A stretch of DNA of 54,007 bases from Candidatus Portnoybacteria bacterium (GTDB lineage: Bacteria; Patescibacteriota; Minisyncoccia; Portnoybacterales; GWB1-42-6), in the NCBI GenBank assembly GCA_016208745.1, contig JACQXN010000001.1, positions 1-54,007 of the forward strand. Direction: 5' to 3'. How positions within the stretch are numbered: position 1 is the stretch's first letter; each line of letters starts with the position of its first letter. The notes under the pieces were generated by a model. That model was not told the origin of the DNA. It worked only from the letters and a program-made list of their open reading frames with translations, and searched no databases. Made by a program: the position numbers and the translations under genes. Of this stretch, positions 1 through 54,007 are shown piece by piece.

Positions 1-82
1 AACGTAGACGTAAAACATAGATTGTAGAGTTTTGGGCCATGCACCACGTTGGATGCATGGCCGTGAACCCTACGTGGTTCAC

Positions 83-120
83 GGCTCCGGCGGCAGGATA
101 GTTCGACAGGTTGCGACGGT
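83..120 (-). repeat. Degenerate direct duplicate of the 3' ~35 nt of tRNA-Asn (att-like remnant)
   Basis: 83-99 'ggctccggcggcaggat' is identical to the tRNA-Asn 3' end at 518-534. The following 'agttcgacaggttgcgac' is a decayed copy of T-arm 'tcgaacctgcgac'. Same orientation as the tRNA. Adjacent hairpin 61-85 'ccgtgaacc..ggttcacgg'. Confidence 0.6.
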
Positions 121-139
121 GAGCCCGTCGAACCGCTCA

Positions 140-445
140 CTATTTTTTCCTGCCGCAAGAATCATCAACAACCTCACGGCATTTGCTTAAACGAATCAAA
201 GTTTCTTTATCGCCTTTTATTAAGGCTTTCTTTTTTGCGGCACACCATCCTTTGATTTGCTTTTCACGATTTTCCGCTTCTTTGCGTGTCGCAAAATTTT
301 CAGTATGGATTAATTCTAAATCAGAAAACTTTTTTGTATAAAATGACTCTTTATTTAAATGTTGGCGTAATCGTCTTTGTATATTATCGGTAATACCGAC
401 ATAAAAAGTTTTCTGATCGCAAAAAAGAATATAGAGAGTCCACAT
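140..445 (-). CDS. Small GIY-YIG domain nuclease (YhbQ/UPF0213-like)
   Basis: Motifs 'YILFCDQKTFYVGITDNIQRRLRQH..ENFATRKEAENREKQIKGW' (GIY-YIG, Arg, Glu, Asn). The track ORF 140..577 runs through tRNA-Asn, so the start was moved to the internal Met 'MWTLYIL' at 445. Confidence 0.75.
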   Translation of the reverse strand: MWTLYILFCDQKTFYVGITDNIQRRLRQHLNKESFYTKKFSDLELIHTENFATRKEAENREKQIKGWCAAKKKALIKGDKETLIRLSKCREVVDDSCGRKK

Positions 446-517
446 ATTAATTAAGCCCAGAGCAATTCGGCTGAGCTTGTCGTCGAAAGAAGGGCAAATG
501 CCCTGAGCTTGTCGAAG

Positions 518-591
<74 letters not shown>

Positions 592-1248
592 ATATATTTA
601 GTTTTTAATATTATCATCTAGCCACTTTCTTCCTTGGCCAGACTTCAAAAAATGTTCTCTTTTTATTGCTTCTGTTCAGGCTTAGCTATCTACCTGTCGG
701 CAGACAGGCGCCGGAATAATTTTAATAACAGCCTTGTTTTGGATTATAACCTATAAAATATCATTTTTCAAATATTTCCCTAACAAAAAATTCTAATACA
801 CCTTTATATTAGAATTTTTATCAGCTAAGTTTTCTAACAGGATTTTTAGCGCTTTGTTTTATTCTTGCTTGGTTCAAAAAATAATCTGCAATCATCCATC
901 TTCTTTAAGCATTTTTCCAGCGCCTCTCCGCTCAGCCTTGGACAGCAATCTTTTGAAGATTGCAGTTTCTTTATAAATTCCTTTGTTTTTGCTCCATTTT
1001 TATTCATAGCGATAGTCTGGGGAGGTAACTCCCCTTTTTCTATTATAGGGTGTTTTTTTATTTTGGCAAGCCCCATCAATATTATGCAGAAATCTATGGT
1101 TTGTTTCGTCTTTTATAGTGAGGGGTCAGAAGATGAAAACTTTATTGGTAACGCGTCTTTGACCCCTCCTGGGGCCCAATCTTTCTTTCGGAGCAAAGGT
1201 CGGGGGAAGGAAGAATATAAATAATTAAAAAAAAGGAGATATACTAAC

Positions 1249-1965
1249 ATGATCACATTAAATAGTATGAAGAGTAAATTCGTAGCAGGAGCAACAGGCC
1301 TGACAATGATGGCCAGCATGGTGATGGCGCCAGCTGCTTCAGCGGCAATCTTGGGCGGCAATAATGATTTAGGGGATCTATTCGTCTTAGACCAGCTATT
1401 TGCTGGCGACGGAAGCGTCTTTGGCAATGACCGAAGAACAGTCGTCGTAGTTTCAGGCGATACCCTATCAGCTATTGCGGCAAGAGAATTAGGCGATGCC
1501 TCAAGGTTTTCCGAAATAGCCGATGCTAATGATATTGCCAATCCTAATCTCATATTCCCGGGACAAGTCTTGGTTATTCCAAGCAGCGCTTCCAGCGCCA
1601 GCACCAATTTGGGAGATCTGTTTATTTTAGACAGACTCTTTGACAACGGCAGCGGCGTGCTAAGCGGTGGGGACAATGATCTTGGCGATTTATTGGTCTT
1701 GGATCAATTGTTCGGATCAGATAACGGCATCTTTGGAGGGATGACCGGCGATAGTTCAAATCTGGGCAACCTTATAATCCTGGATGAATTATTTAACAAC
1801 GATAGCATAATCGGAGGCAACGGCATTATGGATAGCGACAATGATCTTGGCGACCTAATCATTCTTGATAAGTTGTTTGGCACAAGCAACGGTTTCCTTG
1901 GAGGCGTAACTGGCGATAGTTCAAATCTGGGCAATTTATTCATCCTTGATAAGCTCTTTGATTAA
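1249..1965 (+). CDS. Secreted LysM-domain protein with 6 tandem ~25-aa repeats (NxLGDLxxLDxLF..G..GGxxGD)
   Basis: N-terminal signal peptide. LysM 'VVVVSGDTLSAIAARELGDASRFSEIADANDIANPNLIFPGQVLVIP'. Near-identical DNA repeats, e.g. 'gatagttcaaatctgggcaa' at 1751 and 1915. AAGGAG RBS at 1234. Confidence 0.8.
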   Translation: MITLNSMKSKFVAGATGLTMMASMVMAPAASAAILGGNNDLGDLFVLDQLFAGDGSVFGNDRRTVVVVSGDTLSAIAARELGDASRFSEIADANDIANPNLIFPGQVLVIPSSASSASTNLGDLFILDRLFDNGSGVLSGGDNDLGDLLVLDQLFGSDNGIFGGMTGDSSNLGNLIILDELFNNDSIIGGNGIMDSDNDLGDLIILDKLFGTSNGFLGGVTGDSSNLGNLFILDKLFD

Positions 1966-2068
1966 AGAGCATGCCAGGCACGAATGATACTCAATTAAGC
2001 AAATAAGTCTCGCGTTAGCGGGGCTTATTTGTTGTTGTGGCTAATATATTCTTCGTGTAAAAAAATAA

Positions 2069-2119
2069 GGGGGATTCTTCGCCTTGAATCTAAAATAATT
2101 CAGGGCGAAGAATCCCCCC
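2069..2119. terminator. Bidirectional rho-independent terminator (20-bp stem)
   Basis: 'gggggattcttcgccttgaa' / loop 'tctaaaataa' / 'ttcagggcgaagaatccccc', flanked by A/T runs, between convergent genes. Confidence 0.8.
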
Positions 2120-2134
2120 AAAATTCGGAAGATT

Positions 2135-3370
2135 TTAATTAGAGACTTCTTGGGGAGTAGCTACAATAACGGAGATGCCAAGTTTATTTAATTCTTCAAT
2201 TAATCCTTCGGTATGTCCGGCGCCAAACTGAATCATGCCGATATTAAGGTTATTTTCTTTGAGCGCTTTAGCAAAATTCTCCGCTGTTTCTTTGTTTCTG
2301 ACATCAATAATAGTAGTTTCAATCGCCTTTTCTGATTCTTGGATGAGCGAATTAATTTGAGAGAGTGAAGTTATTGAGTTATACGGATTGTCGCTGCGGC
2401 TGGGAGCGGGCTGGCCTGAATTATCTTCCTGCGTTTGGAGATTTTGAAGCTCATTAAATGTTTCCTGAAATTGATTCAGGGCTTTTTTAAGCTCTGGAGA
2501 GGTGTCTGAACTTAGCGTTAAGATATCCGATTGGATGCATTGTTCGGGGTCAGTCTTCTTTTGCGTCTGACTCATATAAAGATTTCTGAGCATCGCTAAG
2601 GATTGGGAATTTGTGCCGTTGCTTTCAAGCTGGGTCTTTCGGTCTTTCTGATAAATATAATTTCTGGTTATTTGCGTGCATTGCGAAAGGGTTTCCGCGT
2701 CTTCGGAGCCATAAATCGTTAAATCCCCTCCTCTGGCTTTGAGCAGATAGGCCGCGCCTTTTAAGGCGATTTCTCTATCCAGCGTTGCGATGAAAGCATC
2801 TATATCTTTTGAAAACTTTATCTCAATAGACGGGCTAATTGTCCCATTGGCCATAGCTTCTTTTATCTGTTCTGCCTGTTTTACGAGCTTTTCTCGCAAA
2901 GCGATTTTTTCCGCCAAAATTTGAGTTTTTTCGTTGGACTGTTCAGGGCCGTATAAATCCCCTTCAATCATAACGAAATTAATGCCTGAGTTTTTCTGGA
3001 TATACGAAATAATTTCGTATATCTGGTTTTGGGCGATTTCAGCCTGGTTATTCATTGAATCGCTTGCCTGGCTGCCCGGATATTTATGGGTTTGCGGAAT
3101 AAGAACGGCCTGCGCCCATGAATTTGGCGCTGGGTGCTGGCTTATATCTCCCACGCAAGAAAGGCCTTCAAGGCCTATTAAGCAGGCTTCAAGATTTTTT
3201 GGCTGATTTTCTTCCGGAGACAAAAAATCACCAGCTTCAACTATCTGGCGAGAAAAAACAGCGTTTTTGTTGACTTTATCTCCAAAAACCAGTAAAGCAG
3301 AGACCGCTATAAAAGAAATCAGGCCAGCAAGGCCCAGCAGAATATACTTTCTTTTATTGGTAAATTGCAT
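2135..3370 (-). CDS. Membrane-anchored hypothetical protein with a C-terminal GAGH motif reminiscent of the TraB/GumN/Tiki family (tentative)
   Basis: 411-aa ORF with an N-terminal TM helix. 'MIQFGAGHTEGLIEELNKLGISV' resembles the TraB/GumN C-terminal motif. The N-terminal GTxH motif was not seen. Confidence 0.6.
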   Translation of the reverse strand: MQFTNKRKYILLGLAGLISFIAVSALLVFGDKVNKNAVFSRQIVEAGDFLSPEENQPKNLEACLIGLEGLSCVGDISQHPAPNSWAQAVLIPQTHKYPGSQASDSMNNQAEIAQNQIYEIISYIQKNSGINFVMIEGDLYGPEQSNEKTQILAEKIALREKLVKQAEQIKEAMANGTISPSIEIKFSKDIDAFIATLDREIALKGAAYLLKARGGDLTIYGSEDAETLSQCTQITRNYIYQKDRKTQLESNGTNSQSLAMLRNLYMSQTQKKTDPEQCIQSDILTLSSDTSPELKKALNQFQETFNELQNLQTQEDNSGQPAPSRSDNPYNSITSLSQINSLIQESEKAIETTIIDVRNKETAENFAKALKENNLNIGMIQFGAGHTEGLIEELNKLGISVIVATPQEVSN

Positions 3371-3653
3371 TGTTGCATTATATCAGGCTGAAAAATCATG
3401 TCAAGAGTTAAAAATAAAATTAAAAAGAAGGAAAATTTAATCAATTTTTAATATTAAAAGCCAAATCGCGCCAAGATAAATTTTAGAAGCCAATCTATTA
3501 AATTTAATCAATTTTTAATTAATCAATTATTAAGAAAAGTTTGCTTTAATAGTTTAATAGAAGAACAAACACCCTCTGCCCTCACTCCGTCCTTTTAGAA
3601 TATATCGTTGTCAAAAGATTTTATTCACCTCCTTTCTAAAAAACAGGACTCTG

Positions 3654-4217
3654 TTGCGCAGGGATAACGCCATGACCATGCAAAAAAGGGAAGAATTCGT
3701 TGCCATTTATAAAAAATATGCCCAGCCGGTGTATCGGTATTGTTTTTTTCGTGTCGGCTCAAAAGATCTGGCCGAAGAGTTAATGCAGGAAGCCTTTATT
3801 AAGACTTGGCAATACATTGTTGGCGGCAAAAAAATAGAGAACATCCGTTCCTTTCTCTATCAGGTTTCGCGCAACCTGATAATTGATTATTACAGACAAA
3901 GGGAGGCTAAATACAAAAAGACACTTAGCCTTGAAACAATAGGAGTTGAAACTATGAAAAACGGGTTGGCATATGAAAAAAAAGATGATTATGAAAAAAC
4001 TGATTTGTTGCGGGAAGTATTTTCTGTAATTGGGCGCCTGCCAAAAATGTACCAAGACTTATTGATTATGAAATACGTCCAAGACCTGCGGCCAAAAGAA
4101 ATCGCCAATATTTTGAAGGCGAGCAATAAGAATGTATCGGCCAAACTTAAAAGGGCGGAAAAGAAACTTAATTGGATTTTGGAAAATTCCGAGTTTGGAA
4201 AAAAGGTCGAAGCATAA
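3654..4217 (+). CDS. ECF-type RNA polymerase sigma-70 family factor
   Basis: Region 2 'YRYCFFRVGSKDLAEELMQEAFIKTWQ..LYQVSRNLIIDYYR'. Region 4 'LPKMYQDLLIMKYVQDLRPKEIANILKASNKNVSAKLKRAEKKL'. Confidence 0.85.
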   Translation: MRRDNAMTMQKREEFVAIYKKYAQPVYRYCFFRVGSKDLAEELMQEAFIKTWQYIVGGKKIENIRSFLYQVSRNLIIDYYRQREAKYKKTLSLETIGVETMKNGLAYEKKDDYEKTDLLREVFSVIGRLPKMYQDLLIMKYVQDLRPKEIANILKASNKNVSAKLKRAEKKLNWILENSEFGKKVEA

Positions 4218-4319
4218 AACTTCGTTTATTAAAAAAATTTGTTCTATAACTTTATATTGCGTAAGGCGGATGTTTAAAAAACAAATTCCGATTTCGTAAT
4301 TTAAGAGTTATTAAAAACC

Positions 4320-4781
4320 ATGAAAAAATTTAATCTTCAAAAAGGAGTAGCTAAATTGCCTATAATTCTTGCCGTTTTGGCAATCTTGATTGGGGTGGCT
4401 GCATTTATATTTTTCTTTGATAATATAAGAAATTCTCTTTCTCCAGCTTCCCAACTTGAAGGGTCAAATCAAGGAACCTCCCAGCAGCAGGCTCCCAAAG
4501 CCGATAAAACTTTCACTGTTGTCGGAGGCAATTATGAATTTTTACCCAAAGAAATTCGGGTAGAAGAAGGTGATCGCGTCAGAATTAATTTTGCCAGCGT
4601 TGAAGGAACTCATAATTGGGGTATTGACGAGTTTGATATCAGAACAAGAGATGCTCAAACTGGTCTGGCAACCGGAGTTGAATTTGTCGCTAACCAAGTC
4701 GGTGTTTTTGAATTTTATTCTAGCGTGGGAGACGACCGCCAGCGCGGCATGGAGGGGCGCGTTATCGTAGAGGCAAAATAG
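4320..4781 (+). CDS. Membrane-anchored cupredoxin-fold protein with incomplete copper ligands, immediately downstream of the ECF sigma
   Basis: N-terminal TM helix. 'FLPKEIRVEEGDRVRINFASVEGTHNWGIDEF..GVFEFYSSVGDDRQRGMEG'. His and Met are present; the canonical Cys and second His are absent. Confidence 0.7.
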   Translation: MKKFNLQKGVAKLPIILAVLAILIGVAAFIFFFDNIRNSLSPASQLEGSNQGTSQQQAPKADKTFTVVGGNYEFLPKEIRVEEGDRVRINFASVEGTHNWGIDEFDIRTRDAQTGLATGVEFVANQVGVFEFYSSVGDDRQRGMEGRVIVEAK

Positions 4782-4799
4782 TCGTGGTTTAAAATAAAA

Positions 4800-4832
4800 A
4801 AGAAGCATTGGTTTTTTGGCAATGCTTCTTTT
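4800..4832 (+). terminator. Rho-independent terminator
   Basis: 'aagaagcattg'/'caatgcttctt' hairpin followed by a T-run. Confidence 0.7.
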
Positions 4833-4856
4833 GGTTGAGTTTGATGAATAATACTA

Positions 4857-4924
4857 AATCCTCCCCAGCCCTCCCTAAAGGAGGGAGTAATTCCCCTCCT
4901 TTAGGAGGGGTTAAGGGAGATTTT
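4857..4924. repeat. Family A double-hairpin mini-repeat (copy A1, intergenic)
   Basis: 'aatcctccccagCCCTCCCtaaaGGAGGGagtaattCCCCTCCtttaGGAGGGGttaagggagatttt'. Related copies at 33857-33924, 46184-46275, and halves at 26344-26380 and 26739-26780. Confidence 0.85.
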
Positions 4925-4973
4925 CAGAAAGGACATCATTTAATGATGCTTAAAGGAGTGTTATTTACCAAAC

Positions 4974-6161
4974 TCAATAGCCTTTGAGTTTGCGTGATTG
5001 CTGATGCTGTCTGATTTTTTCAAGCGCCTTGGCTTCAATTTGGCGGATACGTTCTCTGGTTACGCCAAATTCTTTGCCGACTTCTTCTAGGGTATGGGTT
5101 ACCCCGTCATCCAATCCAAATCTCATTCTTAAAATCTTCTGTTCTCGGGGCGATAAGTCAATTAAAATTTCCTTTAGTTGCTGTTTTAATAATTTTCTGG
5201 CGGCAGATTGTGAAGGCAGAATTGTTTTTTCGTCTTCAATAAATTCGCCCAATGTTGAATCTTCTTCTCCTTCGCCAACCGGCGCCTCTAAAGAAACGGT
5301 TTCTTGCGAGATTTTCATAATTTGGCGCACCTTATCAAGCTCAATACCCATTTCAGCGGCGATTTCTTCAGGCAAGGGCTCTCTGCCCAAATCCTGCAAA
5401 AGCCGGCGCTTAACCTGCGTATATTTGGAAATTGTTTCAATCATATGCACAGGAATACGAATTGTCCGCGCCTGGTCAGCTAGAGCTCTGGTTATGGCTT
5501 GGCGAATCCACCAAGTGGCATAAGTTGAAAATTTATAACCTTTGCGCCAGTCATATTTTTCCACCGCTTTGAAAAGCCCGATGTTTCCTTCTTGAATTAA
5601 ATCAAGCAAAGTTAGATTAGGGCTGCGGCCGACATATCGCTTGGCAATGGAAACAACCAAACGCAAATTGGAGTTGATAAGCAGTTGTTTGGCTGATTCG
5701 TCTCCTTTCTCAATTCTTTTGGCCAGCTCCATTTCTTGTTCTTTGGAACCTAAAAGCGGCACCCGGCCAATTTCCTTTAAATACATCTGCACTGAATCTA
5801 GAGTTGCCTCATCAAGCCCAGCCATTAAGGGTTTTTTCAGCTCTTCTTCTGCATCAATTGGCGCATTATCTATAAGCTCTGTCGCATCAACAACTTTTAT
5901 GTTTGCGGCGTCTAATTTTTCATAAAGCTTCTCTAGCCCATGAATATCCCGTTCAACCTGCGGGATAATATGAAGAATTTCATTATCGGTAACAAATCCT
6001 TTTTGGCGGCCGCGTTCAATTAAAGCGTCAATTTCTTTATCAGAGATTGGCTCTTTTATTTTTTTAACGGGTTCGCCCGTTTCTTTTTTCGCCCGGAGCT
6101 TTTTCTTTTTTGACGGAGCAGCCCGCTTTATTTTTTTAACTTTCTTCTTCTTTTTTTTCAT
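4974..6161 (-). CDS. rpoD: RNA polymerase primary sigma factor RpoD (sigma-70)
   Basis: Regions 1.2 to 4 are conserved: '[29 protein letters not shown]', '[13 protein letters not shown]', '[15 protein letters not shown]'. Lys-rich N-terminus. Confidence 0.95.
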
Positions 6162-6162
6162 A

Positions 6163-7983
6163 TTATCCTTTTGTTAATTCAATTAGTTGCGTTGACAACT
6201 CTCTAAATTTTTCCAGATATTTTTCCATATTTTTTTTATCCTTTTGGGCTTGGGCTTCCTGGATATCAAAACTTAGTTTCACCATTTTTTCCCTGACTTT
6301 CATAATTTTTAATTCTCTAAGGCATATTTCTATTTCTTCAATAGCGGCCAGCTCATCTGTTGGGTATTGTTCAATCTTTAGCGAGAGATACTCCAGTTTT
6401 ATAACCAGCTCTGGCGTTAGTTTCTTTCTAAGGCTTTCCAAGCAAGAATTTCTTGGTTTTCCCTGAAGCGCGCAAAGCCCGTCAAAAATTTGGGCTAAAT
6501 GCTCATTAAAAAACAGCTTTTGATTGTGGTCAGAATTTTTTAAATGTTCGGGAAAATTTAAGTAAAGGGAGAGCAATTTTTCTTCAAGCTCCTGCGCTCT
6601 TGTTCTTTCCTCTATTTTTTGCGGCGTCTGCACAGTTGTCGCCAGGTTTGAAGAAGGAAGGGAAGCTTTTCTTAACTCGGAATAAAGAATTTTTTCGTCG
6701 GTTTTTAGGCGGCGAGCCATCTCCCCTATCCAATGAGACTGCTCTATCTGGTTAGAAATTTTCTTAATAACCGGCAGAAGGATTCTGGCAATTTGTTTTT
6801 TATCTTCCGGCCGCTCAGATTTAAATTTAGCAAAAGTGCAGTCAAAATAGTAATCAATAATTGGCATGGCTTCCTCTAATGTTTTTTGCCAAGCATCGGG
6901 CTCCTCTTTTATTAAGTCTGCCGGATCTTTTTTGTCTATTTTTATTATTTTTGCGTTGAGATCATTTTCTAGCGCCAAATCAATGCTTCGTTTGGTGGCG
7001 TTTTCTCCGGCCAGATCCATATCAAAAGCAAAAATCAGATTATCAGTATAACGCTTGATAATCTTAAGATGCTCGGCTGTTAGCGCTGTGCCCGAGCTTG
7101 CCACAACATTTTTTACGCCTGCCTGATGCGACATTATCACGTCTAGGTTTCCTTCAACAAGAATGCAGGAGTTTTTTTGCCGCAGATCCATTTTGGCAAA
7201 ATTCAAACCATAGAGCAGGCGGCTTTTATCATATAAAATCGTCTGAGGCGTATTGATATACTTGCCGGCATTTACATCTTCTTTGCCAAAAATCCGGCCG
7301 GCAAAACCGACAATTTGTCCCTGAATATCAAAAATCGGGAACATTATGCGGGAGCGAAAGCGATCATAATAATTTGGAATTTGTGATTTGGAATTTTTTT
7401 GGAAATTGGAAATTGGAAATTGGAAATTTTCATCCCGCTTTACAGCTAGCCCCGTATTAAAAATATCTTCATCGCTATAACCCCGTTCTCCCAGAAAAGC
7501 GCTGAGCGAATGCCATTCATCTGGTGCCCAGCCAAGCCGCCAATCCTTGATTGTTTGCGAGCTAAGCCCTCGTTCGCTTATCAGATATTCATACGCATTT
7601 TGGCCGGATTTTGTTGCTTCTAGCTGTTTTTGAAAAAATTTAGTTGCTAGTTCGCAAATTTCATAAAGCCGTTTCCTTTGGGTCTGGACAGCAGGGTCTT
7701 GTTTTTTCAGCACCACTCCTGCCCGCCGCGCTAAAATTCTTAAAGCGTCGCCAAATTCAACGCCTTCAATCTGTTTGACGAAGGCAAAAATGTCGCCGCC
7801 TGCGCCACAGCCAAAACAATGCCAAATTTGCCGTTCGGGCGAAACCATAAAAGAAGGGGTTTTTTCGGAATGAAAAGGACACGGGGCTCTATAATTTCGC
7901 CCCGCTTTTTGCAGCTTAACATAGGAGCCGACGACCTCAATAACGTCCAGCCGATTTTTTATTTCATCAACAGGCGAAAGCAT
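6163..7983 (-). CDS. dnaG: DNA primase DnaG
   Basis: CHC2 zinc finger '[30 protein letters not shown]'. TOPRIM '[16 protein letters not shown]'. dnaG-rpoD are adjacent (macromolecular synthesis operon). Confidence 0.95.
7401..7428. repeat. Perfect tandem heptanucleotide repeat (ggaaatt)x4 inside dnaG
   Basis: ggaaatt repeated four times. Encodes '..[12 protein letters not shown]..'. The unit is not a multiple of 3. Confidence 0.9.
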
Positions 7984-8374
7984 ATAGATTTAGCTACGGA
8001 ATACGGATAAGTACGGATATACAGATAAAATCAAAAATTCACTTGGGGGCAAGCAATGGTTTATGCGAATTTATCCGTGTCATCCGGGTGCAAATCCGGG
8101 CAATCCGGGTCGCCGTGAAATCACCTCTTAACAGGCATTTTAAGACATTCTTGAATCTTAACGTCTTTTATTTCAGGCCAGCATTCTTTCCCCCATTGCT
8201 CCATATCATAATGGTTCCAAACCCACCAAGCGCCATAAATTATCGCCGCCCAAATCACGAGTTTTAAAAAAATACGCATAAAGATTGTGTTTTTTTAAAT
8301 TATAGCCCTTTTTAGTGTTGGCGTCTACCCTTAAAAACTAAGGCTTTATCTATTATAGATTGCCAGTATATTGG

Positions 8375-9529
8375 CTAATCGCCAAAAATTTGTTGGTTAT
8401 CCGTTGATAGGCGCAGCGCTTCTTTGAGTTTGGGCGAGTCTACAAAATCATTCAAGACGCTATCTTGCTCAGCCAGAGAGATAAAAATACGCGCGTAGGT
8501 TTTATCCGAGCCATGCTGGGAATCGATTAATTCCTCATCTTTGCCCCCAAATTTCTTCATATCAGATAAATCATAAAAATTAAATCCGTAGTGATTAAAT
8601 AAATTTTCCAGTGTGCGGCTTAAGTTATCGGCAACAGCTTTATCCAAACTATCTATTGCCTGAATTTTTTGATACGCAACCAAGGCGTAAGGCGGCATAT
8701 AGCCAATAACAATTATATGGTATTTCTTACAGGCAGTCAGGAAGTCCTCTACGTTTTGCAAAGATTTTGTATCTAGCTCGCTTCCATATTCAAGGTTATT
8801 CTGACCGGGTTTAATCCTTGCGAGTATCTCGTCTATTGAACTTTTTAATATTGTCTGCTTATCGGGATTATTAATAAAATCATTATAATAAAAACTGCCA
8901 TCATTGCGGAATCCGTTTCCATTGGCGATTGCGTTTAAGCCAACTTGCGACATATCTGTTTTGTTTTGGAATACATCAGAGAGGCGAAACTTTTTTTGAA
9001 AATAGTCAAGGTATATCTTTCTCCAGCCATAGATAAAAAATTGTTCCCACGCCGGATCATTGGCCGTTGAGGACCGATGAAGAACAAAAACCTGATTAAT
9101 ATCTGTTGATTCGGGTTTAAAGCCGGGTTTAAACCATCGTTGGTCAGTCCCAAGAATAATAAATTTTGGCCGTTTTTCTGGCGGCAGGCTTTCCAAAAAA
9201 TTTACGAGGTCGCCGGATTCTTTGGCGCCGCCGCCGGCATTATAAAATGTTATTTCGGGGCGAAAAAACTCAGAACGGATATTCATTACCCTTGATGTGC
9301 CAAGAGCTAAAACTTGCGCGCCGCGCAGTTTTGCAGATAAAATTTTAAAATTTTTGTCAACATCGCTATAGGCGCGGCCAAATAAAACCGGACTAGAAGA
9401 TAATTGTTGTTCGGCCACCTTTTTTATGGACATCGCCTCTCCGCTGGACGTAAAAACTAAAAAAGGCAAAAAATATAAAAATGCCAGAGGCAAGCTGAAT
9501 AAAAAGATATTGCGTAAAAACTTTATCAT
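8375..9529 (-). CDS. DltD/AlgJ-like SGNH-fold envelope acyltransferase partner, signal-anchored
   Basis: N-terminal hydrophobic anchor, then 'SSPVLFGRAYSDVD..VLALGTSRVMN..FIILGTDQRWF'. Located directly downstream of the MBOAT gene. Start was placed at the internal Met at 9529; the track ORF start 9622 overlaps the MBOAT gene by 91 nt. Confidence 0.7.
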   Translation of the reverse strand: MIKFLRNIFLFSLPLAFLYFLPFLVFTSSGEAMSIKKVAEQQLSSSPVLFGRAYSDVDKNFKILSAKLRGAQVLALGTSRVMNIRSEFFRPEITFYNAGGGAKESGDLVNFLESLPPEKRPKFIILGTDQRWFKPGFKPESTDINQVFVLHRSSTANDPAWEQFFIYGWRKIYLDYFQKKFRLSDVFQNKTDMSQVGLNAIANGNGFRNDGSFYYNDFINNPDKQTILKSSIDEILARIKPGQNNLEYGSELDTKSLQNVEDFLTACKKYHIIVIGYMPPYALVAYQKIQAIDSLDKAVADNLSRTLENLFNHYGFNFYDLSDMKKFGGKDEELIDSQHGSDKTYARIFISLAEQDSVLNDFVDSPKLKEALRLSTDNQQIFGD

Positions 9530-9531
9530 AT

Positions 9532-11013
9532 CTAGAATTGAAAATAAATGAATGATTTTGCGCCAAGATAGCCAAGCATTAAAATCCATAGAATAACCAA
9601 ATAATAAGCGCCGAGACGCCAAGAAAGCGGCCAGCGAATAATCAAGTTTCTGATGGAGGTTGATTTGGCGGCAGAAAATTCCACGATTTCCATAAACAGG
9701 ATAGCCGCCAGTATTAAAGATAAAAATGCTTTACTAGAACCAATCGTCGCGATTGTCAGGACTTGATAACGCAAAAATTCAAAATCAAAAATTTGCGCTA
9801 AACCCTTAGGCAGGTTGCTAATGATATGCCAGGCATCATTCAATGTTTGGGCGCGGAAAAATACCCAGCTTATACAAACCAGACCAAATGTCGCTGCTAT
9901 CTGCCAGATACGATATATTTTTGGCCATTGTCGGGCGCCAAGCTTTTGCGCCAATTTTTCCCGCCATGTTTTTGTTGCTTGTCCAAAAATCAAATAAAAG
10001 CCATGGGTTGCCCCAAGCATAACAAATGTCCAGTTGGCGCCATGCCATAAACCAATCAAGACAAACGTGATAAACAAAGCCCAATAAAGCCTGACGCGGG
10101 TCTTTTTTTTGGCTGCCAGCGCCAAAGGATAATACATATAATCGCGCAGCCAGCTGGATAATGATATATGCCATCGCCGCCAGAATTCTGTAATTGATCT
10201 GGATGCGTAAGGGCGATCAAAATTTTTCACTAATTCAACTCCCAGCACCCTGGCTGAACCAATCGCGATATCTGAATAGCCGGAAAAATCACAATATAAT
10301 TGATAGGCGAAAAAAACAACGGCCAATAAAATCGCGGCAGAATTTGTCTGATAGAGACCGCCGTAAATTTTATCAACCATCAGCGCTAATTGATCAGCGA
10401 TAACCAATTTTTTAAAAAATCCCCAGAGCATCAATGTCAAGCCATCCATTACCCGTTCGTAATCAAAGCTTTTCTTTTGGTGAAGTTGAGGTAATAAATG
10501 TTGCGGCCGTTCAATCGGACCGGCGACTAACTGCGGGAAAAACATTACGTAGAGCGCATAAATTCCAAGATGTTTTTCTGCCGGATGCTTGCCCCGATAT
10601 ACTTCAATAACGTAACTTAAACTCTGAAAGATATGGAAAGATAAGCCAATGGGCAATATTAATTTTAGGCTTTGGACGGAATAATTCCAGTTGATAACGT
10701 CTGCGAGATAAGAAATATTTTGATTAAAGAAGTTAAAATATTTAAAAACGAGCAAAGTGCCCAAGTTGCCAATAATGCTTAGAATCAGCAAAAGTTTTCG
10801 TTTTTTTCCTTGCTGTTTTTCAATCATCCGCCCCAGAGAATAATCAAGAAGAATCAGAAAAACCAAAACTAAAATATACCAGGGCATAAACGACATATAA
10901 AAATAAGCGCTTGCCAATAACAAAAACACCCACTGATAGCGGCGCGGGATAAGAAAAAACGCAAATATTACTATCGGGAAAAAAATTAAAAAGGCTAGCG
11001 AATTAAAAAGCAT
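9532..11013 (-). CDS. MBOAT-family membrane O-acyltransferase (DltB/AlgI-like)
   Basis: Multi-TM protein. MBOAT His region 'WRRWHISLSSWLRDYMYYPL'. Confidence 0.9.
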   Translation of the reverse strand: MLFNSLAFLIFFPIVIFAFFLIPRRYQWVFLLLASAYFYMSFMPWYILVLVFLILLDYSLGRMIEKQQGKKRKLLLILSIIGNLGTLLVFKYFNFFNQNISYLADVINWNYSVQSLKLILPIGLSFHIFQSLSYVIEVYRGKHPAEKHLGIYALYVMFFPQLVAGPIERPQHLLPQLHQKKSFDYERVMDGLTLMLWGFFKKLVIADQLALMVDKIYGGLYQTNSAAILLAVVFFAYQLYCDFSGYSDIAIGSARVLGVELVKNFDRPYASRSITEFWRRWHISLSSWLRDYMYYPLALAAKKKTRVRLYWALFITFVLIGLWHGANWTFVMLGATHGFYLIFGQATKTWREKLAQKLGARQWPKIYRIWQIAATFGLVCISWVFFRAQTLNDAWHIISNLPKGLAQIFDFEFLRYQVLTIATIGSSKAFLSLILAAILFMEIVEFSAAKSTSIRNLIIRWPLSWRLGAYYLVILWILMLGYLGAKSFIYFQF

Positions 11014-11021
11014 ATCATTCC

Positions 11022-11783
11022 CTATTTCTTAAGAAAGAATTTATCAACTAAAATGTTTAGATTATCAGATTTGCCTTCTGTCTTTGAGCAAAGCAAAGAA
11101 ATAGTTTTTGCTACATCTTGCGGTTTTGTCAGCTGTTGATTTGGAAATTTTTCTTTTAGCAATTCAATAAATCGATCCGGTATGTCGGCATTGATGCCGC
11201 CGGCAATAAAGCCCGGGGCAATAGCATAAACCCTGACATTATATTGCTTCAACTCATTGGCAAATTCTTTCAGCAATCCCTTAAGTGCGGATTTAGCGGA
11301 AATATAACCGCCAAAATTTCCCGATACGAGATTTTCTTCAATCGCCGACGTTGTTAAGCCAATTAATGTTCCTTCCCGGCGCTGCTTTAATAACAAGGTA
11401 ATATTTTTAAAAAAACTAAAACCGCCGAACAGACCAACGTTAAACTGGGCCTTAAATGTTTCCAAATCAAGATCGCTGACTTTTTTTCTGATAATCGGGG
11501 AATTGGCGCAATGAATGCCTATATAAATCGGGCCGATATTTTTTTCTATTTTTTGCAATACCTTGGCAACCTCATCTGGATTTTTTATGTCGCATTGATA
11601 GACAAAAACATCGGGCGAAGAGAAGGATTCGCAAATTTTTTTTACTTCGCTTTTTGGGGTTTCATGATAAAGCAAGGCAACCGCAAAGCCATCTTTGGAT
11701 AATTGTTGGCCAATAGCTTTTCCTAATAACCCAAATCCCCCGCTGATAACAGCCAATCTTTTATTGTTATTTATTTTATTCAT
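11022..11783 (-). CDS. Short-chain dehydrogenase/reductase (SDR)
   Basis: Gly-rich NAD(P)-binding 'VISGGFGLLGKAIG'. Catalytic 'YISAKSALK' (YxxxK). Confidence 0.85.
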   Translation of the reverse strand: MNKINNNKRLAVISGGFGLLGKAIGQQLSKDGFAVALLYHETPKSEVKKICESFSSPDVFVYQCDIKNPDEVAKVLQKIEKNIGPIYIGIHCANSPIIRKKVSDLDLETFKAQFNVGLFGGFSFFKNITLLLKQRREGTLIGLTTSAIEENLVSGNFGGYISAKSALKGLLKEFANELKQYNVRVYAIAPGFIAGGINADIPDRFIELLKEKFPNQQLTKPQDVAKTISLLCSKTEGKSDNLNILVDKFFLKK

Positions 11784-11788
11784 AAACT

Positions 11789-12232
11789 TTATTTTAGGAC
11801 ACGGATAAGCGCCTGACCATCAACCAATAGATCTTCAGATGATTTATCAATGATTTTTGTAGATAGGGCAATAGTATGAAAAGCGTCATTTTTATGCAAA
11901 ATAATTCCGCTGACCAGAATTTGCTGTCCAGAAAGCATCGGCCGATGAAAATTTAGGCTCTGCGATAGATATAAGCTGTATTTGCCGGGCAATTCCATGC
12001 CAATAAGACGAGAAAAAAGCATACCGGCAATCATGCCGTGAGCAACCGGATATTTAAACTTGGTCTCTGATGCGTATTCGGGATCTGTATGTATAGGATT
12101 GGCATCTCCTGACAATTTAACAAAGTCCGCAATAACTTCGCCGTTAATTAAAAAATCAAACTCTGCTTTTTGTCCAATAAGCAATTGGTCGTAGGTAAAT
12201 TGTTTTAATTGATCAGGCATTTGTATCGCCAC
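11789..12232 (-). CDS. MaoC-like (R)-hydratase/dehydratase hot-dog protein
   Basis: 'SGDANPIHTDPEYASETKFKYPVAHGMIAGMLFSRLIG'. A GTG start is implied at 12232; an alternative ATG lies at 12220. Confidence 0.8.
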   Translation of the reverse strand: MAIQMPDQLKQFTYDQLLIGQKAEFDFLINGEVIADFVKLSGDANPIHTDPEYASETKFKYPVAHGMIAGMLFSRLIGMELPGKYSLYLSQSLNFHRPMLSGQQILVSGIILHKNDAFHTIALSTKIIDKSSEDLLVDGQALIRVLK

Positions 12233-12449
12233 CCTTTGATACTATTAAACTAATGACATCGGAAAAATTTTTTACCGACATAACCTCGTCATAATTAAAC
12301 TCGATATTAAATGCCTTTTCTACTTCCGAAACTAAAATAATGGCATTCAATGAATCCCAGCTGGAGGTATTTTCCGGCGACAATTCCGGACCGATTTTTG
12401 CTTCGTCAACTCCCAAGACGGCTGAAAATATTTTTGTTAAGCGGCTCAT
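12213..12449 (-). CDS. Acyl/peptidyl carrier protein (DltC/ACP-like)
   Basis: 78 aa. Phosphopantetheine attachment motif 'WDSLNAIILVSEVEKAF'. Confidence 0.85.
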   Translation of the reverse strand: MSRLTKIFSAVLGVDEAKIGPELSPENTSSWDSLNAIILVSEVEKAFNIEFNYDEVMSVKNFSDVISLIVSKGGDTNA

Positions 12450-14185
12450 AAGGATTTTTCTTTAATTGCGACCGATTGACTGAAATGTTGCGCGTTGCTA
12501 ATTAAATCCGGCAGGCCGATCGAATAATGAATAATCTCGTTGTCTTGATTTGTTTGGTTAAATCCAAGCGACGATAAAAAATCCTTAGCCGGTTTATTTT
12601 TCTGAGTTGGCGTAAAAGCGGCTGTTAATTGCCCAAATCCGCATCGGTCCAGCTCCCTTGCTAAATAATGCATAAATTTTTGCTCTACCCCGCGACCCAT
12701 GACCCGACAGCTCATTAAAAAAGTATCTAGATCGATAACGTCTCTATTTATTGGTTTTAAGACCGCTATAATTGTTTTGCCGTAATCGCCAAATTTATCT
12801 GATATGTTTCCTGAAAAAATCAGAGCGCCATCATCAATCAACTGTTCTATTTCTTTTTCAGAATAACGCTTAGTCGTTAAATTAAATTGGTTTGTTTTTA
12901 TGGTTAGTTGCGAAAGGCGGCCAATTGCCGCTCTGTTATTTTTTTCAATAATAATCTCGATATTTAAGGCCGCGATATAATCTTTGAGGTTTTTGGTTGA
13001 ATATAATATATTCTTTCGCTGGCGCTCATCCGCATACATTTTTGCTTTTTGCCAATCTTCTTCTGTCAGGCTAAATTGATTAAAAACATTGAGCGAATAT
13101 AAGGTCGGAACATAATGTTCTGGCGCTGGCGGCAATTCTGGCACAGCAACATCAGGCAACATAGAACGAACCAATCCTCGATTAACAGGATCGTCGTCAA
13201 TAAAAACAAGGCTGTCTAGTCCGATGTTAATTTCTTGTGCAATTTCGATCATATTTTTAGCTTTGTCTTCCCAATTCAGCCTAATTGCCGCAAAATGATT
13301 TTCTTTTAGAATCATATGAGGATTTTGAGCAAAAACTTCTGAAACATCTTCCGGATTATTCTTGCTGTTAATAGCCAGAATTATGCCCCGGTTATATAAA
13401 TCCAAAAGAGCATGTTGAAAATTTTGATAAGCCAAACCCGGATAATCAGGTCCAAGAGCAATGCCAAGCGGGCCTGTTTCGCCAACCACGCCGCCCCATA
13501 GGGTGTTATCCAAATCAAGAACAATGCATTTTTTTGTTTGGCCTAAAAGAGCCCGAATATAACTAGACCACTCCTGCGTTAAGGCCAAAAGAAAGTCATT
13601 ATTAAAAGGGATATCAAAGGCATAGAGCCCGCGAAAGTCTCTGATATGCCGTTCTCCTTGTTGTTGCGCCAAAGCATTAATGTCAAAGATATAAAGATTT
13701 TTTATTTCTTGGCTCAAATCCTTAAGTTTCTGATTGGCTTGTTGGATAAGAATAAATAGAGGGCTTAATTCAAAAAGATTGCCATAAGCGCCTAAATAAG
13801 GAATTAGAAAGCTTGTCATTATAACTGGCGCTGTTGTTTGCAGGCAATACTCTTTTACATCGGTTAATAATTCCAGAAAATGCTGCTCGTCAGAGGTAAA
13901 AGAGGATTTTAGATATGGATTAGCGTCAAAAAGAATAAAAGTGACGTCTGCCGGATTCTGATACAAAGCGCTTTGCCGGTTTTTTAAATGAAGATAATAT
14001 TGTTTATACGGAACAGCAAAAATTTCCGGATAAATTCCCTGGCTTAATAAAAAACCTTTGAGGATTTTTTGCAAAATCTCATCAGTAAAATTGGTAATTA
14101 AGTTAATTTTAATCTTTTTTTTGCCCCCGTCGTTTGGGGCGCCTTTGTTTGCGTTAGCTAATTTTAGATAGTCAAGCAGTTCCAT
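12446..14185 (-). CDS. FkbH-like HAD-superfamily (IIIC) domain protein with C-terminal GNAT-like domain (predicted glyceryl-ACP loader)
   Basis: HAD motif I 'CIVLDLDNTLWGGVVGE'. Architecture is typical of FkbH/OzmB-type enzymes. Confidence 0.75.
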   Translation of the reverse strand: MELLDYLKLANANKGAPNDGGKKKIKINLITNFTDEILQKILKGFLLSQGIYPEIFAVPYKQYYLHLKNRQSALYQNPADVTFILFDANPYLKSSFTSDEQHFLELLTDVKEYCLQTTAPVIMTSFLIPYLGAYGNLFELSPLFILIQQANQKLKDLSQEIKNLYIFDINALAQQQGERHIRDFRGLYAFDIPFNNDFLLALTQEWSSYIRALLGQTKKCIVLDLDNTLWGGVVGETGPLGIALGPDYPGLAYQNFQHALLDLYNRGIILAINSKNNPEDVSEVFAQNPHMILKENHFAAIRLNWEDKAKNMIEIAQEINIGLDSLVFIDDDPVNRGLVRSMLPDVAVPELPPAPEHYVPTLYSLNVFNQFSLTEEDWQKAKMYADERQRKNILYSTKNLKDYIAALNIEIIIEKNNRAAIGRLSQLTIKTNQFNLTTKRYSEKEIEQLIDDGALIFSGNISDKFGDYGKTIIAVLKPINRDVIDLDTFLMSCRVMGRGVEQKFMHYLARELDRCGFGQLTAAFTPTQKNKPAKDFLSSLGFNQTNQDNEIIHYSIGLPDLISNAQHFSQSVAIKEKSL

Positions 14186-14188
14186 AAT

Positions 14189-14536
14189 TTAAAAAGCGAC
14201 GGCAAAACCAGCGACATAATCTGTAGAATGCGATAAGCTGACTTTTAGTTGATAATTGTGCGCTTGTTTTGATAATAATCTAACCAGAGGCTTTTTACCT
14301 GCTTTAATGATTTCAAAATCGTGATACGTCAGGGTTTCAGGGCAAGCTTTAATGACCGCTTCTTTGACAGCAAGGCGCGACGCTAAAAAAATAGCTGGGT
14401 TATTGTGTGATTTAAATTGCTTGTATTCGGCTGGGGTTAAAATTAATTCTGCAGCTCTGGCCAGAAATTTAATTTTTTTAAAGCGTTCCAATTCGATAAT
14501 GTCAACACCCACACCGAATAATTTTGGCCGGTGCAT
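14189..14536 (-). CDS. acpS: Holo-ACP synthase (4'-phosphopantetheinyl transferase AcpS)
   Basis: 'FGVGVDIIELERFKK..ASRLAVKEAVIKA'. First gene of the operon. Confidence 0.85.
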   Translation of the reverse strand: MHRPKLFGVGVDIIELERFKKIKFLARAAELILTPAEYKQFKSHNNPAIFLASRLAVKEAVIKACPETLTYHDFEIIKAGKKPLVRLLSKQAHNYQLKVSLSHSTDYVAGFAVAF

Positions 14537-14568
14537 AAATTGCGTTTTTAAGCCTTATTTTTGAATTG

Positions 14569-14937
14569 CTATTCCACAATTATTTCCCCTGTCATATCAG
14601 GATGAATATCGCAACGATAAGAATAGCTACCTTTTTCAATAAAAGTCTTTTCAAATATGGCGCCGCAGATAATTTCTCCGCTATCCCAGCCTTCTCCGGT
14701 TACCGTATGGTTAACCGCATCTTCGTTTTGCCAGATGATTTTTGTGTTGCGAGGCACTTTTAAAACAGCCGGGTCAAATTTGAAATTCATTATTATGATT
14801 TTTTGTTCGCTGCCCTCTGTTAAGGGGACTTGATTAACTTCGTTTTTGTTGAATTTTTGAATAGCAAAAGCGGCTCCGACGGTTAGCGCTACTAAGACGA
14901 TTATAAGAATTAGTCTATTTTTCATATCAAATATCAT
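14569..14937 (-). CDS. Type-1 blue copper protein (plastocyanin/amicyanin-like cupredoxin), exported
   Basis: Signal/anchor, then complete ligand set: H in 'AVNHTVT' and 'YRCDIHPDMTGEI' (Cys-x2-His-x2-Met). Confidence 0.85.
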   Translation of the reverse strand: MIFDMKNRLILIIVLVALTVGAAFAIQKFNKNEVNQVPLTEGSEQKIIIMNFKFDPAVLKVPRNTKIIWQNEDAVNHTVTGEGWDSGEIICGAIFEKTFIEKGSYSYRCDIHPDMTGEIIVE

Positions 14938-14946
14938 ATGATTGCT

Positions 14947-15432
14947 TTATGCGATTTGCGCAAAAAGCACGACATAGTTTTTGCCGTATTTCTTGGCGCA
15001 TTTGGGGCAGGTGGTATAAGAAAAATAAATTTTCTTTAGTTCTTTGCCTTTGGATTTTATATATTCTTCCATTTCTTTGGCCCATTTGCCGACATTCTGA
15101 TACGGCCCCTCAAAAACTTTTGTTAAGAAAGTTCCGGAAATCGTTGCCATTTTGGCACCGGGCACTTCTTTCAAAACATCAATATAAATATCCGATCCCC
15201 AGAGAGATTTTTCGTCGGTCAGCATTAATTGATACGGCGCTTTTGCGCCAGCGTCCTCTATAAGTTCAATATTCTTAATGATTTTGGCGCCCATATTAAG
15301 CGGGATATGGAAAAAACTTGTTACATGGTCTTTGACAAAAATTTTATTATCCCAAGTTATCTCTTTTTCCTGCCACGGTTCGGGATTAAAAGGGTCGCAG
15401 CAGCCTGTTGGTTTGATTGTTTGATGATCCAT
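14947..15432 (-). CDS. Hypothetical protein with C-terminal CPKC motif
   Basis: 161-aa ORF; no family recognised. Confidence 0.6.
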   Translation of the reverse strand: MDHQTIKPTGCCDPFNPEPWQEKEITWDNKIFVKDHVTSFFHIPLNMGAKIIKNIELIEDAGAKAPYQLMLTDEKSLWGSDIYIDVLKEVPGAKMATISGTFLTKVFEGPYQNVGKWAKEMEEYIKSKGKELKKIYFSYTTCPKCAKKYGKNYVVLFAQIA

Positions 15433-15451
15433 ATATTAATAAAATATTCGT

Positions 15452-15583
15452 ATTCTCCCTCCCCTCCTCAGATGAGGAGGGCTTCGGCCGTGAGCTCAGC
15501 CGAACGGGAATAAAAGGGGAGGTGTTGATTCTGAATTCAACACCCCACCTGAATCCTCCCCTCATCTGAGGGGAGGAGGAATT
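15452..15583. repeat. Family B MITE-like element (copy B1, intergenic) with ~22-bp terminal inverted repeats
   Basis: TIRs 'attctccctcccctcctcagatgagg' ... 'cctcatctgaggggaggaggaatt'. Internal hairpins 'ttcggccgtgagctcagccgaa' and 'gtgttgattctgaattcaacac'. Second copy at 38214-38310. Confidence 0.85.
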
Positions 15584-15590
15584 GGAATAA

Positions 15591-16427
15591 TTATTTATTG
15601 ACTTTATTTATATACTCCCAAAAAATATTCATTAAATATCTTGTATTTTCTCCCACCTTCCCATTCCCTATTTTATTATCGTCAATTTTAACCACCGGCA
15701 CAATACCTCTTGAAGTTGAGGAAATGAAAGCTTCGCTGGCGCCAAGCGCTTCCTTTAATTTAAGCGGCCGTTCGATCACTTTAAATTTATTTTTTGCCAA
15801 TTTTAAAATTAATCCCCTCCTTGTGCCGTGCAATATGTTTTCTTTCGCCGTAATTAACGAGTTGTTTTTGAATATAAAAAAGTTGCAGGTCGCGCCTTCC
15901 AGAACAAATCCTTTTGAGGTATAGAGAATTTCAAAAGCCTTCTTTTTTTCTTTAAGCCCCATTAGGCTCATCATGGTAGCGTAATTATTTGATTTTGCTT
16001 CGGGTTTTTCTCTTTGATGCTCGCAGGTTATCATTTTTACGCCTTTTTCATAGATATGGGGCGGGCATTCAGGCAATTCTTTCGTTGTAATAAAAAATGT
16101 CGGGCAATCATAATCGCAAGTTATGCCATTTTGGCTTTCCCCGCCGGTTAGAACGATTCTTATGGCAGCGTCTTCTATTTTGTTTTTAGCCAAAAGGCTT
16201 AAAATTATATTCCCTACTTCTTTTTTTGAAGCAGGGACTTTAAGATTTAAGCTTTTGGCTGATTTTTCAAAGCGGGCAAGATGTTCGTTTAATAAAAATG
16301 GTTTGCCATTATAAGTTCTTAAATAATCAAAAACTCCATATCCGCGCAAAAGGCCGATATCATTGATGCTAACTTTGGCTTTTTCTTCGGGAATGACTTT
16401 TCCGTTTAGATAGCAATATTTTGGCAT
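15591..16427 (-). CDS. Class IV PLP-dependent aminotransferase (branched-chain/D-amino-acid aminotransferase family)
   Basis: 'LNGKVIPEEKAKVSINDIGLLRGYGVFD', 'IRIVLTGGE'. Confidence 0.85.
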   Translation of the reverse strand: MPKYCYLNGKVIPEEKAKVSINDIGLLRGYGVFDYLRTYNGKPFLLNEHLARFEKSAKSLNLKVPASKKEVGNIILSLLAKNKIEDAAIRIVLTGGESQNGITCDYDCPTFFITTKELPECPPHIYEKGVKMITCEHQREKPEAKSNNYATMMSLMGLKEKKKAFEILYTSKGFVLEGATCNFFIFKNNSLITAKENILHGTRRGLILKLAKNKFKVIERPLKLKEALGASEAFISSTSRGIVPVVKIDDNKIGNGKVGENTRYLMNIFWEYINKVNK

Positions 16428-16488
16428 AACAATAGCATAGCACGACTTTTTGAATTGTGAAATCTAATCTCCCGAGTTTGGTCAATAA

Positions 16489-16726
16489 TGTCATTCCGGC
16501 CTTGCCTGCCCGCCGGTAGGCAGGGAATCCAGCCCCCTCTCTTAAGATAAGAGAGGGGTAGGGTGAGTTATGAATTAAAATTATAACTCCTCCCACCCTC
16601 CTCTTATATTAAGAGGAGGAGTAAATATGGATTTCCGCTGGAGTTTACCCCGTACTACGATACGGGGCGGGAGGTGGATTTATTCGTATGTGCGAAATTC
16701 GGATGAATTTTTCGCTATTCGGATAC
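16489..16726. repeat. Composite intergenic block of stacked palindromic mini-repeats
   Basis: Partial family C 'tgtcattccggcc..cagggaatcc'. Hairpins 'ccctctcttaagataagagaggg' and 'ctcctcttatattaagaggag'. 'ccccgtactacgatacggggcggg' module. Family D copy 16678-16726 'atttattcgtatgtgcgaaattcggatgaatttttcgctattcggatac'. Confidence 0.8.
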
Positions 16727-16774
16727 AAAAAAGCCCTCGGGTATTCCGGGGGCTAGATGTTATATGAAGTGATT

Positions 16775-16978
16775 TTACGTTTGAGCTTTATCATCTTCAT
16801 CTTTCAGGTAGCGCGGCGCGAAAAGTTCAAGGGTTTTTTCAAAAGTCGGATCAACCCTTTTAAGATAGGCGTGTGTTTCGGCCAATGGGCTGATACCTTT
16901 TTTCCTGATTTCTTCGTGATTTTGATAAAGCTCTATCGTTCGCATGGAAATATACAATTCAGCTTCTTTGCTCGGCAT
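16775..16978 (-). CDS. Small hypothetical protein (67 aa), 4th gene of a small-gene operon
   Basis: AGGAGA RBS 7 nt upstream. Confidence 0.55.
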   Translation of the reverse strand: MPSKEAELYISMRTIELYQNHEEIRKKGISPLAETHAYLKRVDPTFEKTLELFAPRYLKDEDDKAQT

Positions 16979-16996
16979 AATTTTCTCTCCTTTTTT

Positions 16997-17161
16997 CTAC
17001 TTGCATATTGCTTTACCAAGAAGTTCCGCATAGAAGTCAGCCATTGGGTCGTCACTTTTAATAATCGGCGGCTCAGGTTTATGACCTAAAATAAGTTCAT
17101 GGAATGAAACTTTCGTCTCTACCAATTTTCCATCTTTATCTCTCTTAATCATGGTCGCCAT
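16997..17161 (-). CDS. Small hypothetical protein (54 aa), not in ORF track
   Basis: ORF 'MATMIKRDKDGKLVETKVSFHELILGHKPEPPIIKSDDPMADFYAELLGKAICK' with AAGGAGA RBS 4 nt upstream. Fills the gap between flanking small genes. Confidence 0.5.
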   Translation of the reverse strand: MATMIKRDKDGKLVETKVSFHELILGHKPEPPIIKSDDPMADFYAELLGKAICK

Positions 17162-17172
17162 TTCTTCTCCTT

Positions 17173-17397
17173 TTATCCAAAAGGTCTATCCAAAGCATGG
17201 GCGGCGGCAACAAACCTAGCTCTTTCTTCCTCTTTTATCTTCGCTTGAAATTCTTCTATCTCTTCGGCAGTGTGGCCCAATGTGCCCGGAACTATTTTTA
17301 TGATCCCTTCTTTTATTTTTCTTTGCCGCTCAGCCACTTCTTTTTTAAAATCCGCGATTACTTGTTCTTTAGTCTTGATCGGAAATTCATCAGGCAT
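17173..17397 (-). CDS. Small hypothetical acidic helical protein (74 aa)
   Basis: GGGAGGGG RBS upstream. Overlaps the upstream gene by 8 nt. Confidence 0.6.
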   Translation of the reverse strand: MPDEFPIKTKEQVIADFKKEVAERQRKIKEGIIKIVPGTLGHTAEEIEEFQAKIKEEERARFVAAAHALDRPFG

Positions 17398-17584
17398 CTT
17401 TTATCCCCTCCCTTTGTTTCTCTCGCCAATGCCGTCGGCCAATTTCTTCAATGTGCTCTTGGGCCGCAATCAGCTCTTTGGGATGCAAATGAGCCAATTG
17501 CATGACAGCTAATTGGGCGCTGATTAAATTATTATCATAATCATCATCTGGTAAAATTGGCCTGCCGCTTTTAGTGAATTCCAT
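17390..17584 (-). CDS. Small hypothetical protein (64 aa), first gene of the small-gene operon
   Basis: GGGAGGT RBS upstream. A palindromic operator-like site lies at 17617-17667. Confidence 0.6.
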   Translation of the reverse strand: MEFTKSGRPILPDDDYDNNLISAQLAVMQLAHLHPKELIAAQEHIEEIGRRHWREKQREGIKDA

Positions 17585-17690
17585 TTAAATACCTCCCTTT
17601 TGTAAAAGAACAAATTTGTTGAATCTAATCTGTCGATGTTCGACGTCGGCAGAAATTATCGACGTCGGACATCAATAATATAAGCTAATT

Positions 17691-18056
17691 TTACGCCACT
17701 CTTTTCTTTTTCCATCCGAGAATAAACAAAATTCCTATAAAAAACGCCGGGCCGGCGATTTGCAGAGCCCATGCAATCATATACCACTCAAAAGGATTTC
17801 TCATTAATAAAACAATATATATTAAGCCAGCCAGAATAAAAGCGATTCCTCCGACTATTTCGTATTTCCAGGATATTAAAAGGACAGCCAATAAGGCAAG
17901 CGCTGGAATATTATGGATAAACAGCCCAAGCATTATTTGCCAAAAGCCCGATTCAGATTCAAAGACATCCAAAGAAAACAGCGCTAAAAATAATATAAAT
18001 ATTATAGATAAAATCCTCGGCGTCCAAAAGACGAATTTACTAACATTTTTTTGCAT
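17691..18056 (-). CDS. Integral membrane protein (4 TM), hypothetical
   Basis: 121 aa, four predicted hydrophobic segments. Confidence 0.7.
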   Translation of the reverse strand: MQKNVSKFVFWTPRILSIIFILFLALFSLDVFESESGFWQIMLGLFIHNIPALALLAVLLISWKYEIVGGIAFILAGLIYIVLLMRNPFEWYMIAWALQIAGPAFFIGILFILGWKKKRVA

Positions 18057-18146
18057 AGTTTTTAAGACAGTGGCATATTGCTAATTTAATTATAGGTTAG
18101 TTGCTTGAATCTGGCAACTTATGAATAAAAAGTCAAAATAAAAAAC

Positions 18147-18166
18147 CACCTTTCATGAAAGGTGGC
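18147..18166 (-). terminator. Rho-independent terminator
   Basis: 'ccacctttc atg aaaggtgg' with an A-run on the plus strand (T-run on minus) immediately 3' of gene 18177..18326. Confidence 0.7.
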
Positions 18167-18176
18167 GCTGGAAATT

Positions 18177-18326
18177 TTAAAAATTAAATCCGAGTTTCCC
18201 CAGAACGATAAGGCCAATAATGGCTGCCAAACAGCCCATAGCTTTGAATCGCCGGGTTTTGCCCCAAATTCCCAAGCCTAAGCCGAGGCCGGTTATCAGG
18301 CAAGCCGCAGTTGTCAGATATTCCAT
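18177..18326 (-). CDS. Small membrane protein (49 aa)
   Basis: Start moved to the internal Met at 18326, which has an AAGGAGG RBS 7 nt upstream. Gly-rich TM segment. Confidence 0.55.
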   Translation of the reverse strand: MEYLTTAACLITGLGLGLGIWGKTRRFKAMGCLAAIIGLIVLGKLGFNF

Positions 18327-18475
18327 AATAGTCCTCCTTATTTTGTTGTCAGTGTACAATTTGATCTATTATCTTACATCTAATTTACTTATGTGTCAAT
18401 TTTTTGTCTATCAGCCTTTTTCTTTTAACACAAAATAGCACTTAGTTGGCGCCTAATCTATAAAAACTAAAACAT

Positions 18476-18850
18476 TCAAGCGTCAACCAAAATTTTAAAT
18501 CCTCCATAAGCCATGCGTTTTTCGTCAAAGGGCATTGGCTTGTCTTTGTATTTAGGATCGTTCATCATCGGGTCTTTCATGACTTTGGCGTTTACTTGGT
18601 CGCGATGGCTGCGGGATTTATAAACGATATAGGAAAAAATAACCGTTTCGCTTGGTTTAAGCTTAAGCATTTTAGGAAACGGTAGCCCCCATTTGGGATA
18701 TAAATCGTCGCCAACGCACTCTTTATAATCCAGCGCGCCGTATTTTCGCCAAGCTTTGCCTCCGTCTTGCGCCATTTTGCGGTAAGCCGACAAATTCTTT
18801 TTTGGCACCACTAGGACAAATCCATCAACATATTTTGCTGTTTTGGTCAT
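18476..18850 (-). CDS. DUF1428-family protein
   Basis: 'YVDGFVLVVPKKNLSAYRKMA..YPKWG' is typical of DUF1428 (YbaA-like). Confidence 0.7.
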   Translation of the reverse strand: MTKTAKYVDGFVLVVPKKNLSAYRKMAQDGGKAWRKYGALDYKECVGDDLYPKWGLPFPKMLKLKPSETVIFSYIVYKSRSHRDQVNAKVMKDPMMNDPKYKDKPMPFDEKRMAYGGFKILVDA

Positions 18851-18872
18851 GTTTTTTTAAGTTAAAAAATTA

Positions 18873-19379
18873 TTATTGATTTTTATATGCCCGCTTAAGG
18901 GCCGCGATATCAATTTTTTTCATTTCAAGCATTGCTTTCATAACTTTTTCTGATTTTTCATGGTCAGGATCATTTAACATCTCGCCTAAAATAACAGGAG
19001 CGATTTGCCAAGATAGACCATATTTATCTTTAAGCCAGCCGCATATTTGCGCTTTTTCGTCCCCGCCTTCGGTGAGTTTTTCCCAATAATAATCAATTTC
19101 TTCCTGCGTCTTGCAATTAACCAAAAGCGATATGGCTTCGGTAAATTTAAATTCCGGTCCGCCGTTTAACGCGATAAATTCTTGTCCAAAAAGCTTAAAT
19201 ACAACTGTCATTACTGAGCCAGCCGGTTTTCCCGAGACTTCTTCGGCCGCTTTTGGGTAGCGGGTAATATTTTCTATTTTTGTTTTTTTCCCGCTAAAAG
19301 CGGAGAAAATAGAGACATAGAAATTTACTGCTTCTTCGGCCTTATCATCGAACCATAGGTGTGGAATGATTTTTTGCAT
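18873..19379 (-). CDS. VOC-superfamily protein (PhnB / 3-demethylubiquinone-9 methyltransferase-domain type)
   Basis: '[37 protein letters not shown]'. Confidence 0.75.
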
Positions 19380-19395
19380 AGGTTTATTTTTTTCG

Positions 19396-19794
19396 TTACA
19401 TTACTTTTGTTGGTTGCAGCATGCTATTTAGGTTACCCTCTGTGTCATAAAACGAAACATATAGCCCAACTCCCGGTATATCCATTGGCTCACCATTAAC
19501 TTTGCCGCCCGCTTCCTGAACTTTTTTTATATGTTCTTTTATGTCGTCTACCGCAATAACCACTGACGGATGTTGCGATGGATTATCGTCTGTTTTTTGA
19601 AAAAAACCGCCGTTTATCACGCCGGGTTTCTTTGGCCCTTTTTTATCAGACTCGGTTGTCATCACTACAACATAATCCCCCATTTCAGGACCCATTTGTT
19701 TCGTTTCCCAGCCAAAAACGCTGGTATAAAAATTAGAGATGCGTTTTTTATCTTGGGCTGGCATTTCAAAATGTACAACAGGATTCATTTTCAT
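19396..19794 (-). CDS. VOC-family glyoxalase/bleomycin-resistance-fold protein
   Basis: '[51 protein letters not shown]'. Confidence 0.75.
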
Positions 19795-19894
19795 AAGTTT
19801 GGTTTGTTAATACTTATTACTAATTTTTATAGTTATTATCCGACCTTTTATAATTTTATTCTTTTCTAGATTAAATTATTATTAATTTTTAAAA

Positions 19895-20296
19895 TCAGTT
19901 TCGTTCAATCTTATTAGCGATGCGGATCATTTGTTTTTCTAGCGATTCGGTCCTTCTCTCTATGCGTCTCAATTTCCTCTCTGGCTCCCCTAATTTCCGT
20001 TCCAATTTTCTCTGTTCGGATCTTATGGCGTTTAAAATTTTGCGTGGCTCGCGTTGGATTTCACGCTCAATTTTATTAATTTCCTGTTGCTTCTTTCTCT
20101 CAATGCGCTCTGGGGTTCTCTCGATCTGTCTGATAAAACGATTTCTATCATTGACTCTGCTCTCAATTTTATCTAAGCTATCCTCTAGCGAATCTAAAAA
20201 TCCTAAATCACTAACTGCGTCAGCTGATTTAATATTAAGTCCGTAAATTAAGAATAAAATACCAAGAATTATTAAGGTTAGTGAAAGATTTTTCAT
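19895..20296 (-). CDS. Secreted coiled-coil protein, Glu/Arg-rich (ERK repeats)
   Basis: Signal peptide, then 'IERKKQQEINKIEREIQREPRKI..RKLERKLGEPERKLRRIERR'. Confidence 0.65.
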   Translation of the reverse strand: MKNLSLTLIILGILFLIYGLNIKSADAVSDLGFLDSLEDSLDKIESRVNDRNRFIRQIERTPERIERKKQQEINKIEREIQREPRKILNAIRSEQRKLERKLGEPERKLRRIERRTESLEKQMIRIANKIERN

Positions 20297-20335
20297 AATA
20301 CCCCCCCCTTAATAAATAAGACGAATTGGCAATTG

Positions 20336-20375
20336 AAAAACCACGTTAACAACGGAATGTTTAGCGTGGTTTTTG
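20336..20375. terminator. Bidirectional terminator hairpin
   Basis: 'aaaaaccacg..cgtggttttt', flanked by an A-run and a T-run. Lies 3' of the radical-SAM operon. Confidence 0.7.
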
Positions 20376-20380
20376 AGGTA

Positions 20381-20440
20381 GAAATTGGCGGAAGGGGCGG
20401 GTATCCTTCGCTCGTCTAGGCGAGCTTCGGAATACCAATT
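20381..20440. repeat. attL-like direct repeat: degenerate partial copy of tRNA-Ser 3' end (left island boundary)
   Basis: 20382-20402 'aaattggcggaaggggcggg' versus 24383-24403 'aaattggcggaaggagcggg' (20/21 identical, same orientation). Downstream 'gctcgtctaggcgagc' and 'ggaatacc' resemble a decayed anticodon arm and variable arm. Confidence 0.7.
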
Positions 20441-20464
20441 CTTTCTTTGTTTTTTGCGCGCCGC

Positions 20465-22276
20465 CTAACTTTTATCCATTTCTGATTTTAATCTATTTTG
20501 ACTTAAAAACAAAACTTCATTATCGTTTCCATTTTTTCCAATCGCCTGCCAAGGTTGTGTTATATTTCCTTTTCTTCCCGTGTAAAAAACCAAAGAACAA
20601 TCCAGTCGTGGTTTTGTTTCGTTTATATTTTTTATATACCTTTTGTAAAAAGGAATATATTTTATAAAAAATGATCTTATGAAATCGTCAAAATCTCTGA
20701 AAATTTTTGATTCTTCTTCCACCACTCTGTAAATAATATAATCTTTTGCAGCTTCTCTGCTTCTTTCCAAAATTTTTTCTTCCGACTCCAAATCGTTTCC
20801 GAAAATATTTTTTCTGGCATTTAAAACCAACTTCTCAAAGTCCGGCTGATTACATATGTCTTTTCCAATATTTTCTTTAGTTTCTGATAAATGTTTTTCA
20901 AAATCGACTGAATATTTTTCGTAAAGTGTTGATATGGGGATTACCGAAAATAATCCGTTATATTTATCCGCAATGTTGGTCAAAGTTTGAACATATTTCT
21001 CCGTTTTTTCTTTTGGAATTTTATTTACATTTTGCACTCTTCCGTCTCCGGGCGAAACAAAAATTTTCAGACCCGGACTATAAATTTTTACGACTTCTAC
21101 ACTAATTCTTTGTAAATTTTCCAATGTTGCTTCCTCGCATAATTCGGCGTTATCAACCAGTAAATTTGGATTTTTGCAACCGCCCCAAAATTGAAAAAAT
21201 CTAATGGGCAGATTTTTAGAAACTTTTCTTTCTATTTTTTCCAAAACTAACTTTTTCACATCTTCGGGCGGTAACGCACCTGCTCTAAATTTTTTATTAG
21301 TCAAAATTTTATATATTTTCTCGGCCAATTCACTATTTTCTTTTTCTAAAAAATTCCGACTATGTTTATCTCTATCCCTTAACTTTATAAATTTTTCGGA
21401 GGTAATTAAATCGTATAAACTTTTATCTCTAATACTTCCTACTTCATCGGTAATATTTGCGTCAGTATGATAAACATTTCCGAAAATATCTATTTGAGCC
21501 ACAAATTTATACCGCCTTCGGTCAGCTCCAACAATCGGAGAGTCTGGAGTCCATTCATAGCCAAATTGTTTTTTATCAATTTCCGACAACTTTTTATACA
21601 AAACTTCTGTTTTTTCTTTTGGTAATTTCATTTCTTCCTTCGCTCGTCCAGTTATAGTTGCTATTTCAATCCAAGGGATTATTCCATTTTTTCGGCAAAA
21701 AATAAATAATTCGGGTATTTCTCGATAATTGTCCTCGCAAATAATGGAATTTAAAGCTAATCTTTTGTCTTTGGCGAATCCTATATCAACCAACATTTTT
21801 ATTTTTTCTAAAAATATTTTTTGCGCTCCTTTTAATCCGACTAATTTGTCATTTATTTCGGGATTGAAAGAATTCAGCTTAACCATTAAATTCACATCTC
21901 TTTCATTCAACCATTCCGCAAGTTCTTTGCTTAAAAGCAAGCTGTTTGTAAATAAAACTACTCTTAAATCCAGACTTTTTATAAAATCAATCAACTCTTT
22001 CAGGTTTCTATACAATAAAGGTTCCCCGCTTCCAGTTATGCTTACGACTTTTATTCCCAAATCTTTTGCTTGCTTAATGTTGTTTTTTATTTCATCTAAA
22101 GATAGTTTTGTTTTGTTGTTTTCTCTTTTTTCACTAATAAAGGGAGCATTACTTAGACAATAAACACACTTGAGATTACATTCCTCAATTACATGTATTC
22201 TTAATTCCAATAAAAGATTATTATTTTCAAAATCTTTTTCGGAAAAATCAATCGCTTTCAGAAATGGTGGTTTCAT
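20465..22276 (-). CDS. Radical SAM enzyme (MoaA/viperin-like CxxxCxxC core) fused to a ~300-aa C-terminal domain of unknown function
   Basis: 'IEECNLKCVYCLSNAPF' (Cx3Cx2C). 'VVSITGSGEPLL' SAM-binding GGE-like motif. No recognisable family in the C-terminal half. Very AT-rich gene. Confidence 0.8.
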   Translation of the reverse strand: MKPPFLKAIDFSEKDFENNNLLLELRIHVIEECNLKCVYCLSNAPFISEKRENNKTKLSLDEIKNNIKQAKDLGIKVVSITGSGEPLLYRNLKELIDFIKSLDLRVVLFTNSLLLSKELAEWLNERDVNLMVKLNSFNPEINDKLVGLKGAQKIFLEKIKMLVDIGFAKDKRLALNSIICEDNYREIPELFIFCRKNGIIPWIEIATITGRAKEEMKLPKEKTEVLYKKLSEIDKKQFGYEWTPDSPIVGADRRRYKFVAQIDIFGNVYHTDANITDEVGSIRDKSLYDLITSEKFIKLRDRDKHSRNFLEKENSELAEKIYKILTNKKFRAGALPPEDVKKLVLEKIERKVSKNLPIRFFQFWGGCKNPNLLVDNAELCEEATLENLQRISVEVVKIYSPGLKIFVSPGDGRVQNVNKIPKEKTEKYVQTLTNIADKYNGLFSVIPISTLYEKYSVDFEKHLSETKENIGKDICNQPDFEKLVLNARKNIFGNDLESEEKILERSREAAKDYIIYRVVEEESKIFRDFDDFIRSFFIKYIPFYKRYIKNINETKPRLDCSLVFYTGRKGNITQPWQAIGKNGNDNEVLFLSQNRLKSEMDKS

Positions 22277-22488
22277 AGTTTAATCAGTTCGTCCAGGGAA
22301 ATGTCTAAGGCCTTGGCGATTTTTGCCATAACAAAAACTGATGGCTTTTTAATTACTCCTGTTTCAACTTTAGTTAATGTCGTATAAGGAACATCTGCCT
22401 TTCTTGCAAAATCGTCTTGTGAAAGTTCCAGTTTTTGCCGAAGTGATTTTATTTTTTTCCCCAATTTATTGTCTTGACTACTTTCCAT
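22273..22488 (-). CDS. XRE-family helix-turn-helix transcriptional regulator
   Basis: 'KLGKKIKSLRQKLELSQDDFARKADVPYTTLTKVETG'. The stop overlaps the radical-SAM start by 4 nt. Confidence 0.85.
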   Translation of the reverse strand: MESSQDNKLGKKIKSLRQKLELSQDDFARKADVPYTTLTKVETGVIKKPSVFVMAKIAKALDISLDELIKL

Positions 22489-22569
22489 AATTTGATAACA
22501 TTAAATTGTTCTGCTATAATTCCATACAGTTATATGCTAACAAATTTTTATGTTTTAAGCAAGCGAATT

Positions 22570-22760
22570 TTAGGGAGTACATCTGTTGTGTGCGCACGGG
22601 AGGGCGGGGCAAACACAACTTCCTTTCTGGCGGCGCATTTCGCAAAGCGAAATACGAAAAATTGCGGCGGCGAAAAAAGAAGCGGCGAAAGCGAGGGCGG
22701 GCAAAAATTCCTTCCCCCCAACCCCCTTCCTTTTTGCCCGCCCGAGCGGAAAAGTTTTTA
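22570..22760. other. GC- and purine-rich, stop-codon-poor structured non-coding region (candidate recombination site or ncRNA)
   Basis: Nested hairpins 'gttgtgtg..cacaac', 'catttcgcaaagcgaaat', and a 13-bp stem 'gggcgggcaaaaa..tttttgcccgccc'. Three 'ggcggcg' repeats. Open in 5 reading frames. Confidence 0.5.
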
Positions 22761-22865
22761 TCAAAATTTGCAATCCGGATTTTCGTCAAAAAAATCAACC
22801 AATCTTTTTTCTTTCGTCTCTGGCGAAAGGTAAAGAGATAATTTAATTTTGACTGCCCAAATAAT

Positions 22866-24482
22866 ATGACAAACGAAAATCAAACCAAGAAGTTTTTTAT
22901 CTACGCCCGCAAGTCAACAGACAGCGAAGACAGGCAAATTCGCAGTATTGCCGATCAACTTGCTGAATTGCGAGAGCTAGCGAGAAAAGAAAACATTGAT
23001 GTTGTTGATACTTTGGTAGAAAAGCAAACTGCGAAAAAGCCCGGACGGCCTGTCTTCGCTGAAATGTTAAAAAGAATTGAAGCGGGCGAAGCCGAGGGAA
23101 TTTTAGCGTGGCACCCCGATAGATTGGCGAGAAATTCCGTTGACGGCGGACAAATCATTTATCTTGTGGATACCGGAATAATCAAAGAGCTAAAATTCCC
23201 AACTTTTTGGTTTGATCCAACTCCGCAAGGCAAATTTATGCTTTCAATCGCTTTCGGGCAGTCAAAATACTACATTGATAATCTTTCGGAAAATATCAAA
23301 AGAGGACATCGGCAAAAATTGAAAAACGGTTTATGGCCTCAAATGGCTCCGCTTGGTTATCTCAACAACAAAGAGACAAAACAGATTTATGTGGACAAAG
23401 AAAAATCACAGCTTATTAAAAAGGCATTTGAGGCCTACGCGAGTGGAAAAAATACGCTTAAAGAAATCCGAAAGATTATCAATGATCTCGGCTTGAAAGG
23501 GCGGCGAGGTTCTTTGCTTTCTGTTTCCAATTATCAATATCTTTTACAAAATCCTTTTTACTATGGATTGATAAGGTATAACGGCGAATATTTTGAAGGA
23601 AAGCACGAACCGATTATTTCAAAGAAACTTTTTGACGAAACGCAAGAAGTGATGAAAAGAAAATCTAAACCACAAAAATCAGATGAGATGAAATTTTTTC
23701 TTTACAGAGGATTTTTCCGTTGCGGGGAATGTGGATTTACCATAACGGCGGATAAAAAGATAAAACCGAGCGGGAAAGAATACATCTACTATTACTGCAC
23801 CAAGAAAAATCCAAACCACATCTGCTCGCAAAATGTTTTTACCAGAGAAGAAAAAATTTCATCTCAAATCAACGAAGCCATACAAAAAGTCTCTTTGCCC
23901 GATGATTGGGCTGATAAAATGCTGAACGAATTAGAAAAAGAGAAAAACGAGAAAGCCCAATCATCTCGCTTTTTTGCTCAAAAAATTCAAGACGAAATAA
24001 AAACGATTGACGAAAAGCTGGAAAAACTGATGAACGCTTATCTTGAAAACGCCTTAAACCTTGCCGAATATCGGGAAGCCAAAAACAAACTCGTCAATCA
24101 AAAACAGCTTTTGAAAGACAAACTGACAGCTTTTGAGCAAAAAAGCAATAATCGGTTCGAACTCGCCGCCAAATTCATAAACTCCGTAAAACAAGCCGAA
24201 ATTATCGCTTTGCAAGAAAATCCCGAACAGGGTCGGGATTTTCTAAAAAAGATTGGTTCGAACTTCCGTTTGAGCGGGCAGAAATTGTTTTTGGATTTCA
24301 AAAATCCCTTCAAAATCCTCACGGAAGCCGAGCCCCGCCTCTGGCGGGGCGAGGCAACAATCGCCCAAAAGTCGCAATCTGAAAATTGGCGGAAGGAGCG
24401 GGATTCGAACCCGCGATACCTTGCGGTATACTCGCTTTCCAAGCGAGCGCACTCGGCCTCTATGCGACCCTTCCTGAATTAG
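22866..24482 (+). CDS. Large serine recombinase (resolvase catalytic domain + recombinase domain + zinc ribbon)
   Basis: Catalytic 'FFIYARKSTDSEDRQ' (Ser nucleophile), 'GILAWHPDRLARN'. Zinc ribbon 'FFRCGECGF..YYYCTKK'. The last ~32 codons run antisense through tRNA-Ser, so the true stop may be earlier or the overlap is real. Confidence 0.85.
   Translation: MTNENQTKKFFIYARKSTDSEDRQIRSIADQLAELRELARKENIDVVDTLVEKQTAKKPGRPVFAEMLKRIEAGEAEGILAWHPDRLARNSVDGGQIIYLVDTGIIKELKFPTFWFDPTPQGKFMLSIAFGQSKYYIDNLSENIKRGHRQKLKNGLWPQMAPLGYLNNKETKQIYVDKEKSQLIKKAFEAYASGKNTLKEIRKIINDLGLKGRRGSLLSVSNYQYLLQNPFYYGLIRYNGEYFEGKHEPIISKKLFDETQEVMKRKSKPQKSDEMKFFLYRGFFRCGECGFTITADKKIKPSGKEYIYYYCTKKNPNHICSQNVFTREEKISSQINEAIQKVSLPDDWADKMLNELEKEKNEKAQSSRFFAQKIQDEIKTIDEKLEKLMNAYLENALNLAEYREAKNKLVNQKQLLKDKLTAFEQKSNNRFELAAKFINSVKQAEIIALQENPEQGRDFLKKIGSNFRLSGQKLFLDFKNPFKILTEAEPRLWRGEATIAQKSQSENWRKERDSNPRYLAVYSLSKRAHSASMRPFLN
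24387..24474 (-). tRNA. tRNA-Ser (anticodon GGA), type II with long variable arm, CCA encoded
   Basis: Acceptor GGAAGGG/TCCTTCC. Anticodon stem CTCGC/GCGAG with loop TTGGAAA. Variable arm ATACC-GCAA-GGTAT. T-arm GCGGGTTCGAATCCCGC. Ends GCCA. Confidence 0.85.
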
Positions 24483-24729
24483 AAAATAGGTATTTTATTC
24501 TTTCCCTTCCCTTCCCCGTTTTTAAAAACCTTTCTTCCTTTAACGAATCTCTTTTTAATGTGAACGCTTCATAATATACTAATAACCAAGGAATGCCTTT
24601 TGATGTATAGGGTGATTTACCATTATTGTGATAAATTAACCGCTGGCGAAGATCATTGGTGCTACCGATATATCTTTTATTTAATTTTTTACTAAATAAA
24701 ATATAGACGTAATACATAATTCTGTACAC
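24460..24729 (-). CDS. Small GIY-YIG domain nuclease (second copy of the family)
   Basis: 'YYVYILFSKKLNKRYIGSTNDLRQRLIYHN..WLLVYYEAFTLKRDSLKEERFLKTGKGR'. The 3' end overlaps the tRNA-Ser 5' end by ~12 nt. Confidence 0.7.
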   Translation of the reverse strand: MYRIMYYVYILFSKKLNKRYIGSTNDLRQRLIYHNNGKSPYTSKGIPWLLVYYEAFTLKRDSLKEERFLKTGKGRERIKYLFSNSGRVA

Positions 24730-24778
24730 CCCCGCCCGAGGTGTGATCGGCCTCCCCGCCCGAGGCGGGTGCGCCTTG

Positions 24779-24798
24779 GGCGCATATGCGACCCTTCC
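24779..24798. repeat. Partial duplicate of tRNA-Ser 5' end
   Basis: 'ggcgcatatgcgacccttcct' versus the tRNA 5' region 24455-24476 'ggcctctatgcgacccttcct'. Flanks the GIY-YIG gene on the side opposite the intact tRNA. Confidence 0.6.
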
Positions 24799-24802
24799 TA
24801 AT

Positions 24803-24826
24803 TTGTCGCTGCCGGACAGCGACAGA
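24803..24826. terminator. Conserved palindromic hairpin (REP/terminator-like), one of two identical copies
   Basis: 'ttgtcgctgccggacagcgacag'. Near-identical 'ttgtcgctgtccgacagcgacag' at 37186-37208. Both copies sit at convergent gene ends. Confidence 0.65.
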
Positions 24827-24834
24827 GTGTTTAA

Positions 24835-25710
24835 TCAATCTATCAAAGTATACCCGTTATTCTTTCTAATAAAATTCAAAATTCTTCCATTAAAAATTAA
24901 GTTAAATGCCGGGCTGCCTGTTTCCATTTCCGAAACAATTTTATTAGACGCAGAAACTAATGAATGTAATCCTTTCGCTTTTAATTTGGCTCCGTAAAGT
25001 TTGGGGATTCTAAAATTCTGAAGTATCTTATTCTTTAAGGTATATGTATTCCTTGGCCTGCACTTAGCTAAGAATACGGAAAACACCGAGCCAGAGCTCA
25101 AAAAAGCAATGATTAATTGTTCAAATTCCAAACCGTATCTTTCGGATTTGCTTAATTTTAAAAATTTTTCCGCAAACTTATTATTATAAACTCGCAGTCC
25201 AGCAAATAGATCTCTGGCTCTATACCCCATAGTCGCCGCTATCTCTTCTCCGAAAAGCAGTACGTTTTTTCTGTACACATTGATTTTTTTAAGTTCTTCT
25301 GGGTATCTGTCACCGATAACCATAATTGGTTTGCTGGATTCACGAATCGATCCAATCTTTTTTAATAAATTTGGTATATTTGAGGGTGGATAGTCATTGT
25401 CCCCGTCAATCTGAATAATATATTTTATTTTCCAGCCAGAATTTAATATTCTTTTTAGTCCCCTGCGGACTGCTTCGGCCTTCCCTTTGTTTTTATTTAA
25501 TCTAATGAATAGGTCCGTGGTGGGAAAATTTGATTTATCTAAGTTTGCGCCATCATCAACTACGACTAATTTGCCTGCATAATTTCCTATTTCATGGATT
25601 ACTTTTTTCAATTTTTTTATCGCTCTAAGATAATCCGAGCTTAGCGGATCAAAATAAAAAGGAATTAGGCCAACGATCTCATCTTTTGTCGGTATCGGGC
25701 TTCTGTTCAT
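24835..25710 (-). CDS. Family 2 glycosyltransferase (polyprenyl-phosphate sugar transferase-like)
   Basis: 'LVVVDDGANLD..NKGKAEAVRRGL..IQIDGDNDYPP' (GT-A DxD). Confidence 0.8.
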   Translation of the reverse strand: MNRSPIPTKDEIVGLIPFYFDPLSSDYLRAIKKLKKVIHEIGNYAGKLVVVDDGANLDKSNFPTTDLFIRLNKNKGKAEAVRRGLKRILNSGWKIKYIIQIDGDNDYPPSNIPNLLKKIGSIRESSKPIMVIGDRYPEELKKINVYRKNVLLFGEEIAATMGYRARDLFAGLRVYNNKFAEKFLKLSKSERYGLEFEQLIIAFLSSGSVFSVFLAKCRPRNTYTLKNKILQNFRIPKLYGAKLKAKGLHSLVSASNKIVSEMETGSPAFNLIFNGRILNFIRKNNGYTLID

Positions 25711-25749
25711 ATATTGTTATTAGGCAGTGATAGGATTTAACCGGTTTAT

Positions 25750-26319
25750 TTATTTTTCTCTCGCCTCTCCGTAAATAATCTTATAATGTTCCGGATCAAA
25801 CCATTCTTGATTTTCCGGCGACATTAATTTATTGCCAAGCCAGCCGGCTAAATGTCTGCGCTCACCGCTATTATTTTTTTCAAAAAATTGGCTTTGCCAA
25901 TTTAAAAATTCTTCTTTACCTAATGTCTTTTCTCTAAATTTTTGATAAATCAGTAAATCTTTTTCAGTTAACGCGGCTGGGTCAAGCTCTATAATATCGG
26001 GATTATATTCGGGTTTATAGTCGCTGTTTCTAACCTTTTTCTCAAATTCATCCACTCTCTTTTCTAACTCCGTTTGTTTTAAACCAACAATTTCTTGCCG
26101 GATTTTTTCTAATTCCTCATTTTTTGAAACAGGGTTTTCCGTGTCTTTGTAATGATGGCTGAAAACATCTTCAACTAATTTTTCTTGTTCTTCTGGGGGG
26201 AGATTTTTATAAAGAGGGCTGTGATTCAGCGTTTCTTGAGCTTCTTTTTTTGCCAAATACTCCTGAAGTTCTGCTTCAGTTTTTTCTGGCTGTGGGTTTT
26301 CAAAGTTTTGGGGGTCCAT
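25750..26319 (-). CDS. Acidic hypothetical protein
   Basis: 189-aa ORF, Glu/Lys-rich; no family recognised. Confidence 0.6.
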   Translation of the reverse strand: MDPQNFENPQPEKTEAELQEYLAKKEAQETLNHSPLYKNLPPEEQEKLVEDVFSHHYKDTENPVSKNEELEKIRQEIVGLKQTELEKRVDEFEKKVRNSDYKPEYNPDIIELDPAALTEKDLLIYQKFREKTLGKEEFLNWQSQFFEKNNSGERRHLAGWLGNKLMSPENQEWFDPEHYKIIYGEAREK

Positions 26320-26343
26320 AGCGCTGTTATTTTTATATAGGTT

Positions 26344-26380
26344 AGCTCCCTCCTTTTTAAAGGAGGGGTGGGGTGGATTT
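26344..26380. repeat. Family A half-element (hairpin-2 half) flanking the DUF559 gene
   Basis: 'ctccctcctttttaaaggaggggtggggtggattt' matches the second half of A1. Confidence 0.7.
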
Positions 26381-26385
26381 ATATT

Positions 26386-26736
26386 TTAAATCTCATTGCG
26401 TATTTTCTCAACAACGTTATCTATATTTCTCAGGACGTCCAGATTGGTGAATCGTAATATCCGTAATCCTAAATTTTTCAAATACAAGTCTCTTTTTCTG
26501 TCCGCAACTATATTTTTTGTTTCGTAATGTTGTCCGCCGTCAATTTCAATAACTAATTTTGCTCTATCACAATAGAAATCAACAATATAATTATCTATTG
26601 GCTTTTGTCTGTTGAATAAACAATCCTTGATTTGCCTTTTTCTTATCTTTGACCAAAGTAACTTTTCGGCGTCAGTCAACCTCGACCTCAAGTCTCTACT
26701 TTTCGATTTTAGATAAGACACGTATCTTAAAGGCAT
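26386..26736 (-). CDS. DUF559 endonuclease-domain protein (Vsr/restriction-endonuclease-like fold)
   Basis: 'EKLLWSKIRKRQ..FNRQKPIDNYIVDFYCDRAKLVIEIDGGQHYE..DRKRDLYLKNLGLRILRF'. Confidence 0.75.
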   Translation of the reverse strand: MPLRYVSYLKSKSRDLRSRLTDAEKLLWSKIRKRQIKDCLFNRQKPIDNYIVDFYCDRAKLVIEIDGGQHYETKNIVADRKRDLYLKNLGLRILRFTNLDVLRNIDNVVEKIRNEI

Positions 26737-26738
26737 AA

Positions 26739-26780
26739 ATCCCTCCTAGCCTCCCTTTAAAAAGGGAGGGAAAAAATTTA
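26739..26780. repeat. Family A half-element (hairpin-1 half) flanking the DUF559 gene
   Basis: 'aatccctcctagcctccctttaaaaagggaggga' matches the first half of A1. Confidence 0.7.
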
Positions 26781-26892
26781 AGTGGTCATTCCACGTAGAA
26801 TACGTACCCGCTCCTCTATTGGCGGGTGGGTCACCCCGCACCAGAGTTTGCTTCGCACACACGGTACGGGGCAAGACTCATTGCAATCTAAA

Positions 26893-27789
26893 CTAAATGG
26901 ACATTTCTCGTAATATACGCACTCGTTCGTCTGTCGGTGGATGAGTCATAAATAGCGAGGAAATTTTTTTACCTTTGAAAGGATTAGTAATATATAAATG
27001 CGCAGTGGCTTTATTGGCAACTCTTAATGGTGTTTGGTCGCCTGCGATTTTTTCAAGAGCCGAGGCAAGGCCTTCGGGGTATCTGGTTAAAAGCGCGCCG
27101 TCAGCGTCAGCCAAAAACTCTCTTTTGCGGGAGATTGCCAGTTGAATTAAAGTCGTGATAAGCGGCGAAAGAATAGCTAAAATTACGCCAACCAGCGCTA
27201 AAATCGCGCCAAGTTGTCCGCCCTGCCTATCGTTATCTCTATTCCGGCCGCCAAAAAAAGAAAATCTTAAAAACCAGTCAGAGAGCAAGGCGACAAGGCC
27301 GACCAAAACAACGATGACGGTTGATAATAAAATGTCGCGATTGCCAATATGTGAAAGTTCGTGGGCGATCACTCCCTCAAGCTCGCTTCTGTTTAATTTT
27401 TCAAGCAAGCCTCGCGTGACAGCAATAACCGCGTGTTCTTTGTTGCGACCGGTGGCAAAAGCATTTGGCGCCATATCGTCAATAATATAAATTTTTGGCA
27501 GAGGCAAACCGGCGGTAATGCAAAGATTTTCAACAATATGATAAAGCTCGGGATTTTTTTCGTGCTTAACTTCATGCGCCCGATTAACTGCCAAAGCGAT
27601 TTTATCGGAATACCAATAAGAGATAAAACTCATCAGCGAGCTAAAAATCACCGCAAAAACTAAAATCGCGGGGCTGTTAAAATTATAACTAAAAACATAG
27701 CCGAGCCCGATTATAAAAACTAAAAATACGCTGATTAGAATCCAAGTTTTTAAAACATTTTTTGAAGCATGGGTATAAAGTGTTGCCAT
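26893..27789 (-). CDS. htpX: Zinc metalloprotease HtpX (peptidase M48)
   Basis: TM helices, 'HELSHIGNRD' (HExxH) and a downstream Glu. Typical HtpX length. Confidence 0.9.
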   Translation of the reverse strand: MATLYTHASKNVLKTWILISVFLVFIIGLGYVFSYNFNSPAILVFAVIFSSLMSFISYWYSDKIALAVNRAHEVKHEKNPELYHIVENLCITAGLPLPKIYIIDDMAPNAFATGRNKEHAVIAVTRGLLEKLNRSELEGVIAHELSHIGNRDILLSTVIVVLVGLVALLSDWFLRFSFFGGRNRDNDRQGGQLGAILALVGVILAILSPLITTLIQLAISRKREFLADADGALLTRYPEGLASALEKIAGDQTPLRVANKATAHLYITNPFKGKKISSLFMTHPPTDERVRILREMSI

Positions 27790-27913
27790 ATTGATAAATT
27801 AGCATAACCGAGCTTTATTTTCAATATAATTACGCCTCGCTAGTTCTATTAAAATAAAATGTGTACAATGTTTACGCGATAGCGTATTTATTATACACAT
27901 CTAGAAAATTAAA

Positions 27914-27945
27914 AAGCCAAGGCGATAAAGTTGCCTTGGCTTTTG
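27914..27945. terminator. Rho-independent terminator hairpin
   Basis: 'aagccaaggc gataaagtt gccttggctt' with a T-run on the minus strand, 3' of gene 27963..28277. Confidence 0.7.
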
Positions 27946-27962
27946 GTGTAGTTGGCTATCTC

Positions 27963-28277
27963 TTAACTGACGGCGCGGAGCGGTGGTCGACCCTTTTCAG
28001 CTTTTTCATATCCTCGAAAAGGCTGGCCGTGCGCCTCAACGATGCTTTTGAAGGTTTGAAATTTGCCATTGCGGGAAGCGGCGGTTTCGGCTGATTTACG
28101 AATGTCGTAAAACTTTACAAACCGATTTTGTCGTTTTGCGACATCAATGATGCCAGTGTGGCAATCATCGCAGACCGGCTGTGTAATCCACTTTTCTCCC
28201 TCCTTTTTCAAGGGAAGGGAATAATGGATTTCTCTTACCTCTCCACAAGTTACGCATTTCTCAGTACTCATTCCCAT
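27963..28277 (-). CDS. Small zinc-ribbon protein (CxxC..CxxC)
   Basis: 'CVTCGE..CDDCHTG'; 104 aa. Confidence 0.6.
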   Translation of the reverse strand: MGMSTEKCVTCGEVREIHYSLPLKKEGEKWITQPVCDDCHTGIIDVAKRQNRFVKFYDIRKSAETAASRNGKFQTFKSIVEAHGQPFRGYEKAEKGRPPLRAVS

Positions 28278-28459
28278 GACCTTAACCCTCCTTATGTGGT
28301 ATTTTTATTTAAATAACTAACTCTCTCCGATTCCCCATTCAATCATATCTAGTTAACTTTGTCAAGCCCAAACGATTATACAGCACTACTTTGTCCAAAA
28401 AACTCAAAAAACCGAAAAAACAGGCCGCTAGACCTGTTTTTAGTGAATTTTATCTTAAG

Positions 28460-30292
28460 TTATAATTTCGCCGATAAGGGCAGAGAGATTACAAACGTTG
28501 TTCCTTTATTTTCAACACTTGATACCTCTATGGTTCCTCCATGGCGCTCAATAATATTTTTGGCTATATAAAGGCCGAGGCCAGAGCCTGAAGTCTGAAA
28601 CAGCAAGGCATTCTCGCCGCGGAAAAATTTAGTAAACAATCTTTCAATTTGTTTTTTTGGTATGCCGATGCCTGAATCTTTTACGGTTAGCTTGACCAAA
28701 TCCGTCTTTTTCTCCAGCTTGATGGAGATCTTTCCTCCGGGCGAAGTATATTTTATGGCGTTATCAATCAGATTATCCATAGCCAGAGCAAACTTTTCTT
28801 TATCTATATTAAGCTCGGGGATATTTTCTTTCCCTAGCTCTAATGAAAATTGTATTCCCTTTTCTTTGGCTGGCCCTTGATATCTTTTAAAAACTTCTTC
28901 AATAACGGAAAGGAGGCCAACGGGCTTAAAAATAAATCCGAATTTACCTTCTTCTACATGCGCGACATTAAGAAGATCATTGATTAATATTATGGTATGA
29001 TTGACAGCGCTGACGCCGCCTTCTATAACTCTTTGCTGTTCCTGATTTAACGCCCCAGTCTCTTTCTCAAGAAGCGCCAAAAACGACCATTTAATGCCCG
29101 TTAACGGGGTTCGCAGTTGATGAGCGGCGATAGAAACAAATTGGGATTTCATAGCATCTATCTCTTTTTCTCTTGTTGTGTCAATCATAACAATCAGGAA
29201 TCCGATTAAGTCTTCATGGTGCATAACCGGCGCCACCTTTAAATTAAATACTCTTTTAATCGGTTCGTTAATTGAAAATTCACGCACTTCATTGTCTATT
29301 TTTATATCTCCGCCAAAAGTTTTTAATAAAGATGCTAATCTGGTGGAGGTTGTTTCTCCGATATATTTATTAATAATCTGCTTTTCTGAAATTTCAAGAA
29401 TTTTTTGGGCTTCAGGATTAATAAACCGGATTTTTTTGTTCTCATCCAATAAAATAAGGCCGTCTGGAAAATTTGTCAGGGCGGCAACGGTTTTATTTCT
29501 TTCGGTCTCCGCTTCATCTCTTGCCCCTTCAAGCGCCTTTTGCGAGCTTTTAAGATCGTTAACCATTTTATTAAAAGTAGTAGCCAGCTGCCCAATTTCA
29601 TCTTTGGAATCGATTTTGACTTCAATAAATTGACCGCGGCCAATTTTTTCGGCCGCTGTTTGCAGTTTTTTTATCGGCTTAACAATATTTTTGCTTAACA
29701 GAACGGCAATAAAGGCAACTAAAGCGATAATCCCAAAGAAAAATGCAAAATTAGAAAGCATCATATCTCTTTGCGCCTTAACAACGGATTTTTCTGAAAT
29801 TCCTAAATAAAAAATCCACGGCTTTTCGTAAACCGGAGATTTTATCAAATGGGTTATTAGTTTTATTTTCTCGCCGGTTTTATAAAAAAAACTATCCTTA
29901 ATTTCAGTATCTTGATCGCCTGATGGGAAATCATTAATGATTTTGCCAAAGTCATCAGTATTGTTTGCCAGATAAATTTCCCCGTTTGGTTTAACGACCC
30001 ACCAAAATACTATATCTTCGCTTTCCCCCACTTTTTTTAATGCTTCCAGTGGCCAGACGTTTGTATATTGAGCATGAACAATAATATTTGAAACCACCTC
30101 TGCGAGCTTAACATTTTTTTCTACCAAGTTCTCTTTAATCATTTTCGTCTCAGACCAGATAGAAACAGCAAGAATAACAGAAGCTGATATCAGCGACGCC
30201 AGCAAGGTCACTAGTAAAATTTTATTCAGAATTGACTTGAATTTCGGCATGATTTGATACGAAAACACCATAACTCTACCGATGTCAGGCAT
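28460..30292 (-). CDS. Membrane sensor histidine kinase (HAMP/PAS + HisKA + HATPase)
   Basis: 'FVSIAAHQLRTPLTGI' H-box. 'DSGIGIPKKQIERLF..GSGLGLYIAKNIIERHGG' G-boxes. Confidence 0.9.
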   Translation of the reverse strand: MPDIGRVMVFSYQIMPKFKSILNKILLVTLLASLISASVILAVSIWSETKMIKENLVEKNVKLAEVVSNIIVHAQYTNVWPLEALKKVGESEDIVFWWVVKPNGEIYLANNTDDFGKIINDFPSGDQDTEIKDSFFYKTGEKIKLITHLIKSPVYEKPWIFYLGISEKSVVKAQRDMMLSNFAFFFGIIALVAFIAVLLSKNIVKPIKKLQTAAEKIGRGQFIEVKIDSKDEIGQLATTFNKMVNDLKSSQKALEGARDEAETERNKTVAALTNFPDGLILLDENKKIRFINPEAQKILEISEKQIINKYIGETTSTRLASLLKTFGGDIKIDNEVREFSINEPIKRVFNLKVAPVMHHEDLIGFLIVMIDTTREKEIDAMKSQFVSIAAHQLRTPLTGIKWSFLALLEKETGALNQEQQRVIEGGVSAVNHTIILINDLLNVAHVEEGKFGFIFKPVGLLSVIEEVFKRYQGPAKEKGIQFSLELGKENIPELNIDKEKFALAMDNLIDNAIKYTSPGGKISIKLEKKTDLVKLTVKDSGIGIPKKQIERLFTKFFRGENALLFQTSGSGLGLYIAKNIIERHGGTIEVSSVENKGTTFVISLPLSAKL

Positions 30293-30310
30293 CGGTAGAG
30301 TCTTTTAATT

Positions 30311-30356
30311 AATTCGGATGTGCGAAATTCGGATGGATTTTCGCTATTCGGGTACC
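30311..30356. repeat. Family D ~46-bp repeat (copy D2)
   Basis: 'aattcggatgtgcgaaattcggatggattttcgctattcgggtacc'. Other copies at 16678-16726, 48962-49004 and 49239-49284. Confidence 0.8.
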
Positions 30357-30357
30357 T

Positions 30358-31764
30358 TTATTGAGAGAATATAATCATTGAACCAATCAGGTTGCCATGT
30401 TCATTTCCCCAGCCCTTTAACAAGCCCTGCTCTCCGAAAGTAAAGTTGCCTATATAAGGCAGGTTTCCAGTCACGCTGTTTATTATAAGAGGCATTTTCT
30501 TTAATTCGTCTTCCGGAACGCCTAACATCGTGCAGGCGCAGTAGGTATAGATCCCAAATAAGCCGTCACCTTCCTTTATGCCTTCCGAGTTCATTGCTTT
30601 CAAAGCAGTCGTTTGGCCACGATTTAAAAGCAATTCCCAGTTTCCATGCATCATGGTGATCTTATCTCCTTCGTAAACATTAGCAAAAGTGCTTAAGGCC
30701 TTCTCTGGCAAAATAACATCTTTAACTGAAATTGCCAGATCATGCATTTCTTTATTGGCGCCCGGAATGACTCTCGCTAAAGGATTATAAGTGGTTGTTT
30801 TTACAACATTACAGGCTAAGCTTCCTTCTCCGGCAAGCTCATTTTTAATCAACCCGCCTGTCCATTCATTATAGACTTCTGCGGCCGGCTTATTATCAAT
30901 TTCATAGATAATTCTGCCTTTGGATTTAGTCACTGTTCCTTCGTGCTCCGTGACAAAGTAGCCCGCGTCATAATTCCAGCCGACTTTCAAATCTGTAAAG
31001 AACACTGTTACAACCAAGCCATTGCCATAAACCTCGCTGTTGTTAATTTCTTTCCACTTGCCGCTAAAATCATTATCAGCTGCCGAGCCTCCCAAAATCG
31101 GAGTATTATTTCCGACTACCTCTTCCATTCCCTTCAAAATATCTTCTTCATTGCCATAGCTAGCTGTTATATAAACGATTGGAGGTATTTGTCCTTCTTT
31201 GCCTGCATTGGCAATCGCTTCCAGAATCGCTTTTTTACCCGCTTCCTTGGCTGTTAAACTTTCGCTTACTTCCGCGCCGGCAACTCCAAAATCAATTCTG
31301 GGAGAATTTACCGCCATCAAAGCAAGTGAATTCATATTTTCTCCCTTAAGCATACTATCTTTAGTAATAACATGTACCGAAGACGTCCCGCCGTGTAATT
31401 TTGCCTGAGGGAAAGTGTTCCTTACTTCTTTTACAACCTCCTCAACATCGTAGCCTGCCGTCACAAAAAGAAGAATCCACTCAGGGGACTGGCCTTTTAA
31501 TCCGGTTATTACAGAAGCTGATGCTTCAGCAACCGCCTCTTTAATATTAGTCTTCTCGCTTGAACCGTATCCAGCTTGTCCAGCAGCTTGTCCGCTTTGC
31601 TCAAAAGGCTTTTGGCCCGGGGTTATAGTTGAGGTTTTGTTTCTTTGACCGGTTACAAAATACATAATCCCAACGGCGATGATTAATAAAACGACTATCA
31701 AACCGACAATTTTTATGCGGTTTGAAATGTCGGGCAGATTTTGCCCTTTTGGCTGTGTATCCAT
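30358..31764 (-). CDS. Membrane-anchored FIST-domain sensor protein
   Basis: N-terminal TM helix, then a FIST N/C-like extracytoplasmic region. Sits between the response-regulator and HK genes. Confidence 0.65.
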   Translation of the reverse strand: MDTQPKGQNLPDISNRIKIVGLIVVLLIIAVGIMYFVTGQRNKTSTITPGQKPFEQSGQAAGQAGYGSSEKTNIKEAVAEASASVITGLKGQSPEWILLFVTAGYDVEEVVKEVRNTFPQAKLHGGTSSVHVITKDSMLKGENMNSLALMAVNSPRIDFGVAGAEVSESLTAKEAGKKAILEAIANAGKEGQIPPIVYITASYGNEEDILKGMEEVVGNNTPILGGSAADNDFSGKWKEINNSEVYGNGLVVTVFFTDLKVGWNYDAGYFVTEHEGTVTKSKGRIIYEIDNKPAAEVYNEWTGGLIKNELAGEGSLACNVVKTTTYNPLARVIPGANKEMHDLAISVKDVILPEKALSTFANVYEGDKITMMHGNWELLLNRGQTTALKAMNSEGIKEGDGLFGIYTYCACTMLGVPEDELKKMPLIINSVTGNLPYIGNFTFGEQGLLKGWGNEHGNLIGSMIIFSQ

Positions 31765-31925
31765 TTTTTTATCCTAGATAACAAAATGTAGAATTTGAGG
31801 GGGATGCTACATTTTGCGATTTAGAGATTTGTATTAAAAATTTGACGGATAGCTTTATTATTCGCCAAATTTATTTAAAAGTTATTTAAATGATAACACT
31901 TTTTTAATAACTAGAAATCCACAAT

Positions 31926-32735
31926 TTATTTCTGGGCAAGAATTTTTCTTACTTTTTCCACTATCTCTGCTGGCGAAGCATTTGCTTTTACAACATAGTC
32001 TGTTGCTCCTTCGGACATTCCTTTTTCTATTTCATTGTCCTGCCCGAGATTTGAAGCAACAATAACAGGAATATTTTTAAATTTATCTTCCCCCTTTAAT
32101 TCTTTTAAGAAAGTAAAACCATCCATTCCCGGCAACACAATATCCAGCAAAATTAAATCAACGATATTTGCAGAAAGCACTTCCCGGGCTTGTCCGGCAT
32201 TTGAGGCTCTAAGAATCAAATAGCCATCTTGGCTAAATTTTCGCTCAAGAAGATTTGCCATAAACATATCGTCTTCCACAATTAAGATGTTGTGGCCTGG
32301 TTTCTGGTCTTTAGCCGGAGAAGGCTTTTTTTCTTTGTTGGCTGGCTTTTCTTCTTCTGCCTTAATAACCTCGCTGACTTTTGCCAGCACCTCGTCGGGA
32401 TTAAAATTAAGCTTTATTAAATAATCTCTAACCCCCGCTTTTAAAGCCTGGTCGATTTCAACTGGCTGACCGGAATTTGAAATTACAATGATAGGAAGAT
32501 CAGGCAGAACTTTTTTTTCAACAAGCTCTTCAATAAGCTGTGTCCCATTAAGCTTTGGAAGCAACATGTCAAGAAGAACTAAATCGGGCTTTTTCTCATT
32601 AATCAGCCTCAACCCGGTTTCACCATCCAAGGCGGACTCAACATTATAGCCGGCCTTTTTTAATTTTTGGATTAAAAGATTTGACATTACTTCTTCGTCT
32701 TCAATAAGGACAATTGTTTTTTGTTGATTAGACAT
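31926..32735 (-). CDS. Response regulator with two CheY-like receiver domains, no output domain
   Basis: Two 'D..LLD..LP..G' receiver modules (Asp at 'LVLLDMLLP' and 'LILLDIVLP'). Confidence 0.85.
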   Translation of the reverse strand: MSNQQKTIVLIEDEEVMSNLLIQKLKKAGYNVESALDGETGLRLINEKKPDLVLLDMLLPKLNGTQLIEELVEKKVLPDLPIIVISNSGQPVEIDQALKAGVRDYLIKLNFNPDEVLAKVSEVIKAEEEKPANKEKKPSPAKDQKPGHNILIVEDDMFMANLLERKFSQDGYLILRASNAGQAREVLSANIVDLILLDIVLPGMDGFTFLKELKGEDKFKNIPVIVASNLGQDNEIEKGMSEGATDYVVKANASPAEIVEKVRKILAQK

Positions 32736-33399
32736 TGTTTAAAAAATTATGCGCCGCTAAATCACAAAGCAAAGCATGTAATTTTTTAGCGCAAAAATTA
32801 AGAATGATTAGTATTTATATTATACTATTAATGGAAAATTTAATAAAAGATACTTATCCCCACATCTTAACAAGGCGGGGGGATTTATCAGTAAGGGCTG
32901 GGTTGATTTTATTCTTGCGGGCTTTTTGGATGTAAAAAAGCCGGACTTTGTGTCTGGCTTTGAAATGAGAAGCTTTATTCTTTTTCTCCATCATGCTCTC
33001 TTAAAAATTCGGTTTGCTCTTTTATTCTCTGGCATTTTGCCTTAAGTTGTTCATCTGTGAGCTGCCCGACTGGAATTCCCAGTTCATGCGCCGCCGCAAC
33101 CTTTATAGCTCCCGATTGCTCAAATGAATCCAATTTTATACCTCCTTTTAATTTAGGTGTAGTGTACTAACATCATTATATCGCAAAATAAAAGGCCCGC
33201 CAAGGCCTTGAAAAATATACCTTGGCGGGCAAAGTCAGCTACCTTCGCAGCAATGAGCCGCGCGAGGCACAAAGAACCGTTTCTTTGTCATTATAGTACT
33301 CACCTCCTTCGCGCTGGATTTTGGGAATCTATCCCTATCTTTATTATACCAAACTTGTCAAGGGATTTACTTAAAACTCGGTAAACAATAGTGCATTTT

Positions 33400-33512
33400 T
33401 GTCATTCCCGCCCGCTTCGCCGTAGCTTCAGCGAGGCGAGCGAAAGCGGGAATCCAGGTTTTCCGTTTTTTTCTTCATCAAATCTGGATTCCAGGTCAAG
33501 CCTGGAATGACA
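33400..33512. repeat. Family C MITE-like element (copy C1, intergenic) with 9-bp TIRs tgtcattcc/ggaatgaca
   Basis: 'tgtcattcccgc..gcgggaatcc' hairpin plus 'attccaggtcaagcctggaat' hairpin. Shorter copy in uvrC at 46421-46488; partial copy at 16489-16533. Confidence 0.8.
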
Positions 33513-33543
33513 TAAAAATAATGCTCTTCACCGAAATCTTTTC

Positions 33544-33723
33544 TTAACGGCTGCTTCGTCTTATTAGCGCCCGGGAGCCGTAAATGAATAATAGGATTAT
33601 CGTGGTGAAAGTGTTAATTTTAAAATAATTTCCACCAGAGAGATAGCAGATAGAATTTACTATAATAAAAGTCGCCACCACGCAAACAATATATTCTTTG
33701 AAGAAACCCTTAAAGAAGCCCAT
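33544..33723 (-). CDS. Small membrane protein (59 aa)
   Basis: Start moved to the second Met, which has a GGGAGGGG RBS 5 nt upstream. One TM helix. Confidence 0.45.
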   Translation of the reverse strand: MGFFKGFFKEYIVCVVATFIIVNSICYLSGGNYFKINTFTTIILLFIYGSRALIRRSSR

Positions 33724-33856
33724 AAATTCCCCTCCCATTTTTGGTGTTTTTAAAAAACTAACTAGATAAGAAATTGTAGCAGATTTTAAGAAAAAATTAA
33801 AGGGCCCGGGATAGATGGGCCTCTTTTTAAATCCGTCAAAATGGTTATGATAGCAA

Positions 33857-33924
33857 AATCCCTCCCAGCCTCCCCTAAAGGGGAGGGGCCGTTTCCCTCC
33901 TTTAGGAGGGATTAAGGGAGATTT
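33857..33924. repeat. Family A double-hairpin repeat (copy A2), just 3' of groEL
   Basis: 'aaatccctcccagcctcccctaaaggggaggggccgtttccctcctttaggagggattaagggagattt'. Confidence 0.85.
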
Positions 33925-33937
33925 ACATTCATTAATT

Positions 33938-35569
<1,632 letters not shown>

Positions 35570-35682
35570 TCAATTGAAATTTATAGAAATATGCGGCCTC
35601 GTGGCCGCGAAATATATAGAAATTCATTGCTATTAATTTCGCGAGCGGAGCGAGCAAATTTCAACTAATTTCTGTTAATTTT

Positions 35683-35976
35683 TTACTCAATAATTGCTAA
35701 AATGTCCTCCTCGCGTGCAATAAGATACTCTTTTCCATCAACCTTTATTTCGCTCGGTCCGTATTTTGTAAATATCACGACATCGCCTTTTTTGACGCCC
35801 AGAGGAATTCTTTTTTCGCCGTCTTCGTCAAATTTTCCCGGGCCAACAGCGATAACCTTGCCTTTTTCCGGCCGCTCTTTGGAGGCGGTTTCTGGCAAGA
35901 TAATGCCGCCTTTGGATTTTTGTTCATTTGAAAGCGGCTCTATAATAACTCGGTCTGAAAGAGGTTTAAGCATCAT
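35683..35976 (-). CDS. groES: Co-chaperonin GroES (Hsp10)
   Basis: 'LKPLSDRVIIEP..EKGKVIAVGPG..GDVVIFTKYGPSEIKVDGKEYLIARE'. Confidence 0.95.
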   Translation of the reverse strand: MMLKPLSDRVIIEPLSNEQKSKGGIILPETASKERPEKGKVIAVGPGKFDEDGEKRIPLGVKKGDVVIFTKYGPSEIKVDGKEYLIAREEDILAIIE

Positions 35977-36083
35977 GAATTGTAGAAGCCAAATTACGCA
36001 AATTAAATCTACGCAAATTTACGCCAAAATTTTTGCGTTTTTTTTGGCGTGGATTTTATTGGCGTTTTTTTCGCTTCTATAGG

Positions 36084-36110
36084 TTAGCACTCTATTAATC
36101 TGACTGCTAA
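36084..36110. promoter_or_regulatory. CIRCE inverted repeat (HrcA operator) upstream of groES
   Basis: 'TTAGCACTC-tattaatct-GACTGCTAA' versus consensus TTAGCACTC-N9-GAGTGCTAA. Lies 108 bp upstream of the groES start. Confidence 0.8.
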
Positions 36111-36218
36111 TAAGGTATTTTATGCAAAGGCTGAAAACTTGTCAAGCTTGACAGAATGAGTTAAAATATGGAAAAAGCTCTTAAACAACTAAAAATATAG
36201 CTAAAAAGGGGGTAAAAA

Positions 36219-36386
36219 ATGAAAAACTTCTTTGAGGTGGTTGATAGCGGAGATTGGGGCATGGCGATATGTTATACAGTCGCCACCTTGCTTATCCTTG
36301 ATTTCCTATATAACTGGTCTGGGCCGATAGAAGATTGGTTCCATTATTTATTTCATAAAGGAGGCAAGCGTTGTGATAATAAATAA
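36219..36386 (+). CDS. Small hypothetical protein (55 aa), not in ORF track
   Basis: GGGGG RBS 7 nt upstream. 'MKNFFEVVDSGDWGMAICYTVATLLILDFLYNWSGPIEDWFHYLFHKGGKRCDNK'. Confidence 0.4.
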   Translation: MKNFFEVVDSGDWGMAICYTVATLLILDFLYNWSGPIEDWFHYLFHKGGKRCDNK

Positions 36387-36533
36387 TGCCACGCCAACTG
36401 ATCTGATTTTTGACTTCTCATTCATATTCGCTATCCTTTTTGTTATCGCTATTTTTATAATGATAGTGAGAGCTCAACAAAAACCAAGAAAACTAAGAAA
36501 GAAAAAACGACAGAAAGAAAAGGAGGTATTGGT

Positions 36534-37148
36534 ATGAAAAAGATTACAGATCGCGCAAGAGAAAAAATGCTTTTGTTTTTTTCTATCGCCTTGGCCATTC
36601 TTATAGCGTTATTCATATTTGATATGGCAACTTCAGCCGCCTTGGCCGGAGACAGGCATCATGGCGGTTATCACAGCAGAAGTGGTCAGCGAAGTTATAG
36701 CGGCGGGTACCATAGTGGGTTCAGCAACAGAAACCGCAGCGGGTATCATAACCTTAGCAACAGATACCACAGCAGTTACCGCAACTATAGCGGCAGCAGG
36801 TACTATAGCGGCCATAGCAACAGATATTATGGCGGGTACAACAACCGATACCATGGTGGTTACCATAGATACGGCGGTTACGGCTATTATTCACATCGTC
36901 ACATCAATGGCGATTTCTGGTGGGGCCTAGGCGCTGGATTGCTGGCTGGACCTTTGCTTGGCGGATGGACAAGCCCGGGTTACGGCTATTACGGCGGCGG
37001 ATATAATTATTACCCCCAACGACATTACGGCTATTCGCCGTACCGTTCCGGCGGCTACGATGGGTACAGCAGAAGCTACAACCGCATCTGGGTCGCTCCT
37101 TTCTGGAACGGCTGGGAATGGGTTCCCGGCCACTGGGAATACTATTGA
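36534..37148 (+). CDS. Exported low-complexity Gly/Tyr/Ser/Arg/His-rich protein
   Basis: AAGGAGG RBS and N-terminal TM/signal. Repeats such as 'GGYHS', 'NRYHGGYHRYGGYGYY', 'SPGYGYYGGGYNYY'. Trp-rich C-terminus 'WVAPFWNGWEWVPGHWEYY'. Confidence 0.7.
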   Translation: MKKITDRAREKMLLFFSIALAILIALFIFDMATSAALAGDRHHGGYHSRSGQRSYSGGYHSGFSNRNRSGYHNLSNRYHSSYRNYSGSRYYSGHSNRYYGGYNNRYHGGYHRYGGYGYYSHRHINGDFWWGLGAGLLAGPLLGGWTSPGYGYYGGGYNYYPQRHYGYSPYRSGGYDGYSRSYNRIWVAPFWNGWEWVPGHWEYY

Positions 37149-37185
37149 ATTTAATTCCCGCTCAAGTAATTGGGCGGGATTTTAA

Positions 37186-37208
37186 TTTGTCGCTGTCCGA
37201 CAGCGACA
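37186..37208. terminator. Second copy of the conserved hairpin 'ttgtcgctgNccgacagcgacag' between convergent genes
   Basis: Near-identical to 24803-24826. Confidence 0.65.
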
Positions 37209-37214
37209 GGATAT

Positions 37215-40154
37215 TTATTTCAAGTATTTCCCGGTATAACTTTTTTTATTCTTGACTATATCTTTGATTTTCCCCTCTACCACAATATATCCTCCTTCAT
37301 CCCCGCCTTCTGGGCCTAAATCAATAATCCAGTCGGCGGTTTTTATTACTTCGGGATTATGCTCAATCACCAAAACCGTATTGCCGCGCGAAACCAGCGC
37401 GTGTAAAACGCTTAATAACTTATTAATATCGTCAAAATGCAAACCAGTTGTTGGCTCATCTAAAATATAAAGAGTCCGGCCGGTTGCGCGGCGGGCAAGT
37501 TCTGTGGCTAATTTTATTCTTTGTGCTTCGCCGCCAGAAAGCGTTGTGGCTGGCTGGCCAAGCTTCATATAACCCAAGCCAACTTGATTCAATGTTTCTA
37601 ATCGCTGACGAATTGCCGGAATATTTTTAAAAAATTTATTTGCCTCTTCAATAGACATTGCCAAAACATCAGCAATATTTTTTCCTTTAAATTCTATTTC
37701 CAGCGCTTCTTTGTTGTATCGCTTGCCATGGCATTCCTCACATTCCACATAAACATCGGGTAAAAAATACATTTCTATTTTTTTAGAACCATCGCCCTGA
37801 CAAGCTTCGCATCGGCCACCCTTGACATTGAAGCTAAAACGGCCTGCCTGATATCCGCGCAAGCGCGATTCCTGCGTTTGGGCAAATAAATCGCGGATAT
37901 ATGTAAAAACGCCGGTATAGGTTGCGGGATTTGAACGGGGCGTTCGGCCAATTGGCGATTGGTCAACAATAATTACTTTGTCTATGTTTTCTTTGCCTAA
38001 AATTTCTTTGTACGCGCCAGGCTCTTCATGCGCGCCATAAAATTCTTTGCTCAAAGCCGCGCCCAAAATATCGTTTATTAATGTGCTTTTTCCAGAACCC
38101 GAAACACCGGTTACGCAAACAAATTTTTCCAAAGGAATTTTAGCGTTAATGTTTTTTAGATTATGTTCGGTGGCGCTTTTAATTTCAAGATACGAATCTT
38201 TTGTTGTCTTTGATTCATTCCTCCCCTCCTCAGTTGAGGAGGGGTCGGGGGAGGTGGTGTTCAGCACCCCTCCTTTTATTCCTTCCCTTATCTGAGGGGA
38301 GGAGGAATTTTTATTTATGACAATTTTACGGCGACCACTCAAATAATCCGCCGTCAGCGTATGCGCGGATTTTAATTGGCTGGGCGTTCCTTGAAATATA
38401 ACTTTGCCGCCGTTTTCGCCAGCAGCAGGCCCTATATCAATTAACCAGTCAGCTGATTTCATTGTTTGCTCGTCATGTTCAACAACAATGACTGTATTTC
38501 CTAAATCGCGCAGTTTTTTTAGCGTTTCAATCAAGCGGCTCATATCTCTTTGGTGCAAACCAATAGACGGCTCATCTAAAATATAGACAACGCCCGAAAG
38601 CCCCGAGCCAATTTGCGTAGCCAGACGAATCCTTTGACCTTCTCCGCCAGATAAAGTTGTGGCTGATCGTTCAATGGTTAAATATTCCAAGCCAACATCA
38701 ATTAAAAACTGCAATCGCGCCAAAATTTCTTTTATGATGCTGTTTGCGATTTTTGATTCATTAACGCTTAATTTTAGTTTACGAAAAAAATCTACTGCTT
38801 TTTCAACGCTCATTTCAGATATCTGATTTATCGCAATCCCGTTTATTTTCACAGCCAAAGCCTCTGGTTTCAATCTTTTTCCAAGACAAGTCGGACATTT
38901 TTTAATCAACATATATTTTTCAATTTCTGCCCGCGAAAAATCAGATTCTGTTTCTTTCCAGCGCCTTTGTAAATTTGGAATCACGCCTTCAAATTTATTG
39001 TCTCCGTATAAAATCCTGTCGATGTCGGACGTCGACAGATTCTTAACCGAGGTATTCATTGAAAAATGATGACGCTTAGCGACCTCTGATAATTGCCAAT
39101 AATACCAGCCTTGCCGGCCAACCCGATGAGATGCTGTGGCCCAAGGTCTGATTGCGCCTTCAGCCAATGTTAAATTAGGATTTGGGATAACGAGCTTTGG
39201 ATCAATTTCCAGTTTTGTGCCCAGGCCCTGACAATCAGGGCAAGCGCCATAAGGGCTGTTGAAAGAAAAAATTCTTGGCGCGATTTCTGGCAAACTAATG
39301 CCGCATTTTTCGCAAGCGAAGAGTTCGGAAAAAATTAAATCCGAATCGCTTACCGCCAACCGCCTACCGCCTACCGCCTTCTTTGTATTTTCTTTTTTCT
39401 GGCTGTAGTCGGTAGTCGGTAGTCGATTGACTATTATAACTCCTTGCCCCAATTTCAACGCCGTTTCCACAGAATCAGCAATCCGCGCGCGAAATTCAGG
39501 ATCCTTTTTTTCTTCCAAAGACAACCTATCAACCACTACCTCCACATCATGCTTCTTCTGTTTGTCTAATTTTAATTCCATTGCTTCATCAACCCGATGC
39601 ACAACGCCGTCAACTCTAACGCGCACAAACCCGGCTTTTAAAATCTGCTCTAAAACTCCCTGATGCTCACCTTTGCGGCCGCGAACCATTGGCCCGAGAA
39701 CCATAATCTGGCTGTCTTTCGGCAATTCAAGGATTTTTTCAACAATTTGACTGGCGCTTTGTCTTTTTATCAGTTGGCCGCATTGCGGGCAATATGGCTT
39801 GCCGATTCTGGCAAATAAAAGACGGAGATAATCATATACCTCCGTTATTGTGCCTAAAGTTGAGCGCGGATTGCGCGAAACGCTTTTTTGGTCAATAGCA
39901 ATCGCAGGCGAAAGCCCTTCAATTTTATCAACATCCGGTTTATCCATCACGCCCAAAAACTGCCGCGCATAAGCAGATAAACTTTCAACATAGCGGCGCT
40001 GGCCTTCAGCGTAAATTGTATCAAACGCCAAAGAAGATTTTCCCGAACCCGAAAGACCGGTTATTACAACCAGTTTATTTTTAGGGATATCCAAGTCTAT
40101 ATTTTTTAAGTTGTGGACTCGAGCGCCCCTAATTTTTATAAAATCTTGCAGCAT
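37215..40154 (-). CDS. uvrA: Excinuclease ABC subunit A (UvrA), carrying two in-frame mini-repeat insertions
   Basis: Two ABC ATPase modules: '[23 protein letters not shown]', '[13 protein letters not shown]', LSGGE signatures. Zinc fingers '[15 protein letters not shown]'. 979 aa. Confidence 0.95.
38214..38310. repeat. Family B element copy B2 inserted in-frame in uvrA inter-domain linker
   Basis: 'attcattcctcccctcctcagttgaggagggg..tatctgaggggaggaggaatt'. Encodes '..[27 protein letters not shown]..' between the 'YLSGRRKI' and '[14 protein letters not shown]' segments, which are near-contiguous in other UvrA proteins. Confidence 0.8.
39348..39425. repeat. Inverted tandem 'taccgcc' repeat element inserted in-frame in uvrA
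   Basis: 'cgcttaccgccaaccgcctaccgcctaccgcc' ... 'ggctgtagtcggtagtcggtagtcg'. Encodes '[20 protein letters not shown]', an extra ~20 aa just before zinc-finger '[13 protein letters not shown]'. Confidence 0.7.
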
Positions 40155-40274
40155 AGAAAAAATTTAAACATTTCAAACATTGATTATACATTATTTTTTA
40201 AAGTCCGGCAAGACAATGCTAGCGAAAAAACAAAAAAGCGGCTTAGAAAAACCAAGCCGCTATATTAAAATGCG

Positions 40275-40745
40275 CTAAACTATTTCTTCAAATAACAAAT
40301 CCCCCATATCGTTATAGGGAGCGTAAAAAAGCTGAACTTCTGCTTCCGGTAAAATTTTATTCAGCTCCTGTCGAGCTATTTTTAGATCGTTAACCTGCTT
40401 GCCTTTCAAGAAATCTCCGGTCGCCTTTTCTTTATGAATGCTTTCATACCAAGAACATCCAGCTTCTGCGATGCAGATAACCCTTTTTATTTTGTGGGCT
40501 GTAATTAAGAATAAACAGCGCTCGGTATCTGTCATCTTAAATTTATACTGCATACCGCCAGCCGCAAAAAACTGGGCTCCTCCGGGCACCGCGAATCTGT
40601 CAAACGACGCGATTCCCAAATCATGCAAAATAAAATCGTCGATCTGCTGCTGCCGGAGATGGTTGCTGCAATGAATAATCAACGCCGGAGGCACTTCTTG
40701 TCCGCAACATTTAACTAAATTTTCAAAACATATGCCTTCTGTCAT
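40275..40745 (-). CDS. Hypothetical protein
   Basis: Start placed at the internal Met (MTEGICF), which has an AAGGAGG RBS. No family recognised. Confidence 0.6.
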   Translation of the reverse strand: MTEGICFENLVKCCGQEVPPALIIHCSNHLRQQQIDDFILHDLGIASFDRFAVPGGAQFFAAGGMQYKFKMTDTERCLFLITAHKIKRVICIAEAGCSWYESIHKEKATGDFLKGKQVNDLKIARQELNKILPEAEVQLFYAPYNDMGDLLFEEIV

Positions 40746-40759
40746 TCTTATCCTCCTTT

Positions 40760-41767
40760 TTATCCGCAATCGGGACAAAATCCATCTTTATCTAATTCGT
40801 CTGCGCATTCATGGCAATAAGCATTTTCATCTTCGCAATCTGGATTGGCGCAGCGGATAAGCCGGGAGCTTGTAGCAGGACTACCACAAGAAGAACAATC
40901 AGTTTCTTCTTCGCCTGAACAGTCAGAACAAAAGCCAGTCTCATTTAACAACCGGTTGGCACAATCCTTGCAATAATCATCATCTCTCGGGCAACCAGGA
41001 TTAGCGCAACGGATTTCTGTGTCTCTATCAATAAGCTCTTGACAATTTCCTCCATCGCAATAGAACGTAGCGCAGTCTTCGCAATATCCGCGCTCGCTCA
41101 ACCCATCTTTGCACTCTTCACAAAAAGCGATTTCGCAATGATCAAAGCTTCTGCATTTAAAAGCTCTTGATTCAATGACTCCTTCTCTACAATCAGAACA
41201 CTGAATCGTATCTTCCTTGCTACAAACCATACACTTTCCTTTATCATCAACATGCTGGCAGAAAGAAATTTTCTGGCTCTCTTTCTCACATTCTTTTTTT
41301 TCTTCCTCAGGGACACTTTTTTTAGGTTCATCGAGAGCTTCTTTTTCAAGATATACTCCCTTTAAGCATTCTTCAAAATCATGGCCACAATAAGGACAAC
41401 TTTCTGGAATTTTTGGCGCAACCGGTTCTTGAACTAGCTGTGGATCTCTTGAAATATCAGGAATACTTGCAAGGGTCATTTTCGTATCGTTCGCAAGCGA
41501 GGCAGTAAATATGACTGCCAATTCCTCTTTGCTTATGTATCCTGGTACGATTCTTTCGTTAACAAGCCGTCGATAATTTTCTTTACCCTCTTCGATGGTT
41601 TTTATAAGACTATCTGCCGGAATTCTTGAAAGGAGCAGGCAAACTATAAATTCCATCGGCGAATAGGGCGAACCTGGTAATTCAAGCTTTTTCCAATCAG
41701 CCTTTATCTGCGGCCAAATTGACAAACCTTCTTTAACCTCAAACGAAATAACATCTTTCAAATCCAT
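40760..41767 (-). CDS. Cysteine-rich modular protein (repeated 'RCANPxCxxxxxYCxxCAxxLxxxGFCxDC' modules)
   Basis: More than 40 Cys, arranged in repeated CxxC-containing modules in the C-terminal two-thirds. Confidence 0.65.
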   Translation of the reverse strand: MDLKDVISFEVKEGLSIWPQIKADWKKLELPGSPYSPMEFIVCLLLSRIPADSLIKTIEEGKENYRRLVNERIVPGYISKEELAVIFTASLANDTKMTLASIPDISRDPQLVQEPVAPKIPESCPYCGHDFEECLKGVYLEKEALDEPKKSVPEEEKKECEKESQKISFCQHVDDKGKCMVCSKEDTIQCSDCREGVIESRAFKCRSFDHCEIAFCEECKDGLSERGYCEDCATFYCDGGNCQELIDRDTEIRCANPGCPRDDDYCKDCANRLLNETGFCSDCSGEEETDCSSCGSPATSSRLIRCANPDCEDENAYCHECADELDKDGFCPDCG

Positions 41768-41848
41768 TTTCCGTCCTTCTCTTTATAATTTTGTAAAGTA
41801 ACAAGCCTTTATACGAATAAGATATTTAATCAAAAAAGTCGCAGCTTG

Positions 41849-41878
41849 TCAAATAAAAAAGGCGCAGCTAATATCAAC
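41849..41878 (-). terminator. Rho-independent terminator 3' of the flotillin gene
   Basis: 'aggcgcagct..ctgcgcct' with a T-run on the minus strand. Confidence 0.7.
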
Positions 41879-41921
41879 TGCGCCTTCGGTCTTATTTTTT
41901 GAATAAAAGAACTATTTCAGT

Positions 41922-43820
41922 TTATTCGGCTGGGCTGTCAGTTTTCTTGTCCTGGATTGTCTCCGCCACCTTTTGAAGCGATGCGATGCTCGTGATTGAA
42001 GACATATCAATGCCGAATCTGTTCAGAATAGGAGCAAGGACTGGCAATAGAGCCTTGAACCCATCGCCACCATTAAGAAATCCGTCAACCAGATTACTCA
42101 TGCCAACGCCTTGAGAAAACTTCTGGGTCATTTTGGCTAAGGTGTCCGGGTCGCCATAGATATTCATATTGGCTCCGGCCATCATTCCGCCTATAGCTCC
42201 GGCAAATGCGACTCCGATTTTTTCTGCCGCTTGGATTTTCAGCTGGCCAAGAGTTAGTTCAACGGAAACAGTTTGGGAAGCAGCCTTAGCTTCAAGCTCC
42301 GGCTTGAGAACTTCCTGGACCCGTCTTTGGTCAACGTCAACCTGGTTGTTGGACACACTGACCGGCACCATTTGAATAGCCAGATCACCTTCAGCTCTCT
42401 TGGTTTTTTCAACTAGCTCAGCTTCAGCAGCTCTTGTCTTTGCCAAGTAATCGGCCTCTGCCGCCTCCTTACGGCCTTGGGCTTCTTTAGAGATTGTATA
42501 GGCTTTGACATCTGCCTTCATCTGGGCGTCCTGTCGTTCTTTTTCAATTTCCGCCTGCTTATCAATTATCGCCTTTGCTTTTTGGCGTTCGGCCTGAGAG
42601 GTGACAGAAACGGTTTCAATCGCCTGTTTCGCTCTCTCGGCTTCAGCCTCGGCCTTATTTCTTTTTGCCTCTGCTTCGGCTCTCTGGGCGTCTGTTTCCG
42701 CGATGGCGATAAGCTTTTGCCGAGATGTTACCTCAACCTGTTTATCCTTTTCCACATTGGCTGTGGCAACGACCTTTTCCATTTCTACGCCAGCGGTTTG
42801 AACCTGCTGTTCTTTGGTCACGTTTTCCAAAGCAATTGCCCGGTCTTTCTCTATACCTCTCCGGGCGATAAGCTCCTGATTTTGAAGCTCAGCCACAGAT
42901 GCTTCTTTATCCTGATTTGCCTTGTATGCCCTTACGTCGCGATCCTGGTCAGCGGTTTTAAAATTTAATTCCTGATCCTGAGCAAGAATGGCTGATGCGG
43001 TCTCAACATTTTTCTTTTTAACTGCGAGCTCCGCATCTCTTTTGAATTCATTCTCTTGGACAAGAGCCGCCGAAACAACTTGTTGCAGGTTTTTCAGTCC
43101 CTGCGCATCGAATTGATTGTTAGGATCCATAACTTCCCTTGGCGCCTGGTCGAGCCGCGAGATGGTAACGTCTTCCAGCTCCAAGCCATTTTGCTTTAGG
43201 CCGTCTTTTACGACTTCCATAACCGCACTCTTGAAAGTGCTTCGGTCAAGGTTTAGGTCTTCAAGGCTTCTCTTGGCCGCGACGGTCCTTAGAGCATCAA
43301 TCAATTTTTCCTGCTCTAGGGCCTTGACTCTTTCAACTTGCTGGTCTAGCACCCGATCGTCTGATGCGCCTCCTACTCTACCGGCAGAAATTTTGCTACC
43401 CAATGTTCTGGCAGCCGATTTTATGCCTTCCTCATCGGGATTTACTCGAATGTAAAATTCTGCCATAACCTCAGCCCGAAGCTTATCATTTGTAATCAAA
43501 GAATCTTTCCCTTTTCTCTCAACCACGATTTTCATCGTTTCAAGAGACACGGGAATAATTTCATGGAGGAAACCAATAATGATCCTTCCGTGATCCTTGA
43601 TTACCTCGGCCCCGCCTTTTCCTGTCTTAAGGAAAGCCATATTTCCTTTAGCTTTCACATACAGATTGCTGAAGATCAGGCCGATGCCGCCTATCAGAAT
43701 AAAGAATAGGCCTACGCCATACCAGATAAATTGGGCAAAGCCAGAGATAAAAACGTATGAAGCGGATATGATCAATAACCCCATAATCAGTAAAAATCCG
43801 ATAAGTCCCTTGACTCCCAT
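41922..43820 (-). CDS. Flotillin-like SPFH/band-7 protein (YqiK/FloT-like) with long Ala/Glu/Lys coiled coil
   Basis: Start moved to the internal Met 'MGVKGLIGFL', which has an AAGGAGG RBS; the track's N-terminal 57 aa are basic junk. Two TM helices, SPFH core 'LETMKIVVERKGKDSLITNDKLRAEVMAEFYIRV', then an EA-rich repeat region. Confidence 0.85.
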   Translation of the reverse strand: MGVKGLIGFLLIMGLLIISASYVFISGFAQFIWYGVGLFFILIGGIGLIFSNLYVKAKGNMAFLKTGKGGAEVIKDHGRIIIGFLHEIIPVSLETMKIVVERKGKDSLITNDKLRAEVMAEFYIRVNPDEEGIKSAARTLGSKISAGRVGGASDDRVLDQQVERVKALEQEKLIDALRTVAAKRSLEDLNLDRSTFKSAVMEVVKDGLKQNGLELEDVTISRLDQAPREVMDPNNQFDAQGLKNLQQVVSAALVQENEFKRDAELAVKKKNVETASAILAQDQELNFKTADQDRDVRAYKANQDKEASVAELQNQELIARRGIEKDRAIALENVTKEQQVQTAGVEMEKVVATANVEKDKQVEVTSRQKLIAIAETDAQRAEAEAKRNKAEAEAERAKQAIETVSVTSQAERQKAKAIIDKQAEIEKERQDAQMKADVKAYTISKEAQGRKEAAEADYLAKTRAAEAELVEKTKRAEGDLAIQMVPVSVSNNQVDVDQRRVQEVLKPELEAKAASQTVSVELTLGQLKIQAAEKIGVAFAGAIGGMMAGANMNIYGDPDTLAKMTQKFSQGVGMSNLVDGFLNGGDGFKALLPVLAPILNRFGIDMSSITSIASLQKVAETIQDKKTDSPAE

Positions 43821-43843
43821 GTTTCTTTTCCTCCTTTTGTTTT

Positions 43844-44581
43844 TTATTCTGTTGGTCTGCCGTTTGCAGAAAAAATTTCTTGCAAGACGGGTTTGCGTTT
43901 TACGACAAATCTGTCTTCCTTTTGAGAAAAAAACAATAAAATTATCTCGCTTGCTTCGGGGATTATGTCTTCTTCTGGTTCTGTGCGGCAATAAACATTA
44001 TGGATAGTGCCGCAATCATCCGATACTGTTGCGCGCCCCGAAGAAGAATCAATATTAACCGAAGCTATTCCGATTTTCCCAACTAAGGATTCCGGTCCGA
44101 TGGCAGACGTGCCTTTCTTTGGCATTATTTTTGCCACTCTTAATGACACGAACCGCGTGAAAGAAAAAGCAAAAAATGTTGCAATGCTAAGTGAGAACCA
44201 GAAATATAGAATTGGGGGAAAGAAAAATCCAACAAAGATTGAATTACTGACTAATCCAATAAAACCCCAGGAAATTCCAAATACCATAAGCACAATACCT
44301 AAAGGACATTTTCCAATGCCCATAAAGTTAAAAATGCTTTGGATTATTCCTTCTTGAGCATGTCCAATGTCATGATCTGTATCGTGGTCATGATCGTGAT
44401 CATAACTATGGCCGAGGTCTATGTCGTGATCGTGATCAAAATCATGATCGTGCTCAGCCGAGATATCAGCGCCAGAACCGCTTGGGTGCATAAGCTCAAA
44501 AAGAAGATAAAAAAACCAAGCAACAATAGCAGCGAAAAAAACAGCATTATACCAATCATAAATCAAAGAGTGCAAAGACAT
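43844..44581 (-). CDS. NfeD-like membrane protein (YqiJ-type flotillin partner) with His/Asp-rich tract
   Basis: Start at the internal Met, which has a GGAGGTG RBS. 'HDHDFDHDHDIDLGHSYDHDHDHDTDHD' tract. C-terminal OB-fold 'GKIGIASVNIDSSSGRATVSD..HNVYCRTEPEEDI'. Confidence 0.8.
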   Translation of the reverse strand: MSLHSLIYDWYNAVFFAAIVAWFFYLLFELMHPSGSGADISAEHDHDFDHDHDIDLGHSYDHDHDHDTDHDIGHAQEGIIQSIFNFMGIGKCPLGIVLMVFGISWGFIGLVSNSIFVGFFFPPILYFWFSLSIATFFAFSFTRFVSLRVAKIMPKKGTSAIGPESLVGKIGIASVNIDSSSGRATVSDDCGTIHNVYCRTEPEEDIIPEASEIILLFFSQKEDRFVVKRKPVLQEIFSANGRPTE

Positions 44582-44612
44582 TCTTTCACCTCCTTCCTGA
44601 CAAAAAATATTT

Positions 44613-45431
44613 CTATTCTTTCTTCTCGGTTTTCGGCGCGGCGACAAAAACTTTCTGATCAGACAACAATCCGCCAATTGGCGGACTCGAAAGCAACTTT
44701 AGCGCTTTCGTTGCCGGATCTTCTGGGGCGATGATTTCCGCATCTATAACCCCGCCTTCAATTGCCGCCCGCTCTTTCAGTTTTTTGTATGCTTCCTGAA
44801 AAGCGGCCTTTTTCATTACCTGACCCACCTCTTCATCAAGGCCAAGCGATGTGGAGTCTTTGATTAAGTTCTGAGCCATCAACTTTGCAGTTGAAAGATC
44901 AATGGAATCAGCCAGGCTTTTGTAGGTTTGCTTGCCCTCGATTTGGGCTAGGGCATCACCTTCAAGCTTTCTAGCTTTTTCCACCATGGAATTTAGCTCC
45001 AGCTGCAAAACCCGTCTTGGTAAGTCTTTCGACGCTTCTTCGGCCGCCGCGAATTGCTTCCGTGCTTCCGCTACAAGCGTCTGAGCATTTTTATCCGCGA
45101 CTTCATATTGTTCGGTCGCAGAATCAATCTTTTCGCCTATGGCGAGCTTGAGCGCAAGTATTCTTTGCGCCTCTCCGCTGTTTCCCGCTTTCTCAGCAAC
45201 AAGAGCGAGACGATTTAATTCCTGATGTTGGGTTACCAATTTTTGCAGTTCTTTTCTCTGAACTGTGACGGAAATAACTGCCGCTGTCGCGGCCTCCCCT
45301 CTTGCGTTTGCCAGCTCAATGTCCAGTCTGACCGCTTCCTGTAATCTCTGAGTGGTTGTTTTTGAAGTTTCTGCTTCCTGCTCTCCTAAGAGAACGCCTA
45401 CCACTTCTTTAAGTTTCGCAATGAGTCCCAT
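44613..45431 (-). CDS. PspA/IM30 (Vipp1) family protein
   Basis: Start at the internal Met 'MGLIAKLKEVV', which has an AGGAGG RBS. Coiled coil 'LDIELANARGEAATAAV..LQLELNSMVEKARKLEGDALAQIEGK'. Confidence 0.8.
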   Translation of the reverse strand: MGLIAKLKEVVGVLLGEQEAETSKTTTQRLQEAVRLDIELANARGEAATAAVISVTVQRKELQKLVTQHQELNRLALVAEKAGNSGEAQRILALKLAIGEKIDSATEQYEVADKNAQTLVAEARKQFAAAEEASKDLPRRVLQLELNSMVEKARKLEGDALAQIEGKQTYKSLADSIDLSTAKLMAQNLIKDSTSLGLDEEVGQVMKKAAFQEAYKKLKERAAIEGGVIDAEIIAPEDPATKALKLLSSPPIGGLLSDQKVFVAAPKTEKKE

Positions 45432-45478
45432 CTTGTTTCCTCCTTGTTGTTTCAATTAAGCTTCTGTTAATACAGAAA

Positions 45479-45655
45479 CTACGGGTTTTTAGATAAAAGA
45501 TACGAGACAATCGCTGCCAGAAATGCCGCAAATAGCAAAACCGGCAGGCTTATTATTATTGCCTTTAATATTTTAAGGATAACTATCAAGGCTATCCCAA
45601 TAATAAAAAGGCCAATAAACTTTCTCCAAAACCTTTTGGCATTAATCCGAGCCAT
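45479..45655 (-). CDS. Small membrane protein (58 aa) upstream of pspA, not in ORF track
   Basis: GGAGGG RBS. 'MARINAKRFWRKFIGLFIIGIALIVILKILKAIIISLPVLLFAAFLAAIVSYLLSKNP' (two TM helices). Confidence 0.5.
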   Translation of the reverse strand: MARINAKRFWRKFIGLFIIGIALIVILKILKAIIISLPVLLFAAFLAAIVSYLLSKNP

Positions 45656-45819
45656 AATCTTTCCCTCCTCTCGCTAAAATCTTTTATTTTGTTGACAAGG
45701 TGCAATAGTTCTTATTAACATATTTATTATTCTGTGTCAAGATAATTTAAAGAACTGGGGCATTTCCGCTTTCTTTGAAAAAATCATAGAATAAGCGTAT
45801 AATGAATCGATAAAAATCC

Positions 45820-47079
45820 GTGAAAAATAATCCTATTGGAAAACTCAAAAAACTGCCACAAAAACCGGGCGTATATACGTTAAAAGATAAGGCCGGCCGG
45901 CTGATTTATATTGGCAAAGCGATAAATCTGCGAAATCGCGTAAGATCGCATTTTTCTAGAACAAGTATTTTTTATAAAAATGACTTAGCTAATATTGTCG
46001 CTGATATCGACTGGATTGAAACAAAAAATGAGAAGCAAGCATTGCTTTTAGAAAACGAGCTGATAAAAAAATATCAGCCTCGCTACAATATTCAATGGCG
46101 TGATGATAAAAGTTATTTCTGGGTAAGATTTACGAATGACGAATGGCCAAGGGTGATAGTGGCGCATAAAGGTAGTCTAATAAATTCTCCCCAGCCCTCC
46201 CCCGTATCAAGTACGGGGCGGGCTCTAAAGGGAGGGAGTGATTCCCCTCCTTTAGGAGGGGTTAGGGGAGATTTTATCGGTCCTTTTGTCTCTGGCCGCG
46301 AATTGCGAAAAACTTTGCGAGCCTTAAGAAAAATATTTCCTTTTCGCACTTGCAAAAATTCCTATGATAAGCCCTGCTTGCAATGGCACTTGGGATTATG
46401 TCCGGCACATAAACCGCATTATCATTCCCGTGAAAGCGGGAATCTAGAAGATAAAAAATCTGGATTCCGGGTCAAGCCCGGAATGACAAAAGAGAGTCAG
46501 ATAGATAAATACCTAAACTCTCTCGTCGCCCTCTCTCAATTCCTCCGTCTCTACGCCGGCGAAAAAATTCGCATTGAGGCTTATGATATTTCTAATATTC
46601 AAGGGAATTACGCGACTGGATCAATGATTGTTTTTTATGGAAACAAACCATCAAAATCAGACTATCGTAGATTTAAGATAAAAACGATAAAAGGCGCAAA
46701 TGATGTGGCAATGATAAAAGAAGTTTTAAAACGCCGCCTCGGACACCCCGAATGGCCCTATCCGGATTTGATTTTGATTGACGGCGGCCTTGCGCAGCTT
46801 AATGCCGCGGTCTCGTCTATTAGCAAGCAACTACCATCCACCGCTATTATAGCGCTTGCGAAACAACAAGAAGAAATTTATACTGAATATAGTAGTAAGC
46901 CTCTTAAAGTTAATCCGTTGCCTGAGTCATTTAGATTAACTTTTCAGCATATCAGAGATGAGGCTCATAGATTTGCTATTTTTTATTATCGCTACCTTCA
47001 TGCGACAAGAGACTTTAGAAGAACTAGAAAAAAAGTTACAAAAACGCGCTTTGGCGCGGCAAAAGAAAAAGAAACCTAA
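45820..47079 (+). CDS. uvrC: UvrC-like excinuclease subunit (GIY-YIG + Cys motif + RNase-H-like endonuclease domain; lacks UvrBC and HhH regions), carrying two in-frame mini-repeat insertions
   Basis: GIY-YIG 'GVYTLKDKAGRLIYIGKAINLRNRVRSHF'. 'FPFRTCKNSYDKPCLQWHLGLC'. 'IEAYDISNIQGNYATGSMIVF..ILIDGG'. 419 aa. Confidence 0.8.
   Translation: MKNNPIGKLKKLPQKPGVYTLKDKAGRLIYIGKAINLRNRVRSHFSRTSIFYKNDLANIVADIDWIETKNEKQALLLENELIKKYQPRYNIQWRDDKSYFWVRFTNDEWPRVIVAHKGSLINSPQPSPVSSTGRALKGGSDSPPLGGVRGDFIGPFVSGRELRKTLRALRKIFPFRTCKNSYDKPCLQWHLGLCPAHKPHYHSRESGNLEDKKSGFRVKPGMTKESQIDKYLNSLVALSQFLRLYAGEKIRIEAYDISNIQGNYATGSMIVFYGNKPSKSDYRRFKIKTIKGANDVAMIKEVLKRRLGHPEWPYPDLILIDGGLAQLNAAVSSISKQLPSTAIIALAKQQEEIYTEYSSKPLKVNPLPESFRLTFQHIRDEAHRFAIFYYRYLHATRDFRRTRKKVTKTRFGAAKEKET
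46184..46275. repeat. Family A element copy A3 (with an extra 'ccccgtatcaagtacggggcggg' module) inserted in-frame in uvrC
   Basis: 'attctccccagccctcccccgtatcaagtacggggcgggctctaaagggagggagtgattcccctcctttaggaggggttaggggagatttt'. Encodes 'SPQPSPVSSTGRALKGGSDSPPLGGVRGDF' between the GIY-YIG domain and the Cys motif. Confidence 0.8.
46421..46488. repeat. Family C element copy C2 inserted in-frame in uvrC
   Basis: 'atcattcccgtgaaagcgggaatctagaag..tctggattccgggtcaagcccggaatgaca'. Encodes 'HYHSRESGNLEDKKSGFRVKPGMTKES'. Confidence 0.75.
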
Positions 47080-47259
47080 AATGCGAGTTTCTGGTAAAAG
47101 CGTTTTTGCTCTTCATAAAATCATCCGCAAGAAATAGCGGGTGATTTTGTTTTTATTGACAAGCGGCCTAAGAAGTAATAAAAATAAGTTGCGTTCTGTT
47201 GATCAGATCGCATCGTACCTTAAAAACTCTGTTGAGCAGAGAAAAGAAAGGAAGATTTT

Positions 47260-48456
47260 ATGGAACAGGAAGAATTGGATTTAATGCGCAAAGAAGGCAA
47301 GGAATGGACGGCCAGAGAGTTGATTGAAGGCTCTGGCGGGGTACTGGATAATTTTATCTTGCGAGAGATTGTCGAATGTTCCTCTTCTCCGAAAGCAGCT
47401 GACGAATATATTAAATTGCTCGGCTGGCCGAACAATGTGGCAAAAAAAGTTAGGAACGCGAGCCGATTAAAATTCAAGTTTCCCAAACAATGGGAACTCT
47501 TCAAGGAAAGTTCGGTTCGCCCAGTTGAAATTTTTTCTTTTTGCCAGATAGCTACACCATTTTTATTTAAACACGGGGTCGAGATAAGCGACGGAATAGT
47601 TTTTGAAAAAGCCACACGAAGTTTCAAGCATTGGCCGTTATTACTTCGAGATTTTCGATGCTATGCGCCCAGATGTTCGTCGCTGGACGGCGAATATAAA
47701 AAAGAAAAAGCTACTACAACGAAAAGAATCGATGGACTTACTTTTCGCATGGATCACAATCTAATTAACCATGACTATACTACTATTCTAAATTGCGAGC
47801 TAGGATCAATGGGCGCACTTATTTTCTGTAAAGACAATTTTCTGCGCATTGAAAGCAAGCATTTTATCGCTCTTAGCTGTTCTTCTTTTTTCTATGAACC
47901 GTGGGCACCAGGAGAAACCGCCTTCCCCGTTTGGAGAAAAGTTATCCAAATTCAAGAGAAAAAACCGGCTGCTTTTTATTTGGACAGGATAAGGATTAAC
48001 GTAAGACAAGATAATATCCCGCCTTATACTTATCCGGATATTGGCGAATTGGTTTTTGAAAGAATAATACCTGTGTCTTCAAAATATGAAGCTGTGTTCA
48101 CTGTTGTGTATAAAATTCATGATATGATCAGCGAGCGATTAGCTCCTTTGTATTGTGTAAGAAGCAAACAATATCGATCTTTAGTCTACAGCATTCACCC
48201 GATTGTTTATAGAAACAAGAATCCAAATAGTCCGTTTATACTTTTTAATGAAGCTTTCTCTTCTAATGAAACATTTGACAGCAAGGCTTATTCTTTCGCT
48301 GCGGAAAACCTTAAGGATCTCTGTGAGCATTTCTATAGCAACGATCCGGTCGATGAAAGATTTTCAATCCACGCTGTTATTGGCGATGTGTTCTTTGCTC
48401 AAGAACCAAAGACTTTAATTGATCTTTTGCTCTCGGCAAAATCATCAAGTAACTAA
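47260..48456 (+). CDS. Hypothetical protein (398 aa)
   Basis: Long ORF; no recognisable motif. Confidence 0.6.
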   Translation: MEQEELDLMRKEGKEWTARELIEGSGGVLDNFILREIVECSSSPKAADEYIKLLGWPNNVAKKVRNASRLKFKFPKQWELFKESSVRPVEIFSFCQIATPFLFKHGVEISDGIVFEKATRSFKHWPLLLRDFRCYAPRCSSLDGEYKKEKATTTKRIDGLTFRMDHNLINHDYTTILNCELGSMGALIFCKDNFLRIESKHFIALSCSSFFYEPWAPGETAFPVWRKVIQIQEKKPAAFYLDRIRINVRQDNIPPYTYPDIGELVFERIIPVSSKYEAVFTVVYKIHDMISERLAPLYCVRSKQYRSLVYSIHPIVYRNKNPNSPFILFNEAFSSNETFDSKAYSFAAENLKDLCEHFYSNDPVDERFSIHAVIGDVFFAQEPKTLIDLLLSAKSSSN

Positions 48457-48466
48457 CAATTCCGAT

Positions 48467-48495
48467 GGACGAAATCAAAATTTCGTCCATTTTTT
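48467..48495 (+). terminator. Rho-independent terminator
   Basis: 'atggacgaaat caaa atttcgtccat' followed by a T-run. Confidence 0.75.
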
Positions 48496-48597
48496 TATTC
48501 TCAATAAATATATCATCAAAATATTGACCACTATCCTTATATCGTGATAATCTTATAAATAAGTGAATTTGCCCTGTTTATTTTTCTTTCTTAAACA

Positions 48598-48963
48598 ATG
48601 AGCTTTATTATAAGAATTTTAGCTAATTCTTTGGCGATTTATTTGATCGCCTATTTAATTAAGGGGGTTGATTTTGATGGCGGCTGGAAAATGCTGCTTT
48701 TAGCCGGCTTTGTCCTTTCGCTAATTAACATCGTCATAAAACCGATTGTCAAATTTATTTCTTTGCCTTTAATTATTTTAACTTTTGGCGTTTTTTCATT
48801 AGTTATAAATATTTTAATGCTTTGGCTGCTGACAAAAATAATTCCGGATTTAAGCATCAGCGGAATAATGGCTTTTATCTGGTCAACTATTATTGTCAGC
48901 GCGGTCAATATTATAATTAATTGGCTGGCCAAAAAACCATCGTCAAACAATAATATACACTAA
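48598..48963 (+). CDS. DUF360/phage-holin-family-4-like small membrane protein
   Basis: 4 TM helices. 'LANSLAIYLIAYLI..FGVFSLVINILMLWLL' resembles the YvlD/holin-4 family. Confidence 0.6.
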   Translation: MSFIIRILANSLAIYLIAYLIKGVDFDGGWKMLLLAGFVLSLINIVIKPIVKFISLPLIILTFGVFSLVINILMLWLLTKIIPDLSISGIMAFIWSTIIVSAVNIIINWLAKKPSSNNNIH

Positions 48964-49004
48964 TTCGTATAGGCGTATTTGCGTGAATTTACGCCATTCG
49001 GATG
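48962..49004. repeat. Family D repeat copy D3 (overlaps secG 5' region)
   Basis: 'aattcgtataggcgtatttgcgtgaatttacgccattcggatgc'. Confidence 0.7.
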
Positions 49005-49012
49005 CAATCAAT

Positions 49013-49234
49013 ATGCTTAAAACTATAATCGAAATTTCACAAATTATTATTTCTGTTATATTAATAACCGTTGTTTTGCTTCAGCAACGCGGCTCCGGCT
49101 CCTCGGCTATTATGGGCGGCGGCGGTGCTTCTTATTACACAAAACGCGGTTTTGAAAAAGTCCTTTATATATTAACTATTATTTTAGGCGCCTTATTTTT
49201 GGTTACCGCCTTGGTTAATATTGCAATCCATTAA
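49013..49234 (+). CDS. secG: Preprotein translocase subunit SecG
   Basis: 'ISVILITVVLLQQRGSGSSAIMGGGGASYYTKRGFEKVLYILTIILGALFLV'. Start taken at the internal Met 'MLKTII', because the track's upstream extension lies inside a repeat. Confidence 0.75.
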   Translation: MLKTIIEISQIIISVILITVVLLQQRGSGSSAIMGGGGASYYTKRGFEKVLYILTIILGALFLVTALVNIAIH

Positions 49235-49238
49235 TTAT

Positions 49239-49284
49239 TATTCGTATGTGCGTAATTTGGATGAATTTGCGCTATTCGGATACT
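49239..49284. repeat. Family D repeat copy D4
   Basis: 'ttattcgtatgtgcgtaatttggatgaatttgcgctattcggatac'. Confidence 0.75.
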
Positions 49285-51024
49285 GCTATTTTTACTCATC
49301 TTAAAAACTTCTTCTCTTTTTTCGGAAATATTGCCTGGCCCTCCTCTTATCAATGGACTCAGTTTTTTAAAGTTGTAAGCAAAAGAGAGCGTAATTTATT
49401 TTTCGTTTTTTTATTTTTTACCATCGCTTCTTTAGTTTTTATTGGCGCAAGATATTATCTTGGCAACACAGAGGTCGCCCCAGCCAAAGGCGGCAGCTAT
49501 ACCGAAGGCATTATCGGTTCGCCAAGATATTTAAATCCGATTCTTGCACAAACAAATGACGCTGACCGTGATATAGTCCGTATTATTTTTGCCAGCCTCT
49601 TAAAGTATGACGGGCAAGGCAATCTTATCAATGATTTAGCCGAAAGCTATACTATTGGAAATAACGGAAAAATATACGAGGTCAAAATTAAACAGAACGC
49701 CTTTTGGCATGATGGCCAAAAGCTGACCAGCGATGATGTGGTCTTTACAATCAAGGCTATTCAACAGCCTGAATATCAAAGCCCCCTAAGAATCAATTGG
49801 CAGGGCGTGGAAGTTGAAAAAATAGATGATTTAAATGTTCGTTTTAAGCTAAAAAATGCTTATGCTCCCTTTTTATACAATCTAACTTTTGGTGTTTTGC
49901 CAAAACATATCTGGCAGGATGTCGCCACAACTGATTTTCATTTAAGCGAACAAAATTTAAAACCGATTGGCTCGGGACCTTATGTTTTTAAAAAACTGGA
50001 GAGAAATAAAGACGGCCTGATTAAAATAATTGAGCTGGAAGCATTTAACAAATATCACAACGACGGACCTTATCTTAAAAACATTAACCTTAAGTTTTAT
50101 CCAGACGAAGAAAGCGCTATCGATGCTTGGCAAAAATCAGAAATTCAAGGGATAAATTTTATTTCTCCAAAAAATCAATCCAGAATAAAAAATCAACAAA
50201 CAGGATTAAATATCTATTCCCTAACCCTGCCAAGATACTTTGCGCTTTTTATAAATCAGACGCAAAACAAGGCCTTGGCTGATAAAAATGTCAGACAGGC
50301 GCTGGCGCACGCGATAGATAAAGACAGTTTGCTTACTGAGGTTTTGGATGGAGCAGGGAAAAAAGTTGACTCGCCTGTTCTTGAAGGCATGATTGGCTAT
50401 TCAGACCAGACAAAGATTTATGAATTTGACCTAGAAAAAGCAAAAAACATTCTTGACGAAGCCGGCTGGAAAGACGCCAATAATGATGGCTTCAGGGAAA
50501 AAGCCGAAACGAATTTAGAGTTTTCTTTAGTCACAATTCCTTGGACAGAATTTTCCCAAACCGCGGATTTGCTTAAAAAAAACTGGGAGGCAATCGGCGC
50601 CAAAGTTAGCATTGAAACCAAAGACGCGACCAGCCTTCAGCAGGAAAATATTCGCCCGCGCCAATACCAAATGCTTCTTTTTGGAGAACTTTTAAATATT
50701 GATCCCGATCCTTTTTCTTTCTGGCATTCCACCCAAACCAAAGACCCGGGCTTAAATCTGGCGCTTTACGAAAATGCCCAAGTGGACGCTATTTTGCAAG
50801 ACGCTAGGCAAGATCTTGATCCTGTCTCAAGAGCTAATAAATATCAGCAATTCAGCCAAATTATTACAGAGGACTTGCCGGCCATTTTCCTTTATACGCC
50901 AGATTATCTCTACCCTATTTTAAATAAATTCAAGGGCGTTGATTTAAAAATTCTCGTTATGCCCTCAGACCGCTTTTCGCAAATAGAAAAATGGTATAGC
51001 GAAACAGCGAGAGTCTGGAAATAG
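49246..51024 (+). CDS. ABC transporter substrate-binding protein, family 5 (oligopeptide/dipeptide/nickel type); start uncertain
   Basis: N-terminal TM anchor 'LFFVFLFFTIASLVFIG'. Family-5 SBP-like body ('GGSYTEGIIGSPRYLNP', 'PVGSGPY'). The track start lies inside repeat D4, so the true start is probably downstream. Confidence 0.7.
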   Translation: MCVIWMNLRYSDTAIFTHLKNFFSFFGNIAWPSSYQWTQFFKVVSKRERNLFFVFLFFTIASLVFIGARYYLGNTEVAPAKGGSYTEGIIGSPRYLNPILAQTNDADRDIVRIIFASLLKYDGQGNLINDLAESYTIGNNGKIYEVKIKQNAFWHDGQKLTSDDVVFTIKAIQQPEYQSPLRINWQGVEVEKIDDLNVRFKLKNAYAPFLYNLTFGVLPKHIWQDVATTDFHLSEQNLKPIGSGPYVFKKLERNKDGLIKIIELEAFNKYHNDGPYLKNINLKFYPDEESAIDAWQKSEIQGINFISPKNQSRIKNQQTGLNIYSLTLPRYFALFINQTQNKALADKNVRQALAHAIDKDSLLTEVLDGAGKKVDSPVLEGMIGYSDQTKIYEFDLEKAKNILDEAGWKDANNDGFREKAETNLEFSLVTIPWTEFSQTADLLKKNWEAIGAKVSIETKDATSLQQENIRPRQYQMLLFGELLNIDPDPFSFWHSTQTKDPGLNLALYENAQVDAILQDARQDLDPVSRANKYQQFSQIITEDLPAIFLYTPDYLYPILNKFKGVDLKILVMPSDRFSQIEKWYSETARVWK

Positions 51025-51150
51025 AAATCCAAATTCCAAAATCCAAATTATTCCAAATCAAATCCAAAGCTCAAAATCCAAAATAATTAATTTAGTCATT
51101 TGGATTTGGGATTTGATTTGACATTTGAAATTTGGATTTTGAAATTATTC
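51017..51150. repeat. ~130-bp imperfect palindrome built from 'aaatccaaa'/'tttggattt' oligo repeats
   Basis: Left arm rich in 'aaatccaaa', right arm in 'tttggattt', centred on 'taattaatttag'. Intergenic between the SBP and PGI genes. Confidence 0.7.
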
Positions 51151-51151
51151 A

Positions 51152-51955
51152 ATGATTAGTCTCCAACAAAATTCCGGCCTTCCAATTATTCTAAACGACA
51201 AAGGATCTTTAGAATTTAAGCCACCGCTTGAGCCAGTTTTGCCGTCAGTTAGAAAAATTTCTGATATGCGGGAGTATTTGGCAAATCCGAAAGCAGATTT
51301 TGCTGGTGAAGATGTTTATTTTATGTATCGTGGCGTCTTTCTACCTCAAGACAAAAAAAAATTTGAAAAATTGCATCTCCGCTATGATTTAACAATTCTA
51401 AAACCCGGCTTAATCGGCAAAGAATTCGTAAAAACAATCGGCCATTTCCATCCCAAAAAACCGGGCACAGAAACCAGATATCCGGAAGTCTACGAAGTCA
51501 TTTCAGGCCAGGCGTTATTTTTAATTCAGAAGATGGACGAAGAATTTAATCAAATCAACGAAGTTTATTTTATTGAAGCGAAAGAAACCCAAAAAGCAAT
51601 CATCCCGCCAGGCTTTGGCCATGTAACCTGCAACATTGGAAAAGAACCGTTGGTTATGGCTAATTGGGTAGAGAATTCGTTTGAATCAATTTACGAGCCA
51701 TTTAAAAAATTCCACGGCGCAGCATATTATTTTACGGCTGGCAAAGACGGCAAACTAGAAATTATTCCAAATAAAAACTTTCCTTCTCTGCCTGAAATTA
51801 ATAAACTAGAACCGAGAGACCTGTCTGAATTTGGACTTGTAAAATCCGAACCTATGTATAAAACTGGACAAAAATCACCGGATATGCTACAATTTATCAT
51901 CTCTCCAGAACTCTATCTAAATAAGCTAACTATTGATCTCTGTTTTAAAAAATAA
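51152..51955 (+). CDS. pgi: Cupin-type (archaeal-type) glucose-6-phosphate isomerase
   Basis: Signature 'TIGHFHPKKPGTETRYPEVYEVISG' (TxGHxHx..E..Y) and 'IIPPGFGHVTCN' metal/active-site motifs of the cupin PGI family. Confidence 0.75.
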   Translation: MISLQQNSGLPIILNDKGSLEFKPPLEPVLPSVRKISDMREYLANPKADFAGEDVYFMYRGVFLPQDKKKFEKLHLRYDLTILKPGLIGKEFVKTIGHFHPKKPGTETRYPEVYEVISGQALFLIQKMDEEFNQINEVYFIEAKETQKAIIPPGFGHVTCNIGKEPLVMANWVENSFESIYEPFKKFHGAAYYFTAGKDGKLEIIPNKNFPSLPEINKLEPRDLSEFGLVKSEPMYKTGQKSPDMLQFIISPELYLNKLTIDLCFKK

Positions 51956-52059
51956 TTAGAAACTATCTGGCAAGTCCCTTTTTGCTATAATTTCGTAATC
52001 TTGGCTATAAAAAGACTTGCTAAATAATTTCTGCGAGATAGGAGGCTCTTTAGTTTTGT

Positions 52060-53514
52060 ATGGCAAATTCCAGCAAAAGCTATCTTTTTGGAGTTGTTTT
52101 GGCCGGCGGAAATGGCAGCCGCCTTTGGCCAGTTTCAAGGGAGCTTTTTCCCAAGCACCTTCTTTCTATAAATGATGCCCAGAGCCTACTTCAGGCAACC
52201 GTTACCAGAATAGAAAAATTGATTCCCCCGCGGAATATATCTATTGTTACCAATCAAAAGCATCTTCCTGATATAAAAACTCAGCTAAATTTTTTTGAAC
52301 GCAGCCAGAAAGGAATGGCCTTGGAACAATTAATCTCCGAGCCCTGCGGACGTAATACCGCGCCGGCTATTGCTTTGGCGGCGATGCGTCTTTATTTGGA
52401 AAATCCCGAGTCAATAATGATTGTTTTGCCTTCGGATCATTTAATTCAAGAAGAAGAAAAATTTTTAGAACTGCTAAAATATAGTCTTCAAATAGCCGTT
52501 AAAGGATACCTCGTCACTTTTGGAATAGTTCCCAGCTCCCCGGAAACCGGTTATGGTTATATAAAAAAGGGGGAACTCATTGCGCAACAAGCAAATAAGA
52601 AAGCTTATCTGGCAGATGGTTTTTTTGAAAAACCAAACCAAGAATTGGCTAAAGAATATTTAGATTCAGGTCAATATTTTTGGAATTCTGGCATCTTTGT
52701 TTGGAAGACAAAAGAAATTTTGAGGGCGATAAAGATTTTTTTACCGGATGTTTTCGGGACGATTTCTGAAATATCAACGCTAGAGCTTCAAGGAGATAAA
52801 AATGCGCAGATTGAAGAAATTTATCAAAATCTCGAACCTATTTCTATTGATAAGGGATGCTTGGAAAAATCAGATAAGATTGTCGTGATTCCGGCGCAAA
52901 TCAATTGGAACGATATCGGTTCTTGGGATAAAATTCTTCAAGTTTTGCCAAAAGATGGAAAAGGAAATTTCATTAAAGAAGGCGCCATCAATGTAGGTTG
53001 TGAAAATTCGCTTATCTTAAGCAACGAACGCTTAACAGCGGCTATTGGGCTAAAAGATATTGCTGTTGTAGATACAAAAGACGCTCTTTTAATATGCCAT
53101 TTGCCAGAGGCGCAAAAAGTAAGAAATGTTTTCAATGACCTTTTGGAAAAACAGGCGACAGAAGCGATTGAACCAAAAAGCTCTATCCGGCCATGGGGTC
53201 AATGGAGCATTATTGAAGAAGGATTGGGCTATAAAATAAAAAAAATCATAGTTAATCCCGGCCAATCTTTGAGCCTGCAGGCGCATAAACACCGGTCTGA
53301 ATATTGGATTATTACACAAGGCCGGGCCGAAATCGAAAAAGACGAAGATTTAATTTTCCTCAACAAAAACCAAACTATTTTTTTGCCTCTGGGCTGTTGC
53401 CATCGCTTATCTAATCCCGGACAAGATATTCTGGAAATTATTGAAATCCAAACCGGCGATTATTTAGGAGAAGACGACATTGTCAGGTTTCAAGATAGAT
53501 ACGGACGGACATAG
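52060..53514 (+). CDS. manC: Mannose-1-phosphate guanylyltransferase / mannose-6-phosphate isomerase (type II PMI-GMP, ManC/CpsB)
   Basis: N-terminal nucleotidyltransferase 'GVVLAGGNGSRLWPVSRELFPKHL'. C-terminal cupin PMI domain 'GQSLSLQAHKHRSEYWIITQGRAEIEKDED'. Confidence 0.9.
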   Translation: MANSSKSYLFGVVLAGGNGSRLWPVSRELFPKHLLSINDAQSLLQATVTRIEKLIPPRNISIVTNQKHLPDIKTQLNFFERSQKGMALEQLISEPCGRNTAPAIALAAMRLYLENPESIMIVLPSDHLIQEEEKFLELLKYSLQIAVKGYLVTFGIVPSSPETGYGYIKKGELIAQQANKKAYLADGFFEKPNQELAKEYLDSGQYFWNSGIFVWKTKEILRAIKIFLPDVFGTISEISTLELQGDKNAQIEEIYQNLEPISIDKGCLEKSDKIVVIPAQINWNDIGSWDKILQVLPKDGKGNFIKEGAINVGCENSLILSNERLTAAIGLKDIAVVDTKDALLICHLPEAQKVRNVFNDLLEKQATEAIEPKSSIRPWGQWSIIEEGLGYKIKKIIVNPGQSLSLQAHKHRSEYWIITQGRAEIEKDEDLIFLNKNQTIFLPLGCCHRLSNPGQDILEIIEIQTGDYLGEDDIVRFQDRYGRT

Positions 53515-53568
53515 CTATTTTCCCTCTCTTTTTCAAAGAGGAGGAACGATAAAAATTAACAAAGTTAT

Positions 53569-53652
53569 GGGCGAGTGGCGGAACTGGCAGACGCGCACGG
53601 TTCAGGGCCGTGTGGTAGTAATACCATGGAGGTTCAAGTCCTCTCTCGCCCA
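53569..53652 (+). tRNA. tRNA-Leu (anticodon CAG), type II
   Basis: Acceptor GGGCGAG/CTCGCCC. Anticodon stem CACGG/CCGTG with loop TTCAGGG. Long variable arm TGGTA..TACCA. T-arm GGAGGTTCAAGTCCTCT. Discriminator A; CCA not encoded. Confidence 0.8.
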
Positions 53653-53780
53653 CAACATTAACTAAACTAAAAGTTAAAAATGAAAAACTAAAAATTTAGG
53701 TATCAAAATTTTTAAATTTTGATAAATTTTAGATTTACCTTGTCGTTTTTCCTTTTTCAATTTTACTTTTTAAATTTTAT

Positions 53781-54007
53781 ATGATTACTCAAACGACTAA
53801 ACGCCGCTCGCAAAGAGCCGGCGCAAAACAACAAAATAAAATAAAACAACCAGACTCATTAAAAATCATACCGCTTGGCGGACAAGAAGAAGTCGGTCGC
53901 AATATGACGGTTTTTGAATATGGCAACGATATTATAATCTTGGATATGGGCATTCAATTTCCCGAAGAGGATATGCCCGGCATTGATTATATTATTCCCA
54001 ATATTGA
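53781..54007 (+). CDS. rnj: Ribonuclease J (metallo-beta-lactamase family), 5' partial at window end
   Basis: 'LKIIPLGGQEEVGRNMTVFEYGNDIIILDMGIQFPEEDMPGIDYIIPNI' is the RNase J N-terminus. Confidence 0.8.
   Translation, partial: MITQTTKRRSQRAGAKQQNKIKQPDSLKIIPLGGQEEVGRNMTVFEYGNDIIILDMGIQFPEEDMPGIDYIIPNI

Follow-up and report, generated by a model that had tools for sequence, protein, structure and literature searches.

What are the short, GC-rich hairpin repeats that are scattered over this part of a Candidatus Portnoybacteria genome, and how are they spread or maintained? The window, i.e., the whole stretch of 54,007 nucleotides analysed here (contig JACQXN010000001.1), had been described in an earlier note as carrying four repeat families (A to D) and two small hairpin modules. 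We have identified all of them at the claimed positions by self-BLAST and by pattern counts against shuffled sequences, well above chance expectation. The unusual density that had been proposed for these dispersed repeats was likewise confirmed: GC-rich perfect hairpins form 26 clusters in the window versus 5.5 in shuffles, and pyrimidine-arm hairpins number 19 versus 5.8. All copies of families A, B and C fold better than their own shuffles (z −2.4 to −6.3). The genome, which had been called AT-rich, is so only moderately, with a GC content of about 40%. At gathering score, Rfam recognised two tRNAs in the window and no repeat; in a permissive search, the repeats received sub-threshold matches only (eukaryotic miRNA hairpins; whalefall-1 with 20.9 bits against 37).

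Architecture of the repeat families

The family A unit measures about 30 nt. In it, a loop joins a pyrimidine arm to a purine arm, after which come 3–5 nt and a GGGAGATTT-type tail, the conserved end of the unit being (G)GGGAGATTT. It is found singly or in inverted pairs, and two inverted units also form the ends of a cassette of ~420 bp. The 68-bp ‘double hairpin’ of the earlier note corresponds to a tails-out pair of these units. The unit pattern has three matches in the window, with 0.00 expected from shuffles, and self-BLAST within the family gave 80% over 81 nt (E 2e-11) and 94% over 51 nt (E 1.6e-10). Double hairpins are located at 4857–4924 (two units with tails outward, intergenic, between the converging genes for a cupredoxin-like protein on the plus strand and rpoD on the minus strand), at 33856–33925, 12 nt 3′ of groEL (33938–35566, minus strand), and at 46178–46275 (plus strand), inside uvrC. 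A variant unit pair without a gene, with tails inward, GAGTT/AACTC and the spacer ATGAATTAAAATTAT, occupies 16534–16621. It is followed at 16646–16680 (plus strand) by a unit with a different stem, namely a ccccgta..tacgggg hairpin with the tail GGGAGGTGGATTT; this hairpin has copies at 16648 and 46200, the latter being nested inside the family A copy of uvrC.

Families B and C share the plan of family A, with two inverted hairpins and short terminal tails. The family B copy at 15450–15586 has inverted ends of ~22–40 nt plus extra central hairpins and takes up the space that separates two genes of the minus strand; the other copy (38214–38310, minus strand) lies in uvrA. Family C is represented by an intergenic copy at 33400–33512, which is delimited by TGTCATTCC…GGAATGACA and contains two ATTCC-type hairpins, with a further hairpin nested in the first, by a copy within uvrC (46421–46489, plus strand), and by a partial one (16489–16527, plus strand) with the left end and first hairpin.

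Family D, a hairpin repeat of 46–49 nt, had been reported in both orientations, but all four copies are on the plus strand. They are situated upstream of the ORF 16757–17089 (16678–16726), between the start of a histidine kinase gene (30292, minus strand) and the stop of a FIST gene (30358, minus strand; copy at 30308–30355), in the gap between holin and secG, which is filled by a divergent copy (48960–49007) and measures 3 nt in the syntenic locus L196, and over possible ATG starts (49246 and 49261) of an SBP_bac_5 gene (49236–49283). The caution that had been advised for the start codons of secG and the SBP gene is fair. The second small module, a ttgtcgctg..cagcgacag hairpin, is placed directly 3′ of the gene 24835–25710 (minus strand) at 24799–24833 (minus strand), and its second copy (37183–37217, minus strand) overlaps the uvrA stop.

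In-frame copies in protein-coding genes

Beyond the earlier note, we found copies of the repeats within genes: three in the window and at least seven in other genomes. The uvrA gene (37215–40154, minus strand; 979 aa) hosts its family B copy in frame in the linker joining the two ABC halves. The copy covers aa 615–647, and residues 616–652 of UvrA take the place of 6 linker residues in the solved structure 2r6f. The uvrC gene (45820–47079, plus strand; 419 aa), a short form with GIY-YIG and RNase H-like domains, hosts both the family A copy, in frame as aa 120–152 (…INSPQPSPVSSTGRALKGGSDSPPLGGVRGDF…), and the family C copy, in frame as aa 201–224 (YHSRESGNLEDKKSGFRVKPGMTK); its product has a 100% identical counterpart in NCBI, a protein of a Candidatus Portnoybacteria MAG encoded on a contig of 54,007 bp. 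Pfam domains of UvrA and UvrC are intact on either side of the repeats and the host reading frames are preserved. In the AlphaFold model of UvrC, pLDDT falls below 50 only at residues 129–146, 197–217 and the last three residues, and the repeat inserts are the only internal segments predicted to be disordered.

These sites differ among relatives. Across 28 UvrC homologues, two hot spots carry anything from no insert to at least four different types of repeat-encoded peptides. The uvrA linker is occupied by family B in the window and by a family C type in the syntenic locus L195, and it is empty in L196, which is also syntenic. A search for near-identical strains with a recent presence/absence polymorphism found none, the closest uvrC relatives being just 61–66% identical. 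The 34-aa uvrC insert, a short and low-complexity query, gave one match against 1.84 billion representatives. Scanning ORFs around the DNA matches of units in other genomes revealed in-frame units in a MurC-like ligase, Dus, RecG, MiaA, a Mur ligase and Wzy (Wzy_C). The idea that the elements are unusually free of stop codons was rejected: 0–2 of six frames are open in copies of families A, B and C, as in random windows.

A DUF559 gene bracketed by family A units

The two ‘halves’ of family A noted earlier at 26344 and 26739 turned out to bracket a gene. This gene (26386–26736, minus strand) encodes a 116-aa Vsr-like PD-(D/E)XK endonuclease of the DUF559 family (PF04480; E 2e-35, 121.4 bits against a cut-off of 20.6), with 3hrl as its closest solved relative. 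The conserved motif VDF…E.DGGQH is intact in the window protein, and residues D53 (of VDF), E64, D66 and H70 each reach a conservation of at least 95% over 71 sequences. A CCCTCC-loop-GGAGGG unit with the tail GTGGGGTGGATTT (26348–26380, plus strand) abuts the stop codon, and an inverted unit (26737–26771, minus strand) abuts the start codon, upstream of which the minus strand reads …GGGAGG-CTAGGAGGGATTT-ATG. The unit tail thus provides DUF559 with a Shine–Dalgarno-like GGAGG, and GGAG is positioned 7–10 nt ahead of the ATG. DUF559 is the sole gene of the cassette, and its stop codon abuts or overlaps the tail of the other unit.

The arrangement is recurrent. The 70-nt flanks of DUF559 relatives form an inverted repeat better than all 50 shuffles at 51 of 70 loci. 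Under a strict unit criterion, units were detected upstream of 53 of 78 and downstream of 47 of 75 metagenomic DUF559 relatives, versus 11/125 and 13/140, respectively, for neighbouring ORFs (about 9%), which amounts to a 7-fold enrichment of the bracket. A unit stands directly ahead of the start codon in 57 of the 58 aligned upstream regions. Arms of the cassette units exist in 17 variants, with perfect pairing in all of them, and the two ends of a cassette consistently carry different arm variants. Whether arms are matched within a cassette was also assessed, and this was dismissed: upstream and downstream arms are no more alike within one cassette than between loci (5/30 versus 4.9 by permutation). 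A 31-mer upstream of DUF559 in L115, L117, L120, L122 and L126–L128 is exactly that of window positions 46244–46274, within the family A copy of uvrC.

Cassettes adjoin different genes depending on the contig (tatD/def, fpg, nusA, cca, HIT), and flanks are unrelated around DUF559 proteins that are 90–94% identical. The tatD–def position is constant in four related contigs, which speaks for long vertical inheritance over frequent jumping. In E. coli, the DUF559 gene ycjD is found ~170 bp from a CCCTCT-GGGG-AGAGGG-TTAGGGTGAGGGG hairpin repeat that has ~16 copies per genome; no confirmation was found for ‘Box C’ as the name of this repeat.

Distribution across genomes

The unit pattern occurs in more than 112 loci, some of them on Mb-scale contigs that belong to Dehalococcoidia, Chloroflexia, Planctomycetes and Armatimonadetes. 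Units were also found in Patescibacteria, Holophagales, Elusimicrobiota and further phyla, and many MAGs contain several of them. Among 253 units, 160 were solo, 24 formed tails-in and 20 tails-out pairs. Family C-type elements are present in CPR, Chloroflexi and other phyla, and in L055 a family A unit is nested within a family C element. Family D had no match in the other loci searched. Carriage by phages is unlikely, with a single match in the viral collection. Two Portnoybacteria contigs (L102 and L104) begin inside copies.

Comparison with known repeat systems

In Proteobacteria, REP/REPIN sequences and RAYT genes form the so-called REPtrons (Nunvar 2010; Bertels & Rainey 2011; Ton-Hoang 2012). 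The family A system resembles them in its short, imperfectly palindromic unit with a conserved non-palindromic end, in the co-occurrence of solo units and of inverted pairs folding as one long hairpin, in the placement of one small gene between two inverted units, and in the stable chromosomal position of the flanked gene within a clade. It differs in having a DUF559 PD-(D/E)XK nuclease instead of a Y1 HUH transposase, and a pyrimidine/purine-arm hairpin with a GGGAGATTT tail instead of the GT[AG]G head, which is absent here. Copies are also intragenic, in contrast to the extragenic REPs, and one unit type extends over many phyla.

Rickettsia palindromic elements are about 100–150 bp long, inserted in frame in genes and have no known transposase (Ogata et al. 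2000, summarised in PMC10969869). Common to both, by description only, are dispersed palindromes in a small genome that sit in frame in unrelated housekeeping genes and are tolerated as an extra peptide, whereas the present host is a CPR bacterium, the elements are modular and 68–137 bp long, several unrelated families are found per site, and a candidate partner gene exists.

Fungal mitochondrial DNA harbours mobile GC clusters in yeast and double-hairpin elements (DHEs) in Allomyces (Paquin, Laforest & Lang 2000). These, too, are GC-rich double hairpins in a more AT-rich genome, distributed over intergenic and coding or variable regions and linked in places to mobile endonuclease genes, but the elements described here are bacterial, unrelated in sequence and associated with another endonuclease family. 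In Neisseria, dRS3/NIME repeats are dispersed intergenic mosaics with the pattern ATTCCC-N8-GGGAAT (Parkhill 2000). The family C hairpin ATTCCCGTGAAAGCGGGAAT (46424–46443) follows this pattern exactly, a likeness by pattern only; the remaining family C hairpins have longer or other spacers, and family C is distinguished by its TGTCATTCC…GGAATGACA ends, two hairpins, multi-phylum range and intragenic copies. No description was found in the literature of palindromic elements or MITEs in CPR/Patescibacteria, or of DUF559/ycjD together with repeats.

Probable origin of the repeats and possible role of DUF559

We regard it as probable that the repeats are selfish hairpin elements which mix features of the REPIN–RAYT and Rickettsia systems, with DUF559 as the partner gene. 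A different account, to which we give a rather low though real probability, is that they are plain MITEs and that a conventional transposase encoded elsewhere in the genome (DDE, IS110-type or IS200/IS605/RAYT-type) mobilises them in trans, DUF559 being a passenger or a chance gene between elements. With 68–137 bp, inverted ends and no transposase ORF, the elements have the size (below about 300 bp) and terminal repeats of MITEs, and they share with MITEs and mobile insertion cassettes (PMC10969869) the presence of a passenger gene in some forms. In one DUF559 clade (L177/L184/L187/L191), a common stretch of ~560 bp carries additional inverted ends on its outside. It is flanked in L187 by a perfect 8-bp AT-rich duplication (TTGATATA) that resembles a target-site duplication, and in the other members by near-matches, which suggests that a conventional transposase mobilised this clade. 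Furthermore, the ends of the window cassette, which have the loop TTTTTAAA and the tail GTGGGGTGGATTT, show only about 75% similarity to the solo copies of the window; these solo copies are closer to cassette ends of other genomes than to the window's own. Most units are far from any DUF559 gene, with one nearby in just 2–3 of the 112 unit-selected loci listed. However, inspection of the flanks revealed no clear target-site duplication, either for the window copies or for full elements elsewhere, and the Pfam-scanned ORFs of the window include neither a transposase nor a cognate IS, the sole recombinase being a large serine recombinase beside tRNA-Ser. Unlike in MITEs, the ends are themselves stable hairpins, and DUF559 is the only gene with such ends. 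A passenger role of DUF559 is disfavoured because the unit tail is fused tightly and consistently to its start and stop in genes that have diverged by 48–69%, and because the bracket is enriched 7-fold over neighbouring genes.

It is unlikely that the repeats are functional host sequences (terminators, mRNA-stabilising, translational or protein-binding sites) conserved by function and not spread. Copies are indeed placed just 3′ of groEL, uvrA and the gene 24835–25710, as had been proposed for several of them, stem pairing is kept by compensatory changes, and the cassette has a stable position in one clade; the unit tail supplies the Shine–Dalgarno-like GGAG before the DUF559 ATG, and the arms look like SD/anti-SD, a bacteria-wide constraint which could explain the likeness across phyla. 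The terminator role suggested earlier, however, fits few copies at most: a scan of 4000–17500 for a stem plus T-run missed the family A copy at 4857–4924 and found only an inner hairpin of family B. Location within coding sequences, variation in presence and family at orthologous sites, nesting of modules in one another and the lack of any Rfam family at gathering score also speak against host function. Even less probable are attC-like folded recombination sites, with DUF559 as the cassette gene of an integron-like system. The consensus of the attC inverse core and core is RYYYAAC/GTTRRRY; the common form of the unit, CCCTAAC…GTTAGGG, matches this consensus in 6 of 7 positions, and imperfect palindromes of 60–100 nt lie beside a small promoter-less ORF. 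Yet the window copies read CAGCC/GTTAAGG, off the cores, no integron integrase (IntI) is encoded among the scanned window ORFs, copies occur inside genes, and two half sites, their tails inward, enclose the gene, where a one-directional integron array would have a single whole site behind it. There is practically no probability that the repeats result from misassembly or from a duplication limited to this contig, both raised in the earlier note. The only basis for this reading is that the contig was assembled from a metagenome, whereas the independently assembled Logan contig L001 is 100% identical to window positions 33855–46250 (12.4 kb, uvrA insert included), breaking exactly at two family A copies, one of them 33856–33925; hundreds of contigs that stem from unrelated studies and phyla contain such units, and the host-gene reading frames are intact.

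In the proposed selfish system with DUF559 as partner, family A units exist alone, as inverted pairs or as cassette ends around the DUF559 gene, and modules are nested in one another's loops. A copy landing with an open frame in a permissive linker of a gene would be retained and translated as a disordered loop, like Rickettsia palindromic elements; uvrA, uvrC and probably dnaG would be sites of such retention. We infer that the elements are mobile in the Portnoybacteria lineage and that the uvrA and uvrC inserts are translated. The weakest step concerns the enzyme: only tentatively do we suggest that DUF559 nicks or cuts at the units and thereby spreads or maintains them. To our knowledge, no activity of DUF559 on such hairpins has been described, and its association with the units could be passive.

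Significance

Streamlined CPR genomes, usually called poor in mobile DNA, bear dense selfish repeats if this reading is right, and the coding sequences of uvrA, uvrC, mur ligases, recG, miaA and probably dnaG contain repeats. In-gene repeats affect gene calling in MAGs, protein-family alignments and length-based quality checks. They would make a second independent case, so far known mainly from Rickettsia, of palindromic repeats entering coding sequence without killing the protein. If true, the proposal would also assign a partner to a class of hairpin repeats that litter metagenome assemblies and fragment their contigs, and would provide a role for DUF559, a very common small protein family without known function. 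In its broadest form, which we consider possible and somewhat doubtful, DUF559 (YcjD-like) proteins would be the cognate enzymes of cosmopolitan pyrimidine/purine-arm repeats, from CPR and Dehalococcoidia to E. coli, and would form with them a second REPIN–RAYT-like system, with PD-(D/E)XK in place of HUH; in ultra-small genomes, the repeats would regularly reshape the linkers of essential proteins. Because the one DUF559 gene of E. coli adjoins such a repeat, the idea is open to testing in a model organism.

Repeat families in the window

Self-BLAST and a repeat finder recovered every repeat that the earlier note had listed in the window (average GC content ~40%). Family A lies at 4857, 33857 and 46184, family B at 15452 and 38214, family C at 33400 and 46421, and family D at 16678, 30308 and 49236, with a diverged copy at 48960; the two small hairpins (ccccgta and ttgtcgctg) were found as well. 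Family D occurs only on the + strand and not, as had been reported, in both orientations, and three of the copies of families A to C are located inside genes and not beside them. The repeats are real. The family A unit pattern had three matches in the window vs 0.00 in shuffles, GC-rich perfect hairpin clusters numbered 26 vs 5.5 and pyrimidine-arm hairpins 19 vs 5.8, and the folding of every A, B and C copy was better than that of shuffles (z −2.4 to −6.3). An assembly artefact is excluded by an independent Logan assembly of run SRR12113404, which has the same uvrA and is 100% identical to positions 33855-46250. Both its ends are within family A copies, which is how multi-copy repeats break short-read assemblies; two contigs of another Portnoybacteria MAG (L102, L104) also start within family A copies.

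Pfam identified common housekeeping genes (rpoD, dnaG, groES/groEL, uvrA, uvrC, secG, a gene for an SBP_bac_5 protein, sugar-nucleotide enzymes, a two-component system) and a large serine recombinase adjoining tRNA-Ser. The recombinase gene (22866-24482, +) overlaps with its 3′ end the tRNA-Ser (24387-24474, −), and 34 nt of the tRNA 5′ region occur twice, at 24447-24480 and 24771-24804, 324 bp apart; nearby is a block of 33% GC (low-GC 20001-22000) with a radical-SAM gene. The region may be an integrated element.

A fifth, AT-rich repeat type, absent from the earlier list, occurs at 7368-7430 and 51020-51146. The latter fills the SBP-GPI gap with a 115-nt palindrome of AAATCCAAA-type words; the former is an in-frame tandem of four GGAAATT words plus a matching arm in dnaG (6163-7983, −). 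The peptide encoded there directly precedes the conserved YDRFR motif, and Pfam recognises the DNAG_N domain of this protein in two separate parts. Other AT-rich stretches, self-complementary at 70-86% over 51-114 nt, lie at 2069-2118, 16188-16260 (inside a class IV aminotransferase gene) and 53664-53769. The gene of a LysM-domain protein (1249-1965) contains a tandem ~147-nt duplication (1648-1794/1816-1959, 71% identity).

Copies inside uvrA and uvrC

The intragenic copies keep the reading frame and encode segments that are predicted to be disordered. In uvrA (37215-40154), which Pfam sees as a complete UvrA, the family B copy (38214-38310) encodes residues 615-647; compared with the solved Bacillus UvrA (2r6f), residues 616-652 stand in place of six linker residues between the ABC halves. 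Upstream of this gene, 40224-40351 (−) scored 35 bits as an L20 leader, below the gathering score of 59 (E 0.003). The uvrC gene (45820-47079) encodes a short UvrC with GIY-YIG and RNase H-like domains and carries copies of families A (46178-46275, residues 120-152) and C (46421-46489, residues 201-224). Both insert positions are hypervariable in an alignment of 28 homologues (51-68% identity): about 12 of these are without insert and 347-377 aa long, some have the family A peptide (…PPQPSLKGG..SPPLGGVRGDF) or the family C peptide (CHSR..SGNP..GSRIKCGMT) at these positions, and others have different types (RHSERSEES…LRMT, PQSPFYKGG…LLKRGAGGDF and more). The AlphaFold model built on this alignment has a mean pLDDT of 76.5 and, apart from the last three residues, falls below 50 only at 129-146 and 197-217, both within inserts. 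UvrC of this lineage is a short form (~350-450 aa), in which Pfam sees only the GIY-YIG and RNase H-like domains; some homologues (P0004, P0014 and P0026 in alignment A1) have a third variable site inside the GIY-YIG region.

Comparison with the syntenic loci of two related genomes, L195 and L196, site by site, showed that copies differ at orthologous positions. The uvrA linker holds family B in the window, a family C-type element (CYSRESGNP…GSRVKPGMT) in L195 and neither in L196; near residue 245, a second insert of family C type is present in L195 but not in L196. At this second site the window UvrA has an extra, non-repeat-like segment (aa 243-268), which may be a decayed element. The uvrC of L195 contains a complete family A element at the same position as in the window, and that of L196 (356 aa) is insert-free. 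The holin-secG gap, with the family D copy at 48960 in the window, measures 3 nt in L196 and is occupied by unrelated repeats in L195; family D is therefore an insertion and not a conserved regulatory site. Its overlap with the start of the SBP gene, which had called for care with start codons, was borne out: the family D copy contains both candidate ATGs, and relatives are homologous only from ~30 codons further on.

A hairpin-and-tail unit at the ends of a DUF559 cassette

In family A, the double hairpin of 68 bp consists of two inverted ~30-nt units with tails outward, the unit being CCCCTCC-TTTA-GGAGGGG-TTAG-GGGAGATTT. The copies at 26344 and 26739, described as halves of it, are present; they are, however, single units with tails inward, which enclose within a few bases an ORF (26386-26736, −) for a DUF559 protein of 116 aa (Pfam E 2e-35; NCBIfam ‘DUF559 domain-containing protein’ at 81 bits, below the equivalog cut-off of 218). 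Its closest solved structure is 3hrl. DUF559 is placed in the Vsr branch of PD-(D/E)XK nucleases, together with a group I intron homing endonuclease (PMC3424549).

A metagenome scan yielded 479 relatives, of which the best 80 (48-69% identity) were examined. Almost all of these 80 share one layout: the start codon is preceded by a pyrimidine-arm hairpin, a gap of 3-5 nt, GGGGAGATTT and another 0-20 nt, and at the downstream end the stop codon merges into AAATCTCCCC, with the inverted hairpin behind it. The 70-nt flanks formed a better inverted repeat than all 50 shuffles in 51/70 loci. Under a strict criterion the unit lay upstream of the gene in 53/78 cases and downstream of it in 47/75, vs 11/125 and 13/140 for neighbouring ORFs. 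All 17 upstream stem variants are perfectly paired, so the stem is kept by compensatory change. A 31-mer upstream of DUF559 in seven loci is identical to window positions 46244-46274 inside uvrC, hence solo copies and cassette ends are one family. The unit is a conserved hairpin with a conserved tail and forms the ends of the DUF559 cassette. To judge from the retained motif TDAEKLLW…VDFYC…E.DGGQH, the DUF559 proteins appear functional. Inverted tails-in units also enclose other small genes in two loci (L007, 4464-5229; L165, 3561-3945), whose proteins of 212 and 123 aa look NYN-like and DUF488-like by a guess from sequence; other gene types may thus use the same bracket.

In E. coli K-12 (L197, NC_000913.3 1351000-1351830) the sole DUF559 gene, ycjD, ends in a pyrimidine/purine hairpin-like sequence, after which part of the gene's own 3′ end is repeated. 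Some 170 bp downstream, CCCCTCGCCCCTCTGGGGAGAGGGTTAGGGTGAGGGG forms a pyrimidine/purine hairpin that has a TTAGGG…GAGGGG tail and carries the TTAGGGTGAGGGG tail type. A 64-nt query around this hairpin matched all 5,426 complete E. coli genomes, with a median of 16 matching places in each; it may be the ‘Box C’ repeat. Being a single locus noticed after the fact, the association is a lead and not a test.

Distribution in other genomes

The unit pattern (21 fixed bases) occurs in >112 loci of 596 Gb, vs ~5 expected by chance on our rough estimate, which excludes restriction of family A to the window. Among the matches listed are Patescibacteria, Saccharibacteria, many Dehalococcoidia, Holophagales UBA2201, Elusimicrobiota, delta-proteobacterial MAGs, Desantisbacteria and others, in many cases with multiple loci per genome. 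Some units are on contigs of 0.4-5 Mb, so these matches cannot be mis-binned CPR DNA. The loci share features outside the pattern, namely the TTA linker, a TT/AA stem extension and the complete double-hairpin form; some single matches, e.g., a conserved Bordetella locus, are probably unrelated. The viral collection gave only one match. Among 253 units, 160 were solo, inverted pairs numbered 24 (tails in) and 20 (tails out), and direct tandems were rare (3). Family C-type elements, with ends TGTCATTC…GAATGACA, were found in loci of Patescibacteria, Chloroflexia and Dehalococcoidia, one of them with a nested family A unit. Units also lie in frame in genes for a MurC-like ligase, Dus, two Wzy_C ligases, RecG, MiaA and a Mur ligase, with Pfam confirming the protein on either side of the insert; several of these hosts also bear family C-type or other repeat peptides.

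Known systems and a possible mechanism

The window elements are not attC sites and, judging by a stem-plus-T-run scan of 4000-17500, not simple terminators; Rfam had no family matching the repeats at gathering score. The family C hairpin at 46424-46443 fits the formula of Neisseria dRS3. The cassette layout matches that of REP/REPIN-RAYT, but the defining enzyme and the head motif are different. The in-frame behaviour matches that of Rickettsia RPEs (PMC10969869), although the lineage is another one and the elements are different and modular. We file the repeats as REPIN-RAYT-like and RPE-like. Among open-access papers, none was found that describes palindromic elements or MITEs from CPR or connects DUF559 or YcjD with repeats.

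The cassette is found in different places. Its neighbourhoods include tatD-def and positions adjoining fpg, nusA, a CCA enzyme or a HIT protein; in the window it is between a hypothetical gene and an M48 peptidase. The tatD-def position is common to four related contigs, so the cassette can also pass vertically for a long time. The units could be MITEs mobilised in trans by a conventional transposase, with DUF559 merely a passenger. The main support for this comes from one DUF559 clade (L177, L184, L187, L191, L192 and L164), whose proteins are 90-94% identical in unrelated flanks: a common block of ~560 bp has additional outer inverted ends (GGCTCATCGTGGAAGTGAGTGGGTAA … TTACCCACTCGATTACACGAAGATCG). 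The block is flanked by AT-rich duplications of 8 bp, which are exact in L187 and nearly so in others; it has the look of a transposon or MITE with the cassette as cargo. In the clade of the window cassette, similarity ends at the hairpins and no duplication was seen; Pfam found no transposase among the window ORFs scanned.

We propose that the units spread or persist through a process recognising hairpin and tail. DUF559 would be the best candidate for this activity, by analogy with RAYT and its REPINs, because it is the only gene consistently attached to the units and is a predicted nuclease. Against this step, however, the window's own cassette ends are only ~75% like the solo copies there, the majority of units are distant from any DUF559, and no insertion polymorphism between near-identical strains was found. 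Copying might proceed by homing-like nick-and-repair, by a transposase in trans or by recombination between units. For an insertion into a coding sequence to last, it would have to fall in a permissive linker and use the one frame per strand that is open.

What the first reader, a model, noticed from the sequence alone, without database searches (positions are those of the whole stretch)
8375..14536. Seven-gene operon AcpS-FkbH-ACP-MaoC-SDR-MBOAT-DltD-like: a Dlt-type envelope acylation machine with the D-Ala ligase replaced by an FkbH glyceryl-ACP pathway
The MBOAT + DltD-like + small carrier protein trio is the core of Dlt-type systems, which esterify wall polymers with D-alanine. Here there is no DltA-like adenylating ligase. 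Instead the operon encodes its own phosphopantetheinyl transferase, an FkbH-family protein (established to load a glyceryl unit from 1,3-bisphosphoglycerate onto a carrier protein), a MaoC dehydratase and an SDR. Chemically, dehydration of glyceryl-S-ACP gives the enol of pyruvyl-ACP, and an SDR could reduce that to lactyl-ACP. The MBOAT/DltD pair would then transfer a lactyl (or glyceryl/pyruvyl) ester onto a surface polymer, an isosteric D-Lac-for-D-Ala analogue of teichoic-acid D-alanylation. The genes are tightly packed, with overlaps of 4 and 20 nt and small gaps elsewhere, consistent with one transcript. I am not aware of this combination being described as a system.
Basis: inference. 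Interest (0 to 1): 0.8.

Follow-up and report, generated by a model that had tools for sequence, protein, structure and literature searches.

The report
Carrier-protein-fed envelope acylation operon
A candidate-phyla bacterium carries a seven-gene operon that probably builds a three-carbon (glyceryl, most likely lactyl) unit on its own carrier protein and passes it across the membrane to a surface polymer; I found no paper describing this acyl-donor route, and variants of it occur in archaea and in the lab organism Sinorhizobium meliloti.

Summary
The seven minus-strand genes exist as described: AcpS, FkbH, ACP, MaoC, SDR, MBOAT and a membrane-anchored SGNH protein whose best structural match is DltD. 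Junctions are 3, -4, -20, 5, 8 and 2 nt. All catalytic motifs are intact.

One correction: the MBOAT is not DltB-type. It ends in FIYFQF, the FXYXXF "acyl shuttle" that Dlt carries on DltX and PatA/AlgI-type enzymes carry fused.

The main risk is that the two halves are independent modules. FkbH-ACP cassettes occur widely without an MBOAT. Only 2 of 14 well-flanked MBOAT-SGNH pairs have a cassette.

Four results argue for real coupling:
- Cassette-linked CPR MBOATs form one clade.
- All 17 linked MBOATs, from about six lineages, lack the LGGN(R)/Asn312 signature of unlinked ones (15 of 17 also lack Trp333) and match DltB at these positions.
- A Magasanikbacteria relative has a short DltB-like MBOAT and two DltX-like microprotein genes inside the cassette.
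- S. meliloti, a Rhodobacteraceae isolate and Tistrella carry minimal FkbH-ACP-MBOAT-SGNH clusters.

A lactyl product is inferred from MaoC-SDR fusions and PKS precedent. The acceptor is unknown. No description was found. Verdict: new variant of MBOAT-SGNH acylation, interest 0.72.

The parts
14189..14536 (-). AcpS-type 4'-phosphopantetheinyl transferase (115 aa), dedicated activator of the operon's ACP
   Evidence: PF01648 at 2.5e-12; TIGR00516 acpS 61 bits against a cutoff of 59.8. An AcpS gene lies within 3 kb of FkbH in 29 of 85 related loci. These are mostly CPR and archaeal lineages.
12446..14185 (-). FkbH-family protein (579 aa): FkbH_N domain, HAD-IIIC phosphatase domain and a C-terminal transferase domain. 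Predicted to load a glyceryl unit from 1,3-bisphosphoglycerate onto the ACP.
   Evidence: TIGR01686 292.5 bits (cutoff 146.65); TIGR01681 HAD-IIIC; PF21211; PDB 3slr (BF1531) at 2e-52. In 27 homologues the following are invariant: D224/D226 (DLDNT, 13502-13516), S274, K308, D330/D331 and C493 (SCRV, 12701-12712).
12213..12449 (-). Stand-alone acyl carrier protein (78 aa); Ppant serine in WDSL (residues 31-34, 12348-12359)
   Evidence: PF00550 at 1.1e-6. An ACP lies within 3 kb of FkbH in 78 of 85 non-redundant loci across bacteria and archaea. The same xWDSLx motif is present in the S. meliloti, Rhodobacteraceae and Tistrella ACPs.
11789..12232 (-). MaoC/(R)-hydratase-type hotdog dehydratase (147 aa); hydratase-2 motif GDANPIH at 12089-12109
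   Evidence: PF01575 at 3.3e-14; motif located. A MaoC gene lies next to FkbH-ACP in 33 of 85 loci. It is fused to an SDR in 8 loci from Betaproteobacteria, Acidobacteriota, Omnitrophota and Rhodospirillales.
11022..11783 (-). Classical SDR / FabG-like ketoreductase (253 aa); GGFGLLG cofactor motif 11721-11741, YISAK 11292-11306
   Evidence: adh_short_C2 at 1.4e-32; the best NCBIfam matches are FabG-type but all fall below their cutoffs. The gene is accessory: absent next to the cassette in L004, L007 and L008.
9532..11013 (-). MBOAT (493 aa) with catalytic His324 (WHG, 10039-10047). About 97 residues lie beyond the DltB-alignable core and contain two hydrophobic stretches. The C-terminal acyl-shuttle motif FIYFQF (Tyr490) is at 9535-9552.
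   Evidence: PF03062 at 3.9e-23. TIGR04091 DltB 168 bits, below the 375 cutoff. DltB 6bug at 2e-30 over residues 118-396. The FXYXXF motif is defined in PMC12148441 and is conserved in all ~470-530-aa relatives. The protein lacks the LGGN(R)/N312/W333 signature of cassette-unlinked relatives and resembles DltB at those positions.
8375..9529 (-). TM-anchored SGNH-fold protein (384 aa), DltD-like. Catalytic Ser79 (GTSR, 9290-9301) and Asp336/His339 (DSQH, 8513-8524).

Best explanation
The operon encodes a self-contained, carrier-protein-dependent MBOAT-SGNH pathway that esterifies an extracytoplasmic polymer, most likely a surface glycan, with a three-carbon acyl unit drawn from glycolysis.

Proposed steps:
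1. AcpS converts apo-ACP to holo-ACP. CPR bacteria generally lack fatty-acid synthesis, so a dedicated transferase makes sense (established knowledge).
2. FkbH takes 1,3-bisphosphoglycerate, dephosphorylates it through its HAD-IIIC site (D224/D226), holds the glyceryl group on Cys493 and transfers it to the ACP. This is the FkbH/OzmB mechanism (established for the family, inferred here).
3. MaoC eliminates the 3-OH, giving 2-hydroxyacryloyl, which tautomerises to pyruvoyl-ACP (inferred).
4. The SDR reduces this to lactyl-ACP (inferred).
5. Acyl-ACP docks on the cytoplasmic face of the MBOAT, as DltC does on DltB. His324 catalyses transfer of the acyl group to Tyr490 of the fused C-terminal FIYFQF shuttle (mechanism shown for DltB/DltX and PatA, inferred here).
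6. Ser79 of the membrane-anchored SGNH protein takes the acyl group and transfers it to a hydroxyl of the polymer (inferred).

In short, the system is Dlt-like in its donor logic (carrier protein plus dedicated loader) and PatA/AlgI-like in its MBOAT architecture (fused shuttle). Operon variants without the SDR, or without both MaoC and SDR, would deliver pyruvoyl or glyceryl instead.
For: - Gene content, motifs and tight junctions.
- The operon AcpS-FkbH-ACP-MaoC-(SDR)-MBOAT-SGNH recurs in Paceibacterota, Sungbacteria, Doudnabacteria, Saccharibacteria and Taylorbacteria. An MBOAT lies near the cassette in 9 of 11 CPR-type relatives.
- The window operon and the S. meliloti cluster contain no other acyltransferase that could consume the acyl-ACP.
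- In an NJ tree of 56 MBOATs, all 12 CPR cassette-linked MBOATs form one clade that contains no unlinked member.
- FkbH-ACP and MBOAT-SGNH were joined independently in a high-GC bacterium (L144), Nitrosopelagicus (L018), S. meliloti pSymB, Rhodobacteraceae SC52 and Tistrella mobilis.
- All 17 linked MBOATs lack the LGGN(R) turn and Asn312, and 15 of 17 lack Trp333. In the 40 unlinked MBOATs these features are 90-100% conserved. DltB, the one MBOAT with a proven carrier-protein donor, has the 'linked' state at all six discriminating positions.
- L001 and L005 carry a short DltB-like MBOAT, two SGNH-like genes and two 39-43-aa single-TM microprotein ORFs ending FIYTLF and FIYNNF. One ORF lies between FkbH and ACP, the other just after the SDR. 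Only 84 of 47,075 stop-to-stop segments end in F[ILV]Y..F, and nearly all of those are MBOATs.
- For the lactyl product: eight independent MaoC-SDR fusion proteins sit beside FkbH-ACP. There is also a precedent in FkbH loading modules that give D-lactyl-ACP from 1,3-BPG (PMC7901079; the BryA DH-KR-FkbH-ACP module is from my own knowledge).
- For the FXYXXF shuttle mechanism: PMC12148441.
Against: - Nothing is shown biochemically.
- From the SGNH side, only 2 of 14 MBOAT-SGNH pairs with at least 4 kb of flank on both sides have an FkbH cassette. The others sit in glycan clusters with no detectable ACP.
- From the FkbH side, only 11 of 85 loci have an MBOAT within 8 kb. One close relative (L087, 67% identical FkbH) has the five-gene cassette with no MBOAT nearby. 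Both halves therefore work without each other elsewhere.
- The window's MBOAT has the fused-shuttle architecture for which acetyl-CoA is the demonstrated donor (PatA).
- The tree is an unbootstrapped NJ tree. 'Linked' loci were partly collected through FkbH similarity, so clade and taxonomy are confounded.
- I could not check the LGGNR signature in experimentally characterised AlgI or PatA sequences.
- The SDR is absent from three CPR operons, so lactyl cannot be the universal product.
- This FkbH subfamily has an extra N-terminal domain and, to my knowledge, no characterised member.
Confidence: 0.6

Rival explanations
1. Two independent glycan-tailoring modules happen to be co-transcribed. 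The MBOAT-SGNH pair is an ordinary acetyl-CoA-dependent O-acetyltransferase of the PatA/PatB or AlgI/AlgJ kind. The AcpS-FkbH-ACP-MaoC-SDR cassette feeds an unlinked cytoplasmic acyltransferase, for example one that N-acylates an amino sugar.
For: - Twelve of 14 well-flanked MBOAT-SGNH pairs lack a cassette.
- Most FkbH-ACP cassettes lack an MBOAT. They sit beside DegT aminotransferases and hexapeptide or GNAT acyltransferases.
- L087 has the cassette alone.
- The fused FXYXXF architecture matches acetyl-CoA-using PatA.
Against: - The window and the S. meliloti cluster encode no other acyltransferase and have no adjacent glycan genes.
- The linked MBOATs are monophyletic within CPR.
- The signature shared with DltB appears convergently in about six lineages.
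- DltX-like microprotein genes are interleaved with FkbH and ACP in L001 and L005.
- A free-standing shuttle protein and SGNH gene lie directly after the SDR in L126.
Confidence: 0.15
2. The coupling is real, but the group delivered by the window's operon is not lactyl. It could be glyceryl, with MaoC and SDR acting elsewhere. It could be pyruvoyl, if the SDR has another role. It could also be an oxidised species such as 2-hydroxy-3-oxopropionyl.
For: - The SDR is absent in L004, L007 and L008 and in the thaumarchaeal FkbH-ACP-MaoC loci.
- The alphaproteobacterial and L144 versions have neither MaoC nor SDR.
- All FabG-type NCBIfam matches of the SDR are far below their cutoffs.
Against: - MaoC and SDR are tightly coupled here, with a 5-nt gap.
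- They are fused into one protein next to FkbH-ACP in eight loci, which implies consecutive action on the same tethered substrate.
- Dehydration of a 3-hydroxyacyl thioester is what the intact hydratase-2 motif predicts.
- The FkbK (HADH), FkbI (ACAD) and FkbG (OMT) enzymes of the oxidative methoxymalonyl route are absent.
Confidence: 0.2
3. The FkbH-like protein of this long, N-terminally extended subfamily does not use 1,3-bisphosphoglycerate. The cassette assembles a different small acyl group on the ACP.
For: - Characterised FkbH and OzmB proteins are about 366 aa and lack the FkbH_N domain.
- The only structure of the long form (3slr, BF1531) is deposited as an 'uncharacterized protein'.
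Against: - The score is twice the TIGR01686 cutoff.
- All four HAD motifs and the Cys of the C-terminal domain are invariant.
- The protein is almost always paired with a stand-alone ACP, as in tetronate and methoxymalonyl pathways.
Confidence: 0.08
4. The operon is a precursor-supply cassette for a polyketide or tetronate natural product.
For: FkbH-ACP pairs are best known from such pathways. A Burkholderia plasmid homologue sits among FabH-like and phenazine-type genes.
Against: There is no PKS, NRPS, FabH-like, FkbI/K/G or tetronate gene in the window or in any CPR relative. The neighbours are glycosyltransferases, Wzx/Wzy and an MBOAT-SGNH pair.
Confidence: 0.02

Closest known systems
Dlt pathway (DltA, DltB, DltC, DltD, DltX) for D-alanylation of teichoic acids
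   Same: - It uses a dedicated small carrier protein with its own loading enzyme, encoded with an MBOAT and a TM-anchored SGNH protein whose closest structural match is DltD.
- It uses an FXYXXF tyrosine shuttle.
- The MBOAT shares DltB's states at the six positions that separate carrier-linked from unlinked relatives.
- The relative L001 even has a short DltB-like MBOAT and DltX-like microproteins.
   Different: - There is no DltA. The loader is an FkbH phosphatase/transferase that uses a glycolytic acyl phosphate rather than ATP and an amino acid.
- The acyl unit is remodelled on the carrier by MaoC and SDR.
- In the window the shuttle is fused to the MBOAT, with no DltX.
- The MBOAT scores 168 bits against the DltB equivalog cutoff of 375.
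- The product is a neutral hydroxyacyl ester, not a cationic aminoacyl ester.
- The likely acceptor is a glycan.
PatA/PatB, AlgI/AlgJ/AlgX, WssH/WssI and PatA1/PatB1 MBOAT-SGNH O-acetyltransferases
   Same: - The MBOAT is about 490 aa, with a C-terminal extension beyond the DltB-alignable core that ends in FXYXXF.
- A separate extracytoplasmic SGNH transferase is present.
- The genomic setting is polysaccharide clusters.
- Close unlinked relatives of the window's pair probably belong to this class.
   Different: - Those systems have no carrier protein and use acetyl-CoA (PMC12148441).
- Here a PPTase, an ACP and an acyl-ACP-building cassette sit in the same operon.
- The MBOAT has lost the LGGN(R)/Asn312/Trp333 signature of its carrier-less relatives.
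FkbH/OzmB glyceryl-ACP loaders (methoxymalonyl-ACP and tetronate pathways) and FkbH-containing PKS loading modules that give a lactate starter (BryA-type DH-KR-FkbH-ACP)
   Same: - The FkbH domain has intact HAD and Cys motifs and is paired with a stand-alone ACP.
- Dehydratase and ketoreductase activities are positioned to convert glyceryl-ACP to lactyl-ACP.
   Different: - The acyl-ACP is not consumed by a PKS, NRPS or FabH-like enzyme. It goes to a membrane acyltransferase.
- The dehydratase is a free MaoC hotdog protein and the reductase is a free SDR.
- The FkbH carries an extra N-terminal domain (BF1531 type).
- There is no FkbI, FkbK or FkbG.

Membership tests
Dlt pathway | DltA-type adenylating D-alanine:carrier protein ligase | tested here: not met
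   No AMP-binding domain in the operon or in any window ORF of 450 aa or more.
Dlt pathway | Small phosphopantetheinylated carrier protein encoded with the MBOAT | tested here: met
   78-aa PP-binding protein with a WDSL serine motif, plus its own AcpS.
Dlt pathway | DltB-type MBOAT (about 400-425 aa, no fused shuttle) | tested here: not met
   TIGR04091 168 bits against a cutoff of 375. The protein is 493 aa, with about 97 residues beyond the DltB-alignable region ending in FIYFQF. It does share DltB-like residues at the six discriminating positions.
Dlt pathway | Separate DltX microprotein carrying FXYXXF | tested here: not met
   The only TM-associated ORF in the window ending in FXYXXF is the MBOAT itself. 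Separate DltX-like ORFs do exist in relatives L001, L005 and L033.
Dlt pathway | DltD: N-terminally anchored SGNH-fold protein with a Ser-Asp-His triad | tested here: inconclusive
Bacterial MBOAT-SGNH polymer acyltransferases (PatAB/AlgIJ type) | MBOAT with catalytic His and a C-terminal FXYXXF acyl-shuttle motif on extra TM helices | tested here: met
   His324 lies in WHG and FIYFQF occupies residues 488-493. The motif is conserved in every ~470-530-aa relative. The definition comes from PMC12148441.
Bacterial MBOAT-SGNH polymer acyltransferases (PatAB/AlgIJ type) | Adjacent extracytoplasmic SGNH transferase | tested here: met
   The MBOAT and SGNH genes are 2 nt apart. The pairing holds in about 49 of 64 non-redundant loci.
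Bacterial MBOAT-SGNH polymer acyltransferases (PatAB/AlgIJ type) | Acyl-CoA (acetyl-CoA) donor, no carrier protein | not testable with these tools
   The context argues against it: an ACP, a PPTase and a loader share the operon, and the LGGN(R)/N312/W333 signature is lost. Donor identity needs biochemistry.
FkbH family (glyceryl-ACP loaders) | FkbH domain above the curated threshold, with HAD-IIIC motifs I-IV | tested here: met
   TIGR01686 292.5 bits against 146.65. D224, D226, S274, K308, D330 and D331 are invariant.
FkbH family (glyceryl-ACP loaders) | Conserved Cys for the glyceryl-S-enzyme intermediate | tested here: met
   C493 in S-C-R is invariant in 27 homologues. Its assignment as the acyl-enzyme residue rests on the OzmB mechanism summarised in PMC9057759 and on my own knowledge. 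I did not align it to OzmB.
FkbH family (glyceryl-ACP loaders) | Cognate stand-alone ACP | tested here: met
   The ACP gene overlaps FkbH by 4 nt. An ACP lies within 3 kb in 78 of 85 loci.
FkbH family (glyceryl-ACP loaders) | Uses 1,3-bisphosphoglycerate | not testable with these tools
   Requires an in vitro loading assay.
Methoxymalonyl-ACP pathway (FkbG/H/I/J/K) | 3-hydroxyacyl-CoA dehydrogenase (FkbK), acyl-CoA dehydrogenase (FkbI) and O-methyltransferase (FkbG) | tested here: not met
   None of these domains is in the operon. MaoC and a classical SDR are present instead.

The most novel reading that the evidence does not exclude
MBOAT-SGNH envelope acylation has a third, previously unrecognised donor class besides acetyl-CoA and D-alanyl-DltC. 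The donor is a glycolysis-derived C3 hydroxyacyl unit (glyceryl, optionally converted to pyruvoyl or lactyl, or O-methylated), built on a dedicated ACP by an FkbH loader. MBOATs of this class can be recognised by the loss of the LGGN(R)/Asn/Trp signature. If so, glyceroyl or lactyl esters decorate surface polymers in CPR bacteria, marine Thaumarchaeota and Alphaproteobacteria, including S. meliloti. The system would have arisen several times by recruiting either fused-shuttle or DltB/DltX-type MBOATs.
Probability: 0.5. Interest if true: 0.8.

Novelty: new variant of a known kind. Interest (0 to 1): 0.72.

Why it matters
- The 2025 mechanistic paper on PatA/PatB (PMC12148441) states that MBOAT-SGNH pathways other than Dlt lack a carrier protein because they use acyl-CoA. 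This operon family would be a counter-example and would broaden the chemistry that bacteria and archaea can export onto envelope polymers.
- It would give a first concrete, testable hypothesis about cell-surface chemistry in Patescibacteria, whose envelopes are essentially uncharacterised. The pathway draws directly on 1,3-bisphosphoglycerate, which suits organisms with minimal metabolism and no fatty-acid synthesis.
- The residue signature separating carrier-linked from unlinked MBOATs is a candidate donor-specificity determinant. It could be used to annotate thousands of proteins now labelled only 'MBOAT family protein'.
- Minimal versions exist in culturable, genetically tractable Alphaproteobacteria (S. 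meliloti pSymB, Tistrella, a Rhodobacteraceae isolate). The idea can therefore be tested without cultivating a CPR organism.

Tried and rejected
2. Exact-sequence look-up of the window's FkbH on public contigs. It is not on record.
3. Metagenome scan with the 53-sequence ORF7 alignment.
4. A role for the class IV aminotransferase upstream (15591-16427) in converting pyruvoyl-ACP to alanyl-ACP. Rejected for three reasons. It is separated from the operon by a terminator-like hairpin and two unrelated genes. Its only homologue in 168 related loci lies about 8 kb downstream of FkbH in L062. The other flanking genes are not conserved neighbours either: the cupredoxin has a single hit and the hydrolase and DnaG have none.
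5. The methoxymalonyl-ACP and tetronate natural-product reading. Rejected because no FkbI/K/G, PKS or FabH-like genes are present.
6. hhalign of the alphaproteobacterial 'hypothetical' MBOAT partners against the ORF7 profile. Only weak, motif-level matches resulted (probabilities 0.6-47%). Their SGNH nature rests on a TM anchor, a GxS(S/T) motif and a DxxH-like motif seen by eye.
7. Literature. Ten searches found no paper linking FkbH or HAD-IIIC with MBOAT, DltB or SGNH as a system. Schultz 2023, Ma 2018 and Franklin 2004 are not held. I therefore could not check whether they mention such operons, or confirm the LGGNR motif in AlgI or PatA.
8. Promoter and terminator scans were uninformative for the operon boundaries. 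Promoter-like sites were at background level.

Full report
**1. Observation**

The window holds seven consecutive minus-strand ORFs between 8375 and 14536.
- AcpS: PF01648; TIGR00516 above its cutoff.
- FkbH: TIGR01686 292.5 bits against a cutoff of 146.65, plus the FkbH_N domain.
- ACP: PP-binding.
- MaoC dehydratase.
- A classical SDR.
- An MBOAT.

The FkbH N-terminal two-thirds match the crystal structure of Bacteroides BF1531 (3slr, 2e-52). The MBOAT core matches DltB (6bug, 2e-30).

No AMP-binding protein is present among the window's large ORFs. The closest FkbH homologues are named Patescibacteria, Magasanikbacteria, Paceibacterota, Sungbacteria and Kaiserbacteria, so the window comes from a CPR bacterium.

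**2. Catalytic competence**

- FkbH: across 27 homologues, HAD motifs I-IV (D224, D226, S274, K308, D330, D331) and Cys493 in an S-C-R motif are invariant.
- ACP: it has a WDSL serine motif.
- MaoC: it has the hydratase-2 motif GDANPIH.
- SDR: it has GGFGLLG and YISAK.
- MBOAT: it has WHG with His324.

**3.

The MBOAT extends about 97 residues beyond the region that aligns to DltB, with two further hydrophobic stretches. It ends in F-I-Y-F-Q-F.

PMC12148441 defines FXYXXF as the 'acyl shuttle'. Its invariant Tyr receives the acyl group from the MBOAT and hands it to the SGNH serine. In Dlt the motif sits on the microprotein DltX. In PatA, AlgI and WssH it is fused to the MBOAT on two extra helices.

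The window's MBOAT therefore has the PatA/AlgI architecture, not the DltB one. The motif is conserved in every ~470-530-aa relative examined. The same paper states that MBOAT-SGNH pathways other than Dlt lack a carrier protein because they use acyl-CoA. This is what makes the operon unusual.

**4. Is the operon conserved?**

In CPR relatives the order AcpS-FkbH-ACP-MaoC-(SDR)-MBOAT-SGNH recurs. It is usually embedded in glycan clusters containing glycosyltransferases, Wzx, Wzy and sugar-nucleotide enzymes. In the window itself the neighbours are DnaG/RpoD on one side and a cupredoxin and a hydrolase on the other. These are not conserved neighbours.

The closest relative (FkbH 67% identical) has two MBOAT-SGNH pairs after the SDR. 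Another equally close relative has the five-gene cassette alone. The SDR is missing in three CPR operons.

**5. The critical test: are the two halves really coupled?**

A scan of one genome per species found at least 596 FkbH relatives in bacteria and archaea. I labelled the neighbours of 85 non-redundant loci with phmmer and HMMs:

| Neighbour of FkbH | Loci (of 85) |
|---|---|
| ACP within 3 kb | 78 |
| MaoC | 33 |
| SDR | 21 |
| AcpS | 29 |
| MBOAT within 8 kb | 11 |

The AcpS cases are mostly CPR and archaea, lineages expected to lack a housekeeping ACP system. Elsewhere the cassette sits with GT1/2/4 glycosyltransferases, DegT, hexapeptide and GNAT acyltransferases, UDP-sugar dehydrogenases and sulfotransferases.

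I then scanned metagenomes for relatives of the SGNH protein. An MBOAT was almost always next door. However, only 2 of 14 pairs with at least 4 kb of flank on both sides had an FkbH cassette. The rest lie in glycan clusters (GDP-mannose dehydratase-type enzymes, DegT, NeuB, cytidylyltransferase, GTs) with no ACP.

Both halves therefore exist independently. The rival explanation, an ordinary acetyl-CoA-dependent O-acetyltransferase sitting beside an unrelated acyl-ACP cassette, had to be taken seriously.

**6. Evidence that favours coupling**

(a) *Phylogeny.* In an NJ tree of 56 MBOATs, all 12 CPR cassette-linked sequences form one clade with no unlinked member. Two of them (L109, L124) were retrieved through the SGNH search rather than the FkbH search. 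Unlinked sequences fall in sister clades.

(b) *Independent origins.* FkbH-ACP and MBOAT-SGNH are adjacent in unrelated lineages with distant MBOATs:
- a high-GC bacterium: FkbH-ACP-MBOAT-SGNH without MaoC or SDR (L144);
- Nitrosopelagicus: TM protein-MBOAT-FkbH-ACP-MaoC (L018);
- Sinorhizobium meliloti pSymB: MBOAT ending FLYQGF, a 409-aa TM protein with GGST and DPGH motifs, ACP and FkbH. It is flanked by RTX, LigD and peptidase genes rather than glycan genes;
- Rhodobacteraceae SC52: ACP, HAD-IIIC, MBOAT ending FIYFNF, and a hypothetical protein;
- Tistrella mobilis: hypothetical protein and MBOAT ending FIYAGF, ACP, a SAM methyltransferase and HAD-IIIC.

In the window and in S. meliloti, no other enzyme that could consume an acyl-ACP is present.

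(c) *A residue signature.* The 40 unlinked MBOATs carry RDYLYIPLGGN(R/K)...N312...WHGANWTF..W333G. The conservation figures are G298 90%, G301 95%, N312 93%, W333 100% and I239 97%. All 17 linked MBOATs lack the GGN turn and have a 4-10-residue insertion in its place. None has N312, 15 of 17 lack W333, and 15 of 17 have L239.

I added the DltB sequence recovered to this alignment. DltB shows the 'linked' state at all six discriminating positions: L239, M295, V298, K301, A312 and Y333. DltB is the only bacterial MBOAT with a demonstrated carrier-protein donor. The signature lies on both sides of the catalytic His324. It therefore tracks carrier linkage across roughly six independent lineages.

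(d) *A literal Dlt architecture in a relative.* In L001 (Magasanikbacteria) and L005 the MBOAT is short (393 aa), lacks the fused shuttle and carries the same DltB-like signature. Two GDSL/SGNH-like genes precede it. The cassette itself contains two small ORFs for single-TM microproteins ending ...PFIYTLF and ...VFIYNNF. The first lies in the gap between FkbH and ACP, and the second just after the SDR. A homologous microprotein occurs in the Saccharibacteria locus L033.

In L126 a free-standing 136-aa protein ending PFIYFQF and the SGNH gene follow the SDR directly. Among 47,075 stop-to-stop segments in all fetched loci, only 84 end in F[ILV]Y..F, and nearly all of those are MBOATs. Shuttle genes interleaved with the acyl-ACP-building genes are hard to explain unless the two halves work together.

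**7. Which acyl group?**

FkbH with a stand-alone ACP is the established route from 1,3-bisphosphoglycerate to glyceryl-ACP (PMC9057759; PMC7489565). Glyceryl-ACP is a 3-hydroxyacyl thioester, the substrate type of MaoC (R)-hydratases. Elimination gives the enol of pyruvoyl-ACP, and a ketoreductase then gives lactyl-ACP.

Two lines of evidence support consecutive action of MaoC and SDR. First, eight loci from Betaproteobacteria, Acidobacteriota, Omnitrophota and Rhodospirillales encode a single MaoC-SDR fusion protein beside FkbH-ACP. Second, FkbH-containing PKS loading modules are annotated as giving D-lactyl-ACP from 1,3-BPG (PMC7901079). The BryA DH-KR-FkbH-ACP module is a further precedent, from my own knowledge.

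The oxidative methoxymalonyl route is excluded because FkbK, FkbI and FkbG are absent.

The stereochemistry (D or L) cannot be read from the sequence. Operons without the SDR, or without both MaoC and SDR, imply that pyruvoyl or glyceryl (O-methylglyceryl in Tistrella) are delivered elsewhere. A lactyl ester is uncharged.

**8. Acceptor**

The acceptor is unknown. The glycan-cluster context in relatives points to a surface polysaccharide or glycoconjugate. Peptidoglycan or a teichoic-acid-like polymer cannot be excluded.

**9. Comparison with known systems, and novelty**

The system works like Dlt in donor logic. It works like PatAB/AlgIJ in MBOAT architecture. It borrows its loader chemistry from polyketide precursor pathways. 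It fails membership in the Dlt family: there is no DltA, no separate DltX, and the DltB equivalog score is below the cutoff. The presence of a carrier system conflicts with the carrier-less PatAB/AlgIJ class, although donor use itself was not testable here.

Ten full-text searches found no description of an FkbH or HAD-IIIC plus MBOAT system. The only co-mentions concern unrelated steps in cyanobacterial peptide clusters. Public annotations read 'HAD-IIIC family phosphatase', 'acyl carrier protein', 'MBOAT family protein' and 'hypothetical protein'. The library lacks most subscription journals, so 'undescribed' is provisional. I rate the finding a new variant of a known kind.

**10. Limits**

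- All evidence is comparative and structural-predictive.
- The tree is NJ without support values.
- 'Linked' and 'unlinked' are defined by what lies within the fetched flanks, so trans-acting cassettes would be missed.
- I could not verify the LGGNR signature in experimentally characterised AlgI or PatA sequences. I recall that AlgI-type proteins carry 'YIPLGGNR', but that is memory, not a test.
- The alphaproteobacterial partner proteins are called SGNH-like from motifs only.

My confidence that the MBOAT takes its acyl group from the operon's ACP is about 0.75. My confidence that the group is lactyl in this organism is about 0.5. My confidence in the overall mechanism as stated is about 0.6.

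Noticed in passing
L001:11721-11897 and L001:13209-13385 (also L005 and L033:1167-1370): Uncalled small ORFs encode single-TM microproteins ending FIYTLF, FIYNNF or FIYALF, which makes them DltX-like. They sit inside an FkbH-ACP-MaoC-SDR cassette next to a short, DltB-like MBOAT and two GDSL-like genes. The gene caller missed them.
   Followed up: partly
L126:2726-3136 (same as L127:904-1314): A free-standing 136-aa protein corresponds to the C-terminal shuttle module of the MBOAT and ends PFIYFQF. It lies between the SDR and the SGNH gene, with no MBOAT core gene adjacent. It looks like an intermediate between the fused and DltX-type arrangements.
   Followed up: partly
L085:11211-16566: The closest long-contig relative has two MBOAT-SGNH pairs in tandem after the cassette (SGNH-MBOAT, then MBOAT-SGNH). 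This suggests one acyl-ACP pool feeding two acceptors.
   Followed up: no
L163:4638-9689 (S. meliloti GR4 pRmeGR4d) and L168 (strain R14 pSymB): S. meliloti pSymB carries a minimal MBOAT, SGNH-like, ACP and FkbH cluster next to RTX calcium-binding protein genes. In strain R14 the FkbH match is split in two pieces and annotated 'HAD family hydrolase', so it may be a pseudogene there. FkbH relatives were found in 40 Sinorhizobium plasmid records.
   Followed up: partly
L072:11702-12823 and 18 other loci (cluster 4): A ~373-aa protein family with no Pfam match lies directly downstream of FkbH-ACP in 19 loci that lack an MBOAT. The representative checked (L072) is from an Acidobacteriota MAG. It is a candidate for the cytoplasmic acyltransferase that uses the acyl-ACP there.
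   Followed up: no
window 20465-24482: A 603-aa fusion of a radical-SAM domain with a DIT1/PvcA (isonitrile-synthase-like) domain lies in the lowest-GC stretch of the window (0.33). A large serine recombinase follows it. This may be an integrated element.
   Followed up: no
window 14569-16427: Upstream on the same strand lie a cupredoxin, a PF20603 'bacterial hydrolase' and a class IV aminotransferase. A strong terminator-like hairpin at 15546-15519 lies between the aminotransferase and the hydrolase. Only 32 nt separate the cupredoxin from AcpS, so co-transcription with the operon cannot be excluded. None of these genes is a conserved neighbour in relatives.
   Followed up: partly
L164:7998-11009 (Aquisphaera giovannonii plasmid) and L166 (Burkholderia ubonensis plasmid): FkbH relatives appear in other architectures. 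One is a 1003-aa 'HAD-IIIC' fusion protein in a planctomycete glycan cluster. Another is an FkbH next to a FabH-like KAS III and PhzA/PhzF genes, which is a natural-product context.
   Followed up: no
L018:7484-12349 (Nitrosopelagicus): A marine thaumarchaeon has a 313-aa TM protein (GSST and DSQH motifs), an MBOAT ending FIYFQF, FkbH, ACP and MaoC. MBOAT-SGNH acylation fed by a carrier protein may therefore also exist in archaea.
   Followed up: partly

Follow-up and report, generated by a model that had tools for sequence, protein, structure and literature searches.

A small element, probably integrated by a large serine recombinase, at the 3' end of a tRNA-Ser gene in a Candidatus Portnoybacteria contig

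Positions 20457-24392 of a 54,007-nt stretch of DNA from a Candidatus Portnoybacteria bacterium (GCA_016208745.1, JACQXN010000001.1:1-54007; the whole stretch is hereafter the window) very probably represent a small, partly deleted element that was inserted at the 3' end of a tRNA-Ser gene by a large serine recombinase (Int, encoded by int). A preliminary description of this DNA had proposed an integrated, tRNA-targeting element with a large serine recombinase and accessory cargo, which proved right in kind and now has strong comparative evidence behind it; the XRE regulator, the radical-SAM fusion gene, the recombinase gene and a GC-rich spacer all lie where they had been placed (Table 1). 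The comparison establishes the anatomy of the element, its association with the tRNA, its attachment sites and the junctions in sister-strain contigs.

Table 1. Coordinates of the features discussed in the text, counted from the first letter of the window
Feature	Position	Strand	Remarks
Left repeat copy	20382..20401	-	16 nt resembling the tRNA-Ser 3' end, plus AATTT; DNA common to the sister-strain contigs, outside their attL
Hairpin GGTATCC...GGAATACC	20400..20436	-	adjoins left repeat copy
XRE + radical-SAM cassette	20453..22651	-	same end points in Logan contigs and Moranbacteria locus L089
Junction where the contig departs from sister-strain contigs	20456..20457		~227 nt extra there in sister contigs
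Radical-SAM domain + isonitrile-synthase (PvcA/IsnA) fold domain, 603 aa	20465..22276	-	CxxxCxxC at residues 33-40
XRE-type helix-turn-helix regulator, 71 aa	22273..22488	-	overlaps radical-SAM gene start by 4 nt
GC-rich spacer	22653..22794	+	read as extended P' arm; holds 13-bp stem 22695-22743
Junction missing ~190 nt of relatives	22794..22795		absent: P' arm, core, inverted last ~134 nt of recombinase gene
Conserved leader of recombinase gene	22795..22865	+	small hairpin TTTCGTC...GGCGAAA, loop variable among relatives
Large serine recombinase ORF, 538 aa	22866..24482	+	domains Resolvase, Recombinase, Zn_ribbon_recom
P arm of attachment site	24259..24388	+	inside recombinase gene 3' end; in relatives a second, inverted copy precedes the gene
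tRNA-Ser(GGA), intact	24387..24474	-	52 bits against Rfam tRNA model
Core GCGG	24389..24392		common to attR, attL and inverted attP; in tRNA acceptor end (...CCGC|CA)

The recombinase and its attachment sites

The assignment of Int to the large serine recombinases is upheld by a domain profile search, which finds all three domains given in Table 1; the Pfam matches are to the Resolvase model PF00239 (E 4.2e-20, residues 11-156), PF07508 (E 1.6e-16, residues 179-265) and PF13408 (E 1.7e-9, residues 279-339), and a Y-A-R-K-S motif occupies residues 13-17 of the sequence. The best solved relative is the A118 integrase, whose C-terminal domain matches residues 173-421 (E 3.6e-10). No tyrosine integrase was found in the segment, where the serine recombinase is the sole recombinase. 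Conservation among homologues stops at ...ENWR (about residue 509), and the final 29 residues of Int are antisense tRNA. The reading frame does stay open antisense through the entire tRNA, an oddity already remarked on, and this is a by-product of the location of attP in the 3' end of int. The C-termini of homologues fall into two classes, one tRNA-antisense (..DSNPR..) and the other P'-encoded.

As in the Islander criterion of an integrase beside an intact tRNA, int abuts tRNA-Ser(GGA). GCGG is the only sequence that attR, attL and the inverted attP share; the right border of the element is this core in the tRNA 3' end, and the last tRNA bases (CA of CCA) come from the element. The crossover would fall within GCGG. 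In every P' arm examined (39/39), 16 nt separate the core from a TTCGAA-like motif, and 11 nt separate it from the T-loop TTCGAA of the tRNA. For the integrase of the A118 family (Listeria phage), the zinc-ribbon motif is described as sitting 5 bp nearer the centre in attB than in attP half-sites (PMC3783163). The spacing of 16 versus 11 nt matches this rule for the P'/B' pair; no corresponding motif spacing could be shown at half-sites P and X.

From these sites we propose that attP would consist of P arm, GCGG and P' arm, with the P arm formed by the final ~130 nt of int. Int, the likely catalyst of integration, would recombine attP with an attB made of the tRNA acceptor/T-arm end (B') and the native downstream flank (X), and the products would be attR (int 3' end, GCGG, tRNA) and attL (X, GCGG, P'). 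As int reads through attP, its frame extends into whatever follows the core: when joined to the tRNA it would end in antisense tRNA, and when joined to P', in the attP configuration, it would end in a conserved P'-encoded tail (...NWRCLLVKIRTFFDENPD). Cargo would lie between two inverted extended P' arms, and in this element it would be an independently mobile cassette of lower GC.

The direct repeat and the sister-strain junctions

A direct repeat of the tRNA 3' end had first been taken as the border of the element. The repeat itself is real: AAATTGGCGGAAGGGGCGGG at 20382-20401 and AAATTGGCGGAAGGAGCGGG at 24383-24402 stand in the same orientation and are identical at 19 of 20 nt, and the worry of a chance match is answered by the window, which holds no further copy, with 0 expected from 100 shuffles. 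The segment could then be a 4-kb island with a duplicated tRNA 3' end, the 20-nt repeat forming attL and attR as in tyrosine-integrase tRNA islands. Such an island would fit a repeat that is non-random, correctly oriented and brackets the recombinase and the cargo, as well as the similar 16-21-nt tRNA-end fragments that lie on the far side of other elements (beyond attL in L012 and, in L035 and L054, upstream of int), but the sole recombinase is of the serine type with no tyrosine integrase beside it, a comparable repeat within 10 kb occurs in only 3 of the 29 relatives tested, and the left copy, with at most 16 tRNA bases, is not a displaced tRNA by model search. Strand exchange by serine recombinases takes place at a short core and leaves no long duplication; the core here is GCGG, and the direct repeat is therefore not the att pair. 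We consider the duplicated-end island unlikely, and for the current element it is already contradicted by contigs of a sister strain, in which an attL with a P' arm lies ~97 nt inside the left copy.

These Logan contigs (L003 and L004), from the same strain and 100% identical to the left flank in the window, start with 30 nt of P' and the core, joined to a 43-nt flank X with a terminator hairpin. Because this attL, in which flank X is joined via the core to P', sits between the left repeat copy and the cargo, the left copy is outside the serine-recombinase element; it is host DNA beyond attL that was not made by the present integration, and is probably a fossil or secondary attB-like fragment. 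The further claim that it runs into a decayed tRNA does not hold, the alignment being non-collinear past the 16 tRNA-derived bases; a tRNA-model search of the region gave nothing even at E <= 10, and the adjoining hairpin gave no match as a tRNA remnant by model search. Compared with the displaced fragment of the Islander definition, the 16-nt fragment is present and lies outside the att exchange. The recurrence of 16-21-nt tRNA 3'-end fragments near elements is an observation that the serine-recombinase model leaves unexplained.

At the first junction in Table 1, the additional ~227 nt in the sister-strain contigs comprise the native tRNA flank X, the core, the P' arm, an inverted extended P' arm and a 13-nt hairpin, and we read the junction as an attL deletion or an assembly error. 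The ~190 nt missing at the second junction are read, by comparison with relatives, as a second, inverted attP. The contig has neither attL nor the inverted attP copy and retains attR, int, one extended P' arm and the cassette. Both missing segments would represent deletions; neither junction is seen in three Logan run assemblies of the same strain, and the "deleted" state may be an assembly error. The copy in the contig is either locked or mis-assembled. Canonical large serine recombinases excise by attL x attR recombination, and as the contig as assembled has no attL, its attR has no partner for this reaction.

Relatives and cargo

A scan of GTDB species genomes yielded 544 encoded relatives, and the best 80 loci were retained. 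Downstream sequence was available at 67 of these 80 loci, and 60 of the 67 have an opposite-strand tRNA at the int 3' end (56 tRNA-Ser with GGA, CGA, TGA or GCT anticodons, and 4 tRNA-Gln), while a recognisable tRNA is absent there in the other 7. Recombinases 87-95% identical to Int occur in Falkowbacteria, Yanofskybacteria, Komeilibacteria, Saccharibacteria, Staskawiczbacteria and a TA06 bin, in unrelated flanks, with nucleotide similarity to the window confined to 22582-24485, and several genomes carry two copies at different tRNA-Ser genes. Junctions of the attL type (P', core, then an AT-rich or terminator flank) lie 2-6 kb upstream in L007, L012, L014, L020 and L041 and directly upstream in L032. 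The family is widespread in Patescibacteria, and we found no description of it in the literature searched. Searches of JGI metagenomes and the protein collection yielded no close relative of the host. Since neither an empty tRNA-Ser site nor a circular junction was recovered for this host, whose Logan contigs hold only the occupied state, mobility in this lineage is deduced from other lineages.

A second, inverted attP lies upstream of int in ~50 of the 55 testable relatives, and the two copies of the ~126-nt inverted repeat flanking int show 99% median identity when compared within an element, versus 58% between elements. The gene occurs in both orientations with respect to the tRNA (L097 and L019 versus the majority), and inverted extended P' arms flank the cargo, where contigs often break. 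These repeats and orientations would suit a resident invertase that flips DNA between inverted repeats by tRNA-Ser (phase variation), with the tRNA linkage inherited vertically. However, transfer between hosts is favoured by an identity that reaches 95% between classes whose flanks are unrelated, by the use of all tRNA-Ser isoacceptors and of tRNA-Gln, and by multiple copies per genome; moreover, attL junctions to host flanks exist and a relative at 59% identity sits beside phage genes. A purely resident invertase is thus quite improbable, although inversion may well be an extra activity, compatible with the integration model. The relative beside phage genes (L087, from IMG/VR) adjoins an amidase, a LysM protein and an SU10 adaptor protein, and large serine recombinases are typical phage integrases, as would be expected if the element were the remnant of a temperate Patescibacteria phage that had lost its structural genes. 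We give this origin very little credence, as the delimited close relatives (2-6 kb from attL to int) carry restriction-modification, ATPase or unknown genes instead of phage genes, and the closest integrases of cultured phages are at most 28% identical to Int.

Returning to the integrated element, its cargo has a composition of its own. The segment had been described as an AT-rich island, which stands for the XRE and radical-SAM cassette and not for the island overall, the recombinase gene having the GC content of the host (39.5%); the proposed GC measurement found a shift confined to the 2.2-kb cassette. At 30.6% GC, the radical-SAM gene is the lowest 1812-nt interval of the contig (mean 39.6%, sd 2.6), with a GC3 of 25% versus 38 +/- 6, and the XRE gene has 35% GC. 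The cassette recurs in a Moranbacteria genome (L089) with 84.6% nucleotide identity, beside tRNA-Pro. Its shared end points mark it as a separate module with boundaries of its own, and it is accessory cargo. The C-terminal half of the radical-SAM fusion protein has the PvcA/IsnA fold, and no description of a fusion of radical-SAM and isonitrile-synthase-fold domains was found in the literature searched. Prokaryotic viperin (pVip) was rejected as a candidate identity: the PADLOC pVip model matches only the generic radical-SAM core (residues 26-189) and is outscored by MoaA-type models, all far below cut-offs. The GC-rich structured spacer is likewise confirmed, with 51% GC across 22582-22794 and a DNA fold z of -2.35 for the region with the stem. 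In relatives the extended P' arm forms an inverted pair flanking the cargo; here it is a single copy with its P' end missing. Among relatives, the cargo includes restriction-modification genes as well as an ATPase matched by both the AAA_15 and the AAA_21 (putative AbiEii toxin) models. Neither this element nor five delimited relatives contain a primase, helicase or polymerase.

We tentatively suggest, as a possibility short of a probable case, that the family is a two-attP element, with int between inverted, concertedly evolving P arms and cargo between inverted P' arms. Each P arm could be linked to P' or to a tRNA-Ser end, and all four combinations are seen. Such an element could reverse int, reverse or swap cargo cassettes, and invert segments of the chromosome between tRNA-Ser genes; the switch of the C-terminal tail, from a conserved P'-encoded one to an arbitrary tRNA-antisense one, might set directionality without a separate factor, and the copy in the window would be a derivative that had lost its two P' sites.

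Known systems and the place of the element among them

Int resembles the A118/LI, Bxb1 and phiC31 integrases in its three-domain architecture with a presumably coiled-coil-rich C-terminal region, in the short common core, and in hybrid attL and attR sites with no long duplication. It differs from these phage-type integrases, beyond the low identity to cultured-phage enzymes, in its target, a tRNA 3' end, in the position of attP inside the int 3' end, by which the C-terminus changes with recombination state, and in the second, inverted ~300-bp attP copy of its relatives; the elements are small (2-7 kb), with phage genes absent and no recombination directionality factor evident. The best NCBIfam matches of Int are to other large serine recombinases, which mobilise or cut out chromosomal cassettes: CcrB (120 bits against a cut-off of 900) and XisF (111 against 375), and SCCmec likewise inserts a cargo cassette at a conserved host gene 3' end. 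However, Int is far below these cut-offs and is not a member of the CcrA/B/C or XisF families, the target is tRNA-Ser and not rlmH, and the element has a single recombinase with inverted att copies. The inverted repeats around the recombinase gene and the two segment orientations among relatives recall Hin, Gin and Cin. These invertases belong to the small serine recombinases, use 26-bp sites together with a Fis-dependent enhancer and do not move between tRNA genes, whereas the enzyme here is a large serine recombinase and its repeats, 120-300 bp long, take in part of the gene.

Like Islander islands (PMC4383910) and Prochlorococcus tycheposons, the element is small and cargo-carrying, with a site-specific integrase beside a specific tRNA, tRNA fragments nearby and variable, adaptive or defensive cargo. 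Tyrosine integrases drive the overwhelming majority of those islands, whose borders are formed by a true duplicated tRNA segment. A large serine recombinase is reported to replace the tyrosine recombinase in 27 of 937 tycheposons (bioRxiv 10.1101/2020.12.28.424599). Here, in contrast to those islands, a 4-nt core forms the border, with the tRNA-like repeat located outside the element. Tycheposons belong to marine cyanobacteria and often have a replication module, whereas this element has none and its hosts are Patescibacteria; of the traits in the tycheposon description, the integrase, tRNA and cargo are present.

Patescibacteria genomes are tiny, and to our knowledge few mobile elements have been described in them. 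Hundreds of species-level genomes carry recombinases of this clade, which seems to be a main route for the exchange of accessory cassettes, restriction-modification ones included, among Patescibacteria. For serine integrases, a conserved second attP in inverted orientation and a C-terminus that depends on the recombination state are unusual features, and, with an attB readable directly from sequence (the ~50-bp tRNA-Ser 3' end), the recombinase is a candidate integration tool for these hard-to-manipulate organisms.

A recombinase family at the 3' ends of tRNA-Ser genes

The features placed in the island region of the window are collected in the table. The recombinase protein (Int, encoded by int) shows every tested sequence criterion of large serine recombinases, and on this basis we assign it to that group. 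An exact-match look-up of Int returned no record, and no recombinase from cultured phages and plasmids exceeded 28% identity to it; a relative at 59% identity sits in a phage-like IMG/VR contig. The protein search gave thousands of relatives, many of them 85-94% identical, and a scan of GTDB species genomes gave 544 encoded relatives, of which the best 80 loci were retained for analysis.

Features of the island region in the window
Feature	Position	Strand	Remarks
Radical-SAM ORF, 603 aa	20465-22276	-	Radical_SAM domain and weak DIT1_PvcA match
XRE-type regulator, 71 aa	22273-22488	-	
Non-coding stretch	22489-22865	.	Core 22582-22794, 51% GC
Recombinase ORF, 538 aa	22866-24482	+	Resolvase, Recombinase and Zn_ribbon_recom domains
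tRNA-Ser(GGA)	24387-24474	-	Placed by ARAGORN and Rfam

Downstream sequence was present in 67 of these 80 loci, and in 56 of the 67 an opposite-strand tRNA-Ser gene meets or overlaps the end of int with its own 3' end; tRNA-Gln takes the same position in four. The anticodons of the adjoining tRNA-Ser genes are GGA, CGA, TGA and GCT, plus two odd ACT calls; these ARAGORN calls, beside int in the related loci L055 and L067, are unusual for bacteria. The closest recombinases (87-95% protein identity) come from Falkowbacteria, Yanofskybacteria, Komeilibacteria, Saccharibacteria, Staskawiczbacteria and a TA06 bin, and the nucleotide similarity of these relatives to the window is limited to 22582-24485, with unrelated flanks. 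Several single genomes carry two copies of the recombinase at different tRNA-Ser genes. Such a distribution is typical of a site-specific element that moves horizontally, and it supports the core interpretation of the preliminary description, namely a tRNA-targeting integrative element. The element is conceptually like tRNA islands and tycheposons; the tycheposon study counted 27 elements with a large serine recombinase among its 937 (bioRxiv 10.1101/2020.12.28.424599). Our literature search found no publication on tRNA-Ser-associated serine-recombinase elements of Patescibacteria.

A GIY-YIG gene (24460-24729, - strand) lies directly 5' of the tRNA-Ser gene, and its final codons and stop codon fall within the acceptor stem. 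On either side of the ~310-nt insert that contains it (window 24460-24799), 15 nt of the tRNA 5' end are directly repeated (24461-24475 and 24785-24799; 34 nt at 76%), and in the Moranbacteria locus L092 a GIY-YIG gene (355-615) likewise overlaps the 5' end of a tRNA-Pro gene (595-668). The insert resembles a small insertion of the homing type that targets tRNA 5' ends. A DUF559 gene (Vsr-like endonuclease fold; 26386-26736, - strand) lies 2 kb from the island and is a further small nuclease gene of this neighbourhood, and a tRNA-Leu(CAG) at 53569-53653 was called by ARAGORN and is unlisted in the whole-window Rfam gathering-threshold scan.

Attachment sites and the predicted crossover

Alignment upstream of the recombinase gene showed that relatives have ~190 nt that are absent from the window between 22794 and 22795. 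It repeats, in inverted orientation, the final ~134 nt of int (window 24259-24392, the stretch with the P arm), and CCGC/GCGG connects it to a conserved arm P' (GTTCGGATTTTAACCAAAAGGCA); the two together make up a complete, inverted attP-like site. On the other strand another P', which lies 2-6 kb farther upstream in five related loci (L007, L012, L014, L020, L041) and immediately upstream of int in the case of L032, joins AT-rich or terminator-like host sequence through the same core, a junction that we take as the expected attL. GCGG (window 24389-24392) is the sole sequence common to attR, where the int 3' end meets the tRNA, attL and the inverted attP, which argues that the predicted crossover must fall within it.

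Exact protein look-ups led to short Logan contigs of the same strain, from SRR12113398, SRR12113404 and SRR12113405, which are 99.95-100% identical to the window. Two of them (L003 and L004) track the left flank of the window to 20456 and then continue into a 43-nt flank, X (AATCCTCCGTTAAAACTTCGGAGTTGC..., a hairpin resembling a terminator), after which come 30 nt identical to core plus P', so that the X-core-P' junction reads as attL. The native site predicted from it is ...CGGAGGATT GCGG AAGGAGCGGG...; the empty-site junction in the host would be ...CGGAGGATTGCGGAAGGAGCGGG... and the circle junction of the excised element ...CTGAAAATTGGCGGTGCCTTTTGG.... No exact match to the empty site, native flank X plus core, turned up in JGI metagenomes. 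In the search for host relatives, the right-flank glycosyltransferase had one match, at 31%, in a protein-based scan, and a homologue search with this protein gave none above 42% except the contig itself.

A TTCGAA-like motif stands exactly 16 nt from the core in 39 of 39 P' arms, including those of a distant clade and of the tRNA-Gln clade, and the T-loop TTCGAA of the tRNA lies 11 nt from the core. This 5-bp shift resembles that of the A118-family (Listeria phage) integrase, whose zinc-ribbon motif lies 5 bp inward in attB relative to attP (Rutherford et al., PMC3783163), a likeness tested for the pair of P' and the tRNA end (B') only. Matching motif geometry in the P and X half-sites, sought by eye, was unconvincing.

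The direct repeat that had been proposed as the border of the island is real: the 20-mer AAATTGGCGGAAGGNGCGGG occurs in two same-orientation copies (20382-20401 and 24383-24402) with 19 of 20 bases identical, and none is expected by chance in shuffled sequence. Its role as border did not stand, however, because the left copy lies ~97 nt outside attL, in DNA common to the window and the Logan forms, and only 3 of 29 relatives have the repeat upstream, so it is not a general border. Nor is the left copy a displaced partial tRNA as had been suggested; model search placed no tRNA there, and collinearity with the tRNA stops after 16 nt. Fragments of 16-21 nt from tRNA 3' ends recur beyond attL in the window and in L012, where the native flank follows in a second, exact copy, and upstream of int in the related loci L035 and L054. 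Serine-recombinase crossover does not produce such fragments, which may represent attB sites, either fossil or duplicated.

A putative second, inverted attP and the state of the window copy

The inverted P-arm copy was found upstream of int in ~50 of 55 testable loci, and many contigs break <500 nt upstream of int, which fits unresolved inverted repeats. Median P-arm identity is 99% between the two copies within an element vs 58% between elements, implying concerted evolution of the arms. When both arms are taken together, all four partner combinations occur among relatives: P' upstream and tRNA downstream in most loci, the reverse in L097, tRNA at both arms in L023 and L067, and P' at both in L096. 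In L019 the tRNA is likewise upstream, but the contig stops within int; the upstream arm of L035 has only an inverted tRNA 3'-end fragment. In L023 (1-2050) int lies between tRNA-Ser genes GCT and GGA, and in L067 (9770-11580) between GGA and 'ACT', with the 3' ends facing int. These two loci suggest that both P arms recombined with tRNA genes, e.g. via chromosomal inversion. We read the inverted copy as a second, active attP, for which int inversion, cassette exchange or chromosomal inversion between tRNA-Ser genes are candidate uses.

Conservation among homologues reaches ...ENWR at about residue 509 of the recombinase. Beyond it the tails fall into two classes, one being antisense tRNA (..DSNPR.., from the T-arm) and the other conserved and P'-encoded (NWRCLLVKIRTFFDENPD and variants), implying that int passes through attP and that the C-terminus is set by the partner of the P arm. 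The recombinase ORF is open antisense through the entire tRNA, as first noticed in the preliminary description, and the 29-residue tail of the window recombinase is a by-product of integration. Our literature search found no paper describing the recombinase family, the inverted attP or the tail switch.

The GC-rich spacer between the XRE gene and int was confirmed; its reading as a structured RNA gene was dropped because the spacer occurs as inverted DNA pairs and its sequence varies from element to element. RNA-family model search matched no known family in the spacer or around the left repeat copy. A small hairpin, TTTCGCC-loop-GGCGAAA, lies in the conserved leader of int (window 22795-22865 and aligned relatives), with the stem kept and the loop variable among elements; this may be a regulatory structure.

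Two other Logan contigs (L005 and L006) contain the XRE/radical-SAM cassette and, past the radical-SAM stop, a 13-nt hairpin followed by an inverted 30-nt piece matching window 22654-22683, and L001 ends 30 nt into the P arm, at window 24363. If k = 31 is assumed for the Logan assemblies, 30 nt equals k-1, so the breaks would be repeat boundaries and both inverted repeats would be present in the strain. Neither occurs in the window, which also lacks the P' motif throughout. Its junctions 20456/20457 and 22794/22795 were not seen in the SRR12113398, SRR12113404 and SRR12113405 assemblies; either the MAG population has an element with two deletions that is left without its attL partner, or these two junctions are assembly errors in the contig. 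We regard the window copy as a decayed member of the recombinase element family.

The cargo cassette

The island had been described as AT-rich, which holds for the radical-SAM gene, the most AT-rich stretch of the contig (GC 30.6% vs a contig mean of 39.6%, sd 2.6, same-size windows; GC3 25% vs 38 +/- 6), but not for the host-like recombinase gene (39.5%). The end points of the cassette (20453-22651) recur in the Logan contigs and in a Moranbacteria locus, L089 (84.6% nucleotide identity), and an exact look-up of the XRE protein matched only two contigs. In L089 the cassette adjoins tRNA-Pro, has no recombinase gene, and ends on the far side in a P'-like arm with the same 16-nt geometry. Directly repeated on the two sides of the cassette (7457-10065) is a 17-nt sequence from the tRNA-Pro end and flank (CGACCAGGTYARACATT). 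The locus is apparently a derivative, lacking int, of a relative that targets tRNA-Pro. A hairpin stands right after the radical-SAM stop in L005 (2186-2210) and L089 (9815-9840) and is absent in the window at 20456/20457; a compensatory change keeps its stem (GCCAAT-TTT-ATTGGC vs GCCAAC-TTC-GTTGGC). It is a putative conserved cassette-end structure.

The radical-SAM protein has only 28 relatives, and every source-named one is from Patescibacteria. In its AlphaFold model (mean pLDDT 82) the N-terminal half matches radical-SAM enzymes and the C-terminal half the isonitrile synthases PIsnA and PvcA (E 4e-10, target TM-scores 0.61-0.66). A viperin-type defence was rejected by the profile matches and this PvcA/PIsnA-like half, and our literature search found no paper on radical-SAM/PvcA fusions. 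In relatives of the element the cargo consists of restriction-modification genes, a trypsin-like protein, unknown genes or an AAA_15 ATPase with a further match to the AAA_21 (putative AbiEii toxin) model. The XRE/radical-SAM cassette could plausibly serve an accessory or defensive function.

What the first reader, a model, noticed from the sequence alone, without database searches (positions are those of the whole stretch)
20465..22488. Island cargo: XRE regulator co-transcribed with a 603-aa radical-SAM protein fused to a large C-terminal domain I cannot assign to any family. Candidate defence or small-molecule system.
The N-terminal ~300 aa has a MoaA/viperin-like core ('CNLKCVYC', 'ITGSGEPLL'); prokaryotic viperins use the same fold to make chain-terminating nucleotides. 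The C-terminal ~300 aa ('RFFQFWGGCKNPNLLVDNAELCEE..') matches no family I can name. The gene is translationally coupled (4-nt overlap) to an upstream XRE HTH regulator, ends in a strong terminator, and rides on a mobile island. Together this argues for an accessory, possibly phage-defence or nucleotide/peptide-modifying, function that is not housekeeping.
Basis: partly seen in the sequence, partly recalled or inferred. Interest (0 to 1): 0.75.

Follow-up and report, generated by a model that had tools for sequence, protein, structure and literature searches.

The report
Mobile radical-SAM / isonitrile-synthase-like fusion enzyme
A 4-kb mobile island in a tiny uncultured (CPR) bacterium carries one regulated gene that fuses a radical-SAM enzyme to a distant relative of isonitrile synthases, which may be an oxygen-free, single-gene route to an isonitrile-type small molecule that has not been described before.

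Summary
ORF 20465-22276(-) encodes 603 aa and overlaps a 71-aa XRE gene (22273-22488) by 4 nt.

The N-terminal half is a single-cluster radical SAM domain. It comes from SPASM/twitch-type ancestors (nearest structures SkfB and SuiB) and has lost the auxiliary-cluster cysteines. It is not specifically viperin or MoaA.

XRE, fusion gene and a large serine recombinase form a 4.0-kb island. The island is bounded by a 20-nt direct repeat of the 3' end of tRNA-Ser(GGA).

Homologues occur almost only in CPR/Patescibacteria. They sit downstream of varied tRNA genes and are under strong purifying selection.

Stand-alone relatives of the C-domain are operon partners of a TauD dioxygenase, ATP-grasp amino-acid ligases and methyltransferases. 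An independent PvcA-like/radical-SAM fusion sits next to a ligase and an MFS gene.

Best reading: a mobile small-molecule cassette in which radical SAM replaces the O2-dependent oxidase of classical isonitrile pathways. The chemistry is inferred, not shown. A defence role is not excluded and has only weak support.

The parts
20336..20374 (-). Hairpin with flanking A/T runs (AAAAACCACG ... CGTGGTTTTT). It is terminator-like and lies just OUTSIDE the island, so it is probably the resident terminator of tRNA-Ser that now follows the fusion gene.
   Evidence: Sequence; fold; it lies left of the direct repeat.
20382..20401 (.). Left copy of the att-like direct repeat, AAATTGGCGGAAGGGGCGGG. It duplicates the 3' end of tRNA-Ser.
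   Evidence: the repeat finder family D15, 95% identity, spacing 4001; alignment.
20402..20464 (.). Island end segment with a small hairpin (20402-20438). Strain variants L056/L057 share it up to about 20446. In the window the downstream GC-rich repeat of the cassette appears to have been deleted here.
21365..22276 (-). Radical SAM domain (residues 1-304). It has CX3CX2C at C33/C37/C40 and a GGE-like SGSGEP motif. The SPASM-like tail has lost its cluster cysteines: YHTDA and DKHSRNF stand where the relative P0028 has PC and CxxCxxxxxC.
20468..21364 (-). DIT1/PvcA-superfamily (isonitrile-synthase-like) domain (residues 305-603). It keeps the residues conserved across the superfamily: K368, E381, Y399, Y428, N490, P575-W576.
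20465..22276 (-). The whole 603-aa fusion gene, stop codon included.
   Evidence: dN/dS is 0.05-0.09 in both halves against homologues.
22273..22488 (-). 71-aa XRE/HTH_3 regulator. It overlaps the fusion start by 4 nt.
   Evidence: It resembles RM controller proteins, capH and phage repressors. It is conserved at 86-89% identity in L002, L010, L028 and L039.
22489..22560 (-). Conserved leader/promoter region of the XRE operon. The roughly 25 nt next to the start codon are identical in four loci and contain the near-palindrome AACAATTTAATGTT, a candidate operator.
   Evidence: Alignment A5. The operator role is inferred.
22585..22619 (.). G+C-rich hairpin upstream of the promoter. Its stem is kept through changes on both sides between the window (GTTGTGT/ACACAAC) and L002 (GTTGCCC/GGGCAAC).
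   Evidence: Alignment A5. Function unknown.
22659..22794 (.). G+C-rich repeat element with a core hairpin (GGGCGGGCAAAAA, 23-nt loop, TTTTTGCCCGCCC) at 22695-22743. In relatives the same element lies, inverted, downstream of the fusion gene. In L010 copies sit on both sides, so the XRE-fusion cassette is bracketed by inverted repeats.
   Evidence: blastn; alignment A6; fold. No Rfam match.
22866..24482 (+). Large serine recombinase of 538 aa (Resolvase + Recombinase + Zn_ribbon_recom). Its last ~30 codons run antisense across tRNA-Ser.
   Evidence: PHROG integrase 291 bits; CcrB- and XisF-like. Homologues whose end also overlaps a tRNA-Ser occur in L010 and L047.
24387..24474 (-). tRNA-Ser(GGA), the integration target. 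Its 3' end (24383-24402) is the right copy of the direct repeat.
   Evidence: ARAGORN; Rfam tRNA 52 bits; repeat.

Best explanation
The finding is a self-contained, horizontally mobile biosynthetic cassette.

Shown:
- A 4.0-kb island sits in the 3' end of tRNA-Ser(GGA). It carries a large serine recombinase plus a two-gene operon.
- The operon is a small XRE repressor-type regulator translationally coupled to one 603-aa enzyme.
- That enzyme joins a single-cluster radical SAM domain to a PvcA/Dit1-superfamily domain.
- Both halves are under strong purifying selection.
- The same cassette, with XRE, with a methyltransferase, or alone, is scattered downstream of different tRNA genes in many CPR lineages.

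Inferred mechanism:
- The PvcA-like domain performs the core step known for this superfamily. It condenses the amino group of an amino acid with a sugar-phosphate carbon donor (ribulose-5-phosphate in PvcA/IsnA) to give an isonitrile or a closely related product.
- The radical SAM domain supplies an oxygen-independent radical tailoring step, such as oxidative decarboxylation/desaturation or C-C coupling. In classical pathways an Fe(II)/2-oxoglutarate dioxygenase (IsnB, PvcB, the DOX half of XanB) or a P450 (Dit2) does this. Those enzymes are unusable in the anaerobic, fermentative CPR hosts.
- The XRE protein probably represses the operon through the conserved near-palindrome in front of its start codon. 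This would keep a potentially toxic or metal-binding product under control after transfer.
For: Domain identity:
- Residues conserved across the superfamily are retained.

Pathway logic in relatives:
- P0031 is a stand-alone clade member 44% identical to the C-domain. It sits in an overlapping operon: ATP-grasp, PvcA-like, TauD (PF02668, 76.7 bits). ICS plus PF02668 dioxygenase is the canonical pairing, and ICS-DOX fusions are known (PMC5974471).
- Orthologous ATP-grasp genes directly precede the C-domain in L024, L044 and L058. A methyltransferase lies upstream of the ATP-grasp gene in L024 and L044.
- A class-I methyltransferase replaces XRE, with the same 4-nt overlap, in L005/L037, and lies next to the fusion in L030.
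- P0133 is an independent PvcA-like + radical SAM fusion in the opposite order, from a different radical SAM family. It sits next to a BacD/DdaF-like amino-acid ligase and an MFS transporter.

Evolution:
- In a neighbour-joining tree the basal clade members are stand-alone. The radical SAM fusion is derived, and the radical SAM half was lost again in several lineages. This fits a core enzyme with an optional tailoring domain.
- dN/dS is 0.05-0.09 in both domains.

Mobility:
- Direct repeat, recombinase, tRNA and G+C dip.
- tRNA adjacency in at least 12 distinct contexts.
- The 2.2-kb cassette is about 85% identical at the DNA level between Portnoybacteria and Moranbacteria, which share no synteny around it.
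Against: - No product, substrate or activity is known for this clade.
- Similarity to characterised isonitrile synthases is remote: 15% identity, no hit to NCBIfam's PvcA equivalog model (cut-off 600), and Pfam only just above threshold.
- Most of the 483 profile hits are uncharacterised clades, not canonical FPxK-motif synthases, so the chemistry may differ.
- The TauD partner of P0031 is not specifically PvcB-like by sequence.
- I could not obtain the published catalytic-residue assignments for PvcA or 9DH4.
- The inter-domain geometry is uncertain (pTM 0.61).
- The nearest stand-alone relative of the radical SAM domain (P0028, 36% identity) lies among nucleoside/nucleotide genes, which hints at a different substrate class.
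Confidence: 0.45

Rival explanations
1. Anti-phage defence effector. The radical SAM domain acts like a prokaryotic viperin or another nucleotide-modifying enzyme, the PvcA-like (HUP/aaRS-fold) domain binds or further converts a nucleotide, and the XRE protein is the controller, as in CBASS capH or restriction-modification C-proteins.
For: - PADLOC pVip models match at 65 and 48.6 bits. The XRE matches HTH_VI, capH and controller-protein models.
- In L002 the cassette lies directly upstream of MTase_II, PDC-S46 (926 bits) and RmuC. L036 lies next to RM-like genes.
- It is island cargo at tRNA sites.
- The nearest stand-alone radical SAM relative sits among nucleoside hydrolase, uridine kinase, HhH-GPD and guanylate kinase genes.
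Against: - The pVip match covers only the generic core (residues 26-189, model positions 3-155 of 257). NCBIfam viperin scores 58.5 against a cut-off of 180.
- Structurally, SkfB and SuiB are closer than viperin.
- The C-domain has no PADLOC match.
- Most contexts are not defence islands.
- Relatives of the C-domain sit in biosynthesis-type operons with TauD, ATP-grasp, methyltransferase and MFS genes.
Confidence: 0.15
2. Selfish addiction or toxin module. The enzyme makes a product toxic to the host cell and the XRE protein holds it off, stabilising the island. The cassette persists because it is mobile, not because the product is useful.
For: - The small XRE gene is tightly coupled upstream and has a highly conserved leader.
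- The cassette is bracketed by inverted G+C-rich repeats.
- One stand-alone C-domain is fused to a PemK/MazF toxin domain (P0033). AbrB/SpoVT-type antitoxin-like ORFs lie nearby in L022 and L023.
Against: - Many homologues have no XRE or other partner at all and are still intact under strong purifying selection.
- The XRE protein is a bare HTH with no antitoxin-type extra domain.
- This reading does not exclude the biosynthetic one. It concerns the benefit, not the chemistry.
Confidence: 0.12
3. Peptide or protein maturase. The radical SAM domain works like the SPASM/twitch RiPP maturases it most resembles, and the C-domain recognises or further modifies a peptide substrate.
Against: - All auxiliary-cluster cysteines are lost.
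- No RRE/PqqD-like domain is present.
- The 4-kb island has no conserved small ORF that could encode a precursor. Only 63 nt separate the stop codon from the repeat, and the XRE-recombinase spacer is repeat and promoter DNA.
- Contexts elsewhere share no small ORF.
Confidence: 0.08
4. Aminoacyl-tRNA-dependent chemistry. The C-domain, whose fold is shared with cyclodipeptide synthases and class-I TyrRS/TrpRS, uses aminoacyl-tRNA, which would explain the constant neighbourhood of tRNA genes.
Against: - The neighbouring tRNAs differ (Ser, Pro, Asn, Met/Asp, Ala/Pro, Gln, Glu). In the window the tRNA is demonstrably an integration site with a direct repeat.
Confidence: 0.05

Closest known systems
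Isonitrile (isocyanide) synthases PvcA / IsnA / Dit1 (Pfam PF05141)
   Different: - Only about 15% identity.
- It belongs to a separate, uncharacterised clade with the motifs QFWGGCKNPN and KGNITQPWQ.
- NCBIfam's PvcA equivalog model gives no hit.
- Substrates and product are unknown.
ICS-dioxygenase two-domain enzymes (V. cholerae IsnAB, A. fumigatus XanB/IcsB) and the IsnA-IsnB / PvcA-PvcB gene pairs
   Same: A PvcA-family domain joined to, or coupled with, one oxidative tailoring enzyme as a minimal cassette. A stand-alone relative of this C-domain (P0031) is itself coupled to a TauD-family gene.
   Different: The partner here is a radical SAM domain placed N-terminally, not an O2- and 2-oxoglutarate-dependent dioxygenase. 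The only architectures reported are ICS, ICS-DOX and ICS-NRPS (PMC5974471). My literature searches found no radical SAM fusion.
SPASM/twitch radical SAM enzymes (SkfB, SuiB, anSME, MoaA)
   Different: No auxiliary Fe-S cluster cysteines and no peptide-recognition domain. All family-specific NCBIfam scores are far below their cut-offs.
Prokaryotic viperins (pVip)
   Same: Radical SAM core of similar size, single cluster, carried on mobile DNA.
   Different: Only the generic core matches. The viperin C-terminal nucleotide-binding extension is replaced by a PvcA-like domain. The score is 58.5 against a cut-off of 180.
Large-serine-recombinase integrative islands (CcrB/XisF-like recombinases; tRNA-targeting islands)
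   Same: Three-domain large serine recombinase, short direct repeats at the ends, integration into a tRNA gene 3' end, low-G+C cargo.
   Different: - Very small (4.0 kb, one cargo operon).
- The recombinase reading frame runs antisense through the whole tRNA-Ser gene.
- The cargo cassette has its own inverted G+C-rich repeats.

Membership tests
Radical SAM superfamily | CX3CX2C motif that ligates the [4Fe-4S] cluster, plus a SAM-binding GGE-like motif | tested here: met
   C33/C37/C40 and SGSGEP at 81-86 are nearly invariant in 22 homologues.
Radical SAM superfamily | Profile match above the curated threshold and a partial TIM-barrel fold | tested here: met
SPASM/twitch radical SAM subfamily | C-terminal cysteines that bind one or two auxiliary Fe-S clusters | tested here: not met
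   The only other conserved Cys in the N-domain is C194. The positions that are Cys in the relative P0028 are YHTDA and DKHSRNF here. The SPASM Pfam match is 13 bits, below 21.5.
Viperin / pVip | Full-length match to viperin models, including the C-terminal nucleotide-binding extension | tested here: not met
   NF038283 at 58.5 bits against cut-off 180, covering residues 27-189 only. PADLOC pVip covers model positions 3-155 of 257.
MoaA (GTP 3',8-cyclase) | Equivalog-level score and a C-terminal second cluster | tested here: not met
   TIGR02666 at 89.4 bits against 284. No C-terminal cluster cysteines.
DIT1/PvcA superfamily (PF05141) | Profile match at or above the gathering score | tested here: met
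   28.3 bits (whole protein) and 30.5 bits (domain alone) against 26.4. 21 of 22 homologues match, best E-value 5e-11. This is marginal for the window protein itself.
DIT1/PvcA superfamily (PF05141) | PvcA fold | tested here: met
DIT1/PvcA superfamily (PF05141) | Residues conserved across the superfamily | tested here: met
   K368, E381, Y399, Y428, N490 and P575-W576 are at least 90% conserved in a 46-sequence alignment that includes canonical FPxK-type members. Their catalytic roles are not known to me.
Isonitrile synthase (functional family: PvcA/IsnA equivalogs) | Equivalog-level similarity to characterised L-Tyr/L-Trp isonitrile synthases | tested here: not met
   NF045653 (cut-off 600) gives no hit for the C-domain. 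PDB sequence hits have E about 0.01.
Isonitrile synthase (functional family: PvcA/IsnA equivalogs) | Genomic pairing with an oxidative tailoring enzyme (Fe/2OG dioxygenase or P450) | tested here: inconclusive
   There is no dioxygenase in the island, and a radical SAM domain stands in that place. The clade relative P0031 is coupled to a TauD-family gene, though it is not specifically PvcB-like.
Isonitrile synthase (functional family: PvcA/IsnA equivalogs) | Formation of an isonitrile from an amino acid and ribulose-5-phosphate | not testable with these tools
   This needs enzyme assays and LC-MS.
tRNA-targeting integrative island with a large serine recombinase | Recombinase gene, target tRNA, and flanking direct repeat derived from the tRNA | tested here: met
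   Resolvase + Recombinase + Zn_ribbon_recom; tRNA-Ser(GGA); 19/20-nt repeat 4001 nt apart; G+C dip.
tRNA-targeting integrative island with a large serine recombinase | Observed empty site or excised circle | tested here: inconclusive
   The strain-variant contigs L056/L057 share the left flank but break inside the island at a repeat. No empty site was recovered.
Known anti-phage defence systems (PADLOC v2) | Match of the system's proteins to a defence model over their full length | tested here: not met
   Only a partial pVip core match. The C-domain and the recombinase have no match.

The most novel reading that the evidence does not exclude
This is the first oxygen-independent route to an isonitrile (or related) natural product. 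A radical SAM domain replaces the Fe/2-oxoglutarate dioxygenase or P450 of every known PvcA-family pathway. The route is packed into one polypeptide and spreads among ultra-small CPR bacteria as a 2.3-kb inverted-repeat-bracketed cassette on tRNA-targeting islands. If so, organisms thought to have almost no secondary metabolism would carry a mobile chemical weapon or metal-binding agent.
Probability: 0.3. Interest if true: 0.8.

Novelty: new variant of a known kind. Interest (0 to 1): 0.62.

Why it matters
- PvcA-family enzymes have one known chemistry, and every known pathway needs an O2-dependent partner. A radical SAM partner would extend isonitrile-type chemistry to strict anaerobes and add a new reaction to the radical SAM repertoire.
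- The gene is a compact, testable single-protein system.
- It would give CPR/Patescibacteria, which are regarded as metabolically minimal symbionts, a horizontally traded small-molecule capability. That bears on how they compete with or manipulate their hosts.
- The work also exposes a large uncharacterised part of the PF05141 superfamily: 483 profile hits at 50% clustering. These have recurring ATP-grasp, methyltransferase, TauD and radical SAM partners.

Tried and rejected
- Viperin or MoaA membership: rejected on scores and coverage and on structural neighbours.
- RiPP maturase: no precursor ORF and no auxiliary clusters.
- Phage origin: no relative in IMG/VR and no PvcA-like fold in BFVD beyond cyclodipeptide synthases and aaRS.
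- Rfam scan of the island: only the tRNA. The XRE-recombinase spacer does not fold better than shuffled sequence (z -0.16).
- The consensus terminator scan missed the hairpin after the gene.
- Searches for direct repeats of the neighbouring tRNA 3' ends in ten other loci found none bracketing the cassette. The one repeat found, in L018, lies between the tRNA and the C-domain gene.
- Literature searches found nothing relevant: radical SAM with isonitrile synthase, ICS crystal-structure residues, the PDB codes 9DH4/9DHM/9DHN, PF05141 in Patescibacteria, and DIT1_PvcA.
- The afdb50 fold library was not available.
- An empty integration site was not recovered, because the L056/L057 contigs stop inside the island.
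- Suspected UGA recoding in L042 was checked and rejected. The ORF is intact in table 11.
Full report
**1. The observation**

The window holds an ORF at 20465-22276 on the minus strand. It encodes 603 aa with the quoted motifs: CNLKCVYC at residues 33-40, ITGSGEPLL at 80-88 and RFFQFWGGCKNPN... at 358 onward. A 71-aa ORF lies at 22273-22488 on the same strand and overlaps it by 4 nt. Pfam gives Radical_SAM for residues 29-189 (72.9 bits) and HTH_3 for the small protein (56.2 bits). The coordinates and the description are correct.

**2. The island**

ARAGORN and Rfam find tRNA-Ser(GGA) at 24387-24474 on the minus strand. ORF 22866-24482(+) is a three-domain large serine recombinase: Resolvase, Recombinase and Zn_ribbon_recom, with a PHROG integrase match of 291 bits and CcrB/XisF-like hits. 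Its last codons run antisense through the tRNA.

A 20-nt direct repeat, AAATTGGCGGAAGG(G/A)GCGGG, lies at 20382-20401 and 24383-24402. The right copy is the 3' end of the tRNA. By my arithmetic about 0.01 such pairs are expected by chance in the 17 kb scanned.

The repeat brackets 4.0 kb that contain only the fusion gene, the XRE gene and the recombinase. G+C falls to 0.32-0.34 over the fusion gene, against about 0.40 in the rest of the window.

It lies outside the repeat, so it is most simply the old terminator of the tRNA gene.

**3. The C-terminal domain**

Of 22 homologues, 21 match, with a best E-value of 5e-11.

In a 46-sequence alignment that spans this clade, intermediate clades and canonical FPxK-type synthases, these residues are at least 90% conserved: K368, E381, Y399, Y428, N490 and P575-W576.

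The domain is therefore a member of the PvcA/Dit1 superfamily. It is not an equivalog of characterised isonitrile synthases, because NCBIfam's PvcA model gives no hit.

An exhaustive profile search finds 483 cluster representatives at E ≤ 1e-3, of which 29 have E ≤ 1e-30. Nearly all close relatives are stand-alone proteins of about 290-310 aa. Among the best 150 hits, only three show the canonical FPxK motif. The superfamily thus contains large uncharacterised clades.

**4. The N-terminal domain**

This domain has the CX3CX2C triad and a GGE-like motif. Family-specific models all fall far below their cut-offs: MoaA at 89 against 284, and viperin at 58.5 against 180. The PADLOC pVip match covers only the generic core.

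In the full-length model (pLDDT 82.7, pTM 0.61) the nearest structures are:

The only stand-alone relatives are two rare radical SAM + SPASM proteins at 35-36% identity. Aligned with them, the fusion protein has lost every auxiliary-cluster cysteine. The domain is therefore a single-cluster radical SAM enzyme descended from SPASM/twitch stock. 'MoaA/viperin-like' is true only at superfamily level.

**5. Distribution and context**

The full-length protein has 28 homologues at 51-88% identity. All those with a source name come from CPR/Patescibacteria: Portnoy-, Moran- and Pacebacteria. The genome and metagenome scans added Staskawiczbacteria and others. No relative was found in viral contigs.

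The contexts differ:
- XRE with the same 4-nt overlap: L002, L010, L028 and L039.
- A class-I SAM methyltransferase with the same overlap in place of XRE: L005/L037.
- A methyltransferase next door: L030.
- No partner at all, among housekeeping genes: L007, L008 and L011.

Almost every copy lies just downstream of, and co-oriented with, a tRNA gene. These are Ser, Pro, Asn, Met+Asp, Ala+Pro, Gln and Glu. L010 repeats the window's arrangement of a serine recombinase whose end overlaps a tRNA-Ser. In L047 the same kind of recombinase lies next to a stand-alone C-domain.

At the DNA level a 2.2-kb cassette (window 20453-22651) is about 85% identical between this Portnoybacteria window and Moranbacteria contigs that share no flanking synteny.

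The cassette has its own ends. A G+C-rich element with a 13-bp stem (window 22659-22794, core 22695-22743) lies upstream of the XRE promoter in the window and in L010. It lies inverted downstream of the fusion gene in L002, L010, L017, L026 and L027. The two L010 copies share a private 34-nt insert. The window has lost the downstream copy. Strain-variant contigs L056/L057 share the left flank and then break at what looks like that repeat.

Both halves of the gene evolve under strong purifying selection, with dN/dS of 0.05-0.09.

There is no conserved chromosomal context, and the gene is associated with mobile DNA.

**6. What it most likely does**

The best clues come from relatives of the C-domain:
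- P0031 is 44% identical and stand-alone. In three contigs it sits in an overlapping operon of ATP-grasp ligase, PvcA-like and TauD-family Fe/2OG dioxygenase genes (PF02668, 76.7 bits).
- PF05141 plus PF02668 is the canonical isonitrile cassette (IsnA/IsnB, PvcA/PvcB). It is also known as a fusion (V. cholerae IsnAB, fungal XanB/IcsB) (PMC5974471).
- Orthologous ATP-grasp genes at 44-51% identity directly precede the C-domain in L024, L044 and L058. A methyltransferase lies upstream in two of these.
- P0133 is an unrelated event that fused a PvcA-like domain to a different radical SAM family (Rv2578c/SPL-like) in the opposite order. It is followed by a BacD/DdaF-like L-amino-acid ligase and an MFS transporter.

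In a neighbour-joining tree the basal members of the clade are stand-alone. The radical SAM fusion arose within the clade, and several stand-alone forms nest inside the fused group.

This pattern is that of a small-molecule pathway: a core enzyme with interchangeable oxidant, ligase, methyltransferase and exporter.

I therefore propose the following. The C-domain performs the superfamily's amine-to-isonitrile-type condensation on an amino acid. The radical SAM domain supplies, without oxygen, the tailoring step that dioxygenases or P450s supply elsewhere. CPR bacteria are generally inferred to be anaerobic fermenters (established knowledge), which fits this. The XRE protein probably represses the operon through the invariant 25-nt leader that contains AACAATTTAATGTT.

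The domain identities, the mobility and the neighbourhoods are shown. The substrates, the product, the order of the two reactions and the operator are inferred.

**7. Rivals**

- *Defence.* This is not excluded. One homologue abuts MTase_II, PDC-S46 and RmuC. The XRE resembles controller proteins. The nearest stand-alone radical SAM relative sits among nucleoside/nucleotide genes. However, there is no full-length match to any defence model, and most contexts are not defence islands.
- *Addiction module.* This reading is compatible with the same chemistry.
- *RiPP maturase.* This lacks a precursor gene and auxiliary clusters.

**8. Novelty**

Published architectures of PF05141 proteins are ICS, ICS-DOX and ICS-NRPS. 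Seven literature searches found no radical SAM fusion, no CPR member and no name for this clade. NCBIfam has no model for it.

I rate it a new variant of a known kind: a new architecture and probably a new anaerobic logic within the isonitrile-synthase superfamily, carried by an unusually small tRNA-Ser island.

Interest is moderate to high. It is limited by the absence of any biochemical evidence and by the remoteness from characterised synthases.

Noticed in passing
window 24460-24729 (-) and 24771-24804: An 89-aa GIY-YIG nuclease ORF starts inside the 5' end of tRNA-Ser. A 34-nt sequence 76% identical to the tRNA 5' part (24447-24480) is repeated at 24771-24804 on its far side. This may be a second insertion at the same tRNA.
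   Followed up: no
window 22659-22794; L010 7478-7560 and 9936-10016; L002 9927-9964; L017, L026, L027 downstream of the fusion gene: A G+C-rich element with a 13-bp stem and an asymmetric loop brackets the XRE-fusion cassette as inverted repeats. The two L010 copies share a private 34-nt insert, which suggests the repeats are copied or homogenised within an element. No Rfam family matches.
   Followed up: partly
window 22585-22619 and the aligned parts of L002 and L010 (alignment A5): A hairpin upstream of the XRE promoter keeps its stem through changes on both sides: GTTGTGT/ACACAAC in the window against GTTGCCC/GGGCAAC in L002. Function unknown.
   Followed up: no
window 24383-24482; L010 3661-3750; L047 4745-4832: Three related large serine recombinases (31-50% identical) all end in a ...DSNPR(Y/F) tail that is encoded antisense to the T-arm of a tRNA-Ser gene. 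The recombinase reading frame and its target tRNA overlap.
   Followed up: partly
L018 5677-5749 and 5901-5925: The 3' end of tRNA-Glu is duplicated (24 nt, one mismatch) about 150 nt downstream of the tRNA, just before a stand-alone C-domain gene. This looks like a scar of an integration or excision event.
   Followed up: no
P0033 (432 aa); L022 254-2256; L023 1836-2111: One stand-alone C-domain protein carries a PemK/MazF toxin domain at its C-terminus (69.6 bits). AbrB/SpoVT-type antitoxin-like ORFs lie near other stand-alone copies. It is unclear whether the fusion is real or a gene-calling artefact.
   Followed up: no
L013 1658-8246: P0028, the nearest stand-alone relative of the radical SAM domain (36% identity, with SPASM cysteines), sits in a tight same-strand cluster. 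Its neighbours are GGACT, inosine-uridine nucleoside hydrolase, HAD, PRK/uridine-kinase-like, BpsA_C, HhH-GPD glycosylase and guanylate kinase genes.
   Followed up: no
L002 10394-16070: Directly downstream of the Moranbacteria copy lies a defence-type cluster: a type II DNA methyltransferase, an unknown 368-aa protein, the PADLOC candidate PDC-S46 (926 bits) and a RmuC-like protein.
   Followed up: partly
P0074, P0090, P0120 (about 700 aa); P0127; P0122: More distant PvcA-like domains are fused to SDR epimerase/dehydratase, aldo-keto reductase or MerR-type HTH domains. This suggests that sugar or carbonyl chemistry and direct regulation recur across the superfamily.
   Followed up: no
window 12446-14536 (-): An FkbH-like protein (579 aa) lies next to a 4'-phosphopantetheinyl transferase (115 aa). 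This is unusual biosynthetic-looking content for a CPR genome and is unrelated to the island.
   Followed up: no
L016 (CAZAGY010000053.1): A 5.7-kb contig with an 82-87% identical copy of the fusion gene is labelled 'uncultured Gammaproteobacteria' MAG. This is probably a binning error, though transfer outside CPR is not excluded.
   Followed up: no
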